From Candidatus Omnitrophota bacterium (lineage in GTDB: Bacteria > Omnitrophota > Gorgyraeia > Zapsychrales > Fredricksoniimonadaceae), in assembly GCA_903901225.1 (NCBI GenBank), contig CAIUQE010000001.1:2563-66562 (forward strand): DNA of 64,000 nucleotides. Reading direction: 5' to 3'. A program made the translations under genes and the position numbers. The notes below the pieces were generated by a model. The model searched no databases, was not told the origin of the DNA, and saw nothing but the letters and a program-made list of their open reading frames with translations. This document shows, piece by piece, positions 1-64,000 of the stretch; position 1 is the first letter of the stretch, and each line of letters starts with the position of its first letter.

Positions 1-840
1 CGGCAATGAATACCCCCAGGGATCTTTCTGGTAGACAGGCACAAAATACCGGTCCACAAGGTCGAGCAAAGGAATAACGTTATACCGCGGCAGGCCTGTG
101 ACCTTGTGCAGGTACATGACCAGCACTTCCAGCGGCAGGTTACCCGCCCCGCGCCCCATGCCAAAGATGGTGGCATCAACGATATGAACCCCCTGGTCGA
201 TCGCCGCAAGCGTATTGGCAAACCCCAGTTGAAGATTATTATGCGGATGATACCCAAGCTTCTGCCTTGTTTTTCTCAACGCTTCAACAATGCGCGGGAT
301 ATCGGAAGGAAAAAGCGAGCCATAGCTGTCCGCAAAATAAAGATAATCCAGCGCCGCCGCCTTAAGGACCCCATTCAATTCCTTGAAATCTTTATCGGCA
401 TAATCGTTGATCCCCATCAACTGCAGTGTGACCTGGTAGCCTTTACGCTTTAACCGGGCAATATCACGGATGCCGCTTTTCACATCTTTCTTATGCACCG
501 CCAGGCGGTACATGCGCACAAGGCTGTCCCGGGCCGAAGGAATATCCGCGACGTCGAACTTCCCCCCATCCAGCATCAACGCAACCGGGACCCCGGGGAT
601 ATCGGCCACAACCTTCCGCAAAGTTGCCTCGGAAACACATATCCAGGGATTTTGGCTGCCGGCCATCAAGGTGTTGCGAAAGCCGAGCTCAATAAAATCA
701 GCACCGGACTTTGAAACGTTGCGGTACACTTCCCGCACCATGGGCACATCAAAAGCCCAATCATTCACATACCCGCCGTCACGGATCGTGCAATCCAGTA
801 CCTGAACCCTGGATAATTTTGTACCCCTGGTCTTATGCAT
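1..840 (-). CDS. HMGL-like (DRE-TIM metallolyase / pyruvate carboxyltransferase-domain) aldolase. The 5' part is in the window and the 3' end runs off the left edge, which is why it is absent from the ORF track.
   Basis: Reverse-strand translation from the ATG at 840 reads MHKTRGTKLSRVQVLDCTIRDGGYVNDWAFD... and continues through ...HNNLQLGFANTLAAIDQGVHIVDATIFGMGRGAGNLPLE.... The D-x-T-[LI]-RDG motif and the HxH...GxGxRAGN signature of the HMGL-like TIM-barrel family are both present. The start overlaps the stop of the next gene by a few bases (the ATGCATAAG context). Confidence 0.55.
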   Translation of the reverse strand, partial: MHKTRGTKLSRVQVLDCTIRDGGYVNDWAFDVPMVREVYRNVSKSGADFIELGFRNTLMAGSQNPWICVSEATLRKVVADIPGVPVALMLDGGKFDVADIPSARDSLVRMYRLAVHKKDVKSGIRDIARLKRKGYQVTLQLMGINDYADKDFKELNGVLKAAALDYLYFADSYGSLFPSDIPRIVEALRKTRQKLGYHPHNNLQLGFANTLAAIDQGVHIVDATIFGMGRGAGNLPLEVLVMYLHKVTGLPRYNVIPLLDLVDRYFVPVYQKDPWGYSLP

Positions 841-1516
841 GGGCTGGGACCATCCTTTGATAAACAGCCAGAGAACTGATAACACCCAGTGAGCGAGGGT
901 CCTCGTAAGCGGGCCTCAAATATTTTGCCAGCACGAATCCATGGCGGCGGAATTCACATTCCCAGAAGCGCGAGTACGCGTGATCCTGATTGTCTTCATT
1001 CAGCATGATCACATACCCTTCAGACAAGGCACACATATGCTTAACAATATCAAATGAAGGATGGACCAGGGATATACTGGCGCCTCCGGAGTAAACCAAA
1101 CTGAACTTCTTGCCTTCCTTGAGAAGTTTTGGCAAAACATCCTCATAGCTTCCCGTTACAAACTCGATCCCGGCAAGGTCGAACTTCTTCTTGCCATATT
1201 CAATGGCATTGGCACAGATATCAACACCCGTCAATTTTTTATATCCCTTGCCTTTCAATAATGAAAGGTCGCGTCCGCAATTGCAGCCAAGATCAAGTAT
1301 GCCCTTATCAAAAGAAACCCTCGCAAGGATCTCCAGCACGAAAACATCGTCACGGATCCCTTTGTCATGATCATACTGGTCATACCCGTGCTGTGTGCCG
1401 CGATCCTGGCGCTTCCAGTGCTTGCGCTGGGTGAACCTGAAAGGGGAAAGTTTAAAGAACCATTTTGGGCAAAATGTCAAAAAACAACGCCGGATATAAT
1501 TAAGGTCTAGGCTCAT
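833..1516 (-). CDS. Class I SAM-dependent methyltransferase
   Basis: Glycine-rich SAM-binding motif ILDLGCNCGRD followed by an acidic residue after the beta-2 strand (GVDI). About 227 aa, typical MTase size. Translationally coupled to both flanking genes. Confidence 0.7.
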   Translation of the reverse strand: MSLDLNYIRRCFLTFCPKWFFKLSPFRFTQRKHWKRQDRGTQHGYDQYDHDKGIRDDVFVLEILARVSFDKGILDLGCNCGRDLSLLKGKGYKKLTGVDICANAIEYGKKKFDLAGIEFVTGSYEDVLPKLLKEGKKFSLVYSGGASISLVHPSFDIVKHMCALSEGYVIMLNEDNQDHAYSRFWECEFRRHGFVLAKYLRPAYEDPRSLGVISSLAVYQRMVPAHA

Positions 1517-3339
1517 GTCCTGTCATCTCCATCCGAAACATCGCCAGCATGTTTCATTGTGTTGTACAAACGCCAGTAAGCGCCCTGCCTTTGCATGAGC
1601 TCGGCGTGCGTCCCCGCCTCCTGGATCACCCCCTGATCAAGGACAATGATCCTGTCCGCCCCCATGATCGTCGAAAGCCGGTGAGCGATCATGATCACCG
1701 TATGCCCTCTTGAGATCCTGTTGATGGCTTCCTGTACCAGTTTTTGTGAAATATTATCCAGCGAACTTGTGGCCTCATCAAGGATCAAGACCTCAGGTTT
1801 GCGCAGCAAGGCCCGGGCAATGGCAATACGCTGACGCTGGCCCACAGAAAGCCGTACCCCCCGGTCACCCACCACGGTATCATAACCCTCGGGAAGTTCC
1901 GCAATGAAATCATGCGCATTCGCCATCCTGGCCACATCCATGATCGCTTCACGGGCCGCGCCTTCAACGCCAAAAGAAATATTGTCAGCGATCGAGCCAT
2001 GGAAAATGAACGTGTCCTGGCTCACGACCCCTACCCTGGAAAGCCAGGTATCGATCTTGATATCATTCAAAGGTATCCCATCAATGAAGATCCCGCCCTC
2101 GGGGACCTGATATAAACGCAGCATCAAGTCCGCGATCGTTGATTTGCCGGAACCCGAGGCCCCGACAATGGCCACAGCCTTGCCCTTTTCAACGTCAAAT
2201 GACAGGTCGTTGAATAACCGGTCTCTGCCAGGATAGGCAAAGGCAACGTACCGGAACGATATTCCCTTATCAAATCCCTTAAGTTCAATATGCCCATCCT
2301 TAACAATCTGTGGTTCATTCAAAATACCGTAAAGGATCTCAAGTACGGGAAGAAGACCGGAAAAGGATATCCTTTGTGAACCAAGCAGGTTGAAGGACGG
2401 GATGATCTTTTGTATGGCATAACCAAAGATCGCAACAACAGGAAGAATAGTGACAAAACTTTCCGCGTGATAGACCTTAAGAATAACGAGGACGACCGCC
2501 ATGACAGCAACAACAAAGAACTCCATGACGCATGGCGGCGCCAGAAGCCATATACTGTCCCGGATCTCCAACCTGGAATATTTAAGGACAGCGCACCAGA
2601 ACTTTTTTACCCAGGATCCCGCGGCCGAAAAAAGCATGATCTGTTTGATCCCCGAAAAAGCTTCTGCGGACAACTCATTCTGACGCTGCAGCTCATCAAC
2701 CTTGTCCCTGCCAATATGGTAAGAAACCTTTGTCGCAACGACCTTTGTAATAAAGTAATAAACGACCGCCAGAACAATAATGAACCCCGTGACCATGGGG
2801 GAAATAAAGAACAGCATCACAATGACCGAAAGGATCTTAAGCCCGTTCACCAGGATCCTGGGGATATAGTCCAATACCGTCGACGCCTCAAGGGGAACCG
2901 TCATCACCCTGTGCATCAACCAGCCATGCTTGTGGGCGACAAAAAAAGAATAATCAGCGCCCAGGAATTTCTTGAAAACCCTGTCATGAAAATCCCGTTT
3001 GGTCCTCGAAGAAAGATAAAAACCCGTGAATTGATGCAGAAATGAAAAGACTGCCTTAACGAAATTGCTCATGATAAGCAGAACGCATGTCAAAACGAAT
3101 ATATCCTTGACCGGGAATATCCTGGCGACAAATGCCAGCGCTTTATAAACTTTATCCGGCGTGCCCGACTTGGCAATCGCTTGTGATGTTTGATTAAAAA
3201 GCGTATACAACAGGGCAATGCTGGCGCTTTCCATGACGGCAAAGATCAGCATGGCCAGGAATGTGATGGCGACGTAACTTTTGTACGGCTTCCAAAAAAA
3301 CAGGATCATCTCGAGATTGGATGCTTTTGCCCCTTTCAT
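1513..3339 (-). CDS. ABC transporter with fused permease and ATPase (MsbA/type I exporter-like)
   Basis: N-terminal domain of six hydrophobic segments. C-terminal Walker A GASGSGKST, ABC signature LSVGQRQRIAIARAL, Walker B ILILDEATSSLD and an H-loop. 4-bp ATGA overlap with the upstream gene. Confidence 0.85.
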   Translation of the reverse strand: MKGAKASNLEMILFFWKPYKSYVAITFLAMLIFAVMESASIALLYTLFNQTSQAIAKSGTPDKVYKALAFVARIFPVKDIFVLTCVLLIMSNFVKAVFSFLHQFTGFYLSSRTKRDFHDRVFKKFLGADYSFFVAHKHGWLMHRVMTVPLEASTVLDYIPRILVNGLKILSVIVMLFFISPMVTGFIIVLAVVYYFITKVVATKVSYHIGRDKVDELQRQNELSAEAFSGIKQIMLFSAAGSWVKKFWCAVLKYSRLEIRDSIWLLAPPCVMEFFVVAVMAVVLVILKVYHAESFVTILPVVAIFGYAIQKIIPSFNLLGSQRISFSGLLPVLEILYGILNEPQIVKDGHIELKGFDKGISFRYVAFAYPGRDRLFNDLSFDVEKGKAVAIVGASGSGKSTIADLMLRLYQVPEGGIFIDGIPLNDIKIDTWLSRVGVVSQDTFIFHGSIADNISFGVEGAAREAIMDVARMANAHDFIAELPEGYDTVVGDRGVRLSVGQRQRIAIARALLRKPEVLILDEATSSLDNISQKLVQEAINRISRGHTVIMIAHRLSTIMGADRIIVLDQGVIQEAGTHAELMQRQGAYWRLYNTMKHAGDVSDGDDRT

Positions 3340-4955
3340 TCTGCCTTTCCGCCAGCGATATAAGTTGAAGACTTGCGCACCGCCGCATACATCCTAAAAA
3401 TATGGGTCTCGAACGGGAATCGATAAAATGAGTGTTTCACGCGCCATTTTGCGAGCCAATGGCCTATTCTGATAAAAAAACGCAATTTCGAACTTTTCAA
3501 TCTTTCGTCAACACGCGTCAATGTGCCGCGACACATATTTCCAGGCACAGCCAAGGGAATGTAAAAAAAGAATGCGTCCTTGATTAATTTATCGAGTGAC
3601 TTTCTTCTCCAGGGGTAATTTTGATAACCGCTTCCATCGTATGCCGTATCAAAAACACCCCACTCTTTCAAACTATCAGGGACCTTCAGCCCTCGCTCAA
3701 GCGCATCGCGATACATCGAAGTCCCCGGGAAGGGAATATAAAATGAAACAGGCAAGGAAAAATTAGGGTTAATCCTCTTAAGATCTACGGCCAATTTAAT
3801 ACTTTCATGCACCTGCTTTATATCTTCTAATCGCGGCAACCCAAAAAGAAAATTGAAAGAAGCTTCTATATCATAATTCTTGAGTATACGGGCCGACTCC
3901 AGCGTTTCTTCCACCCGGATCTTCTTATTAATGTAATCCAACACCTCTTGTGACCCGCTCTCTGAGCCGATATTGACCCGAAAACAGCCGCTATCGCGGA
4001 CCAATTTGAAAAGCCCCCTTTTTTCATACCGCAGAATATCATCCACATGCATTTGAGCATCCCATGCGAAACGAATGCCCTTCTCAAGTATCAACAGACA
4101 AAACCGCTCAACACGATTCACATTAACAAAAAAGTTCGCATCCATAAAACCAATGGAATTAAATCCCTTTTCTTCCACCAGAAATTTTATTTGGTCAACG
4201 ACTTTCTCGATAGGATATCCATAAGATCTCCGTTTAAAAAGAATATCGTTACAACAATAAGCACAAGAGTGCGGGCACCCAAAACTGGTTACATAATAAA
4301 GATATCCGGTTATGTTTAAGCCATCAATCACAGGCTTAGGGCGAAGGCGCAAAGAGGCGAGCCTGTAATATTCCAAATCCAGCAATTCGAACGCAGGCAA
4401 GGACGCCACATCCATTTTACCGTTTTGTTCATCTTTGGTTTTTACGATTTTCCCGTCACATTTGAAATAAACACCAGGTAAAGATGAAAAGTCACGTTCT
4501 TGCCGGCTGATCGCTTCCACAAGATTCAAAAAAGTATTCTGTCCGATGCCTTTGAGGATAATATCAACATTCGGATCTTTAATGGACTCCTCAGGAAGGA
4601 TCGAAACATGCCACCCACCCCAGACAATCGGGATTTCGGGGCATACCTCCTTGATCTTCCGGGAGAAGGCTATGCCTGCGGTTATTTCATTGCTTGTCAA
4701 TGCTGACACACCCACACACAACACCTGATCCAGCAAAGGCTGGATCATTTGATAGATATCCTCAATGGAATGACGTTGATCAATAATTTTTACCGTATAA
4801 CCGGCATCTCTGAGCGGTGCGGCAACCGATATCAACGACAATGGTATTAATGAAACTCGACTTTGAGATAGGGAAACGTCTTCCTTATAGGGCCACCCCT
4901 TGAACAAGATCACAATATTTCGCTTCTGCTTATCCATATAACTCCCTTTGCTCAA
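3336..4955 (-). CDS. Cobalamin(B12)-binding radical SAM enzyme (class B radical SAM, methyltransferase-like)
   Basis: N-terminal Rossmann-like B12-binding region (IIDQ..., IPIVWGGWH) followed by a radical SAM core with the CxxxCxxC cluster motif GCPHSCAYC. Confidence 0.8.
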   Translation of the reverse strand: MSKGSYMDKQKRNIVILFKGWPYKEDVSLSQSRVSLIPLSLISVAAPLRDAGYTVKIIDQRHSIEDIYQMIQPLLDQVLCVGVSALTSNEITAGIAFSRKIKEVCPEIPIVWGGWHVSILPEESIKDPNVDIILKGIGQNTFLNLVEAISRQERDFSSLPGVYFKCDGKIVKTKDEQNGKMDVASLPAFELLDLEYYRLASLRLRPKPVIDGLNITGYLYYVTSFGCPHSCAYCCNDILFKRRSYGYPIEKVVDQIKFLVEEKGFNSIGFMDANFFVNVNRVERFCLLILEKGIRFAWDAQMHVDDILRYEKRGLFKLVRDSGCFRVNIGSESGSQEVLDYINKKIRVEETLESARILKNYDIEASFNFLFGLPRLEDIKQVHESIKLAVDLKRINPNFSLPVSFYIPFPGTSMYRDALERGLKVPDSLKEWGVFDTAYDGSGYQNYPWRRKSLDKLIKDAFFFYIPLAVPGNMCRGTLTRVDERLKSSKLRFFIRIGHWLAKWRVKHSFYRFPFETHIFRMYAAVRKSSTYIAGGKAE

Positions 4956-5623
4956 ACCTTCTCAAGCCATTGCTCAAATCCAAAAAAAGACTCTACGCAC
5001 ATATCCGCGTCATATGCGTCATTGGCTACCACTTGCGCAAATGGACCACGCCTGATCCTGACCGTTCGCATCCCCAGCTTCTTAGCTGAAACAAAATCTT
5101 TGTGCGGATTGTCACCAACATAGACCATGTCTTTATAATCACATTTTAAATCTGCCGCCATCAATCTATACGAAACAGGATTTGGCTTATAACACGCCAC
5201 CCCCAACTCATGCGTATAAATGATCTTTGAGAAATACGGCTCAATTCCCAACGCCGTCACTTTGCTTTTCTGAACAACATCAAGCCCGTCAGTAATCATT
5301 CCAAGAGAGGACTTCATCTTCCCAAGACGATCCAATATGTATTTCGCATCCTCGAAAAGACAAATTTTCGGGGCATGCGCCCTGTACATGTCCACGAGAG
5401 ATGCGACTTCGCATAAACCTCCCAATTGAAAGCATTCAAGAAGACGTCCAAAAGTATTATCCCTGCCATAAACTGAGTATATTTTTAACAGGCACCTATA
5501 CACACTAGCAACCGGCTTTTGATAATGCCGCGCCACATAACACGCCACCTTCTTAAATCCACCCATTAAGAAGTCGCGCTCACGGTAAAGCGTATCATCA
5601 AGGTCAAAAATGACAGCCCGCAT
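4952..5623 (-). CDS. HAD-superfamily hydrolase/phosphatase
   Basis: N-terminal DxDxT motif (MRAVIFDLDDTLY) and C-terminal GDNPHKD motif typical of haloacid-dehalogenase-like hydrolases. Confidence 0.7.
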   Translation of the reverse strand: MRAVIFDLDDTLYRERDFLMGGFKKVACYVARHYQKPVASVYRCLLKIYSVYGRDNTFGRLLECFQLGGLCEVASLVDMYRAHAPKICLFEDAKYILDRLGKMKSSLGMITDGLDVVQKSKVTALGIEPYFSKIIYTHELGVACYKPNPVSYRLMAADLKCDYKDMVYVGDNPHKDFVSAKKLGMRTVRIRRGPFAQVVANDAYDADMCVESFFGFEQWLEKV

Positions 5624-6599
5624 TCCTTGCGTCCTCTCTCAAAACCTGATCATCGGTTATAAAAATGTCGTCCGTATATCTCAACATGATCAGGCCCGGC
5701 CCATAGGAAAATCCAGCCAAATCCAACGGCTCTCCCTTGGCCATACGGATCATCCAGCAGGGGGTATCTAGCCCTGCCTTAATACCCAAGTTAGCCCCAC
5801 CGCCGATCCGTGGATTCATTTCAATAACATAAACTTTCCCGTCGACATGCCTCATACATTGGACCGTTAAATGTCCCGTCCCCCCAATATCTCTCACTAA
5901 ACATTCTGCAATAGAATTGATCTCCGGATCCTGAACTGTGCGCGTCTTATAAGATTCTCCCGCCACAACCTCGATCCTTTGGCGCACCACAGAACAGCAC
6001 TGGCCTGCATTGCCACAAAAGACATCCACCGTATACTCAATGCCCTGCAGGGCCTTTTGAATAACACAGGCACCGCCGCACCACGCTAAATACCCCGCCG
6101 CCTGATCACAAGAATCCACTCTGGCTGTTCGTATGCTGCCGCTGCCGCAACGAGGTTTTATAAACCATGGCAAAGGGACCTGGGATCTGTCGCCTGGCAA
6201 CCATGTTTCAGGCACCAGATATCCCTTATCTCGGCAGAATTTATAAAACTGGTACTTGTCCTGGCAGATTTCTACCGTTCGAAGCGGACTGACCATCACC
6301 ATAATTCCCGCTTGAGCAAGCGCTTCCCTGCCATCGGCAAACATTGCTAATTCACCATCACGCGTCGGGATGATCAAGCTGATATTTTCTTCCGAACACA
6401 ACTTCTTTAGGTGTTCCACCTGTTCTTGCCCTGGCGGGTATGGCCACAGACGTCCATGCGGCGCATAATATAAAGTTGCCGATAACGGGTCTTTATCTAA
6501 TACAAAAACGTGCCCACGGTCATCCAATCGTTTTAGTGCCGATTCAAAGGCCTTAACCAGCCATATTTTCCTTGAAGCACTGGTCAGCAATATGTTCAT
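5604..6599 (-). CDS. ATP-grasp domain enzyme (carboxylate-amine ligase-like)
   Basis: About 330 aa. Contains E-x-N-P-R-I-G-G-G (EMNPRIGGG), the characteristic Mg/ATP-binding loop of ATP-grasp enzymes, preceded by a pre-ATP-grasp-like N-terminal region. Confidence 0.6.
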   Translation of the reverse strand: MNILLTSASRKIWLVKAFESALKRLDDRGHVFVLDKDPLSATLYYAPHGRLWPYPPGQEQVEHLKKLCSEENISLIIPTRDGELAMFADGREALAQAGIMVMVSPLRTVEICQDKYQFYKFCRDKGYLVPETWLPGDRSQVPLPWFIKPRCGSGSIRTARVDSCDQAAGYLAWCGGACVIQKALQGIEYTVDVFCGNAGQCCSVVRQRIEVVAGESYKTRTVQDPEINSIAECLVRDIGGTGHLTVQCMRHVDGKVYVIEMNPRIGGGANLGIKAGLDTPCWMIRMAKGEPLDLAGFSYGPGLIMLRYTDDIFITDDQVLREDARNAGCHF

Positions 6600-7528
6600 T
6601 ATGCCTTCCTGGCACGCGCAAAGATCATCACATTACGGCCAATGCCCATCTTCGCAAATGCTTGGTATAATCCACGCCGGTATGCCGGATCAAGCGAAGA
6701 TTCAAAAGCTATCCTTTTACGATGACATTCATTCCCTATATCAGGATTCCCAACATAGCTGTCGCCAAACAACAAGAAAAACTCCATCGGAAAATCTGTT
6801 GTGACATACACAGGGTCAAACCCTCGCACAGATAAATAATTCTGAAGTGTTTCCACACTAAAATAATTAAGATGATCCGGGACAGCCACCCACCACGGAT
6901 CTGCCTTCAGAGCCTTTTGTGCGTAATACTGCAAAGCATTAAAATCATTGGGGACCCTAATACATAACAACCCCTTCCCTGGCTTTAAAAATTCGGCTGC
7001 CTGAGAGATCACTTTATCCGGATCCTGAACATGCTCCAAAACACTCATGATGGTCACAACATCAAAAGACTTCTTCCATTTCTTGCAATCCCTTACCGCT
7101 TCAGCCAATGTCCCAGAAAAGATTTCGCCTCTCCGGGATCGAGGAAAATCCTTCTTCTTTTCGTACGGCTCAATCCCTGCGACATCAACCCCCTGGCGCG
7201 ACATATACCGGATCATTTCCCCTGTCCCGCAACCTATATCCAGGAGGCGAACCGTAGTCCTCTTAAAATTTTCCTGGATTACCGCCATAATATCTTTATA
7301 TAGATTTGCTTGAAGCCACTTTTTCTCCCGAATGGAATCTTTGTCCTTTTTCATTTGACGCCTTAATTCAGGTGCGCGCCCGCCTTTTTTTATCAACTCA
7401 TAGTAATCTTTCTTATAAAAAGTATCGAGCTCATCCAAGGTCGGTAACGGAGACAATTGGTAATGCCCACTGCTATTCCTTGTCACAGAATGCTTCTTCC
7501 CCTTAAAAACAGTCTTCTTATCAAACAT
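6599..7528 (-). CDS. Class I SAM-dependent methyltransferase
   Basis: SAM-binding motif LLDIGCGTGEMIRYM and a downstream acidic loop. Confidence 0.65.
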   Translation of the reverse strand: MFDKKTVFKGKKHSVTRNSSGHYQLSPLPTLDELDTFYKKDYYELIKKGGRAPELRRQMKKDKDSIREKKWLQANLYKDIMAVIQENFKRTTVRLLDIGCGTGEMIRYMSRQGVDVAGIEPYEKKKDFPRSRRGEIFSGTLAEAVRDCKKWKKSFDVVTIMSVLEHVQDPDKVISQAAEFLKPGKGLLCIRVPNDFNALQYYAQKALKADPWWVAVPDHLNYFSVETLQNYLSVRGFDPVYVTTDFPMEFFLLFGDSYVGNPDIGNECHRKRIAFESSLDPAYRRGLYQAFAKMGIGRNVMIFARARKA

Positions 7529-7549
7529 TTCGGCTCCTTAAGATTTCAA

Positions 7550-8605
7550 TTATTTTGAAAAGAAATGCTCCCATGTGAACCATTCATCGGCATTGATCGG
7601 CTGTGACAATCTATGCCCGCAAATCAACTCAAAATATTTTGGATGCAACCCCATTCCGGGGCGCTTTACAACAACGGCCTCCATGGTCACAACTTCACCT
7701 GCTCTTAAAGCATGTGCCGCAACCAAGCTGCGCCTTCCTATCTTATGATTCTCTAATTCCCCCGCCTGGATCTCTTTCCAACCATCCCCCAGCATGCTTT
7801 CGGTCAGGCGGACCGCCTTGACAAGACTTGCCAATTGCTGCGGGTCCATCGCAAATGGATGGTCCGGGCCAGCTGTTTTCCTGTCTAACGTAATGTGCTT
7901 CTCAATAACACACGCGCCCAAGGTACGCGCAATGACCGCGGCCATATTGTCCTCCGTATGATCAGACAAACCAACCGAACAATGAAATGCCTCTTTCAAC
8001 GTCAACAAACATCGAAGGTTCATCTCATCCTGACGCGCAGGGTAAGCGCTAACACAATGCAATAAAATAATATTTGAACAACCCGCCGATCTCAGCGTAT
8101 CCATAGCCAATTCAATATCTGCCAGGCCGGAATTCCCTGTCGCCAAAATAACCGGCTTCCCAGTCGTGGCTATTTTATTAAGCAATGGATAATGCGTCAG
8201 CTCAAAAGATGCCACCTTATAGAATGGCACCTCGACATCCTCTAAAACATCGACAAAAGACTCATCAAATGGCGTGGAACAAAATATAATACCCCGCTGG
8301 TCACAATGTTTCTTTAGCGGCGCATGCCATTCAACAGGCATTTGAATGCGCTTGATCAATGTATATGGCGTATCCTCCTCAAGGCTGCGGCCATTCATCT
8401 CCGAGCTGCGTGGCGTATAACGGGAATACAACCCATCCGCGGTATAAGACTGAAACTTAACAGCATCGCAGCCCGCTTGTTTAGCCACGTCAATTAAAGC
8501 GAGAGCGGCATCAAAGTCATTGTTGTGATTAGACCCGATTTCACCAATAATGAAACAAGGATGGCCATCGCCGACCATCCGACCGCCCAGCGATACCTCA
8601 CTCAT
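7550..8605 (-). CDS. N-acetylneuraminate/nonulosonate synthase family (NeuB/PseI/LegI-like) with C-terminal SAF domain
   Basis: N-terminus CFIIGEIGSNHNNDFDAALALIDVAKQAGCDAVKFQSY is the canonical NeuB TIM-barrel start. The C-terminal about 60 aa (RSLVAAHALRAGEVVT...) resemble the antifreeze-like SAF domain. Confidence 0.85.
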   Translation of the reverse strand: MSEVSLGGRMVGDGHPCFIIGEIGSNHNNDFDAALALIDVAKQAGCDAVKFQSYTADGLYSRYTPRSSEMNGRSLEEDTPYTLIKRIQMPVEWHAPLKKHCDQRGIIFCSTPFDESFVDVLEDVEVPFYKVASFELTHYPLLNKIATTGKPVILATGNSGLADIELAMDTLRSAGCSNIILLHCVSAYPARQDEMNLRCLLTLKEAFHCSVGLSDHTEDNMAAVIARTLGACVIEKHITLDRKTAGPDHPFAMDPQQLASLVKAVRLTESMLGDGWKEIQAGELENHKIGRRSLVAAHALRAGEVVTMEAVVVKRPGMGLHPKYFELICGHRLSQPINADEWFTWEHFFSK

Positions 8606-9374
8606 AACGACAGCCTTTCTTTATCAAATTTATCAATACCGCTCTGTTTCTAAGAAAATCCCCTATGCCATTCTCAATGTTAAGCGGCGTCTCTAATGTT
8701 ACCGCGGCACCATCTTCCAGCAAAGAAACCATCTTTAATAATGGCATCTGCCCCTGACCCAAATCCATATGGGCATCTGTCTCCGAGCCCGGATCGCCAT
8801 CGGCGAGATGATAACCAATAGGGTTTAATCCAAAAAATGTCCCGAGAAACTCAAGGGGCTCCGCCTGCAACGATCTCGCTGCATGGACCGCGTGATTAAG
8901 GTCTAAAATAAACTTATTCAAATTGCAACACCTCATGATCTGCCGAATTTGCGCGACCGAATAACCAATGCACTCTTTGCCATTGATGCCACGCAATGGC
9001 TTATTCTCAAGCGCAACCCTTGGTTCATTTAACCCGCGCAATTGATCTATGGCCTCCTCGAGACAGCCTCCATTACCCCCATGGACAACAATATGCGAAG
9101 ATTTTAAACGGTCCGCGAACATTTGAGATTCATAAAAAAAATTACGATTCTCGCTCCTTAGCAAGGGATCAGCCAAATTAAAACCATGCCCGAAATGTGG
9201 CGCATGCAATACAACTGGGCCTCCCAATCCATGCCAATAAGCGCCACAGCCCGGCACTGTTCCTGGCACAACGTAAAGCTCAAGAAAATCTATTTCGCCA
9301 CGGCTAAAAGCCTGGCGCACATGTTCTGCCAAAGCTATATTCGTAGACCACAATTTCAAGCCGACCTTCAACAT
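8598..9374 (-). CDS. Xylose-isomerase-like TIM-barrel protein (sugar phosphate isomerase/epimerase family), tentative
   Basis: Contains VALENKP and YHLADG segments resembling the conserved E-N and H-L-x-D metal-binding motifs of the xylose isomerase-like fold. Sits between NeuB and a cytidylyltransferase, as in Bacillus sps-type loci. Confidence 0.4.
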   Translation of the reverse strand: MLKVGLKLWSTNIALAEHVRQAFSRGEIDFLELYVVPGTVPGCGAYWHGLGGPVVLHAPHFGHGFNLADPLLRSENRNFFYESQMFADRLKSSHIVVHGGNGGCLEEAIDQLRGLNEPRVALENKPLRGINGKECIGYSVAQIRQIMRCCNLNKFILDLNHAVHAARSLQAEPLEFLGTFFGLNPIGYHLADGDPGSETDAHMDLGQGQMPLLKMVSLLEDGAAVTLETPLNIENGIGDFLRNRAVLINLIKKGCRYE

Positions 9375-9377
9375 CTT

Positions 9378-10244
9378 TCAGAGCCCCTTGCCTGGGAACA
9401 TCATCTTCATATCTGCCAAGAACGCTTCCAGTGAGACCTTCTCTTTATTCTTATCAAGAATAAAATACTCGCCGCCTGATTGCACAATGGCATATTTCGG
9501 AGCATTCAATAACCCCGCACCGTACTTAACGTTTCCCTTTACCTTGACATCCCGATTTATAAGCGCAACTTCCGGATTATCATCTAAAAGCCTGTAAACG
9601 TCCGGCAAGGCCAGCGGCTCACCTTTATATAATTCTTTGTAAATAAATCTAATCACCTCAAGATCCTCGGCATAATCCAATGTGAGTCGATACTCTGTGC
9701 GGCAAAGCTCGGCGGGGATATCAATTCCCAGGATTTTATAATCACGCGCATTTTCCTTGATTGGCTGAGATATTGCAGGGCCACGATAAATCATGTGCGC
9801 CTTATTCATAGCCTGAAGGCTGATTAGCTCCCCCACCGTACCCTGCGCTATCGTCATATTAGCGACATACATGAAATCATAATATTCTCTTTGAAATATA
9901 CTGACGTACTCTGACAACGCGCCAATATCAAACAAAGGCATGTCACACGTGATACGCAATGCAGCGTCCGCCCCCTCCTTCTCAAGGATAGCCATGTGAC
10001 GCTCCAGAATATCTTCCTCGGCACCCATGTAATATTTCACACCCAGCCGCGCACACTCTTCAACCAAAGGTTTATTATTATGATTGGCCGATGTCGCCAG
10101 ATAAATCCCCGCGATCCCATCGACCTTTCTCATGCGTTCCACATGAAGGGCGAAAACGCTCTTGCCGCACACATCCAGCATCACTTTCCCCGGCAGCCTG
10201 TTCGACCCCATCCTGGCTGTAATCACACCAATAACCTTCCTCAT
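9378..10244 (-). CDS. CMP-sugar cytidylyltransferase (SpsF / PseF-like, acylneuraminate cytidylyltransferase family)
   Basis: N-terminal ITARMGSNRLPGK cytidylyltransferase P-loop, about 290 aa with the C-terminal extension typical of SpsF-like enzymes. Immediately downstream (in transcription order) of NeuB. Confidence 0.7.
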   Translation of the reverse strand: MRKVIGVITARMGSNRLPGKVMLDVCGKSVFALHVERMRKVDGIAGIYLATSANHNNKPLVEECARLGVKYYMGAEEDILERHMAILEKEGADAALRITCDMPLFDIGALSEYVSIFQREYYDFMYVANMTIAQGTVGELISLQAMNKAHMIYRGPAISQPIKENARDYKILGIDIPAELCRTEYRLTLDYAEDLEVIRFIYKELYKGEPLALPDVYRLLDDNPEVALINRDVKVKGNVKYGAGLLNAPKYAIVQSGGEYFILDKNKEKVSLEAFLADMKMMFPGKGL

Positions 10245-11761
10245 GGCACCTCCCCCTCAACAGTTTTTGTTGAAGCCATGTTCACCCGTTCCTGGTCCTG
10301 GCGTTTTTTATAAAACCCTGTCAGGAAATCCTTATACAATCTTTTGTCAAAAGAACAACCATAAAAAAGAAGCCTGTTCCTTAATTTAGCAACAAGCATA
10401 AAAAGGCTGTTCTTCATGCGGTCAAAAGAATTCTGTATCTGGTAATTTCCCAAACGCACGGCCGATTCCATATTCAGATAATAACAAGCACTCTCAGAAT
10501 ACCTGCTGTTAACCTGCCAGGGTCTTATATATTCAGCGGCGGTATACATATCAATGATATTCCTGTCGGTCCATCCTTCGAAGTGCTCCGGCTCCTTTAA
10601 ATACCCATTCTCGATCAATTTCGTCGTAAGCTCACATTTGGGATATGGCCTGAACGTGCCAACTCCGCACGTGAAAAATTCATACTTCCTTAGCCGATTC
10701 ATAAATCTGATCGTCTGTTTTATATCGGCAAGCGTTTCACCCGGGATCTCAATGATAAATGATGAACGCGCCACAATGCCATATTTACTGCACTGCGCAA
10801 CGGCATGCTCCGCCTGTTCAGTCGTTATGCCTTTTTTCATCAAACCCAGCGTATGGATCGATCCGGATTCAATCCCCAGTGTCAACTGCACTAAACCTGA
10901 ACGCTTCAATAGCGCAAGCATTTCATCGTTGATAATGCGATCATTGAAATAATCGCAGCGGCACTCCGCATCCCAGGTGACACCCAGCCCCCTTTGGATC
11001 ATGCCTTCACAGATCTCCCGTGTCCTTTTAATATCAACAAAAAAATTATCATCAATGAATTTAAGGTGCGTCAGGCGGTACTTCTTGACAATAAGCCCGA
11101 CCTCTTCCAGGACCTTCGTGGCGCTCTTTTTCCTGTAACGCGTATTATTCGTCACTACATTAATGCAAAATGTGCACAAGGAGGGGCATCCCCGGCTGCT
11201 TTCATACGGAAGCCAGCGCATCGGTTGCTTGACATACGCCGATAACTTGTCGGTAAGAAAACCCGTAATATAACGTTCAATGTGTTCATCCAGGCCATAG
11301 TCCGGAAATGGCAAAGCTTCCATATCCAGAACCTTCTTCGCAAATATTTTCTTTTCCAGGCGCGTTCCCTGGCTGAAAGCATGCGCCAGTTCCAGAATAT
11401 GGTCCTCTCCTTCGCCGCAGATCACATGATCCACATATTTGCAGCCCGCCACCTGCTCAGGAAAAAGTGTGCAGTGCGCGCCTCCTGCAACAACGGGCAC
11501 ACTTGAACTTTCTTTGATGTGTTTGGCAATGGCATACGCCCCGGGGACCTCTGAAGTGAGGAGCGTAACCCCGGCAAAAAGAACGCCCTCCAGTTCACGG
11601 CTGATCGTAGCCAAATGATCCTTTTCAAATGCGCAGTTGATGATCTTCACCTCATATCCTGCGCGCTCAAGGACTGAACCGATCGATATCAGGCCCAGAG
11701 ACGGATAATTATTATAATTGTAGATATTCTCCGGCCTTATGAGCAAAATCTTCTTATGCAT
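10241..11761 (-). CDS. Cobalamin(B12)-binding radical SAM enzyme
   Basis: N-terminal B12-binding domain (KIINCAFEKD..., VPVVAGGAHCT) and radical SAM core with the CxxxCxxC motif GCPSLCTFC. Confidence 0.8.
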   Translation of the reverse strand: MHKKILLIRPENIYNYNNYPSLGLISIGSVLERAGYEVKIINCAFEKDHLATISRELEGVLFAGVTLLTSEVPGAYAIAKHIKESSSVPVVAGGAHCTLFPEQVAGCKYVDHVICGEGEDHILELAHAFSQGTRLEKKIFAKKVLDMEALPFPDYGLDEHIERYITGFLTDKLSAYVKQPMRWLPYESSRGCPSLCTFCINVVTNNTRYRKKSATKVLEEVGLIVKKYRLTHLKFIDDNFFVDIKRTREICEGMIQRGLGVTWDAECRCDYFNDRIINDEMLALLKRSGLVQLTLGIESGSIHTLGLMKKGITTEQAEHAVAQCSKYGIVARSSFIIEIPGETLADIKQTIRFMNRLRKYEFFTCGVGTFRPYPKCELTTKLIENGYLKEPEHFEGWTDRNIIDMYTAAEYIRPWQVNSRYSESACYYLNMESAVRLGNYQIQNSFDRMKNSLFMLVAKLRNRLLFYGCSFDKRLYKDFLTGFYKKRQDQERVNMASTKTVEGEVP

Positions 11762-12756
11762 TATTGCAGCCCCTTTATCATGTCAGCAAGGTCTTTGACC
11801 GTTAACCATGCCTCATTGGTATCGCTGCGATAAGTGAATCCTTTGGGCACGGCAGGATATTTCTTATATTCCGACTCAAACTCTTTTGTAACATTAAAGC
11901 AAGGCAAAATGACATAGGCCCCATCAACAACCCTGGTCGTGCGGGATTCATCTTCGGACACCAGGCTTTCATGCATCTTTTCCCCGGGCCTGATTCCGAT
12001 CGAATGTAATTTATAAGTTGGGTCCACGGCCTTGGCCAGGTCCACCACACGCATAGAAGGGATCTTGGGAATAAAGATCTCACCCCCCAAAGACACGTTC
12101 AACGCCTTCAATACAAGATCAACGCCCTGATCAAGCGTTATCCAAAATCTTGTCATCCCCTCATCAGTGACGGGGAATTCCCCCGCGTTTTTCTGTTTAA
12201 GGTCAAGATACAATGGGATGATGCTGCCACGAGAACCCACCACATTCCCATACCTGACCACGGAAAACTTGACCCTCCCCCCCGCGTAAGCATTCGCGGA
12301 AATGAATATCTTTTCAGCCACCAGCTTGGTTGCCCCGTATAAGTTCGCCGGATTAACCGCCTTATCAGTCGACAAAGCAACGACCTTCTTCACCCCCGCA
12401 TCGATTGCGGCATCAACAATATTGTCAGCCCCGTCAACGTTCGTCTTGATCGCCTCCGTAGGATTATACTCCAGGGCAGGGACCTGTTTAAGAGCTGCTG
12501 CATGGATCACATAGTCCACCCCTTCAAAAGCCCGGCGCAAACGGTCTTTATCCCTGACGTCACCCAAAAAATAGCGGACCGGATACTGCGCCGGCGGGAA
12601 GATCTTGGCCATTTCGCTTTGCTTATACTCATCACGGCTAAAAATGATCAGTTTCTTTAAATTATATTTCTTCAATACAACATCCGCAAACTTGTTGCCA
12701 AAGGAGCCCGTCCCCCCTGTAACCAAAATCACCTTATTCTTCAATAAATCTTCCAC
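11761..12756 (-). CDS. pseB: UDP-N-acetylglucosamine 4,6-dehydratase (inverting), PseB/FlaA1/CapD-like
   Basis: N-terminus KVILVTGGTGSFGNKF is the hallmark of PseB/FlaA1. Extended-SDR fold with a YxxxK (YGATK) catalytic pair. About 331 aa. Confidence 0.8.
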   Translation of the reverse strand: MEDLLKNKVILVTGGTGSFGNKFADVVLKKYNLKKLIIFSRDEYKQSEMAKIFPPAQYPVRYFLGDVRDKDRLRRAFEGVDYVIHAAALKQVPALEYNPTEAIKTNVDGADNIVDAAIDAGVKKVVALSTDKAVNPANLYGATKLVAEKIFISANAYAGGRVKFSVVRYGNVVGSRGSIIPLYLDLKQKNAGEFPVTDEGMTRFWITLDQGVDLVLKALNVSLGGEIFIPKIPSMRVVDLAKAVDPTYKLHSIGIRPGEKMHESLVSEDESRTTRVVDGAYVILPCFNVTKEFESEYKKYPAVPKGFTYRSDTNEAWLTVKDLADMIKGLQ

Positions 12757-14657
12757 TACGACCTCCTTGTCAATAATTCCCTGAATTTCGTTATCGGCTT
12801 AACATCTGAAGAAATATCCAACCCTGCTTTAATCTGCTGTAAATAATCAGCAAATTCCACATCTGAAATCTTATAAAGCCAATAATCCACCAATGCTTCC
12901 AATTCGCTGTAACCATGGGCCACTAAATTAGGGAACTGATCATAAAACATCCCGACAAATCGCCCCTGCGGGTCAAAATAAAGGGCTTTTTTCCCCGCCC
13001 CCAAAGCCTCGTGAACTGGGCTGGTAAAACATGCGCCTATGATTAAATCGGATACGCTAATAATCTCGGTGGCTTCAAATCGATCGCCGGGAACACAACA
13101 TCTGGGATGAGCATCTAATTTCCTAAAATATGGCAACATCGCTGGATGAACACTGTCTCTGGCGTATTTCTCCTTAAAAATAACGCGGATCTCCGGGAAC
13201 TTCTCCAGGATTTTAAGCACACTTTCGGCCAGCAACTCCATGTCCTGAAGCCCCAGTCCCAAATCTGTATTAAAAACACCAACAATTGATCGACTATGGC
13301 AATCTTTCCATTTCTCATCGATTTTCAAGTCCGACAAAACCTTGTCTTTAGATATTGTTTGCACATGTTCTGACCAGAAACACCCCAACGGCAAATAATT
13401 TCCCACATGCTGCGGATGTTCTTTCAGAAAATCCTCGACCTTTCCGTAAACAAGGAAATTGTCATAATAAAAATATGCCAATTTCCGCCACCTATAATCT
13501 TTTCTTTTACTCACCGGAACAACCGTGTCACCAAAATCCCTTGCATGCAAATAGTACCATGTTGTCGTTCCATCCCTTGCAAGCAGTATATTCCTCACAA
13601 GCTGCTGCGGTTGATAATCATTATAAACAACAAAATGTTCAATATGAAAAAGTTCCAGAAACCTCTCCCAGATGATATCTGTATAGAGATTCCTCAATGT
13701 CACCTTGATTTCAAGCGATGAAGAAAATAACAACCCTTTAAAGGCGGACGCCCAAACAAATAAAAACCTCTTGATCAAAACACGCCAAAAGTAGCGCCAC
13801 GATATCCTTCCCAGTATTTTGGGCAATTCGATTATAAAATATCCCCTTTTTATAAGTTCATTTCGATACGCATCTGGAATATCCGTCTCCACACAAAAAA
13901 GGGCATTATCTTTGTTCAACGCTGCCCCATCCAAAAGAAAATCGATCGTGCGATACTTATGGTAGAAAGCCAGATCTGTTGTGTATACCCTGATCCCTAC
14001 CTGATAATTCTTCCTGGGAATATCATGAACAACGATACTTTTAACCTTCAGAAAAACCCATGCAGGAAACAACAAAAAACCGGCGCGCCACTTCAACCCA
14101 TCAACAATGCGCACCAGCGTAACGTAGAAATAACCCAGGAGAGATACAGAAACCCCTAAGCCCCGAACAAAATCCCCCTGAACAACCTTTGCCGCAGAAA
14201 GCCATTCCCATATACGGCTAGATTTCTCAGGAACAAACTCCGGCGCCTCAGCGCAAGTTTTTTTGAATTTTTCGATGCACATCTTTACCGAGTAAAACTC
14301 ATACAACTCATCAAGCAATACCTTTTTGTAAGATGATCTCACAAGTTCAGATCCCATAAAAATGGCTAGTCGTGCTGTAAGCGGCCCACAAAAAAACTTC
14401 ACCTGGTAAACCGCCTCCACATGGCGCACGGCTTCACAATTACATTCCCTGTCTTCCGCATAATCCAGACCTTCCTCAGAAAACTTGGACACCAACACAT
14501 ACCGCTGAACCTTGATAAAGAACTTGTTTTTGCTTAAACCGGGTTCCATTTTCAAATAATAGATCTTGAACCCGGCACACGCGTAATATAAAAGCAGTGG
14601 CCAACTGGCCAGCCGTATATTCTCAAATATGACTGTCTTATCCTTCTCAACCGGCAC
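12756..14657 (-). CDS. Large soluble protein, possible GT-B-like glycosyl/glycerophospho-transferase (TagF/KpsS-like C-terminal half), tentative
   Basis: No TM segments. The C-terminal region ...IISVSDLIIGACFTSPVHEALGAGKKALYFDP... resembles the nucleotide-sugar-binding half of CDP-glycerol glycerophosphotransferase and capsule Kdo-transferase families. The N-terminal half is unassigned. Confidence 0.3.
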   Translation of the reverse strand: MPVEKDKTVIFENIRLASWPLLLYYACAGFKIYYLKMEPGLSKNKFFIKVQRYVLVSKFSEEGLDYAEDRECNCEAVRHVEAVYQVKFFCGPLTARLAIFMGSELVRSSYKKVLLDELYEFYSVKMCIEKFKKTCAEAPEFVPEKSSRIWEWLSAAKVVQGDFVRGLGVSVSLLGYFYVTLVRIVDGLKWRAGFLLFPAWVFLKVKSIVVHDIPRKNYQVGIRVYTTDLAFYHKYRTIDFLLDGAALNKDNALFCVETDIPDAYRNELIKRGYFIIELPKILGRISWRYFWRVLIKRFLFVWASAFKGLLFSSSLEIKVTLRNLYTDIIWERFLELFHIEHFVVYNDYQPQQLVRNILLARDGTTTWYYLHARDFGDTVVPVSKRKDYRWRKLAYFYYDNFLVYGKVEDFLKEHPQHVGNYLPLGCFWSEHVQTISKDKVLSDLKIDEKWKDCHSRSIVGVFNTDLGLGLQDMELLAESVLKILEKFPEIRVIFKEKYARDSVHPAMLPYFRKLDAHPRCCVPGDRFEATEIISVSDLIIGACFTSPVHEALGAGKKALYFDPQGRFVGMFYDQFPNLVAHGYSELEALVDYWLYKISDVEFADYLQQIKAGLDISSDVKPITKFRELLTRRS

Positions 14658-14658
14658 G

Positions 14659-15867
14659 CTAAAATCCTCGTTTTACCCTGTCTGCCACACCCTGCCAGAT
14701 AGGAACTTCCGCGCTATCCGCTGTTTTGATATAAAGCTGCTTATATCGGGCATAAAGATCGGCGTTGATCGTGCGCTCAAAGTCCCAATCAATATCCCCT
14801 GGCCTGTCCATATACAGGGGTTTTTTTCCAAAATGCTCCGCCATGACTTTCGTATAAGCCCCTTCCCATAGATCCTCCACCCCTGAAAAAGAAATAAAAA
14901 CAACGGGTTTCTCGAAAAGGATCGCAAAACAGAGCGCCGTGCTGGCGTGGCTTAAAACCATCCTCGATCGCCTTACCAGCGCCGCCGTCTGCCCCTTGAC
15001 GCACGAACGTCCATTGAAATGATCGCCCATCGTCTCATAAACTGAACGCGGATGGGCCGCGATCACCACCTTCAACCCTGTCTCCCGTTCAACCTTCGTG
15101 AAGAACGTATTGAGCAGGTCATAATAGTGCTGCGGCTCCACGGGATTCTTTTCGCCCACGAACGCGTAATCTGAATGATACGGCAAGAACTCATCCAGAA
15201 AGACCGCGATATCCTGCGCCTGCACGGCAAGACCTCTTTCCTTCAGATAAATATCATAATCGAACGTGTGCAGGCGCAATATCTCTGTGTTCCTGTCAAC
15301 CGGGAAATATTGGCTCTCAATGCTCTTTTCTCCTCCCGCCAGCAGCAATCGTGGCGGCCTAACGCCAAGAAGCTGCCGTGGCAATCGCAGCAACAGCAAT
15401 TTCCATGTCCTCCGCTCAAAAAGCTTCGTCAGCTTCCGGAAGAACCCCTGGATGCCAACACGATCGCACGGTTTATAGGACATGTCCGGAACAGCGTTGG
15501 CATGTTGGACCACATAGCTCGCGCAAGAACAACTTAAGGAACGATATGCTTCAAGATTCCAATGATCGAACGTTAAAAAGTTGATCACAAGATCGCGGCC
15601 TGTCAACGTTGACAAGTTAGCACGCATGTCTGAGGCGTCTTTGAACACCGTGACTTTTTCTGTTACCTCCCCGCCCACGGGCGACAACCCCCTGGGCAAC
15701 TCCGGATGCGCGATCAAAGAAAGGTCCCAGACCTCAATATCAAAGCCAAGGTCTTTCCATATGCCAACGCCGAAGCGAAGATGATCGCGCGCATTCAAAG
15801 GTTCTTCGAATAAATAAATTATCCTTCTGATCTTCATATTACCCATAGGCAACACCGCTGCGTTCAC
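14659..15867 (-). CDS. Hypothetical protein, possible GT-B-like transferase, tentative
   Basis: C-terminal ...VVIAAHPRS...GKPVVFISFSG... pattern resembles the donor-binding half of KpsS/TagB-like transferases. No other motif recognised. Confidence 0.3.
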   Translation of the reverse strand: MNAAVLPMGNMKIRRIIYLFEEPLNARDHLRFGVGIWKDLGFDIEVWDLSLIAHPELPRGLSPVGGEVTEKVTVFKDASDMRANLSTLTGRDLVINFLTFDHWNLEAYRSLSCSCASYVVQHANAVPDMSYKPCDRVGIQGFFRKLTKLFERRTWKLLLLRLPRQLLGVRPPRLLLAGGEKSIESQYFPVDRNTEILRLHTFDYDIYLKERGLAVQAQDIAVFLDEFLPYHSDYAFVGEKNPVEPQHYYDLLNTFFTKVERETGLKVVIAAHPRSVYETMGDHFNGRSCVKGQTAALVRRSRMVLSHASTALCFAILFEKPVVFISFSGVEDLWEGAYTKVMAEHFGKKPLYMDRPGDIDWDFERTINADLYARYKQLYIKTADSAEVPIWQGVADRVKRGF

Positions 15868-15875
15868 ATCCGCCT

Positions 15876-17195
15876 TTATTCACGTACGAGCCTCTTGGTT
15901 TTTTCACCGGTCCTGGGAATTTCCCCTTTAAGGACCATGACGATGTCCGCGTTCACGTCCATCTTGTCCCGGATCTCCTGCTTGATCGCCGCCCCGATCT
16001 CTTCCTGGCGCGGCACCGGCACGCCATCCCCGCACTCGACACGCACCGTTATCTTTTCGACCATATCAAGCCCCTTGGCCACCACCTGGTATTCACCCGT
16101 GACCTCATCGATAAAACCGGATACGACCGCGCCAATAGCCCCGGGGAAAATATTAACGCCCTTGACAACGATCATGTCGTCACTGCGTCCAAGGACCTTG
16201 AAACGAAAACTTGAACGGCCGCACGCGCATTTATTGTGGTCAACAACATCGATCACATCATGCGACCTGAGCCTGACAAGAGGCTGCGCCTCTTTATTGA
16301 TATTGGTAACGACCAGTTCACCTTTCACGCCCTTCTCGAACGGAAGCTTCCGGCAGTTATCCGGGTCGATCAACTCCACGTGAATGTTGCCTTGCCCCAT
16401 GAAATGCATCCCTTGCTGGCAGCCGCATTCCGCGCCGAACATGCTTAAAACATCCGATATGCCATAGTTCGCATCCATGGCCTTAAAGCCCCAGACTTTC
16501 TCGATCCTGGAACGCGTCATCGGATTTTGTATCCCCGCTTCGCCCGCAAAAAGACCTTTCCTGAGCCCCAATTCCCGGGGATCCATTTTAAACTCTGTTT
16601 CCAGCAGGAGCTCGAGCTTGGCCATATATGACACGGTGCAATGGATCGCTGTGGGTCGGATATTGAGGATCGCCTCAATGAGTTTGCTTGAATTTCCGAC
16701 GCCATAAGGGACAACCGTCGCGCCGGTCGCCTCAAGGCTCTGATGGTCTGTAAATCCTCCCATCCACATGCAATAATTCAAACAATGGAATACAATATCC
16801 TCCGGCCTTAATCCGGAAGCCCAAAAGCAGCGGCTGCCCGAATCTATGGTCGCGGCAATATCTTTGGCTGTAAGTGCGAGAAAAACCGGCCGCCCGGTCG
16901 TTCCGGACGTGCGGTGAACACGCCGCACACAGCTGTTATTGACGGAAAGATTGCTCCCGAAAGGCGGATACTGAAGTTGATCATCGATGAGCTCTTTCTT
17001 TTCCGTAAAAGGCAAAATATCAAGGTCGCGTAAAAGGCTCGCCGCATCCCGATACCCTTTAAGCTTCTTTTGATAGAAACTGCTGCTGGCCAACACATGG
17101 TCGAACTGCTTCAGCAGCCGGGCCCTATCGATCTTGAGGAACAAATCCCCCTGGGTCAGCGTTTCCAGTTCAAGGTCACGGATCTCGTTATGCAT
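15876..17195 (-). CDS. Adenylate-forming enzyme of the phenylacetate-CoA ligase (PaaK/CapK, coenzyme F390 synthetase-like) family
   Basis: HRTSGTTGRPV AMP-binding P-loop and the PaaK-type core (YGVGNS...). The ORF track extends to 17324, but the likely start is the ATG at 17195 (MHNEIRDLE...), 8 bp overlapping the upstream KamA-like gene. Confidence 0.7.
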   Translation of the reverse strand: MHNEIRDLELETLTQGDLFLKIDRARLLKQFDHVLASSSFYQKKLKGYRDAASLLRDLDILPFTEKKELIDDQLQYPPFGSNLSVNNSCVRRVHRTSGTTGRPVFLALTAKDIAATIDSGSRCFWASGLRPEDIVFHCLNYCMWMGGFTDHQSLEATGATVVPYGVGNSSKLIEAILNIRPTAIHCTVSYMAKLELLLETEFKMDPRELGLRKGLFAGEAGIQNPMTRSRIEKVWGFKAMDANYGISDVLSMFGAECGCQQGMHFMGQGNIHVELIDPDNCRKLPFEKGVKGELVVTNINKEAQPLVRLRSHDVIDVVDHNKCACGRSSFRFKVLGRSDDMIVVKGVNIFPGAIGAVVSGFIDEVTGEYQVVAKGLDMVEKITVRVECGDGVPVPRQEEIGAAIKQEIRDKMDVNADIVMVLKGEIPRTGEKTKRLVRE

Positions 17196-18315
17196 GCGGG
17201 ATCTCCCGGGATGACGCCGCATCATCCGAACCATCCAGATACCACATCCGCAAAAGGCCGTTCTCATCCACCGCAGCGGTTTTAGGCAACTTCCAATTCG
17301 GGTTCCACCGCAACCTGTCCGCATAACTATAATGCGACTGCAGCAAGACCTTATTATCCTTCCGTGCCAGCACGGTGCCCTCGTACAGCGTGATCTTCCC
17401 GATATCCGTCATGGCCGCGAACATCGGCTTGATACGGCCTGATATCCTGCCGCTGTTGAGCAGGCGTTTGACCAGTTCAATGCCTTTCCCGAGCGATGGG
17501 CGCAAATGGTGCATACCCTTCATGGGTAAACAGTGGAACAGGTAATGCGCCTCGACATGCAATTCCCTGAGCCTGTCATACAGCGCCGCCAGCGTTTCAA
17601 CATCATCATTAACTCCCTTAAGCAGCACATTCTGTGAATAGATCTTCACGCCAAGTGCTGATATATCCACGATCTTTTCAATAGTTTCCGGGAATAATTC
17701 CACAGGATGATTGATCTGCGTCGCCAGTTCGAACCGGATGCCTGGCTTATGTTTGAATATCTCAAAAATATTATTATCGATCCTGCGCGGATCATGTGAC
17801 AAAAGGCGCGTGGCGATACGCATCGTCTTGACATTGGGCGCGTATTTCATCAAGGCATCGACAAGATAACCCAGGCGCTGGGGAAGGATGAGCGGGTCGC
17901 CGCCCGTGATAAGGACTTCTCTCAGTTCATCCCTGACCAGCTTCGAACCACAAAATAAGGCCGCCTGCTTCAACTCGTCTTCACTCAGAGTGAACATGCC
18001 GTAATGGGCGCGCAGGCAATAACGGCAATGGGACGCGCATACCAGGGTAGGCTCGATCACCAGGCTGTGCCGGTACAAACGCTCCACACCCTTGACCCTG
18101 TGCCCGTCCATCTCCACGTCGACATTCGCCTCCCAATGACGCTCATTATCTTCCAGCGCCACGGCATCCTCGGCAGCCTGCTTTACATACTGCAAATAAA
18201 GTGCCCGGTAATCCGCAGAAGCCGCGCCACCCCCGGCGCACAAAGCCGCCATTTTCTCTTTCAGAAAGGGCGATATCTTCTCGGGAAATACCGATTTCTC
18301 CGTTGTAGCACCCAT
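17188..18315 (-). CDS. KamA-family radical SAM aminomutase (lysine/glutamate 2,3-aminomutase-like)
   Basis: CxxxCxxC motif CASHCRYCLR in the KamA arrangement. Matching size (375 aa), with the downstream ...LITGGDPL... motif conserved in 2,3-aminomutases. Confidence 0.75.
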   Translation of the reverse strand: MGATTEKSVFPEKISPFLKEKMAALCAGGGAASADYRALYLQYVKQAAEDAVALEDNERHWEANVDVEMDGHRVKGVERLYRHSLVIEPTLVCASHCRYCLRAHYGMFTLSEDELKQAALFCGSKLVRDELREVLITGGDPLILPQRLGYLVDALMKYAPNVKTMRIATRLLSHDPRRIDNNIFEIFKHKPGIRFELATQINHPVELFPETIEKIVDISALGVKIYSQNVLLKGVNDDVETLAALYDRLRELHVEAHYLFHCLPMKGMHHLRPSLGKGIELVKRLLNSGRISGRIKPMFAAMTDIGKITLYEGTVLARKDNKVLLQSHYSYADRLRWNPNWKLPKTAAVDENGLLRMWYLDGSDDAASSREIPHA

Positions 18316-18316
18316 A

Positions 18317-19225
18317 TCAATTGTCCCTTTCCTTCAAGAACACCGCCGGATTCCCGACATAAACGCCATGGCTTTTAAGGTCCTTCAAGGCCACGGCGCC
18401 GATGCCCAGGGTCACGTGATCCCCGATCTTCACGGAGTCCCTGACACTGGCATTGGGCGCGATCAAGCAATTCTTCCCGATCTCGACCCCACGGCTGATA
18501 ATGGCGCCTGCCGTGATCATGGCCCCGGCCCGGATCACGCTGTTCGCGCCGATCTGGACCAGGTCATCGATCTTGACCATGTCCTCAATGACCGTCTCAT
18601 GGATGGCCGAACTTTCAATGCTGGAATTTGACCCTATCCACACATGATCCCCTATGATGATCTTTCCGACATGCGGAAAGTGCACCTGCCGCCCTTGAAC
18701 ATCCACCTCAAAATCATAACCTGTGCTGCCGACGGTGGAGTTATGCTTGATCAGGCATTTTTCACCGACCTGAACACGCCCCGTGATGACAACATTGTTC
18801 AATATCCTCGTCCCGTCCCCAATGGTCACATCCGGGCCGATCACAACGTTCTCACCGACCGCGACACCCTGCCCGAGCCGGGCACTCTTGTCGATCATGG
18901 CTGAAGGCGCTATTTTCACCTCGTCAAATTCGATGAAGAACTCATTGAGCACGTCGATAAATTTGATGTGCGGCTCTTTCACGACCAGGAACGAAATGCT
19001 ATCGGTCTGGACAACTGGAAGCCGGGAGGCCAGGACCAGGACATCTTTATGCGACTGAAAACCATGTTCATCCAGGCCGCTTTCATCAGCGCGCACGAAA
19101 GTATTATCGATCATCCGCCGCCATGATGAAGGGCCCCGCACAATAAAATCACGGCCAATAAGCTCAGCCTCAAGGAAACCGGCTATCTCGGAAGCGAATA
19201 TGTCGGCTGTTTTCATTTTATACAT
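18317..19225 (-). CDS. Left-handed beta-helix (hexapeptide-repeat) N-acyltransferase, LpxD-like
   Basis: Repeated [LIV]-G-x-x-x-x hexapeptides across the C-terminal two-thirds (IGDHVWIGSNSSI, IGANSVIRAGAMI, ...). N-terminal region resembles the LpxD uridine-binding domain. Confidence 0.65.
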   Translation of the reverse strand: MYKMKTADIFASEIAGFLEAELIGRDFIVRGPSSWRRMIDNTFVRADESGLDEHGFQSHKDVLVLASRLPVVQTDSISFLVVKEPHIKFIDVLNEFFIEFDEVKIAPSAMIDKSARLGQGVAVGENVVIGPDVTIGDGTRILNNVVITGRVQVGEKCLIKHNSTVGSTGYDFEVDVQGRQVHFPHVGKIIIGDHVWIGSNSSIESSAIHETVIEDMVKIDDLVQIGANSVIRAGAMITAGAIISRGVEIGKNCLIAPNASVRDSVKIGDHVTLGIGAVALKDLKSHGVYVGNPAVFLKERDN

Positions 19226-19245
19226 CAGGCTCTCCTTGGTTTGAT

Positions 19246-20364
19246 CTACACACTGATGGTCTTGTATTCAGGATTCACATAAACATCCTGGTCGCCATCG
19301 CCTTTGGTGACGTAAAGATCATCGAACGTGACATGGCGATGCGGTTCATCAAGGTCCAGGACCATATTGATGCTGCGCCGGGCCCTGATCTCAATGGGCT
19401 GGAACCGCATCGGGATGAAATACTCCCTGTGAACTTTCAAGGATACGAAAGGCTCCGGACAGATGGCCGCCGCCAGCGCGCTGGAGCCGCAAAAGAAATC
19501 AGCCATCACGCAGCCCTCTTCAGAGGCGAACGCAAGCACCGCCTTGACAAGCTCAGGCTCATGGCCCTGCACAGGGAACATTTCCAATATCCGCGCAACT
19601 CTACTGGCATGCCCCTTGATCGGCTCAATACGCACCACGGCTAATCCGCGCTCCGCACGCTGCCCCAGGCCAAGGATCTTGTATTTAATGTACGGATGAT
19701 CGACATATCTCCACTTGAGCGCCTCTTTGTCCTTGCGTGAAGTTGCCTTGCATCTTCCCAAATGAGCCTGCCAGTACGCTTCCGATACAGCCGTAACATC
19801 ATGGATCAGATCATACCCTGTCTTGCTTGCCGGAACACGGGCTGCCATTTCCCTGAAAAACCCTTCCTGTCCGGCAGACTCCTTGTTCTGGAACAACATA
19901 TAACATGCGTCGGCATCAAGGATCGCGACCCTGCGTTCGATCTCAGGACAAACCGGATACCCCAATTTCTCATAGGCCTTCAGCGATAATTCATTCATGC
20001 CATACCCGCAATACATCCGCGTCCTGGACCTCAGGTCTTTCACCAGCGTCCTGCCCAGGCCGGGGATCTTGGCAAAATTCATCCACTCAATATCCCACAC
20101 CGTTGGGACCGCATGGCCATCGATATACGTGGTCCATGGCAGGAAAGCATCAAGGGCCAGAATATGGCGCTGACCATCCAGGCAAGCGAGCATGGAATAA
20201 TCATCCCTGGCAACAACGCCCGCTTTAAATGGCGACATGAAATACTGCCAGCGCACATAAGCCGGATCCGCGCCAAAATACGACGTCCCCACGAACTCGC
20301 GCAATAACCTCAACGCTTCAGGCAACAACGCCTCGCTGACCGGCTCAATGACATACGGCGTCAC
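19246..20364 (-). CDS. Hypothetical protein, possibly acyl-CoA N-acyltransferase (GNAT/FemAB-like) fold
   Basis: No strong motif. Size and a weak GNAT-like core (..GLGRTLVKDL..) only. Tightly coupled with neighbours. Confidence 0.25.
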   Translation of the reverse strand: MTPYVIEPVSEALLPEALRLLREFVGTSYFGADPAYVRWQYFMSPFKAGVVARDDYSMLACLDGQRHILALDAFLPWTTYIDGHAVPTVWDIEWMNFAKIPGLGRTLVKDLRSRTRMYCGYGMNELSLKAYEKLGYPVCPEIERRVAILDADACYMLFQNKESAGQEGFFREMAARVPASKTGYDLIHDVTAVSEAYWQAHLGRCKATSRKDKEALKWRYVDHPYIKYKILGLGQRAERGLAVVRIEPIKGHASRVARILEMFPVQGHEPELVKAVLAFASEEGCVMADFFCGSSALAAAICPEPFVSLKVHREYFIPMRFQPIEIRARRSINMVLDLDEPHRHVTFDDLYVTKGDGDQDVYVNPEYKTISV

Positions 20365-21692
20365 AGCGACTTCCTCCAGACAGAAACATTGCCATAATCA
20401 TCATTCGTGGCCAGGCCGACGGCCTCAACAGCCTCAAGTCGAATAGTATCATCATCGAACGTGTAACTCCACGATGTCCCCCCATGGTAATCGAGGTTCT
20501 CGTGAAAATAATGTCCGTTCTTCGTCTTAAAACAAAAGTATGGCTGCGGCCCCCAGCAGGACTTGTCGGTCTTAACCATCAAGCAGCCATTCTCCAGGCT
20601 GGCATCGAACTGCAATGGCGCCTCGCGCTTCAAGGCAAGCGTTTGCCGGAGGGCCTCGACAGCGCCGGAATTCCTGATCTTCACCTGGGGATATTTCTTC
20701 TGAACCTTGCGCACCAAATTATAAAAGCCATCAATATACGGCCTCATCTCCCGCTCATCATGATCCGTGACGGCCATAAGCGTTTGAAGGCCATTATCCG
20801 CTCTCTGAAACGCTTTCTCGACTTCATGCTCATCGATCGTCCTGAGCCTGGAATTCAGATTCAGGCATCTGGCAATATACCGTTTCATATGGCCCTTGAT
20901 CTGATAATCGTAGAAATCAGGATGGTAGGTCTCCCATTCCGATGTGGCGCGCCGCCAATCACCATAACGCCCGGCTTTAACATCGTTCTGAAGGTCCGTG
21001 ATGCGGTGCTTATCCGCCGCCACTCCCTGATTTCCAAAATCAAAAGGGATCCACTGCTCCAGGAAAAGATTGATATCCGGACGCTCGCAATGAAAACCTG
21101 GCCGATAGGCACACGGAAACCACCCATGGTCGATCACCCGGCGGCTCAATACCTGCAAATGCTCATTCGTGTGTGAGAAATTATTGGATGACTTATTGCA
21201 CTCGCGAAAAAAAGGCACGGGATGGAAATGCCAATGGAGCTCATCCCGGGAAGAGGCCGCTGAAGCCAGTTTCTTTCTATAATAATCAAAGACCACATGA
21301 TACCCCAGCGCCCGCTGCCGCGGGTTGGTGAGATAGCCGACATGATCGGCAATGAACCAGTTAAAAACATAACCATTGCCAAAGTCATCCACATAACGGC
21401 GGCGCCACGTGTCAGATACGATCTCCCCGATCATCTCATCAACCATGCCCCAATTAATGTTATAACTGAGCCTGGTTTTTGACACAAATTGCATGACCAA
21501 AGGACGGACAGCTGCGGGGACACCTTCTCCCCGGCGAAGTTTCTCAAGATTCTCGTCAGATGGCGGAAGGTCTATCCCGAAGATCGTCTTCACCACCTCA
21601 AATGTGGCTGACAAAGACTCATACAAAGGCCCTTCGGTGTCCACACAATGCACAAGATGGACGATCTTATCGCTCATGGCACAGCCCTTCAC
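20361..21692 (-). CDS. Hypothetical protein (possible carbohydrate-active hydrolase or deacetylase-like)
   Basis: N-terminal VHLVHCVDTEGP is reminiscent of metal-dependent polysaccharide deacetylase or GH57-type N-termini. No confident family assignment. Confidence 0.2.
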   Translation of the reverse strand: MKGCAMSDKIVHLVHCVDTEGPLYESLSATFEVVKTIFGIDLPPSDENLEKLRRGEGVPAAVRPLVMQFVSKTRLSYNINWGMVDEMIGEIVSDTWRRRYVDDFGNGYVFNWFIADHVGYLTNPRQRALGYHVVFDYYRKKLASAASSRDELHWHFHPVPFFRECNKSSNNFSHTNEHLQVLSRRVIDHGWFPCAYRPGFHCERPDINLFLEQWIPFDFGNQGVAADKHRITDLQNDVKAGRYGDWRRATSEWETYHPDFYDYQIKGHMKRYIARCLNLNSRLRTIDEHEVEKAFQRADNGLQTLMAVTDHDEREMRPYIDGFYNLVRKVQKKYPQVKIRNSGAVEALRQTLALKREAPLQFDASLENGCLMVKTDKSCWGPQPYFCFKTKNGHYFHENLDYHGGTSWSYTFDDDTIRLEAVEAVGLATNDDYGNVSVWRKSL

Positions 21693-22407
21693 TGTTCAAA
21701 TGCTCTTTCCAGATGGCCTCAATGGCCAAAAAATCAAATTTATCGTCAACCTCGTAATTCTGCCAGCGCTGCAGATAATACGGCATTGTCCTGGCCGGGT
21801 AGAACGTCCGGGCACTTTTCAAACTCTCCACCTTTGACAAATAAATGACCCCGTAAGGGATGAACGCTTCCTGGGGAATATCCTGCATCCGCGCAAATTT
21901 GACATCCGTTTCAATAAAAGGCCGGATCAACCCGTCCTCCCCGACACGTTTGGCCATCAATGGATGCTCAAGGACGACTTTGCCGAAACTGACGACGCTT
22001 TCAGCCTTGTCCGCATGATCGGCCAACAACGCAATAGCATTATCAATATCACCATTAGCCCGCAACGGCGATGTCGGCTCCATCAACCCCAGAAGATCAA
22101 ACGCCTCACCCTTGGCCATGAGCGCATCAAGCGTGTGGGCGACCGTGTCCATGACCGTCGCCTCATCCGCCGCCAATGCCGGAGGGCGCATCATGACACT
22201 CACGCCAGGATACTGTTGCGCCACGGCCGCGATCTGCGCGCTGTCTGTGCTGACAACGATCCGGTCCAAAGACGTACTGGCCAGCGCCTGTTCAATGGTC
22301 CAGGCAATAAGCGGCTTGCCCAGCAATGGCTTGATGTTCTTTCCAGGGAGGCGCTTGCTGCCGCCCCTGGCGGGGATCAACCCCAGGATCTTTTTACCGT
22401 TATACAT
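21667..22407 (-). CDS. Acylneuraminate cytidylyltransferase (CMP-nonulosonate synthetase; NeuA/LegF-like)
   Basis: N-terminus KKILGLIPARGGSKRLPGKNIKPLLGKPLIAWTIEQA is the classical CMP-NeuAc synthetase signature. About 246 aa. Confidence 0.8.
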   Translation of the reverse strand: MYNGKKILGLIPARGGSKRLPGKNIKPLLGKPLIAWTIEQALASTSLDRIVVSTDSAQIAAVAQQYPGVSVMMRPPALAADEATVMDTVAHTLDALMAKGEAFDLLGLMEPTSPLRANGDIDNAIALLADHADKAESVVSFGKVVLEHPLMAKRVGEDGLIRPFIETDVKFARMQDIPQEAFIPYGVIYLSKVESLKSARTFYPARTMPYYLQRWQNYEVDDKFDFLAIEAIWKEHLNSEGLCHER

Positions 22408-22431
22408 CCCGCGACACCTTTCGTGAGCTCA

Positions 22432-23214
22432 TCAATAGATCGTCCAGCCGCCATCCACAAGGATATTCTGCCCGGTGATGTATCTCGCCTTGTCGCTGAA
22501 CATGAACGCGATAACATCAGCCACTTCCTCCGACATGACCATCCTGCCCAACGGCACTCTCGACGAATAAATGTCGGCGAAGGCCGACCCGCCGCGCTGG
22601 GAATCTCCCAATCCGCCGGGTGACACCGCGTTGCAGCGGATATTCCATTTCCCGTATTTTTTTGCCACCCATTTGCAAAAATGGATCAACCCGGCCTTGG
22701 CCACCGCGTAAACCAGCGGCGATGTGATCTTCGTCCCCTCATAGATCTCAAAGGTCGGCGCGACGACGCCCTGGATCGACCCGATATTAACGATAACGCC
22801 CGCGTGATGTTCCTTCATGAACGGCAGGACTGTCTTGGCCAGCAAAAAACTCCCCACAAGATTGACGTCGAGGACCTTCCGGAACGTGTCGGGCGAATAA
22901 TCCTCGATCTCCTGGATGAAACCAGGCGGCTGGCATGAAGCATTGTTGATCAGCCCATAAACCTGTGTTCCGCGCGCCGCCAAACAGGCCTTAAGGCGCG
23001 CGATATCAGCCTCGCTGGTGATGTCCGCCTTGAAGAACTCCCCGGAAAATTCCCTGCCCTGCTCCGGTTCCTTGACATCAAGCAAAAGGACATCGAAACC
23101 GTCACGGATCAAGACTTTCGCAAAACCCTGGCCCAGCACGCCGAGCCCGCCTGAAATAAGGATCGTTTTTTTCACAAAGCCCTCTTCTGTTGACGGGTAA
23201 TTAAAGGGACCCAT
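22432..23214 (-). CDS. Short-chain dehydrogenase/reductase (SDR) family oxidoreductase
   Basis: TGxxxGxG-type cofactor motif ISGGLGVLGQG, an NNAS-type motif (INNAS) and the catalytic YAVAKAG (YxxxK). The start overlaps the upstream gene by about 43 bp, so the true start may be internal or non-ATG. Confidence 0.75.
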   Translation of the reverse strand: MGPFNYPSTEEGFVKKTILISGGLGVLGQGFAKVLIRDGFDVLLLDVKEPEQGREFSGEFFKADITSEADIARLKACLAARGTQVYGLINNASCQPPGFIQEIEDYSPDTFRKVLDVNLVGSFLLAKTVLPFMKEHHAGVIVNIGSIQGVVAPTFEIYEGTKITSPLVYAVAKAGLIHFCKWVAKKYGKWNIRCNAVSPGGLGDSQRGGSAFADIYSSRVPLGRMVMSEEVADVIAFMFSDKARYITGQNILVDGGWTIY

Positions 23215-24203
23215 TTCCCTGACCGGGAGGAACGTTCGATCGCGGCAAGGACTTTCATGGTCCCTACAGCTTCCTGCATGCTGACCATCGCCGGTTTCCG
23301 GCCCTTGATCATATTTATAAAATGTTCAAGCTCATCCAGGTAGGTCTGATTGAAATCATAATTATCGGGCAAACGGAAAACATCCCTGTTCTCATGATCT
23401 TTCTTGCCCTGATAAGAAACTTTCTTGCTGTTCATATCCCAGTCCAGCGTGCCATTCTCCGCGATGATCTGGCAGCCCCGCACGAGACGCTGCGACAAAT
23501 AGCCAAGATGCAGTTCAACCGCCGTTCCATTCTTATACGCCAGGATGGCCGAGCACATGTCCTCCGTATCTATTTCCAAAGCGCTGACACGGTGGACATG
23601 GCCGAAAACTTTTTCAGGCATTCCCAGGAACCACAGCACATAGTCAATTTCATGAACAAGTTCCCTGTGCACACCGCCGCCCAGCGCCTTGCTGGCGCTG
23701 ATCGTCTTGCGGTAATCAACTCCCTTGCGCCAATGCGGCAAATAATAATCCGCGTACGCCCGGACACAATAGATCTTGCCCATTTTGGGAAGATGCTCCT
23801 TGATGAACCGCAGGACCGGATAATAACGCAAGTTGTAGGCAACATCCCAGCGTTTGAATTTTAAGGCTGTAAGTTTCTTTTCAAATTCACCCGCGGCTTT
23901 CAAGTCCATGACCGGCGGTTTTTCCAGCAGGAAAGGGATCTTTTTTCTGCCCATTACCAGCGCGTCGCGCAAATGCTGGCTCGTCGGAGAACAGATGATC
24001 GCGCCATCGATCCGCGCTTCTTTGGCCCACACCCCGTCATAAGAGGCATACTCTTTCAAACCCCTGTCATTGCCCGATCCCGCCGCATGGCGCAGTAAAA
24101 CCACCTCATGCCCCAACGCCAGCGCATTGGCCGCGTGCCTTTTGCCGATGGAACCATAGCCAATAACAAGGAACTTCATATCAGCGCCTGACCCCAAAAG
24201 CAC
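23172..24203 (-). CDS. Gfo/Idh/MocA-family NAD(P)-dependent oxidoreductase
   Basis: N-terminal MKFLVIGYGSIGKRHA Rossmann motif and the EKP consensus (LLEKPP) typical of the family. Confidence 0.75.
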   Translation of the reverse strand: MLLGSGADMKFLVIGYGSIGKRHAANALALGHEVVLLRHAAGSGNDRGLKEYASYDGVWAKEARIDGAIICSPTSQHLRDALVMGRKKIPFLLEKPPVMDLKAAGEFEKKLTALKFKRWDVAYNLRYYPVLRFIKEHLPKMGKIYCVRAYADYYLPHWRKGVDYRKTISASKALGGGVHRELVHEIDYVLWFLGMPEKVFGHVHRVSALEIDTEDMCSAILAYKNGTAVELHLGYLSQRLVRGCQIIAENGTLDWDMNSKKVSYQGKKDHENRDVFRLPDNYDFNQTYLDELEHFINMIKGRKPAMVSMQEAVGTMKVLAAIERSSRSGKWVPLITRQQKRAL

Positions 24204-25479
24204 TGATGGGTTTGCCCGTGATCAGGGACTTAAGATCCTTCCCGACGATGGCCTTGTGCAGTAATCCGAAAGCCTCATCGTAGATCTTCAGCGTATCCTC
24301 GATATCTTTGGGTTGATGCGCGTAACTCGGATGATGGTAACCGACGAACAACAGCCCCCGCTTCACGCATTCCTGCTGCAGGTACGACCTGATCTCGTTA
24401 ACGGAAAGGTCATCGACCGGAGAAAAAACAAGATGCTGCATGGGAGCAAGCCCTATGACCTTGATGATCTGCTCCAGCCCATGTTTGGCGACCAGGCGGA
24501 TAAGCCCCTCCTTCAGGATGGTGCCCATCTTCCAGATATGTTCGATCACCGGTTCATTCTCAATGATCTCGATCGTCTTCAAGGCCGCGTTAAGGCTGCA
24601 CTTCTCCGTCGCGTACGAAGCCGAAAAGAAGCACTGTTCATCGCCGAACTGCTCCATCAGGCTTTTCTTGCCGGCAAGAGCGCTGAGCGGAAAGCCGTTG
24701 GAAAGCCCTTTGGCGAAACATGCCAGGTCAGGCGTGACCTTGAAATAACGTTGCGCGCCACCCAAAGAAAGACGGAAGCCCGTCTTCATCTCATCGAAGA
24801 TCAGCACGATATTGTGTTCTGCCGTTAAACGGCGGATCCCTTCCAGGAAGCCTTCCTGCGGCTCTACCGTGATCACCGGCTCCATCACAAGGGCCGCGAT
24901 CTCATGGGCCTGCGCCTTGATCGTTGTTGCGATAGCCGCGAGGTCATTGTAATTGTGCGGGATCACCCATGCTGACATCTCCGCCGGGATCCCTTTATTG
25001 CGCGGCGTTGATGCGATGAACCAGTCATGAAAGCCATGGTAGCCGCCGACCGTGATAACCTTGCTCTTTTTGGTGAAATTCCTGGCCAGGCGTACAGCCC
25101 CTTCGCACACATCAGAACCATTCTTGCTGAACCTGACCATCTCGGCGCAGGGGATGATCTGCTTAAGCTTGGCCGCCAGGCGTGATTCTTCCGGGCAGGA
25201 TAACGTGAACACGAGGCCGTCATCAATACCCTGTTTCGCCGCGGCATTCACGCGCGGGTCCGCGTAACCGAGGTTGATCACGCCCAGGGACATGGAATAA
25301 TCGATGAATTCATTCCCGTCCACATCATAAACCCTGCAGCCTTTGGCCTTCTCAATGAAAAGGGGTGACGCGCCGATCACATACAGGTTCGGATTGCGGC
25401 TGAATGTGGAGGTCCCCATCGGGATCAATCCCAGCGCGTCCTCATACATCTTCAACGAATGTGTGAACTTCATTAACAA
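24181..25479 (-). CDS. Class III (GSA-aminomutase-like) PLP-dependent aminotransferase
   Basis: FDEMKTGFR motif (PLP-lysine region of class III aminotransferases such as HemL), a GYHG segment, about 432 aa. Confidence 0.75.
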   Translation of the reverse strand: MLMKFTHSLKMYEDALGLIPMGTSTFSRNPNLYVIGASPLFIEKAKGCRVYDVDGNEFIDYSMSLGVINLGYADPRVNAAAKQGIDDGLVFTLSCPEESRLAAKLKQIIPCAEMVRFSKNGSDVCEGAVRLARNFTKKSKVITVGGYHGFHDWFIASTPRNKGIPAEMSAWVIPHNYNDLAAIATTIKAQAHEIAALVMEPVITVEPQEGFLEGIRRLTAEHNIVLIFDEMKTGFRLSLGGAQRYFKVTPDLACFAKGLSNGFPLSALAGKKSLMEQFGDEQCFFSASYATEKCSLNAALKTIEIIENEPVIEHIWKMGTILKEGLIRLVAKHGLEQIIKVIGLAPMQHLVFSPVDDLSVNEIRSYLQQECVKRGLLFVGYHHPSYAHQPKDIEDTLKIYDEAFGLLHKAIVGKDLKSLITGKPISAFGVRR

Positions 25480-25482
25480 CTC

Positions 25483-26655
25483 CTATCTAAGAGAGAATAC
25501 AACCGCCTTGATCTCATCCTGCCCGAATTTCACCGGATTCTGGTCGAACGCCGCTTTCAACTGCGCTGAATTATCAACGATCAGCATCAGGTCGCTCTCC
25601 GTCTTGACCCCGAACCCCTTAAGGTCGGTCGGGATACCCAGCGCATGGCTAAGCGCCTCGATCGCATCCGCGAATTTTATGGATTTCTCTTTCGGGCTCA
25701 GCCCATGACCGTCGGATACGAGGTCATAAAGCTCGGCATATTCATAATATTCATGCGCGACATTATGCTTGATCACACCCGGCAAAAATACAGATCCTGC
25801 CAGGCCATGCGGGATATCAAAATAGACCCCCAGAGGATAGCTCAACGCACCCGCCGGACCTGCGCCGGCATTCATCAAAGCCGCCCCCGCGCAACCGCTG
25901 CCGATCAGCAGGTTCAGCTTGACGGGCGTTGACATGTCGCCTTGGGCAAGCTTGTTCAGGTTCTCAAAAAGGAGTTTGAACGCCTGCCGGGAAAACATCC
26001 TTGAAATGAAGGTGGCATTCCTGGCCACAAAACTCTCCAGGGTATGCGTCATGGCATCCATGCCCGCGGAAGCAAAAACCTTCATCGGGCAACTGCTCAA
26101 GAATTGGGGATCATAGACCGCCAGCCGCGGGTAATTGTACTCCGTGTTGATGCCGAACTTCCACTTTGCCGCCGTATCAATGAAGACCGCGTACGGGGTC
26201 ACTTCGCTGCCCGTCCCGGCCGTTGTCGGCAGTGCCACAACAGGTAAAGGCATATTCTTGACCTTGCCAAACCCGCGGTAATTGATCGCCGCGCCCTCGT
26301 TGGTCTTGAGCGTCGCCAACCCCTTGGTCAGGTCGAGCGTACTGCCACCGCCGATGCCGACAAAACAATCCAACGCCACATCCTGAAAACCCGCCTTGGA
26401 CTGATCCAAATGGTCATATGTCGGCTCAGGCATTTCATTCACAAAAAGCGTGACGTGTTCCAACTCTTTCTGGCAAATGCCAATGATCTCTTTAACATAC
26501 GGGCAATGGTCATAAACCCCTTTATCGACCACGAGGCCTATCCTGTTCCACGCATAGTTCTTGAGGTACTTCGGCAATTCACGGGCGATCCCGTCGCCGC
26601 TGAGCATTTCGGTCTTCATGACAAAACGGATATTTTCTTTCAAGTGATCTTTCAT
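25483..26655 (-). CDS. Iron-containing (group III) alcohol dehydrogenase / dehydroquinate-synthase-like oxidoreductase
   Basis: GIGGGSTLDLTKGLA NAD-binding glycine motif and conserved His-rich metal-binding region (HGLAGSV...H) of the Fe-ADH family. Confidence 0.7.
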   Translation of the reverse strand: MKDHLKENIRFVMKTEMLSGDGIARELPKYLKNYAWNRIGLVVDKGVYDHCPYVKEIIGICQKELEHVTLFVNEMPEPTYDHLDQSKAGFQDVALDCFVGIGGGSTLDLTKGLATLKTNEGAAINYRGFGKVKNMPLPVVALPTTAGTGSEVTPYAVFIDTAAKWKFGINTEYNYPRLAVYDPQFLSSCPMKVFASAGMDAMTHTLESFVARNATFISRMFSRQAFKLLFENLNKLAQGDMSTPVKLNLLIGSGCAGAALMNAGAGPAGALSYPLGVYFDIPHGLAGSVFLPGVIKHNVAHEYYEYAELYDLVSDGHGLSPKEKSIKFADAIEALSHALGIPTDLKGFGVKTESDLMLIVDNSAQLKAAFDQNPVKFGQDEIKAVVFSLR

Positions 26656-26695
26656 AGCCCATTCCTGTTAAATTTAATATTGTTTAAAACACACA

Positions 26696-27376
26696 TTACT
26701 TCACGCCATAGGCCACCACATGGCGCTCCCGCGAGAATTTAACCAGTTTGATAAATGGCGTAAGCTTGACTGTCGGAGGAAAATCGATCGGGACCAGCGC
26801 CGCGATGATCTCCGGGATAAATCGAAATAATTTATTCCGCCAGCTGAACGGCAAATAATGAATGTTCTCAGCCACCACATCCTTAAAGTCATAGCGCAAC
26901 AAAAGATCGTGCAGCGAAAAGACCGTGAACGGCGATTTATGGTCCGCATCATCATAAAACACCTTATAAACCGACTTCCAGTCGCATGTCAGGATAATGA
27001 TCTTTCCCCCCGGCTTGAGCACCCTGCGCAAGTTCTCCATAACGTGATAAACATTCCCAAGATGCTCAATAGCGGATTTCATCATGATAAAATCGAAATA
27101 ATTGTCCTCAAACGGCAAGGCCTCCCGGTCAATGTCAGCAACTTTGACCTTAAGCCCCTTGGCACACGCCAAGGAGTCCTTATCGACGCCGTACACATCG
27201 AACCCGAGGTCGGAGTAAATATCCACAAACTCTCCCCGGCCACAACAAACATCCAATAACTTACCCTTCCGGGCTTTAAAATATTTATCCGCCAAATGTT
27301 CGCACAATTGACGCGGGAATTTTGTATATGTCCGCACGTTCTCGTTATAATGGACCTTCGTATAACTGTTCTGCAT
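26696..27376 (-). CDS. Class I SAM-dependent methyltransferase
   Basis: SAM motif LLDVCCGRGEF plus VYGVD acidic loop. 226 aa. Confidence 0.65.
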   Translation of the reverse strand: MQNSYTKVHYNENVRTYTKFPRQLCEHLADKYFKARKGKLLDVCCGRGEFVDIYSDLGFDVYGVDKDSLACAKGLKVKVADIDREALPFEDNYFDFIMMKSAIEHLGNVYHVMENLRRVLKPGGKIIILTCDWKSVYKVFYDDADHKSPFTVFSLHDLLLRYDFKDVVAENIHYLPFSWRNKLFRFIPEIIAALVPIDFPPTVKLTPFIKLVKFSRERHVVAYGVK

Positions 27377-27381
27377 ACCCC

Positions 27382-29442
27382 TCAGGTCTCCTCTACTTTG
27401 TAAAAGAAATCACGGATATCCATGAATTCACTCATTTTCCGCAAGGTAACATTCTTGTTCTTGTGCGCGTATTGCTGCAACAATAATTCCAACGCCTGTT
27501 TCTGCTTCTCGGGAAGGTAAAAACGGAACTTGATGCCTTGGGGGCGATGGAACCGCTCAAGGTCCGTCTTATACTTGTCATTCTGCCATCCGAGGATATC
27601 ATAATGGAACGTAAGGACCTTTTCCCTGGAGACCTCTGCCCAATCAGAGGTCAGGTCAAGGATCGCGGCAAAATGGAACTTAAAAAGATCCTCGATAACG
27701 GCCCGCTTGGACTGGCAAAGGGGCGAATAATTAATTGCCGTCGCGAATAAGAACTCATTAAAACTGGCCATGGCTTCGATCAGGGTCTTAAATATATACT
27801 TCCCGTTCATCTTGCCGTGCTTGCCATCTTCCAGGTCTTTGAATTTCTCTGGCCGGCTGTAATGGGCCTTAAGATCATCCACCGAATCAAACCACTCAGC
27901 CCTGGCTTCCTGCTTGAATTCACTGAAGATCTCCTGGATCCTCTGATAGCTGGCATTTGTCTGGGCCTCATCGATCAATCTCAGGATGTAATCCAGAGGG
28001 CTGATGCCAATCGACCTTAAATATTTCAACACACCGTAATAGAACCTGTAATTCCACAGGAACTGGATGAGCCAATGGACCGGTCGAAAATACAGGATCT
28101 CATCCTCGGTCATGTCGGATGTCGCCCGAATACCTTCTTCAGCCTCGAAAGACATGCGGCCTTCATACGTGCCGAATGAATTATCAACAAGCCTGAATTT
28201 CGTCGTGCAATTGAACTTCCCATTTTCCTTCAGGAGCGACATCTCCGTCCCTTCCAGCAAAAGGGCGTTATAGCAGATGATGTAAGAAACATCCCAGTCG
28301 AAAAGGCTGCGCAGCGTCCTGATATGACTTTCTTTTGTTTCGCCAGGAAGCCCAAGGATGATCTCCGTGCCGGACATGCCGCCCATGGCATTGACCCTGT
28401 CCATGATGTCCTTGAATACGGAGATCTTGATATTGGCCCGGTTCACGTTCATGAGCACCTGCTCATCCAGCGACTGCAATGACACAATGATGTTCGAGCT
28501 TTTCAGGATCCGGGCGATCTCAAAAAGCTTCGGTTGATTCTTGGCCCAGTTCGTATTGAACTTCTTCAAGTTCTGCGTTTCATCGGACAACTTCGCGATA
28601 TATTCCGCGATCTCCATGTCACGTTCAACAACGCCGAAATTGGCATCCGCCAGGTTCAGGATGTTCGTGTTCTTGACTTTTGTGGCGATATAGCGCAATT
28701 CCTCCTTCACGCGGTCCATGCTGAAAAGATCCAGCCGGTTGTGCGAAGAAAATCCCTGCGCGCAAAATGTGCATGTGTACGGGCAGCCTCTGTTGGTCTC
28801 GACGATAGGGATAAGCTTGGTCTCGAAAAACTCATCCAGCAAGCCGGTCAGATAGGGTGAAGGGATGCTGTCAAGATCCTTGATCCTGGGAATATTATTA
28901 CCCACAACAGCGGCCCTGTTCCTCACATCATAAAAAATGACCCCGTCAATGGGCGCTGATCGCAACTGATCGATCTGCAGGCCTCTTGCCTCCACAGCCT
29001 TCAATAATTCAATAAAGGGTTTTTCCCCCTGATAGGGCACATAAAAATCCACATGCGGATGAGTTTCAAAGAACCGCGCATACCCGCGCGGAGAGTAATC
29101 AATGTTCGGCCCGCCAAAGACCACGATCGCCTGGGGATTGATCTCTTTAACGCGGGCCGATATCTTCTTATTGATATCCACGTTCCAGGTATAATTACTG
29201 AACCCCACAATATCAGCAGGATCCTTCTTGTACGCTGAAATGAACTGATCCGGATATTTGAACAACCTGACATCAACTTCCTGCGGCGCATATTTCCTGG
29301 CATAGCCGGCGATATAGGAAATATTCAGCGGGAACATATAGGTCCCCACGCCCAGATAGTTATGCACCAGATCACACAAATTTATCTTTAACGTTTTACG
29401 CACAGGCTTCACAGCTCCTTCGATCCCTACATCCCCAGGCAT
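27382..29442 (-). CDS. Cobalamin(B12)-binding radical SAM enzyme with long C-terminal extension
   Basis: N-terminal B12-binding-like domain, CxxxCxxC motif GCPYTCTFC, 686 aa. The C-terminal about 250 aa have no recognised motif. Confidence 0.75.
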   Translation of the reverse strand: MPGDVGIEGAVKPVRKTLKINLCDLVHNYLGVGTYMFPLNISYIAGYARKYAPQEVDVRLFKYPDQFISAYKKDPADIVGFSNYTWNVDINKKISARVKEINPQAIVVFGGPNIDYSPRGYARFFETHPHVDFYVPYQGEKPFIELLKAVEARGLQIDQLRSAPIDGVIFYDVRNRAAVVGNNIPRIKDLDSIPSPYLTGLLDEFFETKLIPIVETNRGCPYTCTFCAQGFSSHNRLDLFSMDRVKEELRYIATKVKNTNILNLADANFGVVERDMEIAEYIAKLSDETQNLKKFNTNWAKNQPKLFEIARILKSSNIIVSLQSLDEQVLMNVNRANIKISVFKDIMDRVNAMGGMSGTEIILGLPGETKESHIRTLRSLFDWDVSYIICYNALLLEGTEMSLLKENGKFNCTTKFRLVDNSFGTYEGRMSFEAEEGIRATSDMTEDEILYFRPVHWLIQFLWNYRFYYGVLKYLRSIGISPLDYILRLIDEAQTNASYQRIQEIFSEFKQEARAEWFDSVDDLKAHYSRPEKFKDLEDGKHGKMNGKYIFKTLIEAMASFNEFLFATAINYSPLCQSKRAVIEDLFKFHFAAILDLTSDWAEVSREKVLTFHYDILGWQNDKYKTDLERFHRPQGIKFRFYLPEKQKQALELLLQQYAHKNKNVTLRKMSEFMDIRDFFYKVEET

Positions 29443-30506
29443 TTGACCGTTTCACGGTATTTTTCCCACTGCCCGACATCCAGCCAGGCCTTTTCACTGA
29501 CAGGATAAACCCCGACCCTGCCATTATTATTTTTGACCAGCTTGATCAGGTCGGTGAAATCCAATGAGGCCCCCTTGGGTATCATCTTAAGCACGGACCT
29601 CTCCAGGATATACATCCCTGTATTCACCAACAGGTCATATTCCGGCTTCTCATCGATATCATTGAGCCTGCCATTGCCGTCTATTTTCAGGACACCGTAC
29701 GGGATCTTGAAATGATTCATGGAACCCACAACCGTTATGTCACACTTATTTTTTTTATGAAAACCATAAATATCCTGATAATCAGCTTTAATGATAATGT
29801 CGCAATTTGAAACAAAAAATGTCTTTGGCATGTCCTTATGGATCAGTTTGAGCCCGCCGGCAGTTCCCAGCGCTTCTTTCTCATGGACATACCCGATCTT
29901 GTAAGGCAGCGAAATATTGTCAAAATACGACCTTATCATTTCACTTTTATAACCAAGGACAAGATGGAATGTGCGGCATCCACTGGCATAAAAATTATCC
30001 ATGATGATCTCAACGACGGGCTTTTCACCGATGGGCAAAAGCGGTTTTGGCAAAATGCGGGTGAACGGATCCAGGCGGGCGCCCTTGCCTCCGGCCATGA
30101 TCACAACAGGCAGGTCGATCTTGGGCATCTCCATCCTCTGTCCGTGCCCGAAGATGACCTCCCAAAGGTGAACATCGACCAACCGACGAGCCCCGTCAAC
30201 AACGGGAATAGACTCAAGTTTCTGATCGATCATCATCTCCTTGATGGCATCGATCAGACAGGTGTCGCTCACAAAAACAGGTTTCTTGTTATAAACCTTA
30301 TCGATACTGTCTTTAAGGCTCTTGTCCGCGAGTATCCATTTACGGATATCACCATCCGTAAGAGCCCCCAGCAGCTTACGGTCATCATCAACAACAAATA
30401 ATATTTTCTCGGCGCCCTCCCCCATTTGCTTCATGGCATCACGGATGGACACGCCTTTTTTTATCAACAGCTTTTTGATGTTCTCTTTCACGTGAGGTCT
30501 CCCCAA
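29427..30506 (-). CDS. CBS-domain-containing sugar-phosphate nucleotidyltransferase (PtmE-like)
   Basis: N-terminal tandem CBS pair (…GALTDGDIRKWIL…, …ESIPVVDGARRLVDV…) followed by the nucleotidyltransferase core VIMAGGKGARLDPFTRILPKPLLPIGEKP. Confidence 0.75.
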   Translation of the reverse strand: MGRPHVKENIKKLLIKKGVSIRDAMKQMGEGAEKILFVVDDDRKLLGALTDGDIRKWILADKSLKDSIDKVYNKKPVFVSDTCLIDAIKEMMIDQKLESIPVVDGARRLVDVHLWEVIFGHGQRMEMPKIDLPVVIMAGGKGARLDPFTRILPKPLLPIGEKPVVEIIMDNFYASGCRTFHLVLGYKSEMIRSYFDNISLPYKIGYVHEKEALGTAGGLKLIHKDMPKTFFVSNCDIIIKADYQDIYGFHKKNKCDITVVGSMNHFKIPYGVLKIDGNGRLNDIDEKPEYDLLVNTGMYILERSVLKMIPKGASLDFTDLIKLVKNNNGRVGVYPVSEKAWLDVGQWEKYRETVKCLGM

Positions 30507-32170
30507 AAGATAACTTCGTCCTCTTTCTTGTCCCGGGACAACACGCGCCCCAAAGCCTTCGCCGCTTCCGCGGGCTGGATCCCGTTCCCGGGCCGTTTGA
30601 TAGAAAACATGTCTTCCCGCAAACGCGCCCCTTTCTTAAGGTCCCTGGCCGCCACAAGGCTTTTCCTGGCGACCTTCATGATGGCGATCTCGCTCCTGAC
30701 AGGAACTTTCTCCGGGATACCTAAACTGGTTTCGACATGGCGGATACCCTCGACCAGGCGCGCCAGCTCATCCGGCTCGACCGACGCTTTATGGTCAGGG
30801 CCCGGCATATTCCTGTCCAGGGTAAAATGTTTTTCAATGACACAGCACTCAAGTGCCGCCGCGGCAATGGCAATATCTGTCCCTGTCGTATGGTCCGAAT
30901 ACCCGACGGGCAACCCCGTCCTGGCGCGCAAAGATCGGATCACCCGTAAGTTCACTTCATCGAACGGACAGGGATAATTTGTTGTGCAATGCAGCAGGGT
31001 CAACGGCGGATACGGTGCCTTGCCCGTCACCCGCTGGGTACTGCCGATCACCTCAACAGCCTGCTCCACTTCCGCCAACGTCGACATCCCTGTGGAAAGG
31101 ATGATCGGCTTGTTCCGGGAAGCCACATGCCTGAGAAAAGGGATATCCGTGATATTGCCCGATGATATCTTGTACAATGGAACAAGGCCATCCAGAAGAT
31201 CAACGCTTTCCATATCAAATGGCGTCGAAAGGAAAATGATCTTTTTCCCGTCGCAATATTTCTTGAGCTCCATAAAATCCCGCCCTGACAGTTCAAGCTT
31301 TTTCAGCATTTCTAGCTGGCTTTCCTTCCGTCCGGGCATATTCTTTTTTTGATAAGAAGCTTTTTCGGCCATATTGGAAACGAGCTTCTCTGCCTTGAAT
31401 GTCTGGAACTTGACCGCGTCCACGCGTGCCGCCACAGCCGCGTCGATCAGCTTTTTTGCTGTTTCAAGGCTGCCGTTATGGTTCACCCCCGCCTCGGCGA
31501 TAATGAACACCCTGCTCTTTTTTGATAAAGGAACCCTGACACGGCAGGGATTTCCAAAAGCCTTACGGCCTGAGGGAATATCATCCGTCACAACACTCCC
31601 GGAACCGATAAGGCAGTCTTTGCCTATTTTCTTATACTGATTGACCACCGACCTCGCGCCGATATGGGTGCCCTCTCCGACAACAACCCCGCCGCTGAGC
31701 ACAGCCCCGGGCGCGATGTGCGCAAAATCGCCAATGGCACAATCGTGATCGACGGATGCTGAAGTATTAATGATGACATTCCGGCCTGTGACGACGCCGG
31801 GATTAATGGTGGCCGACGGGGCCACGAAGGTCCCATCACCCAGGACAACACCCGCCGCTACGGTAGCACCGGGATGGACCACCGCGGGCAGATGAAACCC
31901 GATCTTCCTGATCTTCGCATCGATCGCCCTGCGGGCGTCACAATGGCCGACAGAACCTACGCCGATAAAAGCGTAACGGACACCTTTCTTGTACACTTTG
32001 GCAAGTTCATCATCTGCGCCCAAAACATTGATACCGGCGACGTTGCTCCCGGCCTTCAGGGCATTATCAACGATCCCCGCGATATCGAACGCCGTGGCGC
32101 ACCGGATGGCATCGATCACCACCCTGGCATGCCCGCCACCGCCTATAAGCACGATCTTCTCTTTACGCAT
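30488..32170 (-). CDS. Fusion protein: NeuD/PglD-family hexapeptide acyltransferase (N-terminal) plus NeuB-family nonulosonate synthase (C-terminal)
   Basis: Residues about 1-210 begin IVLIGGGGHARVVID and carry LbH repeats (NeuD/PglD/WeeI-type sugar acetyltransferase). Residues about 215-560 begin RVFIIAEAGVNHNGSLETAKKLIDAAVAARVDAVKFQTF (NeuB TIM barrel) with a C-terminal SAF-like segment. Confidence 0.8.
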   Translation of the reverse strand: MRKEKIVLIGGGGHARVVIDAIRCATAFDIAGIVDNALKAGSNVAGINVLGADDELAKVYKKGVRYAFIGVGSVGHCDARRAIDAKIRKIGFHLPAVVHPGATVAAGVVLGDGTFVAPSATINPGVVTGRNVIINTSASVDHDCAIGDFAHIAPGAVLSGGVVVGEGTHIGARSVVNQYKKIGKDCLIGSGSVVTDDIPSGRKAFGNPCRVRVPLSKKSRVFIIAEAGVNHNGSLETAKKLIDAAVAARVDAVKFQTFKAEKLVSNMAEKASYQKKNMPGRKESQLEMLKKLELSGRDFMELKKYCDGKKIIFLSTPFDMESVDLLDGLVPLYKISSGNITDIPFLRHVASRNKPIILSTGMSTLAEVEQAVEVIGSTQRVTGKAPYPPLTLLHCTTNYPCPFDEVNLRVIRSLRARTGLPVGYSDHTTGTDIAIAAAALECCVIEKHFTLDRNMPGPDHKASVEPDELARLVEGIRHVETSLGIPEKVPVRSEIAIMKVARKSLVAARDLKKGARLREDMFSIKRPGNGIQPAEAAKALGRVLSRDKKEDEVIFWGDLT

Positions 32171-33323
32171 CGAAGAATTCCTTCTTCAAGAAATCCGCGC
32201 CGATCCGGATGTGCTTCAACTTTTCCTTGATCTTCATGGACGCTCCGCCGCAACCGTATGGATTCTTCATCCCCCGCAACGACTTTCTGAACGCGCCGCT
32301 CAAACCACGCTGAATGGCTTTCGTTATGTCAGCCGCCGCACTGCCGCAATCAATAACATTCCGCGCCTTCACCCGCCCCCGCTGGCGATCGCCGATATTG
32401 ACGACCGGCAATTTAAACGATGGCGCTTCCACAATACCGCTCGAAGAATTACCGATCATGATGTCGGCGCGTTTCAATAAAGAAAGATATCTTATGTGCC
32501 CCAGGGATGTGAACGCCCTGGCACGCCCGCTATTTTTTTTAACATAGCTTTTAATCTTGTTCACAATAACACTGTGCCCGGTGTCCGCGTTAGGCATCGT
32601 AAAAACAATATCTCCATCAAACTTATCCAAAGCCAAAAACACACTCTCCATTTGCTTGCCGGCGGTGTTATGCTCCAGCGTAACAGGATGGTACGTAACA
32701 GTGGCCAGCGGCCGGTCGCCGGAAATTCCGAGAACCCGCGCTAATTCTCCTTTTGATAGAAATTTAAGATGCTTCATGTTATCCATCCCGGGCGCTCCGT
32801 ACATGAATACCCGCTCCGGCGATTCCCCCATCCTGATGATCCTTTGGGCATACAGCTTTGTCGCCGGAAAATGAATGCCGGCCATTTTAGTAATGGCATG
32901 CCGGAAAGCCTCGTCGAGGGCGCCACCCGTTACCTCACCGCCGTGGATATGCGCCAGGGGGATGCGCGCAACATAAGCGGCGACAGCCGCCGCGAAGATC
33001 TCATACCGGTCTCCCAGAACAACGACGACATCCGGCTTAAGTCTTTTATAAACACCACTGAACCCGTCAATGCCGCGGCTGATCGCCCGTGTCATCGGCA
33101 TTTCCTTGCCTGCCGGGGAAAGAACATCCACTTTACCGCTGACCACAAAACCGTCTTGCCTGATCACATCGACAGTAGATCCGAAAGCGGAAGAAAGATG
33201 CGATCCTGTCACGACCACTTGCAGGGCCATCCCCGGATCATCCTTGACGGCCTTTAAAAGCCAGTAAAGATGCCCGTATTCGGCGCGCGATCCCGTCACA
33301 ATGCATATCTTTCGCTGGGGCAT
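32163..33323 (-). CDS. neuC: UDP-N-acetylglucosamine 2-epimerase, hydrolysing type (NeuC/LegG-like)
   Basis: N-terminus KICIVTGSRAEYGHLYWLLKA and downstream HIHGGE motif typical of NeuC-type hydrolysing 2-epimerases. 386 aa. Confidence 0.8.
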   Translation of the reverse strand: MPQRKICIVTGSRAEYGHLYWLLKAVKDDPGMALQVVVTGSHLSSAFGSTVDVIRQDGFVVSGKVDVLSPAGKEMPMTRAISRGIDGFSGVYKRLKPDVVVVLGDRYEIFAAAVAAYVARIPLAHIHGGEVTGGALDEAFRHAITKMAGIHFPATKLYAQRIIRMGESPERVFMYGAPGMDNMKHLKFLSKGELARVLGISGDRPLATVTYHPVTLEHNTAGKQMESVFLALDKFDGDIVFTMPNADTGHSVIVNKIKSYVKKNSGRARAFTSLGHIRYLSLLKRADIMIGNSSSGIVEAPSFKLPVVNIGDRQRGRVKARNVIDCGSAAADITKAIQRGLSGAFRKSLRGMKNPYGCGGASMKIKEKLKHIRIGADFLKKEFFDA

Positions 33324-33324
33324 G

Positions 33325-34437
33325 CTAAGAAGACCCCTTTTTCATAAGTCCTTCAATAGCATCACAGACTTCTTCAATGATCTTTTCCGTATTCAATGTC
33401 GAACTTGGAAGGCAAAGCCCCCGGTCATACAAGCGGTTGGCGTTGTCACAGCTTCCCCTCTGGAACGTGCCAGCGTACTGGAATGTCTGCATGGGCTTAA
33501 AGATCCTGCGTGAAGGAATACCCATTTTCTTCAAACCTTCATGCACCCTGATAACTTCAGCATTATCCTTGAATATGACCGCCGTAAACCACCAGGACGG
33601 ATCCGCGCCGGGATAAATCTCCTGCATGCCGCATATGCCGCGCGCCCGGAGTTTTGCCTCATAGATACGATGAAAAGATTTCTTAAGCTCGATGAACCCG
33701 TTAAGGCGGCTGAGCTGTGCCAGTCCCAGCGCCGCGTTCAAATTCGGCATGCGGTAATTGAACCCGACTTCCTGAAACCCTTCCTGGCCTTCACGCGGAT
33801 TAGCCTGATTGACCAGATAAACAGCCCTATCCAAAACCGTGGATGAACGCGCTACCATCATCCCGCCACCGCCAGTGGTCATCAATTTGTTCCCGTTAAA
33901 ACTGAAACAGCCGATATCGCCGAACATGCCAAGATGCCGGCCTGACAGAAAAGCGCTCAAGGACTCCGTCGCGTCCTCAACAACGAAAATACCTGCGGCG
34001 GCGGCAATGGCCGTAATATGTTCCATATCGCTGGCATTCCCGTAAAGATGCACCGGTATGACAGCCCTGGTCCGTGGCGTGATCGCCGCCTTGAACGCGG
34101 CAGGACAAAGGCACCATGTTTTCGGATCAATGTCAACAATAACGGGCGTAGCCCGGACATACATCACCGCGTGCAGCGTGGCGGCAAACGTCGTCGCAGG
34201 AACAATAACCTCATCACCCTCTCCGACTCCCAGGATGTGCAGGGCCATATGGAGCGCCGCCGTGCCGCTTTGAACCGCGACCGCGCGCGGAGCGCCGACA
34301 ACCCCCGCGAAGGCCTTCTCAAATTCCCCGACCAAAGGGCCGAACGTCGACACATAGCCGCTGTCGATCGCCGCGCAGACCTTTTCTTTTTCAACCGGCC
34401 CGATATCCGGGGCATCCAGGTGTATGGTCTTTGTCAT
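33325..34437 (-). CDS. DegT/DnrJ/EryC1/StrS-family PLP-dependent sugar aminotransferase (PseC/LegC-like)
   Basis: Family-typical core (…DIGPVEKEKVCAAIDSGYVS…, …FSFNGNKLMTTGGGGM… with the PLP-lysine region). The ORF track extends to 34611, but the likely start is the ATG at 34437, abutting the upstream dehydratase stop. Confidence 0.8.
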   Translation of the reverse strand: MTKTIHLDAPDIGPVEKEKVCAAIDSGYVSTFGPLVGEFEKAFAGVVGAPRAVAVQSGTAALHMALHILGVGEGDEVIVPATTFAATLHAVMYVRATPVIVDIDPKTWCLCPAAFKAAITPRTRAVIPVHLYGNASDMEHITAIAAAAGIFVVEDATESLSAFLSGRHLGMFGDIGCFSFNGNKLMTTGGGGMMVARSSTVLDRAVYLVNQANPREGQEGFQEVGFNYRMPNLNAALGLAQLSRLNGFIELKKSFHRIYEAKLRARGICGMQEIYPGADPSWWFTAVIFKDNAEVIRVHEGLKKMGIPSRRIFKPMQTFQYAGTFQRGSCDNANRLYDRGLCLPSSTLNTEKIIEEVCDAIEGLMKKGSS

Positions 34438-34438
34438 A

Positions 34439-35473
34439 TCAGATATTCTTATACTGCCGCGCGTCAGCGTCGGCAAAAACGCCCTCTTCGATCGACGCCT
34501 TGACCTCCCTGATCCCGTCAGGGACGCGTTTGGAAATACGAAAACCCAGGACTTCGCGTATTTTCTTGAACGCAACACGATAGTCGCGGGGGTCCTGGGA
34601 CCTTTGCACATACTTGACCTTCAAGGCAGGAATGAACTTGCGGATCTCGTCCACGAGCATTTGTTTCTGGTAATTCTCGTCGGTGTCGCCGACATTGAAG
34701 ACATTATACGCGACCTTGGCGGCATCCGCCTCGATCGACAGGATGATCGCCTGGGCAAAATCATACACATGGCAGTACGGGCGCCAGAACTGCTCGCCAA
34801 ACACTTCCAATTCGCGGCCAAGGGTGAACTCGCGGGTGAATTCATTGACCGTCAGGTCAAAGCGCATGCGCGGCGATATGCCATAAACCGTCGAAAAACG
34901 CAGGATGACCGGACTGAAACCGGCAGGACGGTCCTTGTCATTCAAAATATGCTGTTCAAATGCCACCTTGGTCTCGGCGTAAAGTGAAACCGGAGATAAC
35001 GCTGAATTTTCATCAACATAGCCGGCGCCATCTTCCATTTTGCCGTAATTGCTGCACGTCGATGAAAAAATAAATTTCTTACAGCCCGCCTTCTTTGCCC
35101 TCGCGTACAGATCACGCGCACCCTCCCCGTTCACTTTACGCGCCAGGTCAGGCTGTTTGGCGCAGGCAGGATCTCCCACAATAGCCGCCAAATGCACAAT
35201 AGCCTCAGGTTTAAAATCAGCAAGAACCCGGTCAATATCTCCGGCAACGGTCACATCGCCTTTGGTGAATGAGAACAGGCTGTCGTGCCAGTGGGCCAGC
35301 AGGCTCTCCCCGCCGAAACTCAAATTATCAAAAACCCGCACCCTATAGCCGGCTTTTAATAAAGCTCCCACAAGGACCGATCCGATATATCCCGCGCCAC
35401 CCGTGACCAAAATTGATTTCTTGTTTGACATAAATAGCTCCCCGCGATGTCCCATTAAACAAATCTTTTTCAA
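34439..35473 (-). CDS. NAD-dependent epimerase/dehydratase (extended SDR). Candidate nucleotide-sugar 4,6-dehydratase of the legionaminic/bacillosamine type (LegB/PglF-core-like).
   Basis: ILVTGGAGYIGS Rossmann motif and YxxxK (YAETK). About 330 aa. Precedes the DegT aminotransferase as in Leg/Pgl pathways. A possible internal start lies at 35431. Confidence 0.7.
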   Translation of the reverse strand: MKKICLMGHRGELFMSNKKSILVTGGAGYIGSVLVGALLKAGYRVRVFDNLSFGGESLLAHWHDSLFSFTKGDVTVAGDIDRVLADFKPEAIVHLAAIVGDPACAKQPDLARKVNGEGARDLYARAKKAGCKKFIFSSTCSNYGKMEDGAGYVDENSALSPVSLYAETKVAFEQHILNDKDRPAGFSPVILRFSTVYGISPRMRFDLTVNEFTREFTLGRELEVFGEQFWRPYCHVYDFAQAIILSIEADAAKVAYNVFNVGDTDENYQKQMLVDEIRKFIPALKVKYVQRSQDPRDYRVAFKKIREVLGFRISKRVPDGIREVKASIEEGVFADADARQYKNI

Positions 35474-35501
35474 AACCCTTCAACAGTGCCTCCGAACCCC
35501 A

Positions 35502-36233
35502 TTATTTCCTTATCGTCCAAAAATCCGCCGCCAGTGTCTCCAAATACGCAAACGGCATCGTAAAGTACCCTTTCATCCCCCATGCTTCGCCCCAGGAATT
35601 ACGCACCAGGAAACGCTTGTCTTTCTGGTCATACCCGACCGCCAGCACCGCGTGCCCACCGAGCATCCGCTCGGTCTTCTTCGGCATCGGGACTTTGCCG
35701 GTCTTGGCCACCTGCGGGGCCTGAAGGCTTTCATAGACCGAAAATCCAAACACGAACGGGAAACCTTCGGACAAACACGACAGCATATCCGCCAGCGTCA
35801 CGATCCTGTGATATGAAACGATCCGGTGTTTCAGACCTTCCTGATAACAGCGCGCGAGGGGCTTGGCCGCGAACTTTTCGATCGCATACGGCCAGGCCTT
35901 CTCCGAACAAACGCCGTTGGCCGCCAATGTTTTGATCCCGTTACGCAACGAGGCCCCCGAATCCGCCGCCACACTGCCCTGAAGCACCCGTTCATTATAA
36001 TAAATGAAAAGCCGGCTGGCATCGGTATAAGCCCCGTCCGCCTCTTTGTCCAGGAATTCAATATTCCCGGCCAACGCGTTGGCCGTGCAGCTGCCCAACT
36101 GGCCCTGGTCTTCGACGGCGGAACAATGGGCGCGAAGGTCAACCGCCACCGGCACCCGCACTTTTGGCCTGATGGCACTGTAATAAAAGTCCCTGCTGTC
36201 CGGTATATCCGGGATCCAACCATATTTCTTCAT
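35502..36233 (-). CDS. Papain-like (C1 family) cysteine peptidase homolog, no signal peptide
   Basis: Gln-oxyanion and Cys nucleophile region QGQLGSCTANA (compare papain QGxCGSCWAF), His region GGHAVLAVGYD and Asn/Trp region NSWGEAWGMKGYF. All three catalytic-triad blocks are present in the canonical order. No N-terminal hydrophobic signal. Confidence 0.65.
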   Translation of the reverse strand: MKKYGWIPDIPDSRDFYYSAIRPKVRVPVAVDLRAHCSAVEDQGQLGSCTANALAGNIEFLDKEADGAYTDASRLFIYYNERVLQGSVAADSGASLRNGIKTLAANGVCSEKAWPYAIEKFAAKPLARCYQEGLKHRIVSYHRIVTLADMLSCLSEGFPFVFGFSVYESLQAPQVAKTGKVPMPKKTERMLGGHAVLAVGYDQKDKRFLVRNSWGEAWGMKGYFTMPFAYLETLAADFWTIRK

Positions 36234-37276
36234 GCCACACTCCCTTCTGCAAGCATCCTGCCATCACCACCAACATTCCCCTTGGCTCTGTCTGCCTCAA
36301 GTTCGTAAAACTCATTGAGTTTCTGCTGTAATATCTCCTTCCGGGGCAAACATGTCTTGTACTCGGCCACCAGCGCGGGAGAAAGCGTACGGCTTAACGC
36401 GTATTCGACAACTTCGGAATCTTTAGACTTGCACAAAAGAATACCAATGCTCGGTTTTTCATGCGCTTTGCGAACATCACGATCCAGGGCTTCGAGATAG
36501 AATGAAAGCTGGCCCATATATCCTGGTTTAAAGTCATCGATCTTCAATTCAAATGCCACCAGGCACGAAAGCCCGCGATGAAAAAACAATAGGTCCACAA
36601 AGAAATCTTGTCCGCCTACTTGAAGTCGATACTCCTCACCTGCAAAACAAAAATCACGGCCTAATTCCATAAGAAATTTCTTCAAATTTGAAACAAGCCC
36701 GTTCTTCAGGTCTTTTTCAGAATGATTATCAGGTAAATTCAGGAAATCCAACAAATAAATATCCTTAAACTCTTCCTGAGCATCAGGGAATAAAAATGCG
36801 GCCGGTGGTGATACTTTTGCCGGAAGAAGCACTTTACGTTCAAACAAACACCCATCGATCTGTCGTTCCAGTTCCCTCTTGGACAAACGATCCTTGATCG
36901 CCAGACGTATATAAAATTCCCGTTCTTCTGACAGTTTACATTTATTCAAAACGATCAAATGATGCGCCCAGGGTAATTGTCTCACCAACGGTGAGACTTT
37001 TGCATCATGCCGGTAAGCCTCATATAACTGCCTCATCCTGAACAGGTTGGGACGGGTAAATCCTTTTAAATCAGGGTGATCCTTCGCAATATGATGCGCA
37101 AGATTGTCAATAACCCCTTCCCCCCAGGAGGCAGATTCAACCTTTTGGCTTATATATTGCCCCACCTGCCAGTATAAATCTATCAATACAGTATTGACCG
37201 CTTGGTACGCTTTATGGCGAGCCCCGCGGATCAAATTCACCACTTCACTGAAAGACTGTTCAAGAACTTCGCTCAC
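36230..37276 (-). CDS. YhcG/DUF1016-family PDDEXK nuclease homolog
   Basis: N-terminal …VNTVLIDLYWQVGQYI…WGEGVIDNLAHHI…GFTRPNLFRMRQLYEAY… pattern and C-terminal PD-(D/E)xK-like …FELKIDDFKPGYMGQLSFYL…IGILLC… block characteristic of DUF1016. 4-bp overlap with the downstream peptidase gene. Confidence 0.7.
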   Translation of the reverse strand: MSEVLEQSFSEVVNLIRGARHKAYQAVNTVLIDLYWQVGQYISQKVESASWGEGVIDNLAHHIAKDHPDLKGFTRPNLFRMRQLYEAYRHDAKVSPLVRQLPWAHHLIVLNKCKLSEEREFYIRLAIKDRLSKRELERQIDGCLFERKVLLPAKVSPPAAFLFPDAQEEFKDIYLLDFLNLPDNHSEKDLKNGLVSNLKKFLMELGRDFCFAGEEYRLQVGGQDFFVDLLFFHRGLSCLVAFELKIDDFKPGYMGQLSFYLEALDRDVRKAHEKPSIGILLCKSKDSEVVEYALSRTLSPALVAEYKTCLPRKEILQQKLNEFYELEADRAKGNVGGDGRMLAEGSVA

Positions 37277-37523
37277 TCAAAGGCTCCGATTTCCTTATAG
37301 TCTAAGAAGCTGTGGTTCCAACGCAATTATCGTGACAGTGTCGCGACAATCTCTTGTCCATACTCCGCGCGCCGCCTCGATGAGCGAACGAACGTCATTA
37401 AGCACCTTGGTATCTAGGGTTACAACCGCAACTGTCTTCTTTACAGACTTTGCCTTTACCATAACTGACTCACCATCCAGAAATCCACGCCGTCCGATAT
37501 GTCCGCGACCAATCCATATTTTT

Positions 37524-38102
37524 TCATGCCACACTCCCTTGTGCCAACAACCTGTCTTCTCCAAGACTTTGTGTCAGAAAGGCTTCATCCCTGGCAAGTT
37601 CATCGATCACCTGCACAGCGCGAACACCTTCAGGCACGATCACCCCTTCACGGCATATCAGGATGATCCCGTCGACCGGAATATCCCGCACTTCTTCGAT
37701 GTGCCATAATTCATGCTGGCCGAAAAATTCTTCCATCAAAACCATCTCGATAAGGCCCGCCAGGTCCGAAGCCCCCAGCACATAAAATTTGCGCACACCC
37801 GTAACATGCAGCCGTGCGAGCAACCCTTCAATATTCTTTTTAACTAACCCGATGGAGTTCAACGTCTTAAGCGTGTATTTGACGGATTTTTGCATCTTTT
37901 CAGCAAAACCCTTGGGCGTCAACAGGTATTCAACCTTCTTTTTATTGAGCTGTTTGATGCGGATATGGCCTTTGGTCAAAAGCCGGTGGATGAGCATGTT
38001 GGTCATGCCCAGCGAAAGGTTCATCTGGCGGGAAATTTCGCGCTGGCTGGCGCCCAATTCCCCGCCGATGATATTGATCAATTCAAATTCCCGTTCATCC
38101 AT
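37524..38102 (-). CDS. Winged-helix (MarR-like, possibly EPS-associated) transcriptional regulator with C-terminal extension
   Basis: N-terminal about 95 aa, LINIIGGELGASQREISRQMNLSLGMTNMLIHRLLTKGHI…, has the wHTH layout of MarR-type regulators. A perfect palindrome lies 24 bp upstream of its start codon. Confidence 0.55.
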   Translation of the reverse strand: MDEREFELINIIGGELGASQREISRQMNLSLGMTNMLIHRLLTKGHIRIKQLNKKKVEYLLTPKGFAEKMQKSVKYTLKTLNSIGLVKKNIEGLLARLHVTGVRKFYVLGASDLAGLIEMVLMEEFFGQHELWHIEEVRDIPVDGIILICREGVIVPEGVRAVQVIDELARDEAFLTQSLGEDRLLAQGSVA

Positions 38103-38125
38103 GATAAAGGCCCAATTTCCTCAAC

Positions 38126-38142
38126 TGTTCAAATAATGAACA
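38126..38142. promoter_or_regulatory. Perfect palindrome TGTTCA-AATAA-TGAACA; candidate operator upstream of the wHTH regulator gene
   Basis: Read directly in the sequence 24 bp upstream of the minus-strand ATG at 38100-38102, in the AT-rich intergenic region between the regulator and galE. Confidence 0.3.
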
Positions 38143-38185
38143 ATTATAACAAATCAAAGCCTTTTGTCAAAAAGTATTGTGCCAA

Positions 38186-39205
38186 TTACGCTTTGGAACG
38201 AGAGTGAAAAGAATTTGCGGCCTTTTCCTGCGCCATTTCCCAGGCCCAGGCTGAAGCAATGATCTCCTGAAGGTCGCGCGAAGGCTTCCATCCCAGAAGT
38301 TTACGCGCTTTGGCAAACGAAGCCACGACCTTAACGCAATCACCCGGACGGCGGGGGCCGTAAATGACCGACACCGGACGCCCAATGACTTTCTCCGTTG
38401 TCTTAATGACCTCTTTAACGGAAAATCCGCGGCCATTGCCAAGATTGATCATTTCATTTTTGACGCGCCCCGTGAACAGCTTGAGCAACGCTAACAGATG
38501 GGCATCGCACAGGTCCAGCACATGGATATAGTCGCGGACGCAACTGCCATCAGGCGTGTCATAATCAGTCCCGAAGACCGTAAGCGCCTGCTGGAGCAGT
38601 ATCGAGCGCATGACATTGGGGATAAGGTGCGTCGGTTTCTCCATCTTGATGCCGATATCGCCCGAAGGATGGGCACCGGCCACGTTGAAATACCGCAGGG
38701 CAATGAAATCCACCTTACCGGCGCGCGCCATATCGCCAAGGATCTGTTCGGCGATGACCTTGGTGGCACCATAAGGATTTGCCACTTTCAAAGGCTCATC
38801 CTCAAGGATGGGGTTCTTCAACGGTTCGCCATAAACACACGCCGAAGAAGAAAAAACGATGCGGCGCACACCCGCCTCCTCCATGGCCCTGAGCAGATTG
38901 AGCGTGCCTGTCACATTATTGTCATAATACTTCAAAGGATCGCTCACGGATTCCGGGACAACGATCACGGCCGCGTAATGAATGACAGCGTCGATGCTGA
39001 ATTTCCGGAAAACCTTTCGGATATCATCGAGCCGGCGCAGGTCACCCTTGACCAGCGGCACGCCCGCCGGGATGAATTCCCTGTGCCCGGTCGAAAGATT
39101 ATCGAATATAACAGGCGCGTAACCCCCGTCAAGAAGAAGGCGCGCCATATGGGAACCGATATAACCCGCCCCGCCCGTCACCAGGATCATCTTTTTTTTC
39201 ATCAA
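38186..39205 (-). CDS. galE: UDP-glucose 4-epimerase
   Basis: ILVTGGAGYIGSH N-terminus, YxxxK (YGATK), length 339 aa and overall GalE block order (…FIHVLDLCDAH…). Confidence 0.85.
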   Translation of the reverse strand: MMKKKMILVTGGAGYIGSHMARLLLDGGYAPVIFDNLSTGHREFIPAGVPLVKGDLRRLDDIRKVFRKFSIDAVIHYAAVIVVPESVSDPLKYYDNNVTGTLNLLRAMEEAGVRRIVFSSSACVYGEPLKNPILEDEPLKVANPYGATKVIAEQILGDMARAGKVDFIALRYFNVAGAHPSGDIGIKMEKPTHLIPNVMRSILLQQALTVFGTDYDTPDGSCVRDYIHVLDLCDAHLLALLKLFTGRVKNEMINLGNGRGFSVKEVIKTTEKVIGRPVSVIYGPRRPGDCVKVVASFAKARKLLGWKPSRDLQEIIASAWAWEMAQEKAANSFHSRSKA

Positions 39206-39234
39206 GCACCTTTCCTAAACGATATCCCCGGGGA

Positions 39235-40374
39235 TCAAGTCAACGTTGCCGCCCAGCGGAAAACTTTCACGAGCCTCGGCAGGATAAGGGCAAGTATGCC
39301 ACCCCACATCAGCACGCGCAACCACAGCACCCTTGGCCTGCGGACAAGTTCCTCACAAAGCACAGCTATCGCCGCGCAACTGACACCCGCCAGGGCCATC
39401 ATGTAACGGTTCGACACTTCAAAAGCCGGGCTTGGGGTTGGAAATTTTTGATTCACCCAGAGATACCCGAGGAAAACGCCGTACCCGAGGATCGTGAGCC
39501 ATGCCCAGCCCAGGAAAAGCCAGACATTGGCACAAACTTTCTCACCACTGCGACGCGCCCAGACCCAAAGGAAAAAAGGGACGATCAGCAGGAACTGCAA
39601 CCGCCCTTCGGGTACCGCCGCCTTGACCAGATCCAGCGGCTGGCCATAGGAAGCAAAATAAAAATGATACGTCACCCTGTAAAGCTGATGATACCCGAAA
39701 CCAACGGCCAAAGGCAGGATGACCATGGCCAGCAACGGCCAAATCCGCCGATGGCCAGCAACCCATAAGACCGCCCCAGCCGACGTTATCTGAATAACGC
39801 TCAAAGAGCTCGTGACCGCAAGGAACATATGCGCCATAGCGACAAAAACCCAGCCGCGCGCAAGATCCCCGGAACGCAATGCCCTTAATAAAACCACTGC
39901 CTGCAGCACACTGCCAAAGAACACCATCGCGTAAGGCCTGGCTTCGGCAATATACCCCCAGACCAGATAAGTGCCCAGCGCCGTCAGGAACGCCACCACA
40001 CCTGTGGTGATCGAATATGACCTCGCGAAAGCCCAAAAGCTGAGCGCCAACCCAAGCGACATGAACATGACAGGAAGGATACGCAGGATGATCCTCGCCT
40101 CGAAGGGCTGTTGGTGCCACAGGTCACCGGCCGTATAATGAAGAACGGAACAAACACTCTTTTGCAACGCGTAAAACAGAGGTGAATTATTGCCTTCCTG
40201 CACACCGCCGCGCCAGATGGCGGACATGCTCAACCCGTCGACATTGGCCACCTGGGAATATATCTCGTCATTCCACAAAGGCTTCCTCACGGCCACCGAG
40301 AATCCCGACGCAAGCCCGAACAGGAAAATGGCAGCGGCCACACCATGAATGACGAAAGCGTGATATTTCTTCAT
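39235..40374 (-). CDS. Polytopic membrane glycosyltransferase, GT39/ArnT/PMT-like (tentative)
   Basis: About 10 hydrophobic segments. Conserved acidic DE in the first periplasmic loop (PLWNDEIYSQ), as in ArnT/PMT-type lipid-linked-sugar transferases. Sits next to a GT2 polyprenol-phosphate glycosyltransferase. The ORF-track start at 40407 is probably over-extended; the ATG at 40374 is more likely. Confidence 0.5.
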   Translation of the reverse strand: MKKYHAFVIHGVAAAIFLFGLASGFSVAVRKPLWNDEIYSQVANVDGLSMSAIWRGGVQEGNNSPLFYALQKSVCSVLHYTAGDLWHQQPFEARIILRILPVMFMSLGLALSFWAFARSYSITTGVVAFLTALGTYLVWGYIAEARPYAMVFFGSVLQAVVLLRALRSGDLARGWVFVAMAHMFLAVTSSLSVIQITSAGAVLWVAGHRRIWPLLAMVILPLAVGFGYHQLYRVTYHFYFASYGQPLDLVKAAVPEGRLQFLLIVPFFLWVWARRSGEKVCANVWLFLGWAWLTILGYGVFLGYLWVNQKFPTPSPAFEVSNRYMMALAGVSCAAIAVLCEELVRRPRVLWLRVLMWGGILALILPRLVKVFRWAATLT

Positions 40375-41777
40375 ATGAATTTTATTTTTTTCATCGCGAA
40401 AAGGCACATGCGCGCCAGCAGAAGGCCATGACGGAAACGCTGGATCTGCGTTTCACCATAACTGCGGCTTCTGTAGCGCACGGGAAGTTCGACGACCTTT
40501 AAATTAAGTTTCACCGCTCCAAAAATGAGATCAAAATCGCCAAAAGGGTCAAAGTCGCCGAAATAATGCCGGTTGGCCACGAGCTCCAGGTAGTGGCGCC
40601 GAAGCATGACTTTGGTGCCGCAAAGCGTGTCCTTGAACCGCTGGCCCAGGAGCCAGGAAAAGAACAGGCCGAACAACTTGTTCGCGATAAGATTCAAAAA
40701 TCTCATTGCCTCCTTCTCCAGCGGATAGACCAGGCGACAGCCATTGATGAACTCTCCCGTCCCGTCGCGTAGAGCCTCATAAAATTTGGGAAGGTCTTCG
40801 GGCATCACGGTCAGGTCAGCGTCAAGGATCATCAGGACATCACCCTTGGCCTGGCTGAAACCAAAGCGCACGGCATCACCTTTGCCCTTGCCGGGCTGTT
40901 TGTACAAACGGATATTTTTCTGCGGATACTTCCTGATAACCCGCTCAACCTCCTCATAAGTGCCGTCCTTCGAATGCCCCTCGACAAAAATAAATTCCTG
41001 CTCCGCGCCAAACGCGGGCGTGCGGACGACGGCCGCTTCGATATTCCCTTTCTCGTTGCGGCAGGGGACCAGCACCGTGACGGAAAGATCCTTCTCCGGC
41101 GGGAAAATCGGGCGCGCGATGATAAAATGGTTGAGTGTCAGGGCGTTAAAGAAAGGCAGCTTCGCCAGATAACGGTTGATGAGGTCACTCACCAACCACA
41201 AATTGACCGGGCAAAGCATGGCGCGTTCCTTGCTGACCAGCTCATACCCCGCCAACCGCAGGAAGTTCACGATGTCGTCCGCGGTCAGCCAGTTCTGCTC
41301 GGGCTGGGGCATTTTTAGCCCCAGCTTCTCAGCCACGCGCAGGACCACCTGCCAAAGGTAACTGTAATACTCGATGACAAGGCGCGTGTCCCGCGTGCAA
41401 AACCCGCGTAAAGACCGGAGCAGGGCCTGGATATCCACGGCCTCACCCAGGACGCCCGGCAAAATCACGTAATCGAACGTCCCCGCGTCCGTCGCAGCAT
41501 TGATCGAGCCGGCTTCAAAACGCAAATGCGGATACTTTTTACGGGCGATCGCGACCATGGCCGGACTCAGGTCCACCCCAACGCCAGCAGAAGGCCTCAG
41601 GGCGTTCAACAGATCTCCCGTCCCCGTCCCCACTTCAAGCACCTTCTTCCCCTCGGGAACAAAATAACGGTACAGCCGCGTCAGCGTGCGGTAGTAATAC
41701 CCGCTCGCCCGGCGGAAACGGTCCCGTCGAGGCGCGAGCGCGTCATAATATCTGGTCAGGTCTTCCCGCATATCCAT
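40371..41777 (-). CDS. Fusion: class I SAM methyltransferase (N-terminal) plus GT2 polyprenol-phosphate glycosyltransferase (ArnC/DPM1-like, C-terminal)
   Basis: N-terminal VLEVGTGTGDLL SAM motif. C-terminal half VTVLVPCRNEKGNIEAAV…, then a DAD-like (ILDADLT) motif and the DPM1/ArnC-like core. The final 90 aa are hydrophobic or amphipathic. Confidence 0.7.
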   Translation of the reverse strand: MDMREDLTRYYDALAPRRDRFRRASGYYYRTLTRLYRYFVPEGKKVLEVGTGTGDLLNALRPSAGVGVDLSPAMVAIARKKYPHLRFEAGSINAATDAGTFDYVILPGVLGEAVDIQALLRSLRGFCTRDTRLVIEYYSYLWQVVLRVAEKLGLKMPQPEQNWLTADDIVNFLRLAGYELVSKERAMLCPVNLWLVSDLINRYLAKLPFFNALTLNHFIIARPIFPPEKDLSVTVLVPCRNEKGNIEAAVVRTPAFGAEQEFIFVEGHSKDGTYEEVERVIRKYPQKNIRLYKQPGKGKGDAVRFGFSQAKGDVLMILDADLTVMPEDLPKFYEALRDGTGEFINGCRLVYPLEKEAMRFLNLIANKLFGLFFSWLLGQRFKDTLCGTKVMLRRHYLELVANRHYFGDFDPFGDFDLIFGAVKLNLKVVELPVRYRSRSYGETQIQRFRHGLLLARMCLFAMKKIKFI

Positions 41778-42848
41778 TCACCGTCCGAATAATACCGCGC
41801 CGAGCGCGGGATACCGCCTCGTCAGAGACCTGACAAGGAACCAGCACAAACAAACAAAAACAAGCGCCAGCGCCGGCGCCAAAAAAAATGAAAGGAGCAA
41901 GGGGTCTGAAATAAAATGGCCGTGGATCCACCCCGCCGCCTTCGCGTAAAAACCTTCAACAATATACCGCTGAAGCAGATAAATGCCCAATGAATAAACA
42001 CCGATCTCAATCAGAAACCCCCGCAGCCCGGTCCGCGCCAGATACGCGCCAATGTGGAACATCAGCGCGATCCCCAACCCCGCAACGCAATAACGGTACA
42101 CTAGCCTCAAAACCTGAGTGCCGGCCTGCTCAAGGGTGAATGCCATCCTGTTGATGTAAATATAGTCGTTCCTCCCCCAGAACGACACCAGCCCCGTGAA
42201 GGCGAACAGCGCGCCAATAAAGACTGCCGGAGGCATCCGCCATTCCCGCGCCGCCGGGCCATACCTGTTGAAAAGATAGCCCGCCAGATAAAACAAATAG
42301 AACCACTGGACATAATAAAGCGCGAAATTCTGATTTGGCGCAATACCCATCAGAAGCAAATAAACCAGGCCAAAAGCCCAAAAACCAAGGCGCTCCTGCA
42401 GTTTGATGGAACAGAGCAAGACGGCGCTGACAACGAACAAAGAGAAGAGGAACCATATGACCGGATGCCACAGCAATTCATCGGCGAAGGCCAGGGGCCA
42501 GTGCAGGATGCTCACGGCTTTCCCGCTGATCACGTCGAGCGCGGACATCGTCATGACGCCCAGGATCCCCCAGATGGCATAAGGGACCAGCAGGCTCCGG
42601 CACCTGGCCAGGAAAACGTCGAGGATACTTTTGCGGCCCAGGCTGAAAACAAGGGAATAACCGCTGATGAAAAAAAACAGCGGCATATGGAACGCGTAAA
42701 CGGCCTTGAATGCCGCGCTGGCAAAGAAATCGCCGCCCGTCGCGAGGATGCTGCGCTGGATGACATGGCCGTAAATGACAAGGATGATCGCCAGGCCCCT
42801 GACAGTGGCCAGGGTAAGGTCTTTGGCAGGCATGCTGTTCACCAACAA
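41778..42848 (-). CDS. Acyltransferase family 3 (membrane-bound O-acyltransferase of glycans)
   Basis: N-terminal …VRGLAIILVIYGHV… motif of Acyl_transf_3 and about 10 predicted TM segments. Confidence 0.7.
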   Translation of the reverse strand: MLVNSMPAKDLTLATVRGLAIILVIYGHVIQRSILATGGDFFASAAFKAVYAFHMPLFFFISGYSLVFSLGRKSILDVFLARCRSLLVPYAIWGILGVMTMSALDVISGKAVSILHWPLAFADELLWHPVIWFLFSLFVVSAVLLCSIKLQERLGFWAFGLVYLLLMGIAPNQNFALYYVQWFYLFYLAGYLFNRYGPAAREWRMPPAVFIGALFAFTGLVSFWGRNDYIYINRMAFTLEQAGTQVLRLVYRYCVAGLGIALMFHIGAYLARTGLRGFLIEIGVYSLGIYLLQRYIVEGFYAKAAGWIHGHFISDPLLLSFFLAPALALVFVCLCWFLVRSLTRRYPALGAVLFGR

Positions 42849-42850
42849 GG

Positions 42851-43717
42851 TTATAACGACCGCAGGATTTTTGTCACCGGCTCGGCCTTGTTAAGCGTAT
42901 AGAGATGCAGGCCCGGCGCCCCCCCGGCAAGAAGTTCCCGGCACTGCTCCACCGCAAAGGCGATGCCGGCCTCAAGGGTCTTTTCCCTGTCCTGGGCGAT
43001 GGGCGCAAAGATATCATGGACTTTTTGCGGGATCGACGCGCCGCAGCCCTTGCAGAAATTGATCGCGGCCTCGTAGCTGGTAATGGGCAATATCCCCGGG
43101 ATAACGCGCGCGTTGACGCCAATGGCCCTTAGGCGCCTGACATAATCAAAATAAAGCGCGTTGTCAAAAAAAAGCTGTGTCATCACGAACTCCCCGCCCG
43201 CGTCCATCTTGGCCTTGAGGACAGCAACATCAGCCTCCGGGCCGGCGGCGAGCGGATGCCCTTCGGGGAACCCCGCGACGCCGATAGAAAAGAAATCACC
43301 GTAATGCTCCCGGATGAACTTTACCAATTCCGAACTGTAACGGAAATTATCCGGGCCAGGGACCCAATCAGGCGTATCTTTAGGGGCGTCGCCGCGCAAC
43401 GCGAGGATATTGCGGATATCGTGCGCCTTGAGCCGGTCAAGGACATCCCTGATCTCGGCGCGCGTGTGCGCCACGCAGGTAAAATGGTGCATCGCGATGA
43501 GCCGGTACTTTTCCTGGACAAGACGGACAAGGTCAAAGGTCCTGTCGCGGCTCGACCCGCCCGCGCCATAGGTCACGGAAACAAAATCAGGCTTGAGCCT
43601 GGCCAGTTCACCAAGCGTTACCTGCAAAGCTTCCATCCCCTTGTCGGTCTTCGGCGGGAATATCTCGATCGAAAAGGTGCGCGGTTCCGTCGTGAAAATA
43701 TCGGTCAGTTTTTCCAT
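42851..43717 (-). CDS. metF: 5,10-methylenetetrahydrofolate reductase
   Basis: Full set of MetF blocks: SIEIFPPKT, SVTYGAGGS, HFTC, NILALRGD, GVAGFPEGHP, IPGILPI, LHLYTLN. Confidence 0.9.
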   Translation of the reverse strand: MEKLTDIFTTEPRTFSIEIFPPKTDKGMEALQVTLGELARLKPDFVSVTYGAGGSSRDRTFDLVRLVQEKYRLIAMHHFTCVAHTRAEIRDVLDRLKAHDIRNILALRGDAPKDTPDWVPGPDNFRYSSELVKFIREHYGDFFSIGVAGFPEGHPLAAGPEADVAVLKAKMDAGGEFVMTQLFFDNALYFDYVRRLRAIGVNARVIPGILPITSYEAAINFCKGCGASIPQKVHDIFAPIAQDREKTLEAGIAFAVEQCRELLAGGAPGLHLYTLNKAEPVTKILRSL

Positions 43718-43746
43718 ATCAGTTCATTGCCCCGCGATTAAAAGTT

Positions 43747-43795
43747 CAGGGGACACGTGCCAAATTCAAACGACGAATCTGGTACATGTCCCCTG
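43747..43795 (-). terminator. Candidate rho-independent terminator downstream of gap
   Basis: Inverted repeat CAGGGGACACGTGCC … GGTACATGTCCCCTG (15-nt arms, 2 mismatches, about 19-nt loop). On the transcribed minus strand it is followed by a CTTTTAAT tract. Located about 50 bp after the gap stop codon. Confidence 0.35.
43753..43773. repeat. Copy 1 of a short conserved intergenic motif, ACACGTGCCAAATTCAAACGA
   Basis: 18 of 20 positions identical to 61516-61536 (ACACGTCCCAAATTCAAAAGA). Both copies sit in short intergenic spacers between co-directional minus-strand genes. Confidence 0.3.
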
Positions 43796-43842
43796 TGTAA
43801 TATCGTTCTCTATTTACAAATTCACGCCTTTCAAAAAAGCCG

Positions 43843-44976
<1,134 letters not shown>

Positions 44977-45018
44977 CTTATTTCTGACGCGCACGTCACC
45001 CAAGACGCGACGCGCTTA

Positions 45019-46455
45019 TTACTTCTTCAATGCCCACAAATATCGGATCTGCGTAATTACCTGCGGGATCGATGGCGCTGAAAAAAACCTGTACTTATCA
45101 TCCTGGGCCCCCCAGATATGATCCCAATGAGCCGCGCCCCGAGGACGGCCGGCCGGCAACGTGTGGCCAAACGGGCTGCTCAAGGTCCGTGGATCATGCG
45201 CCACCACCGCCCTGCGGTATTGAAGCCATCCTGCCACATCTATATTCGTGTAAACATAGGTAAAATAAGTGTTATACGCGAACCATACGCTCACAACAGC
45301 CAGCAAACAGCCGCGAACAAGTTTCAATGATCTCCCGCGTTCTCCCAGCCTCAGCAGGGCCGCCCATCCTCCTGATGGTTCAAAAGCGTAAAAAGCGACG
45401 CTGACGGCCACAACGCACAAACACCGCACCCTCCAGTGTGCCGGGCCCTGAAGAAAAGCGTTAATATAAAGGAAGAGGATCGATCCCAGGGCTATCGCGG
45501 CAAACAACCGGAAATCCCGGCTCAGCACGTTCCTGAAACGTTTGTCAAGTTTAATGAACAACACCATCAGAAAAACAGGCAGCGCGTCCTTGAACATTAG
45601 CAGTGTTGTTCTCGTCCCTGTCAACAACGCATTTACAAAATGATGCCAGTTAAGCAACGACACGAAGAAACCAGGTGTGTGCGCGCGTTCATCAAGAAAC
45701 TTGCTCGAACCGCCTTTGGTATAGAACGCGACCGCCAGTACCGCCCCCAGGATGACGCTCAAATGGATGCTTAACAACTTTTCAACAAGTGATTTATGGC
45801 GTTGACGTGCCAGCATTCCCGCGTCCCAAAGAAGATAAACAACGATGCCGCCAAAAGCGACAGTCCACACTTCATGCCACGACGCAGCGATAAAAGTGAT
45901 GCAGAAAAGCGTGATGCCTTTCCCAAAGAAATGCGTGTTTGTCTGGCACGATCTTCTGTAAAGAAAATACCACAGGATCATCCAGACAACCGACACCGTA
46001 TAATGACTTGCCGCGATATTCCACGGGCCTATATGCCCCAGATAAGGAAACCCAAACACACCGAGCAAAACAAGGATCACGCGGATCAGGAGCGTCTCAT
46101 TGATCAAGGCGCCCCACAACAAACTTGTCGCGACAATCGCCGTAAGAAGACTATATGGCTTGAAAAACGAGAACGGGCTCGTGACGAGATAATAATATCC
46201 GCTGAAATACCAGCGTATCTGCTGCCCGGTCTCCGGCCAGGGATGCAGCAAGGAAGGGATCGATACACTCCAGTCGTCGAATGACAAAGGCTGGATCGCC
46301 AGGATGCCATAAAATATCGCTATGACCAAAACAAATGTAAGACCCTCCAGGATGATCGGAAAAGACCAGTCGTCCGCGCGCACCTGGTCATTCCCGGACG
46401 TGTTATTTTTTCGTTCCATCAAAGACATAAACCGGCCTTCCTTTGATATTATCAC
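45019..46455 (-). CDS. Polytopic integral membrane protein of unknown function
   Basis: 478 aa with more than 10 hydrophobic helices and no recognisable catalytic motif. Adjacent and co-oriented with a sensor kinase. Confidence 0.4.
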   Translation of the reverse strand: MIISKEGRFMSLMERKNNTSGNDQVRADDWSFPIILEGLTFVLVIAIFYGILAIQPLSFDDWSVSIPSLLHPWPETGQQIRWYFSGYYYLVTSPFSFFKPYSLLTAIVATSLLWGALINETLLIRVILVLLGVFGFPYLGHIGPWNIAASHYTVSVVWMILWYFLYRRSCQTNTHFFGKGITLFCITFIAASWHEVWTVAFGGIVVYLLWDAGMLARQRHKSLVEKLLSIHLSVILGAVLAVAFYTKGGSSKFLDERAHTPGFFVSLLNWHHFVNALLTGTRTTLLMFKDALPVFLMVLFIKLDKRFRNVLSRDFRLFAAIALGSILFLYINAFLQGPAHWRVRCLCVVAVSVAFYAFEPSGGWAALLRLGERGRSLKLVRGCLLAVVSVWFAYNTYFTYVYTNIDVAGWLQYRRAVVAHDPRTLSSPFGHTLPAGRPRGAAHWDHIWGAQDDKYRFFSAPSIPQVITQIRYLWALKK

Positions 46456-46473
46456 TTTGCCAAAAAAAACATA

Positions 46474-47748
46474 TTATAAGAAAAATGGGACAAAGAAAAG
46501 AAAACTTGCGAACGTTACGAATTCCCGCGCAACCGGTGGCGACGCGGAAGCGGACAGGCCGTTAGCCGGCACGAATTCCAGGCAGGGAAGGGTGATCAAA
46601 AAAGACGTCCCGGCGCCGGGTTCACTCCTGACGCTGATCGCGCCCCGGTGGGCCGCGAGGATGCCCTGGACGATGGAAAGGCCAAGCCCGGTGCCTTCAC
46701 CGACGGGCTTGGTGGTGAAGAACGGGTCGAATATCCTGGGCAGGACATCCTCGGGGATCCCTGCCCCGTTATCGCCCACTTCGATGCACACATGATCCTC
46801 CTGCCCGCGGGTCCGGATGATGAGCCGCCCCCCATGCCCCATGGCCTGCGCCGCGTTCGTGAAAAGGTTGACAAAGACCTGCGCCATCTGCGGCGCGTTA
46901 AAAGACAAGGGCGGGATATCGCCGTACTCCTTCACCACCTCGACTTTGAGCCTGAGCTCACCGTGGACGGTGTCGAGCGCGGACTGGATGCAGTCATGGA
47001 TGTTGCCAGGGCGCAAGTCGGAACGAGCGGGATGCGTGAACGACCCCAGGTCCTTCACAAGGCTCGCGATCTTCCCGGCCCTGTGGACAGCCTCATCGAG
47101 GATATCCTGCGATCCCTGGAACATTTCCATCGCCTCGAACCGCGCCGCCGCGGGGACCTCCTTCTTCAGGAAAGCCCCGATCTTCCTCTGCGCGTCACTG
47201 AGCGCCGCGAGGTTGCCGACAACATCCGCCAGCGGCGCTTGTATCTCATGCGCGATCCCGGCGGACAACTGCCCCATGGCGGACATCCTTTCCGCCTGGA
47301 TCAGCTGGGCCTGGGCGATCTTGAGCACGGCGGTGCGTTCGCTGACAAGGTCCTCCAGGCGGTTGTTATGCGCCCGCAGCGCCTGTTGCTGCCGATCCGT
47401 CTTCATCAATAGCCTTTTGAAACTGGCAAGGAGGGCAATGAACCCGAAGCAGAAAACAAGCCGCGTGAAAAGGTCCCAGTACGGAACGAACAAGCCGATC
47501 GACGATGGCGATGAACGCACGTCATCCATCACCCACATCAGGAAACTTGCCCCGGCAACAAGGATGCCGCCCCAGATCCCCGCGGACCAGGCGGCCAGCG
47601 CGACCGGAGCGAGATAGAACACAAAGAAAGAAAAATGAGGGTCCGTCGCCTGGTCCAGGGCCGCAAGGGCCGCGACAAGGACCAGCGCGCAGAATGTGAC
47701 GAGGAATTCTTTCTTCAACGGGACACCCGTTGCGCCGGATACGGCCAT
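46474..47748 (-). CDS. Sensor histidine kinase (membrane-anchored)
   Basis: H-box GIAHEIQAPLADV. N, G1 and G2 boxes (…VGDNGAGIPEDVLPRIFDPFFTTK…GTGLGLSIV…). An N-terminal about 90 aa hydrophobic sensor region and a coiled-coil linker. Confidence 0.8.
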   Translation of the reverse strand: MAVSGATGVPLKKEFLVTFCALVLVAALAALDQATDPHFSFFVFYLAPVALAAWSAGIWGGILVAGASFLMWVMDDVRSSPSSIGLFVPYWDLFTRLVFCFGFIALLASFKRLLMKTDRQQQALRAHNNRLEDLVSERTAVLKIAQAQLIQAERMSAMGQLSAGIAHEIQAPLADVVGNLAALSDAQRKIGAFLKKEVPAAARFEAMEMFQGSQDILDEAVHRAGKIASLVKDLGSFTHPARSDLRPGNIHDCIQSALDTVHGELRLKVEVVKEYGDIPPLSFNAPQMAQVFVNLFTNAAQAMGHGGRLIIRTRGQEDHVCIEVGDNGAGIPEDVLPRIFDPFFTTKPVGEGTGLGLSIVQGILAAHRGAISVRSEPGAGTSFLITLPCLEFVPANGLSASASPPVAREFVTFASFLFFVPFFL

Positions 47749-47825
47749 ACGCCCTCCATGGACAGGATCATTTTAACACCCTGCCGGCGGCGCGTTCCAA
47801 TAAAGATGAAAAAAAGAAAGAGGCC

Positions 47826-50171
47826 TCAACTCCCGGCCGGGGCCCTGGAATGATCCTCTTTGAGAAAGGGGATGACATTCTCCTGAGGCATGGGACGGCT
47901 GAAGAAATAACCCTGGCAGTAATCGCTCCCCTCCTTGATCAACCGGTCCAGCTGCATGCCGCTCTCGACACCCTCGGCGATAACGCGCAGTTTCAGCTGA
48001 TGCGCCAGCATGATGATCGCGGGGATCAGATCCGAACCCTCGTCGGGTTTCATCGCGCTCACGAACCCGCGGTCGATCTTCAGATGCGAGATCGGCAAGC
48101 GCTGCAGGTGGCTCAGGGAGGAAAAACCGGTCCCGAAATCATCGAGCGAGACCTTCACGCCCAACGCGCGGATCGCCTGAAGCGCCTCGATCGCCGCGTC
48201 GGAAGAATTGATGAAGATGCTTTCCGTGACCTCGATCTCCAGCAATTCCGGCGGCAGGCCGCTTTCGGCCAGCACCCTGCGGATCACATCCACAATGCTT
48301 TTGCGCCGCAGCTGGACCACGGAAATGTTGACGGACATGACCAGGTCCCCGAACCCGGCGTCCATAAGGCTCTTGTTGAAACAGCACGCCTGCGCCAGCA
48401 CCCACGCTCCGATGGGGATGATCAGCCCCGTCTCTTCCGCCACGGGAATAAAGTCGTCGGGGAACACCATCCCGCCCTCGGTGCGCGCCCAGCGCAGGAG
48501 CGCTTCAAAACCACGAACACGGCCATCCGCCGCGGCCACAATGGGCTGGTAAAAAAGCCTCAGCTCGTTGCGCTGCAGCGCGTCACGCAGGCCGCGCTCG
48601 ATCTGCATCCTGGTAACGGCCTTGCGGTTCATGACAACATTGAAAAAACAAAAACTGTTGCGCCCGGCTTCCTTGGCCGCGTACATGGCCGCGTCGGCAT
48701 TCTTAAGAAGCTCCTCGAGATCTCCCCCGTCATGCGGATAAACCGCGATGCCGATGCTGACCGTGATGAAAAGGTCGTTGCCCGCCACCAGGCGGGCATT
48801 GTTGAACTTCGCGCGGATACGCTCGGTGATGACCTGCGCGCTCTGGGGCGTGTCCAGGCCATTGAGAAACACAATGAATTCATCGCCTCCCAGGCGGGCC
48901 ACGGTGTCTTCCTCCCGGACGCACTCGTTGAGCTTGTGCGCGCTATCCTTGATGAGTTCATCGCCGACGGAATGGCCCAACGTGTCGTTGACGCTCTTGA
49001 AATGGTCAAGGTCGACAAAGAGGATGGCGCACACGCCCTCCCGGCGCCGGGCTTGCGCCAGGCCGGCATTGGTGCGCTCGAGAAAAAGAGCGCGGCTGGG
49101 GAGCCCGGTCAGCGCGTCGTATTGCGCCATGACGAGAAGCCTGCTTTCCAGAAGCTTCCTGTCCGTAATGTCACGCCCGATACCGACGAGCCCGCTGACG
49201 CGCCCCTCCTTGTCCCTGATCGGCAATTTTGACGTCAGCATCCAGCGCTGCGCCCCGGCGACATCCGCGATAAGCTCCTCCTGGTTGATGATCGCGCGCC
49301 CCTGCTCGAGGACCGTCCTGTCATCGAGCGTGTAGCCCGCGTCGAAATTCCCGAAAACCCTTCTCTCGGCGGGATTCGCGAGGATCTTGCTCCCGTGGAT
49401 ATCTTTCGCGTAAATGGTATCGGGGATGATATCAATGAGGGTCCGCAGCAGGTCCTTTTCCCTGGCCAGGGCCTGGCGGGTCTGCTTCAATTCGGTGATA
49501 TCGTAGATCATGCCCAGGATATAATCTTCCTTGCCGGAATGGATCATCTCGGCAATGAAGATCACGTCCTTGGTCTCGCCCGTCTTCGTGACCAGCCGGG
49601 TCTCAAAACCTTCCGTTTTCTTGTTCTCTTTGAGCATGTCGATCATTTTATCCCTGTCAGAAGGATAGGCCCACAGGAACAACTCCAGGGCTGTCTTGCC
49701 GAGAACCTCGTCGCGTGAATAACCGAACAGCGCCAGGAAAGATTCATTCACTTCCACCATCCGGCCATCCGCCAGGCGCGACAGCAGGATGGAAACGCGG
49801 CTCGCGTGGAACATGGCGCCAAAGCGCCGCTCGGTATCGCGCGACGAGCTCTCCACCCGCCGGCTTTCCAGCGCTGTGCCGATATTCCATCCCAGGCCTT
49901 CGAGGAACGTGACAAGTTCAGAGGTGAACAACCCTTCCCTGCGCGCGTTCACCTGCAGGAGGCCGATGATCCTCTCGCCCGCCCGGACCGGGACAAGGGC
50001 GATCGAACGGTAACCGCGATGGATGCATTGAAGGCGGGGATCAGTGCCAAGGCTGCCGTCGGGCGCACGGCTGCCAGTTCCGCCGCATGACTCGTCCAAA
50101 AACTTCCGCCTGGGGTAAAGAACGGTTTGTCCGGGTCGATCCGCCCGGCAATGACCTGGCCGCAAATGCAC
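47826..50171 (-). CDS. PAS/PAC-GGDEF-EAL signalling protein (c-di-GMP cyclase/phosphodiesterase). Its N-terminal end appears to be the tail of a GAF domain.
   Basis: Tandem PAS/PAC regions, a GGDEF motif (RLGGDEFIVFL) and an EAL domain (QPIV…, EIEVTES, DDFGTGFSS). Its first about 100 aa (…IALVPVRAGERIIGLLQVNARREGLF…) look like the C-terminal half of a GAF domain. Confidence 0.85.
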   Translation of the reverse strand: MHLRPGHCRADRPGQTVLYPRRKFLDESCGGTGSRAPDGSLGTDPRLQCIHRGYRSIALVPVRAGERIIGLLQVNARREGLFTSELVTFLEGLGWNIGTALESRRVESSSRDTERRFGAMFHASRVSILLSRLADGRMVEVNESFLALFGYSRDEVLGKTALELFLWAYPSDRDKMIDMLKENKKTEGFETRLVTKTGETKDVIFIAEMIHSGKEDYILGMIYDITELKQTRQALAREKDLLRTLIDIIPDTIYAKDIHGSKILANPAERRVFGNFDAGYTLDDRTVLEQGRAIINQEELIADVAGAQRWMLTSKLPIRDKEGRVSGLVGIGRDITDRKLLESRLLVMAQYDALTGLPSRALFLERTNAGLAQARRREGVCAILFVDLDHFKSVNDTLGHSVGDELIKDSAHKLNECVREEDTVARLGGDEFIVFLNGLDTPQSAQVITERIRAKFNNARLVAGNDLFITVSIGIAVYPHDGGDLEELLKNADAAMYAAKEAGRNSFCFFNVVMNRKAVTRMQIERGLRDALQRNELRLFYQPIVAAADGRVRGFEALLRWARTEGGMVFPDDFIPVAEETGLIIPIGAWVLAQACCFNKSLMDAGFGDLVMSVNISVVQLRRKSIVDVIRRVLAESGLPPELLEIEVTESIFINSSDAAIEALQAIRALGVKVSLDDFGTGFSSLSHLQRLPISHLKIDRGFVSAMKPDEGSDLIPAIIMLAHQLKLRVIAEGVESGMQLDRLIKEGSDYCQGYFFSRPMPQENVIPFLKEDHSRAPAGS

Positions 50172-50995
50172 GCCAAGACAGGCTTCCCCTTTTCATCCGC
50201 CAGGGGTTTGCCATCATCTCCCCTGACGCAAAGGAACTGCTCCGCCTTGATAAAGTCATCGGGAAAACCGCTGTGGGAAAAATAGGGGAAATCGCCGTCC
50301 AGGACGACCCTCAATCCCACGGCGTCTGCCCCCAGCTCTTGCCTGATCAAATTAACGATGTCATGCGCCGATGACGCCATGTCACGGGAGGAATTCAATG
50401 CCTGCTGGACTTCGAGGAAAAGTTTCTGGCGGGTTTCCCTGTTCCTGCGGTCCGTTTCATCCCAGGTAACGCCGTCGATCCTTGCCGGGCGGCCGTGCCC
50501 GTCGCACACGACGCGTCCCCGGGACACCACATGCCTGAAATTCCCGTCCGCGAGGACAACCCGGTATTCCATCTCGTAAGGGATATTCTCGGCGAGGGCG
50601 CGCGCGATGGCCGCCTTCACCCTGTCCAGATCATCGGGATGGATGACCTGGAAGAATTCCTGCGGCTGGCCGGTATACGTCTGCGGATCAATACCCAGGA
50701 TATGACAGGACTGTGCGTCAAGGTAGCGACTGGCATGCACACAGTCATAGGACCAGATGCCCATCCGGGCGGCATTGACAGCCAGCTCAAGGCGCTGGCG
50801 GCTCTCGCGGGCCAGGGCCTCGGCCCTGGAACGCCCGACCCAGATCAATGAGATGACGACGCCAAGGCCGCCGAGACACACAAAACTGATCCATGATCTA
50901 TGACCGAAAAAGATCACGGTGATGAAATTCACCAGGAATACCGCGAAAAGGATCCACGGCCAGTAACGCCTTTCTCTATTCAAAACGCACCTCAT
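49949..50995 (-). CDS. Membrane-anchored PAS-domain protein ending in a truncated GAF-like segment. Probably the N-terminal part of the downstream GGDEF-EAL gene, separated by a frameshift.
   Basis: Two N-terminal TM helices, a PAS/PAC block (…GIWSYDC…EYRVVLADGNFRHVVSRG…) and the start of a GAF-like region. Overlaps the next ORF by about 220 bp in another frame. The track start at 51097 is likely over-extended; the ATG at 50995 precedes the first TM helix. Confidence 0.5.
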   Translation of the reverse strand: MRCVLNRERRYWPWILFAVFLVNFITVIFFGHRSWISFVCLGGLGVVISLIWVGRSRAEALARESRQRLELAVNAARMGIWSYDCVHASRYLDAQSCHILGIDPQTYTGQPQEFFQVIHPDDLDRVKAAIARALAENIPYEMEYRVVLADGNFRHVVSRGRVVCDGHGRPARIDGVTWDETDRRNRETRQKLFLEVQQALNSSRDMASSAHDIVNLIRQELGADAVGLRVVLDGDFPYFSHSGFPDDFIKAEQFLCVRGDDGKPLADEKGKPVLACICGQVIAGRIDPDKPFFTPGGSFWTSHAAELAAVRPTAALALIPAFNASIAVTVRSPLSRSGRARGSSASCR

Positions 50996-51587
50996 CGATA
51001 TAAAAAACACAGCCCTGCGGATTGACCTCCATGTTTGTGCTCCAGGCAAAGCCGCCGCTGATATGGGAGAGGTCCTTGCCGCGGAGATCAATGGCATATT
51101 CCTTCCACTCCCGTGTCAACATCACATCTTTTAAACTGGCCGAAGCGCTGTCCGGATACATCTGGTCGGGCCCGATACCGCCGACCTTGAACTCCACGAT
51201 ACGCTCCCCGCCTTTTTCGCTCCTGGCCCAAAACACAAGCTTTTGCGCCCCTCTCAGGTCGAACCCGCCTTTGACAGAACCCCAGTTATTGGGAGGATCC
51301 TGCCAGTAAACCCCCGCCCATTTTTGCCTGTCGCTGGAACACTCCGCATCAAACCTGATACGCATGCAGGTCCGGCCATTTTTGACATTGTATCGCCAGG
51401 CATCATCAATGGCGACGCAACGGCCATCGGGCATATAGCCTGACGGGGTAAAATGGTTCTTTGAGTTCTTGTCGTGATAGATATAAAAAGGCTTGAACGA
51501 GGACCCCAGCATGGCCCTTGCGGTCAGCACCCCTGTCACCACCAGCAACACCCCAAGAACAATTATCCGGTAATTGCGTGTTTTCAT
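50976..51587 (-). CDS. Hypothetical exported protein (N-terminal signal/anchor)
   Basis: MKTRNYRIIVLGVLLVVTGVLTARA signal-like N-terminus after trimming the track start (51608) to the ATG at 51587. Remainder Trp/Gly-rich with no recognised motif. Confidence 0.35.
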   Translation of the reverse strand: MKTRNYRIIVLGVLLVVTGVLTARAMLGSSFKPFYIYHDKNSKNHFTPSGYMPDGRCVAIDDAWRYNVKNGRTCMRIRFDAECSSDRQKWAGVYWQDPPNNWGSVKGGFDLRGAQKLVFWARSEKGGERIVEFKVGGIGPDQMYPDSASASLKDVMLTREWKEYAIDLRGKDLSHISGGFAWSTNMEVNPQGCVFYIDEVRFE

Positions 51588-51638
51588 GGCCCATCCTCCC
51601 GTCGACATTTCAACGGTCGTTGTGTGCCGCTGAAATGA

Positions 51639-52328
51639 TCAGACTGTTGCCGCCCGTTTTTGCCGCCACTGGGCATCAAGTGCTTGCCTCATGCACTGGA
51701 TCGCGTCCTTGTGACGGTCTTGAGCTTTATATAAAAAGCCGAGCGTCTGGTGATACTCCACCCGGCTGGAATCGAGCGCGATGGCCTTCTTGTACAAGCG
51801 TTCAGCCTCAGGGCGATCCTTGAGTTTTTCATGACAAACACCCAGGCGATAATAAATGCCGGCATCCAGAGGCTTGATCCTGGCCGCCCGCGAAAGAAAC
51901 GTGATCGCCTCGGGATATTCTTCAATGTGATACAACGACTCGCCCAGGGCGTTGATGATCTCGGGGTCGTTCTTAGCGATCCGGTCGGCTTTTCTCAGGA
52001 ATTCAGAGGCCTCTTTGTCTTCATCCATGTTCTTGTAACACATGGCGAGCATATAAAGAATACTTGTGTCCCGTTGCTCGACCTTGTCAAGATAAAGGAA
52101 GAACGCGTCCCTGGCCTTGATATAATCGCCCTGCCTGAAATACGCGAACCCCTGTTCCTTGTGAAAATCAACCCGTGTCCCTTCAGGGGAAATGAACGCC
52201 TTGTTATAGCCGCGCGTTAATTTGTCAGCAAGACGACTGACGACGGAGAAAACCACCCGTGGCGCCATCTTTACCCCCCCCTCAGTGCGTAAACGCTTTG
52301 TTCTCAATGATTTAGAACTCTCCATCAT
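51639..52328 (-). CDS. Tetratricopeptide-repeat (TPR) protein
   Basis: Several 34-aa repeats with the W/LG/Y…A…F…A…P pattern (e.g. AFFLYLDKVEQ…, ALGESLYHIEEYPEAITFLSRAARIKP, YYRLGVCHEKLKDRPEAERLYKKAIALDS). Confidence 0.6.
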   Translation of the reverse strand: MMESSKSLRTKRLRTEGGVKMAPRVVFSVVSRLADKLTRGYNKAFISPEGTRVDFHKEQGFAYFRQGDYIKARDAFFLYLDKVEQRDTSILYMLAMCYKNMDEDKEASEFLRKADRIAKNDPEIINALGESLYHIEEYPEAITFLSRAARIKPLDAGIYYRLGVCHEKLKDRPEAERLYKKAIALDSSRVEYHQTLGFLYKAQDRHKDAIQCMRQALDAQWRQKRAATV

Positions 52329-52455
52329 CTCGCGGCCTCCTGTGGCCTGTCAATATTTCCCAATAACCGGTTTTGGTAATGTCGTCTGACTTAATGATAC
52401 TGCTTAACCATTAAAAGACAAGCTCTTTGATGGAGGGGGCGGGGAAATCGGCTCT

Positions 52456-53271
52456 TCAAGCCCTCAGCGCGTAATAGTAGCCGCTGTTCTTTTCTATCGT
52501 CACGGGGGTCGCGAACAAGGCGCTGATATTTTTGTCCGTCAGGACAGCGGCCGTCGGGCCGTCCTTGAAGAATTTTCCGTTTTTCATCAAAATGACCCTG
52601 CTTATCTCGGGGATGATATCGGAAAGGTCATGCGTCACCATGATGATGCTGGTCCCGGTCCGCGTGATCTTGCGCAGGACATTATCGACCTTATGCAGCG
52701 CGTGCAGGTCAAGGCCGCTCATCGGCTCATCGAGAACAAGGGCTTTGGGGTCATGGACCAAAGCGCGTCCGATCAGGAAACGCCGGGCCTCGCCCGACGA
52801 CATTTCGTTCATTTTCCTCCCCTGAAGATGGGATATCTCCAGGAATTCCATGATCCGCGCGGCCTTCTTTTTCATCTTTGGACCCGGCCGTTCCCGGAAC
52901 AAACCGACGCTGCTGAAAAACCCCGACAGCACCACGTCCACGCCCGTAATATCCCGGTCAAAGGTGGTTTGCAGGTCATTGGAAACAATGCCCAGCAAAC
53001 GGCGCAGATCGGAGACATCCCACCTGTCCTGGCCCATGATCCTGAAAGACGGCTCTTTCCTGCCGGCCGCCGGATAATATTCCCTGGTGATGACCTTGAT
53101 CAATGACGATTTTCCGGCACCGTTGGGTCCCAGGATGGCGACATTCTCCCCCTCATGGATCCTGAGAGATATGCCGTTCAATATTTTCCTCTGACTGCCT
53201 CTGACAACTGTTATGCCGCTGAATTCCAGCAAGGGACGCGCCTGAAGTTTTGCTCCTTTAATAGCCATCAT
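52456..53271 (-). CDS. Stand-alone ABC-transporter ATP-binding protein
   Basis: Walker A GPNGAGKSS, signature-like MSSGEARR, Walker B LVLDEPMSGLD, H-loop VTHD. Confidence 0.8.
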   Translation of the reverse strand: MMAIKGAKLQARPLLEFSGITVVRGSQRKILNGISLRIHEGENVAILGPNGAGKSSLIKVITREYYPAAGRKEPSFRIMGQDRWDVSDLRRLLGIVSNDLQTTFDRDITGVDVVLSGFFSSVGLFRERPGPKMKKKAARIMEFLEISHLQGRKMNEMSSGEARRFLIGRALVHDPKALVLDEPMSGLDLHALHKVDNVLRKITRTGTSIIMVTHDLSDIIPEISRVILMKNGKFFKDGPTAAVLTDKNISALFATPVTIEKNSGYYYALRA

Positions 53272-53873
53272 TCTCTCCGGTTCTCTATAAATTCAAGCCG
53301 CGCGACCTCGGCCAGGAGCTGTTCCCTGATGCCGGCGGCAGGCCCCTCGACAAGCACCAGCGCGTGCCGGTACGCCCCCAACGCCTCGGAGATCCGCCCC
53401 TGTTCTTCATAGGCATTGGCCATGTTCTCCCAGGTGACCACGCGCCGCGGCTCAAGGGCCAGCGCGCGCTCAAAACACGCCAGCGCCTCGGAAGGCCGCC
53501 CGATCTTGTTAAGGAACCAGCCCTTGTTATGATGGATCGTCGCGTAATCCGCCTCAACCGCCAACCCCTGGTCAAACATCTCCAGGACGCCGTCGAGAGT
53601 GCCCTCCTCCACCATGCACAGCGCGATGTCATTGAAGGCCGCGCCATCCAGCGGGTTGAACGCCAGCGCCCGTTCCAGCAGACCGAGGGCCCCGGCGAAA
53701 TCCCCGTCCACGATCGCCGCCTGGGCGCGAAAATACAGGAGCTCGCCCGGGCATTCCCTGGCCTGCGCGAGCCGCAAACCTTCGGCGATCCGGCGCCGGG
53801 CCTCAGCCTGGTCATTCCAGGTGATCGCCACGTCGATCTGCCGCCTTAACTGGGTAAAATCGGGATGGTTCAT
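53268..53873 (-). CDS. Tetratricopeptide-repeat (TPR) protein
   Basis: TPR-like repeats (…AEGLRLAQARECPGELLYFRAQAAIVDGDFAGALGLLERALAFNP…, …ALACFERALALEP…, …ALGAYRHALVL…). 4-bp overlap with the ABC ATPase gene. Track start 53897; 53873 is an alternative. Confidence 0.6.
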   Translation of the reverse strand: MNHPDFTQLRRQIDVAITWNDQAEARRRIAEGLRLAQARECPGELLYFRAQAAIVDGDFAGALGLLERALAFNPLDGAAFNDIALCMVEEGTLDGVLEMFDQGLAVEADYATIHHNKGWFLNKIGRPSEALACFERALALEPRRVVTWENMANAYEEQGRISEALGAYRHALVLVEGPAAGIREQLLAEVARLEFIENRRE

Positions 53874-54066
53874 GGGGATGGCGCGTCGACGGCGCAAGCG
53901 TTCAGCGCGCGCGTGATCTTGCCCTGGATATTGGCCGTCACGGGGCGCCCCGTCCGCGCTTTCTGCACCTGCTTGAACGTGAGCTGCTCGGTGGAGGCCT
54001 TGACAAGATCGGCATTGCTCAACCCGCGCGCCTTGAGGATGCTGTCAAGCGCTTGTGGATCCAACG

Positions 54067-54663
54067 TCATAAATTACCCCGGCTTTTTCTTTCGCATTCC
54101 TGGCAAACGCTGCTTTCCACCTGTGCTTTGGAATGACTTTCAAAATACTTTTCGATCTGCATCCAATATCCGCTGTCATTACGGATCTTCCGGCACCAGG
54201 CGCAGATCGGCAATACCCCGCTCAACTCATCGATCTCGGCAAGCGTCTGCTCCAGCCGTTGATTGACATCGTGAAGCCGCCGCTTTTCGTCCTCGATCTT
54301 CCCCAACAACACCTTCATGGCCAGAAGGATCAATATCCCCATGCTGACCGTGCAGATCACCGTCAGGAAGATCACCTGCGGCACAACAACGCCCTTGAAA
54401 AGAACCATCAGGAAGATCGAATTGAGCACGCAGATCCCGGACACCATTCCCGTGATCAACACCATGATGCCGCCTTGCAAGCCGGTGATCTGCCGGGCCC
54501 GGTCCTGAAAAACCTCGAAAACAACACCCCACATGAACGCCAGCAGGGACAATCCCGCCAGCCGGACCGGCGTTAAAGGAACGAATCCAAAAACAAGGAT
54601 GCCTTCAAGAAGGATGCCGAAGAAAAGAACAGAGCGCGTCAAGAAGACACCGGGAACTTTCAT
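54067..54663 (-). CDS. Membrane protein with C-terminal Cys4 zinc-ribbon-like domain (paralog 1)
   Basis: About 5 TM helices, a coiled-coil linker, then LPICAWCRKIRNDSGYWMQIEKYFESHSKAQVESSVCQECERK (CxxC…CxxC). Confidence 0.5.
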   Translation of the reverse strand: MKVPGVFLTRSVLFFGILLEGILVFGFVPLTPVRLAGLSLLAFMWGVVFEVFQDRARQITGLQGGIMVLITGMVSGICVLNSIFLMVLFKGVVVPQVIFLTVICTVSMGILILLAMKVLLGKIEDEKRRLHDVNQRLEQTLAEIDELSGVLPICAWCRKIRNDSGYWMQIEKYFESHSKAQVESSVCQECERKSRGNL

Positions 54664-55100
54664 CCGCCTGCCTCCTCTTCCTGGATACTCGACGCGCAGG
54701 CCTCACAAATGCCATGCGTGAAGCGCGCGCTGGAGCGGGTCTCGACGAATTCCTCGACGTGCTTCCAGTAACCCGCGTCATCACGGACCTTCTTGCAAAC
54801 AGGGCAAATGGGCAGCAAGCCGCCAAGTTCCTGTTTTTCTTTCAGCGCTTTCTGCAACACGGCATTGCGATCATGCAGCACCTGGCGGCTCAGTACAAGG
54901 CGTTCAAGGAGGATATAAAACCCCGCCATCGTGACAATGATGGCCAGTACCGGCTCCAGGAATGCCAGCATGTAAACAATGCGGAATTCATCTTTCAGGG
55001 AGAAATGTTCGAACACAAGGCAGATGGCCTCACTGCCCGTGATGCCCAGGAGCATGACAAGAAGGGCGAGCAATATCTCTTTTGTTCTTAAAGGCTTCAT
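54660..55100 (-). CDS. Membrane protein with C-terminal Cys4 zinc-ribbon-like domain (paralog 2)
   Basis: About 3 TM helices, a linker, then LPICPVCKKVRDDAGYWKHVEEFVETRSSARFTHGICEACASS. Same motif architecture as the adjacent gene, with a 4-bp overlap. Confidence 0.5.
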   Translation of the reverse strand: MKPLRTKEILLALLVMLLGITGSEAICLVFEHFSLKDEFRIVYMLAFLEPVLAIIVTMAGFYILLERLVLSRQVLHDRNAVLQKALKEKQELGGLLPICPVCKKVRDDAGYWKHVEEFVETRSSARFTHGICEACASSIQEEEAGG

Positions 55101-55220
55101 TTTATACGGCCATCCCCGTGACCATTATTACCGAAGATCAGCAGGATTTCTCATATTTTTAAGAATTTTGATCTTGATCCCCGTCACAATACTTGACCGC
55201 GGGAACATGAAGGAACAATG

Positions 55221-56648
55221 CTAGGGTTGGCGTAATTTAGAAACGCGGCTGTTCTTGCCGGATCCCTGGATCAAAAGGCTGGCAAGAATGCGGGGGGCTG
55301 TCACACAAAGCAACAAGATCTCTTTTAAGGTCAGGATCCTGACGACGAAAAGGCATTTCCACGCGACCCACACATACCGGCCGGGCGTATAGAAGGAACG
55401 TTTGATCTCTTTACCTATCTTTTTAAGTACCGCGTGGCTGTAAGCATCGGAATACAATTCACCTTTTTCAGTGATGTGGTACCCGGGTGCCTTTTGAGCC
55501 AGCTCCCGCAACGGCGAGAATTTTTCGATGCGCAATTTGTTGGCGGAAATGGTATCCACGCCGATCTCTCTGGCAAATTGCGCGATATAGGTCATCTCCT
55601 GACGCTTCTCGCCGATATTGCCATAGAGAAAATATCCGTTGGTCAGGATGGGATACCGCCTGAGGACGGCGAAAGCATCCCTGATCGCCGCCTGGTTGAA
55701 ACCTTTGTTGAGCTGGGACAGGATCCAGTCATGCGGGGATTCAATGCCGATGAAGAACGACTTGAACCCGGCCTTCACCATCTTATCAAGTATGGCGGGA
55801 TGCTTCGCGATGTCGATCCTGACCTGGGCAAAGAACCGCTTGTTGACCTTGTGTTTGATGAGCAGGTCACATATCTGTTCAGCCCGCCTGGGATCAACAA
55901 AAAGATTGTCGTCGCTGAAAAGGACAATATCGGCTTTTAACCCGCGGATCTCTTCGACCACGGATTCAACGCTGCGCTCGACATATTCGCGTTTTTGTCC
56001 CAGGGGATTCAGGCTGAAGGTGCAGAATTTGCACTTGAACGGGCAGCCCCGCGTCGTCAACACCGTATCGAATAAAATGTCAGCCAGGCGGATGCCGTTG
56101 AGCATCAGACCGTAATCGTAACGCCGGAGCGACCGGTCGGGGGCGGGCAATTCGTTCACATTGAGGAACGGACGGTTGGCGTTGTGCCTGATCTTGTCGC
56201 CATCGCGATAGGAAACGCCCAGGATATTTTCAGGCGCCGTGCCTTGCAGGATCTCCTGTGCCGTCTTCTCGCCTTCTCCCCGGACGACCATATTGACCCG
56301 GCCCGATGCCTGGAATATTTCCTCGACCTTCTCCGTGGCCGTGTAACCTCCCACGACCAAAGGGATATTCCCCGGCATGCGGTTCAATAACGCGTAGATC
56401 GCCTCCAACTGCCGGTCCCAGCCCATGCTGACGAAAACAATATCCACCTCGCGCCCGATGAATTCAAGCAAGGCGCCTTCATCGGCGAGCTCTTTCTCAT
56501 ATCTCAGATCAATGATCGTGATCTTCGGGACCAAGCCTTTGGCGCTGCTGGCGACGTATTCCAGGCCTGTCGGCGGGAACAGCATCATGGTGAGATTGGT
56601 GCTGGCTTCTTTGTAGGGATTCAGGAACAAGGCGTGGCGATATTTCAT
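55221..56648 (-). CDS. Cobalamin(B12)-binding radical SAM enzyme
   Basis: B12-binding N-terminal domain (…DIVFVSMGW…, IPLVVGGYTAT) and CxxxCxxC motif GCPFKCKFC. Confidence 0.75.
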   Translation of the reverse strand: MKYRHALFLNPYKEASTNLTMMLFPPTGLEYVASSAKGLVPKITIIDLRYEKELADEGALLEFIGREVDIVFVSMGWDRQLEAIYALLNRMPGNIPLVVGGYTATEKVEEIFQASGRVNMVVRGEGEKTAQEILQGTAPENILGVSYRDGDKIRHNANRPFLNVNELPAPDRSLRRYDYGLMLNGIRLADILFDTVLTTRGCPFKCKFCTFSLNPLGQKREYVERSVESVVEEIRGLKADIVLFSDDNLFVDPRRAEQICDLLIKHKVNKRFFAQVRIDIAKHPAILDKMVKAGFKSFFIGIESPHDWILSQLNKGFNQAAIRDAFAVLRRYPILTNGYFLYGNIGEKRQEMTYIAQFAREIGVDTISANKLRIEKFSPLRELAQKAPGYHITEKGELYSDAYSHAVLKKIGKEIKRSFYTPGRYVWVAWKCLFVVRILTLKEILLLCVTAPRILASLLIQGSGKNSRVSKLRQP

Positions 56649-56823
56649 AGGTAAACTGTTCCTGATTATAGGGACGAGCGGTTATGACTATACGCTAAAA
56701 CATCCAAATTGCCAAGGAACAATATAAAAGCCCCCTCTCGATCAAATCTCTCACAACAGTGCAAAAAAGTCATGGCTTTTTTACACCATGGCGTAAAAAT
56801 TACCACACAAACAACCTTCTTCC

Positions 56824-58149
56824 TTAACGGATCAATCGATCAATATCCTCAAGCCCAAGCGCTTGCCACTCGACTTTATATTTTGGATAACTGGCGATCA
56901 ACGCCTTGGACTTGGCCTTTAACCCGGCCAGGTCGATCCGGTCCTTGTTCATCTTGATCTCGGCGATGACCATGGTCTTCTTCATATCGTTCATCGCCAC
57001 CAGGTCGATCTCGTTCTGCCCATCCTTCTCCCAATACGAACCGATGCGGTTGTACTCGCCGCTCTCGGCATACAGCGTCTGAAAGAACCGCTCAAGGACG
57101 CTGCCGGCATACGTGGAATAGTCGCGCCTGATGATGTCCCGGATGTACTCAAAGTTACCCGTCTCGACCGCGGAGCGGTTGCGGTAAATGAACCGGAACC
57201 AGAACGCCAGGAAGTTGTCCGCGATCCGGTACTTCTGCGCCTTGGAGTTCGGCTTGGCGTTCACCGGCTTGTACCGCTCGATGACAGCGTAATCCCGCTC
57301 CAGGCGGTCAAGATAACCGCCAACGTCCGATTCCAGGATAGACTGGATCTCCGAGCGGCCGGTCTTCCCAACGGAGATCAGCTCAAGTATCGAGAAGTAC
57401 GTCCCGTACTCTTTCCCGAACTCCTCGATCAGGAGGTTCCGGCCTTCGTTCAGGGACGGCGAGTTAGCCTCAACCGCAAAGTCCAGGATCTTCTCGAACG
57501 TGAACGCCCGATCCTCCACCAGCTGATCAATGTACTTCGGGCTGCCGCCGGTAAAGAGGTAGTGGTCAAACAGCACGGTCGTGTTCTTTATCTTGTAGTC
57601 CCGCAGGATGCCAGCCATGGTCCGGATCGAGAACGGCTTGATCATGAACATCCGATCCGCGCGGTTGAACAGCGGCTCCTTGGAGCCCTCAAAGATCTTG
57701 TGCATCAGGGAATACACCGACCCGACGCAAATGACGTTCAGTTTACTTTTGGCCTTGTGGAGATCCCAGAGCTTCTGTATCTCGGAATAAACGGACGGGT
57801 TGATGTTATAAAACTCCTGGAACTCGTCAATGATGACCGTGAGCGGCTCATCCTTGGCGATCTGGAGCAAAAGCTGAAAGACATCCGGGAAGGAACGGAT
57901 ATTCCCGATAACAGGGGCTTCTGGATACAGCCGCTTGATCTGCGCGACGTATTCCTCACAAAGCAATGCCTCGGACTTCTTGGCCACGAAGAGGTACAGG
58001 TGCTTCTTGTCCTTGGCGAACTCCAGGGATAACAATGTCTTCCCCACGCGCCTGCGGCCGGTCAGAACGGCCATGCGAGATCCGGCCCTCACCTGCCCCA
58101 TCAACTTATTCAACTCTGCCAATTCCTGGCGCCTATCGTAAAATCTCAT
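56824..58149 (-). CDS. AAA-type ATPase of the Arch_ATPase + DUF234 family
   Basis: MRFYDRRQELAELNKL…LTGRRRVGKTLL Walker A in the characteristic archaeal-ATPase N-terminus, Walker B-like VIIDEFQEF, and a C-terminal DUF234-like region. Track start 58194; 58149 is the likely ATG. Confidence 0.65.
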   Translation of the reverse strand: MRFYDRRQELAELNKLMGQVRAGSRMAVLTGRRRVGKTLLSLEFAKDKKHLYLFVAKKSEALLCEEYVAQIKRLYPEAPVIGNIRSFPDVFQLLLQIAKDEPLTVIIDEFQEFYNINPSVYSEIQKLWDLHKAKSKLNVICVGSVYSLMHKIFEGSKEPLFNRADRMFMIKPFSIRTMAGILRDYKIKNTTVLFDHYLFTGGSPKYIDQLVEDRAFTFEKILDFAVEANSPSLNEGRNLLIEEFGKEYGTYFSILELISVGKTGRSEIQSILESDVGGYLDRLERDYAVIERYKPVNAKPNSKAQKYRIADNFLAFWFRFIYRNRSAVETGNFEYIRDIIRRDYSTYAGSVLERFFQTLYAESGEYNRIGSYWEKDGQNEIDLVAMNDMKKTMVIAEIKMNKDRIDLAGLKAKSKALIASYPKYKVEWQALGLEDIDRLIR

Positions 58150-59425
58150 AATTGTAACCTCCGTTACTGTAACCAAGGTTACTATATGAAACATTGTTTG
58201 TCAATGCCCTGTGATTCGCCCTGGTAAAAACCATCTGGGCGACATGGATATTGCGCATGTGGAAAGCCGCGGCACAATAAGAGAAGTAATATTCCCACTT
58301 GCGAATAAAAGACGCGTTGAACCCCATGGCCGTCATTTTATCTACATTTTGACGGAAATTCTCGCGCCAGCTTAAAAGCGTCTTTGAATAAAAAGGCGTG
58401 ACATCCTCATAGTCCAGGAGACCCATCGTACCCGTTTCCTGAAAAGTATTCATGATCCGGGCCATTGATGGCAAAACACTGCCAGGGAAAATGTGCTTCT
58501 GCGTCCAGTCCGCACGCTTGCGAAAACTTTCGTAACGATGGTCCGGACACAGGATCCCCTGGATGCCAAGAATGCCATCCTGGCGAACAAGTTTCTGACA
58601 GACGGCGATATAATCTTTCAGGAAATGGTGGCCCACCGCCTCGATCATCTCAATCGATATCAGTTTGTCGAACTGTCCCTCCAAATGTCTGTAGTCAGAA
58701 AGGCGGACCTCCACCCTGCCCTCAAGGCCCTCGCGTACGACCAGCTCTTTAACATAATCGAATTGTTCTTTGGATATCGTGACCGTTGTGACATGGCAGC
58801 CGGAATTCCTGGCGGCATAAACCGCAAAGCCGCCCCAGCCGCTACCGATCTCAATCACTTTATCACCGGAACTGATCCTGAGCTTACGGCACCATTGAGC
58901 ATATTTCTCAATTTGTGCCTGCTGGAGAGTCATTTCCGGTGCGCGATAATATGCGCAAGAATAGGCACGGGTCGGATCCAGGAACAGAGCAAAGAAGTCA
59001 TTGCTCAGGTCATAATGCTCCTGGATATTGCGCTGACTGCCATTGAGGGTGTTACGCCGCGTAGAATGAGCCAGGCGGTCAATGAACCAAAAAAGATTAA
59101 AAACATTAAAACCGGGGCGGTCATACGCCAGCGCAGGACAAGCGTCAATGTTCAGGACCATCCAGGCAATGACCTTAAAGACGTCCGAAGTCTCCCAATC
59201 GCCATCGACAAATGATTCACCGAACCCAACATCCCCAAAGAGAACTGTCTTGCGAAAGAATGCGATATCCTTCACCCGGATATCCGCATTGATGCTATTG
59301 GCGTCATACACGCCGTAACAGATCTCCTGACTGTCGGGCAAGGTCATTTTCATGCTGCCCAGGCGCATTTGTGAGAAGAAGTTACGGATGATATATTCCC
59401 ACCAGGAATGATGCGCCCGCCTCAT
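58133..59425 (-). CDS. cfa: Cyclopropane-fatty-acyl-phospholipid synthase family SAM methyltransferase
   Basis: VIEIGSGWGGFAVYAA SAM motif with the CFA/mycolic-acid MTase family block order. 430 aa. Confidence 0.8.
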   Translation of the reverse strand: MRRAHHSWWEYIIRNFFSQMRLGSMKMTLPDSQEICYGVYDANSINADIRVKDIAFFRKTVLFGDVGFGESFVDGDWETSDVFKVIAWMVLNIDACPALAYDRPGFNVFNLFWFIDRLAHSTRRNTLNGSQRNIQEHYDLSNDFFALFLDPTRAYSCAYYRAPEMTLQQAQIEKYAQWCRKLRISSGDKVIEIGSGWGGFAVYAARNSGCHVTTVTISKEQFDYVKELVVREGLEGRVEVRLSDYRHLEGQFDKLISIEMIEAVGHHFLKDYIAVCQKLVRQDGILGIQGILCPDHRYESFRKRADWTQKHIFPGSVLPSMARIMNTFQETGTMGLLDYEDVTPFYSKTLLSWRENFRQNVDKMTAMGFNASFIRKWEYYFSYCAAAFHMRNIHVAQMVFTRANHRALTNNVSYSNLGYSNGGYNYEILR

Positions 59426-60213
59426 GACTTGAAACCTCCCTTATGTCTTTCACAAAAAAAGCCGCGCTGCAAATGGGCATTCTCGTCCTTCCAAAAGAAC
59501 GGGACCTTCTTCAACCATAAGATCAACGCATGAATATGAATGAAGATGATCACCTGCCAGGTCACCCATGGAAAACAAAAGGTCAGCCAGAGAAGATTTG
59601 ACGTGTTGAGCGCTCGCCGCTTGCCTGTCAAAGAAGCGAAGAAAGGCTTCTTGCCGTCCCTCACGACATCCACGGTCAGGGAAAGAGCCTCATCGGGAAC
59701 AACCAAGATCATATCAAGATCGCTATCGCTGGGCATAAAAGGAGAAATGTAAAAAGACTGCTGCTCTTTGCGGCGGAAAGCCCCATCTGTAAAATGCTCC
59801 TGGGACAGAAAAAAAAGTTTTTGCTCTTGAAAAGTGTTGGTGATCTGAAGAACGGCCGCCAATTCTTTGCCGTTCTTGTCAAAAAAGAAATAGAAGGATG
59901 CCGGATTAAAGACATACCCACCGGTTCGAAGGCCGGTCAAAAGCATGACCCGACCAACCTCCTCTTTAACGCCATTATCTCGCACAAAATTTGCGATGCG
60001 CTCCCTGAGCGACCCGCCCCTGTAGGGAACATGATCATCATCGCGGAACTCATACAGGTGCCCGGGGCCTCGTCCGATCACAGGACAGCTGCGGTGTATA
60101 TGATCGATCTCGTCCAAATCTAGATAGAACAAGAAATACGAATGCGCAAAACCATGCATGATCGGAGTGACCCTTTTATGCATAACCTTGCATTGATAAA
60201 GACAGGAGTTCAT
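59422..60213 (-). CDS. DUF1365-family protein (commonly operonic with cfa and an FAD amine oxidase)
   Basis: N-terminal …LYQCKVMHKRVTP…HGFAHSYFLFYLDLDE… pattern of DUF1365. Sandwiched between the FAD oxidoreductase and cfa in the conserved order. Track start 60270; 60213 is the likely ATG. Confidence 0.6.
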   Translation of the reverse strand: MNSCLYQCKVMHKRVTPIMHGFAHSYFLFYLDLDEIDHIHRSCPVIGRGPGHLYEFRDDDHVPYRGGSLRERIANFVRDNGVKEEVGRVMLLTGLRTGGYVFNPASFYFFFDKNGKELAAVLQITNTFQEQKLFFLSQEHFTDGAFRRKEQQSFYISPFMPSDSDLDMILVVPDEALSLTVDVVRDGKKPFFASLTGKRRALNTSNLLWLTFCFPWVTWQVIIFIHIHALILWLKKVPFFWKDENAHLQRGFFCERHKGGFKS

Positions 60214-60214
60214 G

Positions 60215-61480
60215 TTAAAACCTTTTATAGCCTTCCGGTGTCCTGCCGAGTATCCGGTGAGCGACTTCAACTGCCGAAGTCAATGCATCCTCATGAAAGC
60301 CGTAACGAAAATAACTGCCGCAGAAATAAACCGGCCCATGCTCATTTAATCGTGACAGGCTCTTCTGGGCGCGGTAAGCAGCCGCGTTGAACAACGGATG
60401 ATCATAAACCCCGGACCAATGAACACGGGCAGGATCAACCGCGCCGTTGTCATTCAACGAAACCAGATAATCTTTCTTCTTCGAAACATCCTGCAGGATA
60501 TTCATATCGTATGAGATCACCGCCGGCCTTTTGCCGTCCATCCAGTAGTTCCAGGCCGCCCACGCACGCTTCAAAGGCGGCATGACCGCCCCGTCGCTAT
60601 GCAAAACAGCCTGATTGGGCTGATACCCGAAAGCACCTAAAAGCTCCCGCTCCTGACCGTCAGGCGATGCCAGCATGGCGAGCGCCTGGTCAGCATGGGC
60701 CGCGATCACAACCTGATCAAACCGCTCCCGCGCTCCGGACACATCCTGGACCATAACACCGTCTGCGGCCCGCTCGACACGAACAGCCGGACAGCTCAAG
60801 CGCACGCGCCCGGGAAAAAGAGCCAGTATCTTGTCGCGGTAATTGCGGCTGCCGCCGGCCACCGTCTTCCACTGATGCTGGCCCTGCAGGCCCAGAAACC
60901 GGTGGTTATCAAAGAATCTCACGAGCGTTACAGCCGGAAAACGCATAACCTCTTCCCGCGGACATGACCAGAGGGCCGCGGCCATGGGAACAAGGAATTT
61001 ATCAACAAAATTGTCGTCGTAACCGTTCTCACGTACATACTCGGACAACGAAGCCCCCTCCCAGCGCGGATCAGCCAAAATGGCAGCGAAATCCTTCTGA
61101 AAACGCTCGATCTGCAACAACATCCTCCAGAACCAAGGTTTGAAAATGTTGCGCTTTTGAACGAACAAATTGCTAAAACCCGTGGCCTTGTAAAACAGAT
61201 CGCCCGGAACGTCGGTCACGCTAAAAGACATCGCTGTCGCGCGCGACTTCACATCAAGCTCTTTGAACAGTTGCGTGAGGTTGGGATAAGTTGTTTCGTT
61301 GTAGACGATAAATCCGGTATCCACCGGAACAGACGCACCTTCCTCATCAATGATCACCGTATGAGTGTGCCCGCCGGGATAATCGTTCTTCTCATAAAAC
61401 GTGATATCGAAATCATGACGCAGAAAGTAGGCTGAGCCCATTCCCGCGATACCGGTACCGATCACGGCCAGCTTTTTCAT
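60215..61480 (-). CDS. NAD(P)/FAD-dependent (amine-oxidase-like) oxidoreductase
   Basis: N-terminal dinucleotide-binding GxGxxG (KLAVIGTGIAGMGSAYFL) and about 420 aa flavin amine-oxidase architecture. Confidence 0.75.
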   Translation of the reverse strand: MKKLAVIGTGIAGMGSAYFLRHDFDITFYEKNDYPGGHTHTVIIDEEGASVPVDTGFIVYNETTYPNLTQLFKELDVKSRATAMSFSVTDVPGDLFYKATGFSNLFVQKRNIFKPWFWRMLLQIERFQKDFAAILADPRWEGASLSEYVRENGYDDNFVDKFLVPMAAALWSCPREEVMRFPAVTLVRFFDNHRFLGLQGQHQWKTVAGGSRNYRDKILALFPGRVRLSCPAVRVERAADGVMVQDVSGARERFDQVVIAAHADQALAMLASPDGQERELLGAFGYQPNQAVLHSDGAVMPPLKRAWAAWNYWMDGKRPAVISYDMNILQDVSKKKDYLVSLNDNGAVDPARVHWSGVYDHPLFNAAAYRAQKSLSRLNEHGPVYFCGSYFRYGFHEDALTSAVEVAHRILGRTPEGYKRF

Positions 61481-61515
61481 TTAACGCCTCTCGAATAGAT
61501 AGTGACTGACAAAGC

Positions 61516-61536
61516 ACACGTCCCAAATTCAAAAGA
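61516..61536. repeat. Copy 2 of the conserved intergenic motif, ACACGTCCCAAATTCAAAAGA
   Basis: See copy 1. Located in the 78-bp spacer between the FAD oxidoreductase and the small ORF of the cfa cluster. Confidence 0.3.
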
Positions 61537-61558
61537 TATCTCATGCAATGGTCCCTTC

Positions 61559-61873
61559 TCAAACGTTCTCGGACAATCGCGCGACCTTCTTCAGCATACC
61601 GTTGAAAATATAATTATGAAGCGGCAAAAGACAGTACCAATACGCCATGCCCGTTAATCCGCGCGGACGAAAAGTAGCCAATTGTTGCAATTCACACAGG
61701 TCCGTGTTGATCTCTTTGATGGAGATATCAAGTGTCCCTACGCCGCCCATCAGCCGATCGATCAACCCTCGCAAAACCCACAACCATGTCCCATGATACC
61801 AACCTGTTTCACCGCCAATAGCAGCGATCACTTTCCTGCTTTTGATTGCCTGATCGATGATCTCAGCCTTCAA
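61559..61873 (-). CDS. Small hypothetical protein within the cfa-associated cluster
   Basis: 104-aa ORF, 4-bp coupled to the downstream DUF1295 gene. No motif recognised. Confidence 0.25.
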   Translation of the reverse strand: MKAEIIDQAIKSRKVIAAIGGETGWYHGTWLWVLRGLIDRLMGGVGTLDISIKEINTDLCELQQLATFRPRGLTGMAYWYCLLPLHNYIFNGMLKKVARLSENV

Positions 61874-62658
61874 GAATTTATTTTTAGATTAAACCAGGGG
61901 ATAAAAGCACTGGTCGTTTGCATGTAGCGCCGGTATTCTTCCCCTCGACTGATCAAAGCCTGCCGCTCGGCATGCGGAATGCCCGTGACCTTGACCAGAA
62001 GAACAAGCATGATCAAGGCTGAAGAGCACGCCCACTGCCCGCCGGGTGATGGCCAGGCGAAAACCGCGAGTCCCACCCAGAAAGTAAACTCAAAAAAATA
62101 ATTCGGATGGCGGCTATACCGCCAGAGACCCACATCACAAACGTGCCCCCGGTTGGCAGGAACGGCGATAAAGTCCTGCAACTGCCGGTCAGCCAGTGTT
62201 TCTCCGGCCAAAGCGATCAGGGCCATAGTGATCCCTAGAAATTCCAACCCCATCAACCCAGGAAAAGAGTTGCGCGTAATCACACAAAAAGGATAAGACA
62301 AAACAATAGCCAAAAGCCCCTCGCCCATGAATAAAGCAAAATACTTTCCTCCGCTCTTTTGACCGAAGGCTTCCCTCATGGCTTGATAACGCTTATCCTC
62401 CGGGGCATTCGAGAGAAGCCGGGACAGGATATGGCTGGTTAAGCGCAACGACCACAACAGGACCATAAGAAAGAGGATCGACCGACGATAAATCACCCCG
62501 TTGTTCGACCAGGCCGTGGCTGCCGCAAGATAACAAATACTCATCGCCCAGCCCACATCCACCCAGCCCGCGTTTTTCGTGCGCCGCTCCTTGATTAAAG
62601 CGAGCAGCATGATGACAAAAACAAATGAGATCGAAAGCAAGGTCATGAATGCTTTCAT
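61870..62658 (-). CDS. DUF1295 / steroid-5-alpha-reductase-like membrane protein
   Basis: Polytopic membrane protein with C-terminal …WRYSRHPNYFFEF… motif typical of the ICMT/DUF1295 class. Confidence 0.65.
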   Translation of the reverse strand: MKAFMTLLSISFVFVIMLLALIKERRTKNAGWVDVGWAMSICYLAAATAWSNNGVIYRRSILFLMVLLWSLRLTSHILSRLLSNAPEDKRYQAMREAFGQKSGGKYFALFMGEGLLAIVLSYPFCVITRNSFPGLMGLEFLGITMALIALAGETLADRQLQDFIAVPANRGHVCDVGLWRYSRHPNYFFEFTFWVGLAVFAWPSPGGQWACSSALIMLVLLVKVTGIPHAERQALISRGEEYRRYMQTTSAFIPWFNLKINS

Positions 62659-63089
62659 ACAGCCCTTTTCACGAATGGACCGGCCAGTACCCGCTTGGCG
62701 TAACGGACCAGCGCACCCAGTAAGAATACGCGCTCATAAACGAACTGGCCCATGTCAAAATAATCCCGGTGATAAACAACTTTACCCTCGGCATTGCGAC
62801 GCATGACCGAAACGCCATCCACCACAACCTCCCGGCCGCTGCCCAACGCCGCCACCAGACGCATTGTCCAGGGCAAAACGATTGTGTCCCCTTTAACAAA
62901 CTCTGCGCCGTGGTCAAAACGGACGCTTTTGACCGTATCATAAAGACGCGTGTAATACGCGCGGATCTCGACTGCGCCTTTAAGATGAACCACAGGATCC
63001 TTGAACTCGGCATCAGCCGCGTAGAAGTCGTCAACCAGAGACATTGTCTCTTGGCTAAGACGATCGAAGAATGACTCTGCTGTGATCAT
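62655..63089 (-). CDS. NTF2-like (SnoaL-like) small protein
   Basis: 144 aa with the alpha+beta-cone pattern …DDFYAADAEFKDPVVHLKGAVEIRAYY…, frequently found next to cfa/DUF1295 genes. Confidence 0.55.
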   Translation of the reverse strand: MITAESFFDRLSQETMSLVDDFYAADAEFKDPVVHLKGAVEIRAYYTRLYDTVKSVRFDHGAEFVKGDTIVLPWTMRLVAALGSGREVVVDGVSVMRRNAEGKVVYHRDYFDMGQFVYERVFLLGALVRYAKRVLAGPFVKRAV

Positions 63090-63152
63090 ATCGCCTCCCA
63101 GAATGTATATCTGCTCACTTGCTAACGAAACTGCCGAGAAGGCTGAACGATC

Positions 63153-63536
63153 TCAGTCTTTCTTAACTATCAGAGGCAGATCTTTTTCAATATCAAAATA
63201 AACCAAAAACTTCTTATCTCTGTCCTCATCACAGCTCTTGCCATGACAAGAACGCCGCATGTTGTCGATCAGGACCTGATCCTCTGACTCACCGGTCTTC
63301 TTGAGGTAAAGCCGCTTGCCTTTATAACCAGGCCCGTCTTCCTTGAACAAAAAGACCGCATATGGGTTGTTCAACAAATTCGCGCGGGTCAGCCGATCCG
63401 CGGTGATAAAAGCGATCTTCTCCTCGTCAATCACCTGCGGCCTCGAATAAACAGCGGCGTTCACTTTGCCATCCTTGGCCGCTGTCGATAAGACACCTAA
63501 GCCATTCTTGCTATCAAAATATTGTTTGAGTTTCAT
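63153..63536 (-). CDS. Pyridoxamine-5'-phosphate-oxidase-like FMN-binding split-barrel protein
   Basis: …GVLSTAAKDGKVNAAVYSRP…IAFITADRLTRANLLNNPYAVFLF… matches the PNPOx-like N-terminal pattern. 127 aa. Confidence 0.6.
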   Translation of the reverse strand: MKLKQYFDSKNGLGVLSTAAKDGKVNAAVYSRPQVIDEEKIAFITADRLTRANLLNNPYAVFLFKEDGPGYKGKRLYLKKTGESEDQVLIDNMRRSCHGKSCDEDRDKKFLVYFDIEKDLPLIVKKD

Positions 63537-63595
63537 CGTGACCCTCCATTTTCATTGAGTAAAAACAGGCACAGCTATTTCGCCTAAAAACTTTA

Positions 63596-64000
63596 TTATC
63601 CGTGTGGCAAAGCTTTCTCAATAGCCGCCACGAGCTCAGGATCCAGCGGCTCAACACGGCTGTCATAACGGGCTATCACCTGACCACTGCCGTCCACCAG
63701 AAACTTGTTAAAGTTCCAGGTCACCGGGCCTTTGAACGCAGAATCCTCCGTCAAATACTTAAACAAGGGATTCATGTCAGCTCCCTTAACACTGGTTTTC
63801 GCAAACAAAGGAAACGTGGTTTTAAACTTGAGCTCACAGAAACTCTTGATCTCCTCATTGCTCCCCGGCTCCTGCCCCATGAAATTATTAGCCGGAAAAG
63901 CGAGAACAACAAACCCCCGGTCCTTGTACCTCAGGTACAATTCCTCCAGCCCTATATATTGCGAAGTGAATCCACAACGGGAAGCCGTGTTAACAATGAG
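63596..64000 (-). CDS. Glutathione peroxidase, 5' end beyond the right edge of the window
   Basis: Reverse translation through the window edge reads …LIVNTASRCGFTSQYIGLEELYLRYKDRGFVVLAFPANNFMGQEPG…. The Gpx active-site NTAS-x-CGFT block lies beyond the track ORF start (63940), so the gene continues past 64000. Confidence 0.8.
   Translation of the reverse strand, partial: LIVNTASRCGFTSQYIGLEELYLRYKDRGFVVLAFPANNFMGQEPGSNEEIKSFCELKFKTTFPLFAKTSVKGADMNPLFKYLTEDSAFKGPVTWNFNKFLVDGSGQVIARYDSRVEPLDPELVAAIEKALPHG

Follow-up and report, generated by a model that had tools for sequence, protein, structure and literature searches.

A xylellain-type cysteine peptidase and a DUF1016 nuclease-fold protein encoded behind the regulator of an Omnitrophota surface-glycan operon

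Genes and control region at the head of the operon

We analysed a 64-kb stretch of DNA from a Candidatus Omnitrophota bacterium (the window), in which a minus-strand gene at 35502-36233 encodes a short cysteine peptidase. As the initial annotation had proposed, the ORF is real: it is intact, starts with ATG and specifies 243 amino acids, and its product contains all three sequence blocks described there (QGQLGSCTANA, GGHAVLAVGYD and NSWGEAWGMKGYF). Residues 27-226 match PF00112 (Peptidase_C1) with 60.6 bits against a cut-off of 20.7, and residues 3-242 align with residues 32-287 of PDB chain 3OIS_A (E=1.9e-58), which we take to be xylellain. In alignments, Gln43, Cys49, His194, Asn212 and Trp214 correspond to Gln19, Cys25, His159, Asn175 and Trp177 of chymopapain and cathepsin K; the first four residues also align with 3OIS, and all five are invariant across 22 family members. 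The catalytic Gln/Cys/His/Asn set survives this C1A comparison without a substitution. Hydropathy gave no sign of a signal peptide (Kyte-Doolittle mean of at most 0.92 in 11-residue windows over the first 40 residues), in agreement with the earlier reading, and Leu46 occupies the position of the papain disulfide Cys22. Both this residue and the non-hydrophobic N-terminus fit a cytoplasmic protein. A GWxPDxPDxRD motif in the N-terminal segment is invariant in the family alignment. The AF2 model (pLDDT 62 overall, below 50 at residues 1-24) is of low confidence and was not used. Judged by its sequence, the protein is a C1A papain-like cysteine peptidase of the xylellain type; it would be cytoplasmic and act on proteins rather than sugars, and its conserved N-terminal segment may restrain its activity. 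Xylellain-type short bacterial C1A peptidases form a widespread group prone to horizontal gene transfer (HGT) (PMC10380794), and the substrate of xylellain is unknown (PMC12090721); both papers cite the xylellain structure paper, in neither case with a PDB code.

Directly upstream lies a YhcG/DUF1016 gene of the PD-(D/E)XK nuclease fold (36230-37276, minus strand), an intact ORF of 348 codons with a GTG start. It shares four nucleotides (ATGA, 36230-36233) with the peptidase gene; both the gene and the 4-bp overlap had been recognised before. The DUF1016_N (PF17761, 147 bits) and YhcG_C (PF06250, 187 bits) domains are full length and score far above their cut-offs, and in PADLOC the protein matches only a candidate family, PDC-S02 (1e-132). 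A PD-(D/E)XK core (..FFVDLLFF.., ..AFELK.., ..GQLSFY..), identified by reading the sequence rather than by structural alignment, is kept both in the window and in the copy at comparison locus L001. The two proteins are 78% identical, and the L001 copy lacks the C-terminal tail (tails ..GDGRMLAEGSVA versus ..GEDRLLAQGSVA).

The initial annotation had these two genes lead the glycan operon, a position that belongs instead to a regulator gene further upstream (37524-38102, minus strand), which comes with its own promoter and operator and is conserved at the head of glycan operons in this Omnitrophota lineage. Its 192-residue product is a winged-helix (MarR-like) protein that gives weak HTH_24/MarR matches and scores 50.8 bits against TIGR04176, under the cut-off of 88 bits. 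The AF2 model (pLDDT 82) shows a long helix plus a small alpha/beta domain at the C-terminus; Foldseek matches to MarR proteins were confined to the N-terminal half, no convincing fold match was returned for the C-terminal domain, and a Rex-like reading of that domain was not supported by the hits. We found 712 homologs, and every source name given for them is Omnitrophota. The control region (38126-38170, minus strand) consists of TTGACA (38170-38165), a 16-nt spacer, TATAAT (38148-38143) and the palindrome TGTTCATTATTTGAACA (38142-38126). The promoter matches the sigma70-type consensus at 12 of 12 positions and carries an extended TG. Promoter and palindrome occur as a single copy in the window (chance expectation 0.10), and the same promoter with a GTTCA-N5/6-TGAAC palindrome recurs in about 33 of 37 related loci. 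This 17-bp palindrome over the start region is probably the regulator's own operator, and the regulator would thus be autoregulated.

On the other side of the peptidase, and on the same strand as the peptidase and DUF1016 genes, profile searches delineate a decorated nonulosonate (legionaminic-type) pathway (21667-34611, minus strand). It comprises a LegC-like aminotransferase, NeuC, a NeuD-NeuB fusion, a CBS-nucleotidyltransferase, a B12 radical-SAM methyltransferase, a further methyltransferase, an Fe-ADH, a class III aminotransferase, a Gfo/Idh/MocA oxidoreductase, an SDR protein and a CMP-sugar synthetase. The first sugar gene encodes an SDR dehydratase/epimerase (34439-35473, minus strand; PF01370 and the L083 gene call). 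The 28-bp spacing to this gene given initially holds for the longest ORF, which starts with TTG at 35473; the public gene call places the start at an ATG at 35431, which is preceded by GGGGAG and leaves a gap of 70 nt. The latter is the probable start. A terminator between the peptidase and SDR genes would have spoken against their association, and none was detected: the spacer contains no terminator-like site, and its RNA is predicted to fold no more stably than shuffled sequences (z = -0.12). The peptidase and DUF1016 genes would then ride on operon transcription, and we infer co-transcription from this arrangement. Values of dN/dS for the peptidase (0.10-0.13), DUF1016 (0.045) and the regulator (0.11) indicate purifying selection on all three.

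A duplicated junction on either side of the DUF1016 gene

In the nearest relatives, L003 and L087, the regulator and peptidase genes overlap directly and the junction is uninterrupted. The corresponding stretch of L003 (9968-10047) matches the window twice, and a three-way alignment with this empty site resolves the anatomy. A repeat search returned two direct repeats of 83 nt with 78% identity at a spacing of 1294, that is, about 80 nt of the junction are duplicated. Copy A (37481-37563, minus strand) carries the regulator gene's genuine 3' end together with the ATGA overlap and ~45 nt from the start of a peptidase copy that is now dead. Copy B (36187-36269, minus strand) contains the DUF1016 C-terminal tail, a Shine-Dalgarno sequence (GGGAG), the ATGA overlap and the 5' end of the live peptidase gene. 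The last ~13 residues of DUF1016 trace back to the duplicated regulator 3' end. The dead copy survives as a stub (37456-37527, minus strand) reading MKKYGLVADISDGVDFWMVSQLW*; compared with the invariant columns of the family, W6, P8, P11 and R14 are all substituted.

Apart from DUF1016, the 1.2-kb insert holds only an orphan segment of 204 nt (37277-37480, minus strand), which probably arrived with the DUF1016 gene and showed no similarity to any fetched locus by blastn. We considered whether 37295-37440 could be the remnant of a DUF1016 N-terminus and rejected this, as it gave no BLASTP alignment and no blastn match to any locus. The ends of the insert carry no inverted repeats, and no recombinase or transposase gene lies within it; together with a duplication as long as ~80 nt, this led us to reject a transposon, insertion sequence or integron cassette. 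Insertions of DUF1016, Fic or ATPase genes in L001, L002, L098, L123 and L125 show no similar junction duplication, so that it does not mark an insertion mechanism in general. Nor do the lineages share an att-like core in front of the peptidase ATG; the junction sequences there differ. The closest relatives of the DUF1016 gene occupy other junctions, either upstream of the regulator or within a pilus operon, and DUF1016 is known to piggyback on mobile elements (PMC4316617). The uninterrupted junction in L003 and L087 and the 80-nt duplication on either side of DUF1016 support the view that this gene is a later insertion and, as had been suspected, probably a hitch-hiker.

Neighbours of the regulator and of the peptidase in other genomes

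We compared the window with other loci, in which genes were predicted with a comparative caller. The slot after the regulator is occupied directly by sugar genes in most loci and by accessory genes in a minority, namely Fic (L002, L095/96), DUF1016 (the window and L001), a GHKL ATPase (L098) or the peptidase. An unbiased metagenome scan found the peptidase after the regulator in 3 of 24 informative loci, the remainder continuing with sugar genes or Fic. Where the two do adjoin, in L003, L084 and L086, the genes overlap or are separated by at most 7 nt. A regulator HMM searched against all ORFs of 80 species-level peptidase loci matched only the four closest, suggesting that the pairing is clade-specific. 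The best explanation for this pattern is that the position after the regulator serves as a promoter-proximal cargo slot in this Omnitrophota lineage.

The sugar cassette follows a different course from the genes before it. Between the window and L003, promoter, regulator, junction and peptidase are 84-85% identical at the DNA level; this homology reaches no further than the peptidase stop codon, after which the two loci carry unrelated sugar genes. Peptidase orthologs with 75-88% identity precede differing cassettes, among them ABC transporters and a radical SAM/GT9/transketolase set, and no Neu genes occur in the 6-7 kb examined downstream of them. Conversely, L099 carries an SDR gene whose product is 77% identical to that of the window directly after the regulator, with no peptidase. 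On these comparisons, the peptidase is independent of the downstream sugar cassette.

Beyond this lineage, the xylellain-type family spans many phyla at 54-88% identity, has a very HGT-prone distribution and includes homologs on jumbo phages and plasmids. Most of its loci across phyla have ordinary housekeeping neighbours. NeuB lies within 10 kb of the peptidase in one of 80 species-level loci, and within the same distance any sugar-type match was found in 11 of the 80. A gene for a chagasin (I42) inhibitor sits immediately 3' of the peptidase in six loci of other phyla (gap 9-136 nt), including an archaeal MAG, Verrucomicrobiota and Bacteroidota. Chagasin is the commonest of 135 Pfam families among 144 immediate neighbours and the sole recurrent one, a partnership that points to a proteolytically active enzyme in need of restraint. 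In other Omnitrophota the peptidase adjoins MNT/HEPN pairs or XRE plus Doc. Omnitrophota peptidases lie within surface-glycan loci in nearly every examined case; the data exclude only a link to a particular sugar pathway, and they are compatible with a more general role of the peptidase in the glycan or envelope biology of the phylum.

Interpretation and comparison with known systems

The reading we favour, and consider reasonably probable, is a regulator-led operon in which the peptidase and the later DUF1016 insert are accessory passengers in the slot, while the cassette is exchanged independently. The regulator gene would be transcribed from the near-perfect sigma70-type promoter, with its start region under the palindrome. 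In the ancestral state, the peptidase start would have overlapped the regulator stop (ATGA), coupling the two genes translationally. A 1.2-kb segment with DUF1016 would then have entered this overlap in the window's lineage, duplicating 80 nt of the junction. The regulator would have kept its own 3' end and DUF1016 gained a borrowed tail of 13 residues, with the peptidase retaining its ribosome-binding site, now coupled to DUF1016, and the dead stub left behind. Both passengers are maintained by purifying selection and would be carried on operon transcription, and the nonulosonate cassette is exchanged independently of either.

The initial annotation had suggested an amidase or transamidase role for the papain fold, directed at the N-acyl group of the nonulosonate that the downstream pathway produces. 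This would suit a gene on the same strand, 28-70 nt upstream of the pathway with no terminator in between, and in L102 the peptidase is followed by a CMP-sugar synthetase-type gene. We nevertheless regard it as highly improbable and have dropped the peptidase as a pathway enzyme: co-inheritance is missing, given the homology breakpoint at the peptidase stop, the orthologs in front of cassettes that have no Neu gene in the span examined, the SDR gene of L099 that follows the regulator directly and the rarity of NeuB near the family. Moreover, among characterised proteins the nearest relative is a peptidase, and the recurrent partner of the family is an inhibitor of protein proteases. The tight coupling of regulator and peptidase could instead mean that the two function as a pair and that the peptidase is not carried passively; it would cleave or control either the regulator or a glycan-machinery protein and so tune the following cassette, in the manner of a repressor and its anti-repressor protease. 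The overlapping or nearly abutting genes in L003, L084, L086 and the ancestral window junction are consistent with such a pair, as are its persistence across different cassettes and the location of both genes on the conserved side of the breakpoint. The same pair is absent from 21 of the 24 informative loci, however, such a regulator is lacking for most members of the family across many phyla, and DUF1016, Fic or ATPase genes wedge in without the loss of either partner, so that we consider this distinctly improbable.

Another possibility is that the peptidase is a toxin-like or anti-phage effector, an intracellular protease restrained by its own N-terminal segment (elsewhere by chagasin) that shares the promoter-proximal slot of a phage-receptor (glycan) locus with selfish and defence genes. 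The Omnitrophota neighbours (DUF1016 of PDC-S02, Fic/Doc, MNT-HEPN and GHKL ATPase), the inhibitor as sole recurrent partner, the homologs in jumbo phages and plasmids and the HGT-prone distribution (PMC10380794) all point this way. The peptidase itself matched no PADLOC family at E<=0.1, though, and its housekeeping neighbours in most phyla and an identity of 54-88% across them, unusually high for arms-race genes, argue against it; co-location may only mean that glycan loci are general recombination hot spots. On balance an effector role seems quite unlikely. A broader version, in which the cargo slot gathers selfish and defence genes and xylellain-type peptidases are latent toxin-like or abortive-infection effectors held back by the N-terminal segment or by chagasin "antitoxins", is offered as an unlikely speculation. 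If the toxin-like reading were true, it would supply the first physiological role for a very widespread orphan protease family.

Under the favoured passenger reading, the locus shows plainly how accessory genes settle at a promoter-proximal operon junction, with the insertion scar still readable. The annotation of the nonulosonate operon loses a tempting but unsupported papain-fold sugar amidase, and a promoter-operator-regulator module heading surface-glycan operons in an uncultured phylum becomes available for testing. The chagasin partnership is comparative evidence that members of the large, uncharacterised xylellain-type family are proteases active inside the cell. The peptidase is of a known type, and current knowledge is not overturned.

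Several known systems resemble parts of this arrangement. Xylellain of Xylella fastidiosa shares the catalytic residues and the N-terminal G(W/Y)xPDxxDxRD segment with the window peptidase, and both lack a classical pro-domain (I29). The crystallised xylellain chain has ~30 extra N-terminal residues that are absent here; part of the xylellain N-terminus reportedly blocks the active site, and a ribonucleotide is said to be bound outside it. The gene for the window peptidase, unlike that of xylellain, belongs to a glycan operon in a member of the uncultured Omnitrophota. The chagasin (I42)/papain-like pairs involve the same peptidase family elsewhere, whereas the window peptidase has no such partner, and neither an I42-like ORF nor an NPTTG motif was found anywhere in the 64 kb. 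As in YhcG/DUF1016 proteins of PDC-S02, the window gene encodes both Pfam domains at full length and the D...ExK...Q motif, but it stands alone, wedged into a translationally coupled junction with a tail copied from the neighbouring regulator, and has no recombinase or restriction-modification partner nearby. The regulator resembles the MarR-family EPS-associated regulators of TIGR04176 in its N-terminal winged helix, its place at the head of a polysaccharide locus and the putative palindromic operator in its own promoter region; its score keeps it outside that equivalog, and it has the additional long helix and C-terminal alpha/beta domain. Conserved flanks such as galF and gnd of enterobacteria anchor cassette exchange at O-antigen and capsule loci. 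The Omnitrophota loci likewise have a conserved flank (GAPDH, MTHFR ... regulator, in some loci also the peptidase) that borders a hypervariable glycan cassette, with an abrupt end of homology at the flank; unlike the O-antigen and capsule flanks, this one contains a promoter-proximal slot in which accessory genes unrelated to glycans gather.

The peptidase and its family

The peptidase gene (35502-36233, minus strand) encodes a 243-aa protein with a Peptidase_C1 match of 60.6 bits (cut-off 20.7), and the DUF1016 gene (36230-37276, minus strand) a 348-aa protein with DUF1016_N (147 bits) and YhcG_C (187 bits) matches. As the initial annotation had described, the two ORFs overlap by 4 bp, with ATGA in common. 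The catalytic Cys/His/Asn triad that it had read from the sequence held up on alignment: in HMMER alignments with chymopapain, cathepsin K and PDB 3OIS, Gln43, Cys49, His194, Asn212 and Trp214 correspond to papain Gln19, Cys25, His159, Asn175 and Trp177, and all five are invariant in the 22 homologs compared. We found no hydrophobic stretch in residues 1-40, and the papain disulfide residue Cys22 is replaced by Leu; both features are consistent with a cytoplasmic protein. Since dN/dS is low for the peptidase (0.10-0.13) and for the DUF1016 gene (0.045, with dS saturated), both are predicted to be functional.

Among solved structures, 3OIS_A ('Cysteine protease') is the nearest, matching over almost its full length (E = 1.9e-58); we take this entry to be xylellain from Xylella fastidiosa. 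The short bacterial C1A peptidases termed xylellain-type form a widespread, HGT-prone group with members in phages and giant viruses too (PMC10380794), and the substrate of xylellain is not known (PMC12090721). The protein database holds at least 8000 matches to the peptidase; the best 120 of these are 65-100% identical, and the named ones among them are nearly all from Candidatus Omnitrophota. A scan of species-representative genomes returned at least 492 relatives (54-88% identity) from Omnitrophota, Verrucomicrobiota, Planctomycetota, Desulfobacterota, Bacteroidota and Acidobacteriota, as well as from Xanthomonas, actinobacteria, CPR bacteria and one archaeal MAG. Plasmids and jumbo phages (at most 49.6% identity) also encode homologs; a full-length one, 49.6% identical, lies at LR756511.1:449283-450017 in a 595-kb uncultured jumbo phage.

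The regulator flank and the DUF1016 insertion

In the clade nearest to the window, with peptidase identity of at least 71%, the upstream gene encodes a winged-helix protein of 180-192 aa. In the window this regulator (37524-38102, minus strand; dN/dS 0.11) has weak HTH_24/MarR matches, scores 50.8 bits against TIGR04176, under the 88-bit cut-off, and has 712 homologs with Omnitrophota in every source name given. In its AF2 model (pLDDT 82), a winged helix and a long helix are accompanied by a small alpha/beta domain, and the MarR proteins matched by Foldseek align to the N-terminal half alone. The C-terminal alpha/beta domain (residues ~102-172, 37524-37800), in which G102, G110, D113, C150 and E152 are invariant across 41 homologs, gave no convincing fold match and may be a ligand sensor.

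Upstream of the regulator (38126-38170, minus strand) lies TTGACA-16-TATAAT, with 12 of 12 consensus matches and an extended TG. The bases directly after it form the palindrome TGTTCATTATTTGAACA, of which the window has a single copy where 0.10 would be expected. Of 37 related loci (L001-L003, L084-L121), ~33 have this promoter with a (T)GTTCA-N5/6-TGAAC(A) palindrome ahead of the regulator gene. This pattern suggests that an operon promoter and an operator for autoregulation head the glycan operons of Omnitrophota. From 38102 to about 833 the ORFs lie on one strand with short gaps, and the regulator appears to lead the operon.

The initial annotation had proposed that the DUF1016 gene is a hitch-hiker, and a readable insertion scar bears this out. 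An 83-nt direct repeat (78% identity, spacing 1294 nt) occupies 36187-36269 and 37481-37563, and positions 9968-10047 of L003, one of the two nearest relatives, match both places. Aligned with the uninterrupted L003 junction, the copy at 37481-37563 carries on from the regulator body without a break and then contains ~45 nt of a peptidase start; this start, now MKKYGLVADISDGVDFWMVSQLW*, no longer has the invariant residues W6, P8, P11 and R14. The copy at 36187-36269 starts ~35 nt ahead of the live peptidase ATG and encodes the last ~13 DUF1016 residues, a borrowed tail (..GDGRMLAEGSVA, versus ..GEDRLLAQGSVA in the regulator); the DUF1016 protein of comparison locus L001, 78% identical, is 13 residues shorter and lacks it. 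The insert of ~1.2 kb consists of DUF1016 and a 204-nt orphan segment for which no similarity was found elsewhere. Both the GGGAG ribosome-binding site and the overlap at ATGA survived the duplication, and the peptidase would now be coupled to DUF1016, no longer to the regulator.

The filled architecture is present in 19 of 19 contigs read with an identical peptidase. The junction is uninterrupted in L003 and L087, both nearest on the regulator tree, which argues that the insertion is a later event specific to the window's lineage. The L087 regulator is the closest relative (90% identical); its peptidase (L087:1686-1873) has a TTG start and an apparent frameshift after the N-terminal motif, features that reflect either pseudogenization or misassembly of the 1.9-kb contig. 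The nearest DUF1016 relatives, 77-82% identical, occupy different gene junctions, namely GalE/regulator, AAA ATPase/regulator and within a T2SS/pilus operon, and more distant ones (64-70%) occur in unrelated phyla. One 77% identical copy (L125:5001-6053) is wedged between T2SSF-type and pilin genes with a 20-nt overlap with the pilin ORF, a further operon-junction insertion. DUF1016 genes are described as piggybacking on mobile elements (PMC4316617). No flanking repeats comparable to the 83-nt pair were found at the other insertions.

The peptidase and its downstream cassettes

Between L003 and the window the peptidase is 88% and the regulator 91% identical. Blastn aligned window positions 38201-37481 and 36266-35503 at 84-85%, ending one base before the last base of the peptidase stop codon (35502), and gave no alignment downstream of the peptidase. 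The orthologs are followed by SDR, radical SAM, GT9 and transketolase genes in L003; an ABC-2/Wzt transporter and methyltransferases in L002; SDR, ABC transporter and GT1 in L084; and ABC transporter, SDR, DegT, class III aminotransferase and aldo-keto reductase in L086.

A regulator-family scan of metagenome contigs yielded 24 loci with enough downstream sequence to be counted. The peptidase is present in three (L087, L098, L102); in the other 21, different genes directly follow the regulator, including nucleotidyltransferases, ABC-2 permeases, SIS isomerases, PseB-like or GMD-like dehydratases, FkbM methyltransferase, 2-hydroxyacid dehydrogenase and GalE. That position holds an SDR 77% identical to the window SDR in L099 and a RhuM-Fic protein in L095 and L096. 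Regulator and peptidase are separated by DUF1016 in the window and L001, by Fic with an HTH_17 domain in L002 and by a 605-aa GHKL-type ATPase in L098. On a neighbour-joining regulator tree, built without bootstrap support, peptidase-bearing loci fall into about three groups interleaved with peptidase-less loci. Across Omnitrophota glycan loci, three Fic/Doc architectures (RhuM-Fic, Fic-HTH_17 and short Doc) are found beside either regulator or peptidase (L095/L096:6535-7527; L002:5973-7004; L010:3788-4177; contig of P0242). In place of the window's GalE gene (38186-39205, minus strand), which immediately precedes the regulator, L003 has an oppositely oriented B12 radical-SAM gene (L003:7762-9326); the upstream region is thus a swap point too.

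The 28-nt gap reported between the peptidase and the first sugar gene, the SDR, stands if the latter starts at TTG 35473; it becomes 70 nt with ATG 35431, which is preceded by GGGGAG and is the start chosen in the public gene call. A terminator separating the peptidase from the downstream cluster would have spoken against their association; the spacer lacks any terminator-like site, and its RNA folding is unremarkable (z = -0.12). Further downstream, a single 560-aa ORF (30488-32170, minus strand) encodes a fusion protein: residues 5-210 are a NeuD/PglD-type hexapeptide acetyltransferase and residues 221-559 a NeuB-type nonulosonate synthase, SAF domain included. A B12-binding radical-SAM protein in the same nonulosonate operon (27382-29442, minus strand) best matches the KedN5 family of C-methyltransferases (217 bits, cut-off 700) and may C-methylate the sugar or an acyl group.

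Neighbours across phyla and alternative readings

We called ORFs comparatively at 80 peptidase loci and clustered the neighbours; no cross-phylum conserved neighbour was found among them. A Pfam scan of 144 pooled immediate neighbours gave 135 families. The commonest, with six members, was the chagasin family inhibitor I42; these six genes follow the peptidase gene at a distance of 9-136 nt in loci from other phyla (L026, L036, L050, L051, L079, L080; one confirmed, 76.7 bits). Chagasin, a protein inhibitor of papain-like peptidases, thus appears to be the family's sole recurrent partner, which argues that xylellain-type enzymes are proteolytically active and have to be held in check in the cytoplasm. 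No chagasin-like ORF was found in the 64-kb window.

The proposal that the papain fold acts as an amidase or transamidase on an N-acyl nonulosonate is not supported: it fits poorly with homology to L003 that ends at the peptidase stop, with the varied cassettes, and with the presence of NeuB within 10 kb of the peptidase at a single locus out of 80 (at 11 of the 80, at least one of seven sugar-gene queries matched near it). A functional regulator-protease pair is possible but made less likely by the optional nature of the pairing. In other Omnitrophota without this regulator the peptidase still lies within glycan loci, flanked by MNT-HEPN pairs (L009) or by XRE and Doc (L010). The neighbours of the peptidase suggest a possible toxin-like or defence role, but this reading is weakened by the lack of a defence-model match for the peptidase and by the high conservation of its family. 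From gene order and alignment, the peptidase reads instead as cargo, apart from the sugar cassette: an accessory xylellain-type protease lying on the conserved regulator flank, probably co-transcribed with whichever glycan cassette is downstream. The promoter/operator module and the cargo slot, the promoter-proximal position just after the regulator gene, are the more useful by-products; the peptidase and the DUF1016 protein both belong to already known kinds.

Follow-up and report, generated by a model that had tools for sequence, protein, structure and literature searches.

Several described domains resemble the cysteine-rich module analysed in this work. In DksA, a coiled coil is combined with a C4 finger. 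Rubredoxin carries its cysteines at C-x2-C-x29-C-x2-C spacing, with CPxC as the second pair. In signalling proteins, HalOD2, located C-terminally in response regulators of halobacteria, is predicted to be a Zn-finger output domain (Galperin et al. 2018, PMC5847659). Its N-terminal part is helical, its two conserved CXXC motifs are separated by 20-25 residues, and its occurrence is limited to a few halobacteria (PMC5847659). S-helix sensor-effector proteins such as PAS-HisKA and PAS-GGDEF (Anantharaman et al. 2006, PMC1592074) provide another point of reference, as they connect N-terminal input domains to effectors by a helical linker of fixed phase.

Here we analyse two genes from an Omnitrophota bacterium, located in a 64-kb stretch of DNA (the window), whose products end in a Cys4 module. 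Like HalOD2 (PMC5847659), this module apparently takes the C-terminal output position, follows a helical part on its N-terminal side and contains two conserved CXXC motifs. The two are set apart by description, as spacing between CXXC motifs in the module is fixed at 29 residues and the module is widespread in bacteria. With S-helix proteins (PMC1592074), module proteins have N-terminal input domains in common, along with what appears to be a fixed-phase helical linker, 35 or 35+7 residues long, between the PAS "DIT" motif and the C-terminal domain. Unlike S-helix effectors, the module itself is no kinase, cyclase or HTH domain and displays no recognisable enzymatic fold.

Gene pair and its neighbourhood

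The gene pair and adjacent genes, listed below in transcription order, comprise the following features.

55221..56648, minus strand: B12-binding radical-SAM enzyme, 475 aa, upstream of ORF A (Pfam: PF02310 5.8e-10, PF04055 2.9e-15)
54660..55100, minus strand: ORF A, 146 aa, two TM segments, helical linker and canonical Cys4 module (...ARFTHGIC...), from ORF list and hydropathy
54903..55079, minus strand: membrane anchor of ORF A, two hydrophobic segments, approximately residues 8-66, from Kyte-Doolittle scan
54696..54815, minus strand: Cys4 module of ORF A, LPI-C99-x2-C102-x29-C132-x2-C135, from motif scan, profile match and AlphaFold2
54067..54663, minus strand: ORF B, 198 aa, four TM segments, helical linker and degenerate Cys4 module (...AQVESSVC...)
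54310..54651, minus strand: membrane anchor of ORF B, four hydrophobic segments, approximately residues 5-118, from Kyte-Doolittle scan
54094..54213, minus strand: Cys4 module of ORF B, LPI-C154-x2-C157-x29-C187-x2-C190, from motif scan and profile match
53870..54070, minus strand: ORF C, 66 aa, with ATGA overlaps to ORF B and the TPR gene; kept beside the pair in a related genome
53268..53873, minus strand: TPR protein, 201 aa from ATG at 53873; Pfam TPR_1/TPR_2 at about 1e-16; orthologue in L083 and L084
52456..53271, minus strand: stand-alone ABC-type ATPase, 271 aa; Pfam ABC_tran 8.6e-26; orthologue in L083

The original prediction placed two ORFs at 54067-54663 and 54660-55100 with a 4-bp overlap, and both coordinates and overlap were confirmed on the minus strand: stop of ORF A and start of ORF B share positions 54660-54663, which read tcat on the plus and ATGA on the minus strand. 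Their description as tandem paralogues, each with TM anchor, helix and Cys4 tail, holds as well. By BLASTP alignment, A and B are paralogues, 32% identical over 96 aa (E 2e-21) in an alignment that runs from the last TM helix through the helical linker into the Cys4 tail. Hydropathy analysis detects two segments in A (Kyte-Doolittle peaks at residues 9-27 and 41-59) and four in B, and the segment ahead of the first cysteine was modelled as helical with pLDDT 86-92 (AlphaFold2, 60-sequence run).

Both tails match the family profile described below, that of ORF A with i-E 5.5e-27 (on an identical copy at another locus, L001) and that of ORF B with i-E 4.1e-27. When all six frames of the window were scanned with the regular expression CxxC(K/R)(K/R)(I/V/L)R, two sites only were found, one in each ORF. 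The hairpin motif with the invariant Trp reads LPICPVCKKVRDDAGYW in A and LPICAWCRKIRNDSGYW in B, and 11 and 8 residues, respectively, follow the fourth cysteine. Homologs of the TM part of A are close orthologues only, and the TM part of B is shared with its orthologue only; homology of these parts to fused two-module proteins was sought and none was detected. MASE6 (PF20966) is unmatched in A and B at E<=1, although 18 relatives carry this domain, and defence families of PADLOC-DB 2.0 gave no match to A, B or C at E<=0.01. The A/B pair is close to the smallest version of a module protein in nature, consisting of TM anchor, helix and module.

The gene at 55221-56648 does encode a protein with B12-binding and Radical_SAM domains (Pfam), as proposed originally. 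Its sequence includes the CxxxCxxC cluster motif CPFKCKFC and reaches the cutoff of no specific NCBIfam equivalog (e.g. HpnJ, 102 bits versus 578). Two clear paralogues and a marginal one are encoded elsewhere in the window. The pair had been thought to lie upstream of this gene and to form a compact unit with it. Both assumptions failed. The radical-SAM gene is transcribed from 56648 to 55221 and is followed by the pair (55100 to 54067), which is thus downstream. Such a unit, in which the pair might sense substrate of the enzyme or regulate it, could be imagined from the same-strand adjacency and the 120-bp gap, where a terminator-like site was sought and none was found. However, the module occurs within about 6 kb of radical-SAM homologues (48-81% identity) at none of 80 loci, the closest of these loci (L003, 81% identity) has different neighbours, and in the locus orthologous to the pair it is a receiver-domain gene, not a radical-SAM gene, that precedes it. 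A functional link between pair and enzyme is therefore largely refuted and hardly to be expected. The radical-SAM gene is an incidental neighbour, adjacent to the pair in this genome only and outside the conserved unit. Rfam search at gathering thresholds detected no RNA family in the whole window and thus no cobalamin riboswitch near radical-SAM genes.

Nor is the pair a stand-alone unit, as initially supposed, since it is continued by ORF C, the TPR gene and the ABC ATPase gene via ATGA overlaps. Four successive overlaps join the five genes in the order A-B-C-TPR-ABC. The same block of five genes is kept in a related genome (L083), where the gene upstream is different. The orthologue of ORF A in this locus has 151 aa, and the orthologue of ORF B (P0158) is 63% identical; support for the block thus comes from two genomes, probably of one lineage. 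Upstream of ORF A, no convincing conserved promoter block emerged when the sequence was aligned to its orthologous counterpart. ORF C has no match in Pfam, NCBIfam, PHROGs or PADLOC, its best PDB match (YiiF, E 0.69) is non-significant, and ORF C-like proteins were sought beside other module genes and none were found. The ATPase lies below every NCBIfam cutoff. As part of the overall explanation given below, which we consider slightly favoured, A and B would be translationally coupled members of the five-gene operon A-B-C-TPR-ABC.

The conserved block contains no dedicated permease gene, and A and B are its sole membrane proteins. Since the ATPase gene is joined to them by overlapping stops and starts, A and B (2 + 4 = 6 TM) might serve as its membrane partner in an FtsEX/MacB-like complex for mechanotransmission or transport, with the Cys4 tails as regulatory or assembly elements. 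On the other hand, TM parts of A and B have no detectable homology to any ABC permease, their cytoplasmic loops are very short with no coupling-helix-like element identified, and the module family at large is unassociated with ABC ATPases. We regard a role of the pair as ABC membrane partner as improbable.

Distribution and architecture of the module family

Profile search, suggested originally as a way to define the family and its domain partners, yielded both. Of 1.84 billion cluster representatives (clusters in this census are defined at 50% identity), 23,388 matched a 67-position profile with E<=1e-3; under the stricter cutoff of E<=1e-10, 18,757 remained. Word-indexed protein search, which helped to find orthologues though not to count the family, returned 6 matches with the 68-aa tail, 9 with full-length ORF B and, when the profile was used, short and mostly fragmentary proteins only. 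Membership of the tail in a known, named domain had been pointed out originally as something that would refute its novelty, but no named domain covers the module in Pfam-A (2025 copy), NCBIfam 20, PADLOC, PHROGs or PDB sequences, and PDB sequence search with the tail profile produced noise only (e.g. glutamate dehydrogenase, E 0.14). No description of the Cys4 domain was found in the literature, though one may exist in papers or databases outside our search. Judged by these profile matches, the module belongs to a very large bacterial family that is nameless in the libraries searched.

The module is 40-45 residues in size and has the consensus LPIC-x2-CKK(I/V)RDDxGYW-x3-E-x-Y-...-FSHGIC-x2-C. 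All four cysteines, the conservation of which had been pointed out as a check, are invariant, and so is one Trp (position 13); P, K, R, D, G and E residues are kept at >=90%. Cysteine spacing is C-x2-C-x29-C-x2-C in both ORFs, with x29 in 270 of 271 family instances. The hairpin (K/R)K(I/V)R(D/N)DxG(Y/F)W, placed after LP(I/V), is likewise common to both ORFs and the family. In nearly all single-module matches the first cysteine (Cys1) lies 40-65 residues before the C-terminus.

The tail had been recognised originally as a terminal module recurring on sensory proteins of sulfate- and metal-reducing deltaproteobacteria. Its recurrence on sensory proteins, namely those with PAS, MASE6, REC, Reg_prop/Y_Y_Y and GAF domains, stands, whereas the taxonomic limit does not: the window itself derives from Omnitrophota, and named sources of matches are Acidobacteriota, Nitrospinota, Thermodesulfobacteriota and Dongshaea. 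Partner domains were counted by Pfam in 144 representatives, taken from the best 150 of 23,388. PAS was found in 38 of them, MASE6 in 18, REC in 11, Y_Y_Y in 9 (Reg_prop in 8) and GAF in 7; PocR, HAMP and SBP_bac_3 occur as further partners. HisKA, HATPase, GGDEF, EAL and HTH are all absent from the 25 commonest partner families of these 144 representatives.

The distance from the PAS "DIT" motif to Cys1 is 35 residues in 61 of 64 cases and 42 residues (35+7) in 2. We take this linker to be a phase-locked coiled coil. The linker between a TM segment and Cys1, in contrast, varies in length; in about a third of modules sampled, a TM segment lies <=60 residues from the module. Some module proteins are soluble, others are linked to REC, and others again are anchored in the membrane. 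The operon-like surroundings of other module genes vary, with REC (4), histidine kinase (3), Hpt (2) and CheB/CheR among the neighbours; a conserved partner gene was sought beside module genes and none was found.

These domain architectures favour an output role of the module over an input role. Proteins consisting of REC and the module, in particular, are hard to read except as response regulators in which the module would be the output. The opposite assignment makes the module an input, that is, a thiolate redox or metal switch with zinc or a rubredoxin-like Fe(Cys)4 centre, where oxidation or metal loss changes the state of the protein; this corresponds to the metal sensing suggested originally. 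Four invariant cysteines at rubredoxin spacing are consistent with such a switch. So is the distribution of the family, which is common both in anaerobic lineages and in material sampled from anoxic sediments and wetlands, and so are redox genes that adjoin two of three small module genes inspected (a hybrid-cluster protein in one case, a sulfide:quinone-type oxidoreductase with DsrE in the other). An input role would, however, leave most members, in which PAS, GAF or REC is combined with the module, with inputs only and no effector. The fixed 35-residue linker between PAS and cysteines is typical of a connection between sensor and effector, and the many conserved surface residues other than Cys suggest a binding site, not a metal centre alone. 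Together with the structural differences from rubredoxin given below, this makes the input role unlikely.

Predicted fold of the module

The module of ORF A was modelled by AlphaFold2 from 119 sequences with pLDDT 84.4 overall and 86-93 in the core; an earlier run (60 sequences, long leading helix) had low confidence around the first knuckle. The model displays, in this order, a CxxC knuckle, a beta-hairpin, a helix and, at the start of the last helix (51-62), the second CxxC (C50 and C53). The module is probably zinc-binding. The label "zinc ribbon", which had been attached to the tail, does not suit the model, which is closer to a treble clef: the second CxxC is predicted on a helix and not on a beta-hairpin knuckle, as opposed to a classical zinc ribbon.

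Treble-clef and zinc-ribbon fingers (RING-type treble clefs, DksA/TraR C4 fingers, zf-C4pol PF14260) have two CxxC pairs in common with the module, and the treble-clef arrangement is reproduced in the model, with the first pair on a knuckle before the beta-hairpin and the second at a helix start. In comparison with treble-clef and zinc-ribbon fingers, the x29 spacer, the extra helix and the KKxRDDxGYW hairpin are specific to the module family. The zf-C4pol model scores 15.6 bits in A and 13.1 bits in B against a gathering threshold of 28.9 and was rejected. Foldseek search of PDB with the modelled module gave no match with E<1 and returned no rubredoxin. On this model, the fold looks more like a treble clef, one without solved counterpart.

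Rubredoxin (PF00301) shares identical cysteine spacing and a CPxC second pair with the module. Yet its aromatic core motifs are absent from the module, and the module model is partly helical, not a three-stranded sheet with two knuckles. The Pfam Rubredoxin model has no match in A or B at E<=1 and is not found among the 25 commonest families of 144 relatives; both this and the predicted helical position of the second CxxC speak against a rubredoxin-like metal switch.

As an alternative, the module might be a DNA- or RNA-binding zinc finger, and module proteins might be membrane-tethered or soluble one-component regulators of transcription or RNA. The module takes the place of HTH domains in response regulators and bears a conserved Lys-Lys-x-Arg patch after the first knuckle, and archaeal HalOD2 Cys4 fingers, which follow helical regions, are proposed to bind DNA or RNA (PMC5847659). 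With a mean net charge of -0.5, however, the module core is slightly acidic on average, a property that speaks against a typical nucleic-acid binder. Proximity of a TM segment (within 60 residues in the above third of sampled modules), lack of structural match to known nucleic-acid-binding fingers in the Foldseek search of PDB, and the fact that no conserved adjacent target operon was seen point in the same direction. We consider binding of DNA or RNA to be rather improbable.

Paired modules and proposed function

ORF A has the canonical FTHG ahead of the second CxxC (F28-(S/T)-H30-G in the family). ORF B has VESS instead, with replacements Phe28 to Val, His30 to Ser and Pro34 to Gln. Its orthologue P0158 is equally degenerate (AQVMSSLC), and the split into a canonical and a degenerate module is thus common to the A/B pair and its orthologues. 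Since the ORF B module is devoid of the otherwise conserved His30 and Phe28, an asymmetric A/B heterodimer is suggested. Two adjacent module genes on the same strand occur at 4 of 80 metagenomic loci. In addition, 42 fused two-module proteins were seen, and in 32 of these exactly one module is without His30 and in this respect like that of ORF B. Comparison with single-module proteins in this respect is biased, as the listed singles are top scorers against the canonical profile, and at least one single-module REC protein (P0164) is without His30. The canonical/degenerate pairing points to Phe28 and His30 as residues of a functional site.

Our preferred explanation, held with little more than even confidence, is that the module acts as an output driven by a coiled coil, probably as a binding surface stabilised by zinc, and that A and B are its membrane-anchored pair. 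The module would fill the output (effector) slot in one-component sensors and response regulators, and helices ahead of it would pair as a coiled coil, in the manner of PAS-histidine kinase or PAS-GGDEF proteins. When the N-terminal sensor signals, register or angle of the two helices may shift, and with it the relative position of two zinc-stabilised modules. This repositioning would switch binding of a conserved partner, for which a protein or small ligand seems likelier than nucleic acid. Residues of the putative binding surface would be the invariant Trp, the near-invariant Lys-Lys-x-Arg-Asp-Asp hairpin, Glu17, Tyr19, His23, Phe28 and His30. At the A/B locus, the sensor part would be a minimal bundle of two or four TM helices, and A and B would each expose helical stalk and Cys4 module on the cytoplasmic side. 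The products of the remaining three operon genes (the co-translated ORF C, TPR protein and ABC-type ATPase) may act jointly with the heterodimer. Of these points, the analysis shows paralogy, family size, C-terminal position, partner domains, the constant PAS-to-Cys distance, conservation of the five-gene block and its absence for the radical-SAM neighbour, whereas metal binding, dimerisation, partner binding, output role and heterodimer formation are inferred.

A wider and more tentative reading, which we would not bet on, is that the tail represents a major undescribed class of output domains in bacterial signalling, in which a phase-locked coiled coil drives the module so that signals from PAS, GAF, REC and membrane sensors reach a conserved target (a universal protein or a small-molecule messenger). 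Paired and fused versions, such as A/B, would be asymmetric dimers in which one site is functional and the other degenerate.

Censuses of bacterial signalling sort proteins by their output domain. With more than 20,000 clusters (50% identity) ending in a domain that is without Pfam or NCBIfam model, sensors and response regulators of this type would seem to have no output and would be annotated merely as "PAS domain protein" or "response regulator". The minimal A/B pair is a convenient entry point for biochemistry. Once the domain is defined and its binding partner found, thousands of orphan sensors would gain a read-out; bacteria that are anaerobic, live in sediment or belong to candidate phyla contribute many of these sensors.

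Gene organization of the locus

According to the ORF list, every gene of the region is carried by the minus strand.

Genes in transcription order, with window coordinates
56648 to 55221, minus strand: B12-binding/radical-SAM gene, 475 aa (Pfam B12-binding, 5.8e-10; Radical_SAM, 2.9e-15)
Gap of 120 bp between the radical-SAM gene and ORF A
55100 to 54660, minus strand: ORF A, 146 aa
54663 to 54067, minus strand: ORF B, 198 aa
54070 to 53870, minus strand: ORF C, 66 aa
53873 to 53268, minus strand: TPR protein
53271 to 52456, minus strand: ABC-type ATPase

ORFs A and B are paralogous (BLASTP, 32% identity over 96 aa, E 2e-21) and contain two and four hydrophobic segments, respectively, as judged by hydropathy. 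Both C-termini consist of a helix followed by LPIC-x2-C(K/R)K(I/V)R(D/N)DxGYW ... C-x2-C, and a six-frame scan of the window located this Cys4 motif, the module, at no place besides A and B. ORFs, BLASTP and motif scan thus confirm the tandem paralogous membrane pair of the original prediction. Its order relative to the radical-SAM gene has to be reversed, since the pair (55100 to 54067) is transcribed downstream of that gene, not upstream. Because the number of segments is even and the N-terminus is basic, both tails should be cytoplasmic.

Since 4-bp ATGA overlaps occur at all four junctions between 55100 and 52456 (A/B, B/C, C/TPR and TPR/ABC, minus strand), the five genes look translationally coupled in an unusually tight manner. 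Another genome encodes an ORF B orthologue (P0158, 63% identical, 198 aa). It is preceded by the A orthologue (151 aa) and followed by C (66 aa), a TPR protein (201 aa) and an ABC ATPase (271 aa), as in the window. The gene upstream of this A orthologue encodes a receiver-domain protein, and the radical-SAM enzyme is absent there. From the shared order and the different upstream gene it follows that the conserved unit is the five-gene block. Synteny extends downstream (TPR, an uncharacterised protein, PAS, PAS-GGDEF-EAL), with MBOAT inserted. In this related genome (L083), three junctions overlap as well, namely A/B, C/TPR and TPR/ABC, and the B-C gap is 3 bp. ORF C has no recognisable family in Pfam, NCBIfam, PHROGs or PDB and was absent beside the other module genes examined. 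The block contains no permease gene for the ABC ATPase; that A and B serve as the membrane partner of this ATPase, an explanation specific to this operon, is in our opinion very unlikely.

Radical-SAM homologues were retrieved from 80 genome loci (L003-L082, 48-81% identity), including many MAGs of Omnitrophota, Planctomycetota (Sedimentisphaerales, Pirellulales), Thermodesulfobacteriota, Kiritimatiellae and others. When these loci were searched in six frames with the profile, including flanks of up to 6 kb on either side, none proved to carry the module. The closest homologue (81% identity) comes from an Omnitrophica MAG, and the gene neighbourhood of its locus, L003, differs. The idea that A/B and the B12-radical-SAM enzyme form one unit is therefore largely refuted, both by this lack of co-occurrence and by the receiver-domain gene in the orthologous locus, and we regard it as extremely improbable. 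The adjacency is peculiar to this genome.

The radical-SAM protein itself scores far under every specific NCBIfam equivalog cutoff (best HpnJ, 102 vs 578 bits), which makes it a conserved enzyme without assignable substrate. The window contains two paralogues of it (10241-11761 and 3336-4955) and a third, marginal one (27382-29442, E 6e-4). Directly upstream, 56824-58194 (minus) encodes an ATPase_2/DUF234 protein matching PADLOC PDC-S27, a candidate defence family (E 1.5e-42); by this match, a defence-type ATPase standing alone is possible. The genes at 58133-62658 (minus) for CMAS (cyclopropane-fatty-acid synthase), DUF1365, flavin amine oxidase and steroid-reductase-like DUF1295 look like a lipid-modification cluster, which is also present on the contigs identical to the window (L001). 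At 47826-51097 (minus), a PAS ORF and a PAS-GGDEF-EAL ORF overlap by 223 bp in the mechanical ORF list. A frameshift was rejected: on L001 the gene calls encode 344 and 708 aa and share only 4 bp, and the longer overlap is an artefact of start-codon choice.

The Cys4 module family

No model in Pfam-A (2025 copy), NCBIfam 20, PADLOC or PHROGs covers the module tail, the best being zf-C4pol, whose 13-16 bits stay below its cutoff of 28.9, and no PDB sequence matches the tail. Database names of relatives cover N-terminal parts only ("two-component regulator propeller domain-containing protein", "response regulator, partial", "PAS domain-containing protein", "hypothetical protein"). Full-text literature, including searches for literal peptide strings, yielded no description of the domain within what could be searched.

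A 67-position profile built from seven tails was compared with 1.84 billion cluster representatives and matched 23,388 proteins at E<=1e-3; 18,757 of these passed the stricter limit of 1e-10. Among the best 150 matches, nearly all proteins with a single copy have Cys1 40-65 residues before their C-terminus, and the same position was found at 80 metagenomic loci. In 270 of 271 instances, 29 residues separate the two CxxC pairs. Four cysteines and one tryptophan are invariant; Pro(-2), Lys4, Arg7, Asp9, Gly11 and Glu17 are kept at >=90%, and Tyr12, Tyr19, His23, Phe28 and His30 at about 75-98%. Several points predicted for the tail were borne out, namely a conserved Cys4 set, the lack of an established named domain and recurrence at the end of sensory proteins, here found with PAS, MASE6, REC, Y_Y_Y or GAF partners. 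Its supposed link to sulfate- and metal-reducing deltaproteobacteria proved too narrow. Relatives are labelled Acidobacteriota, Nitrospinota, Thermodesulfobacteriota, Desulfobacula and, in one case, a Dongshaea plasmid, and the window itself is Omnitrophota; the family thus extends beyond that group.

An AlphaFold2 model of the ORF A tail, built with 119 family sequences, has a mean pLDDT of 84.4 (core 86-93). It starts with a CxxC knuckle (C17, C20), continues with strand 22-24, a turn (DDxGY), strand 30-32, helix 33-40 and a loop, and ends with helix 51-62, opened by the second CxxC (C50, C53). Rubredoxin cysteines are spaced C-x2-C-x29-C-x2-C, identically to those of the module, but neither a profile match nor a predicted-fold match connects the two. 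Iron may replace zinc at the predicted metal site. Since the core is slightly acidic (mean net charge -0.5), a protein or small-ligand partner appears more likely than nucleic acid. A nucleic-acid-binding finger, disfavoured by this charge and by frequent membrane anchoring, is quite unlikely. A strongly hydrophobic segment lies within 60 residues upstream of about one third of sampled modules, which indicates that minimal, predicted membrane-anchored versions like A and B are common.

Position of the module in signalling proteins

Pfam scans of 144 module representatives revealed PAS (38), MASE6 (18), REC (11), Y_Y_Y (9), Reg_prop (8) and GAF (7) as partners, followed by PocR, HAMP and SBP_bac_3. 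No classical output domain (HisKA/HATPase, GGDEF, EAL, HD-GYP, HTH) is among the 25 commonest partner families. The "DIT" motif at the PAS end precedes Cys1 by exactly 35 residues in 61 of 64 distinct cases and by 42 (35+7) in two more. A linker fixed in one heptad phase is a mark of coiled-coil sensor-to-effector transmission, as in the signalling helix (PMC1592074). Proteins of the REC+module type can hardly be read otherwise than as response regulators with the module as putative output. Operon-like neighbours of module genes are mixed; REC (4), histidine kinase (3), Hpt (2) and CheB/CheR are among them. Taken together, missing classical outputs, the phase-locked linker, REC+module proteins and signalling-gene neighbours suggest that in bacterial signalling proteins the module stands where an output domain would be expected. 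The sensor-helix-effector logic is already known; it is the effector module that is absent from Pfam, NCBIfam, PDB and searchable literature.

If the module were instead a redox or metal input, most family members would be left without output, and we consider this rather unlikely. Anecdotally in its favour, two small module-only genes (L167 4477-6556, L166 2654-6087) adjoin redox/sulfur genes: an ArsR-type HTH, a sulfide:quinone-type oxidoreductase and DsrE at one locus, a hybrid-cluster protein and PadR at the other. Many "small stand-alone" matches open with C-terminal PAS sequence. At L165 3375-5258 (4.6-Mb assembly), an 85-aa linker+module ORF begins 12 bp past a 537-aa multi-PAS ORF and is probably part of a PAS+module gene broken by a stop or frameshift.

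Paired modules and proposed mechanism

Of 80 metagenomic loci, 4 have adjacent module genes on the same strand, and 42 sampled proteins combine two modules in a single polypeptide (e.g. REC-module-REC-module, TM-module-MASE6-module); about 40 of roughly 300-550 aa are P0007-P0047, such as P0014, P0019 and P0022. Exactly one module, usually the first copy, lacks His30 in 32 of the 42. Phe28, His23/Ser24 and Pro34 are also relaxed in such modules, while four Cys, Trp13, Lys4 and Gly11 are retained. His30 is kept in 230 of 234 single-module proteins, a contrast inflated because these are top scorers against the canonical profile, and it is missing from at least one REC+module protein with a single module.

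The module of ORF A is canonical (FTHGIC) and that of ORF B degenerate (VESSVC), a split shared by their orthologues. Since the ORF B module is otherwise nearest to canonical modules, its degeneration is, by sequence, lineage-specific and not inherited from the fused subfamily. With the sampling reservation, one-sided loss of His30 suggests that residues 23-34 form a functional surface dispensable for folding and that paired proteins may be asymmetric dimers with one functional site.

We propose that A and B join into a membrane-anchored, probably heterodimeric coiled-coil stalk. The stalk would bear two zinc-stabilised modules, and its geometry would govern binding of a putative partner. As a whole, this mechanistic statement seems to us slightly better supported than not; its descriptive part is held with greater confidence. 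In this lineage, the co-translated ORF C, TPR protein and ABC ATPase would be candidate partners or co-factors.
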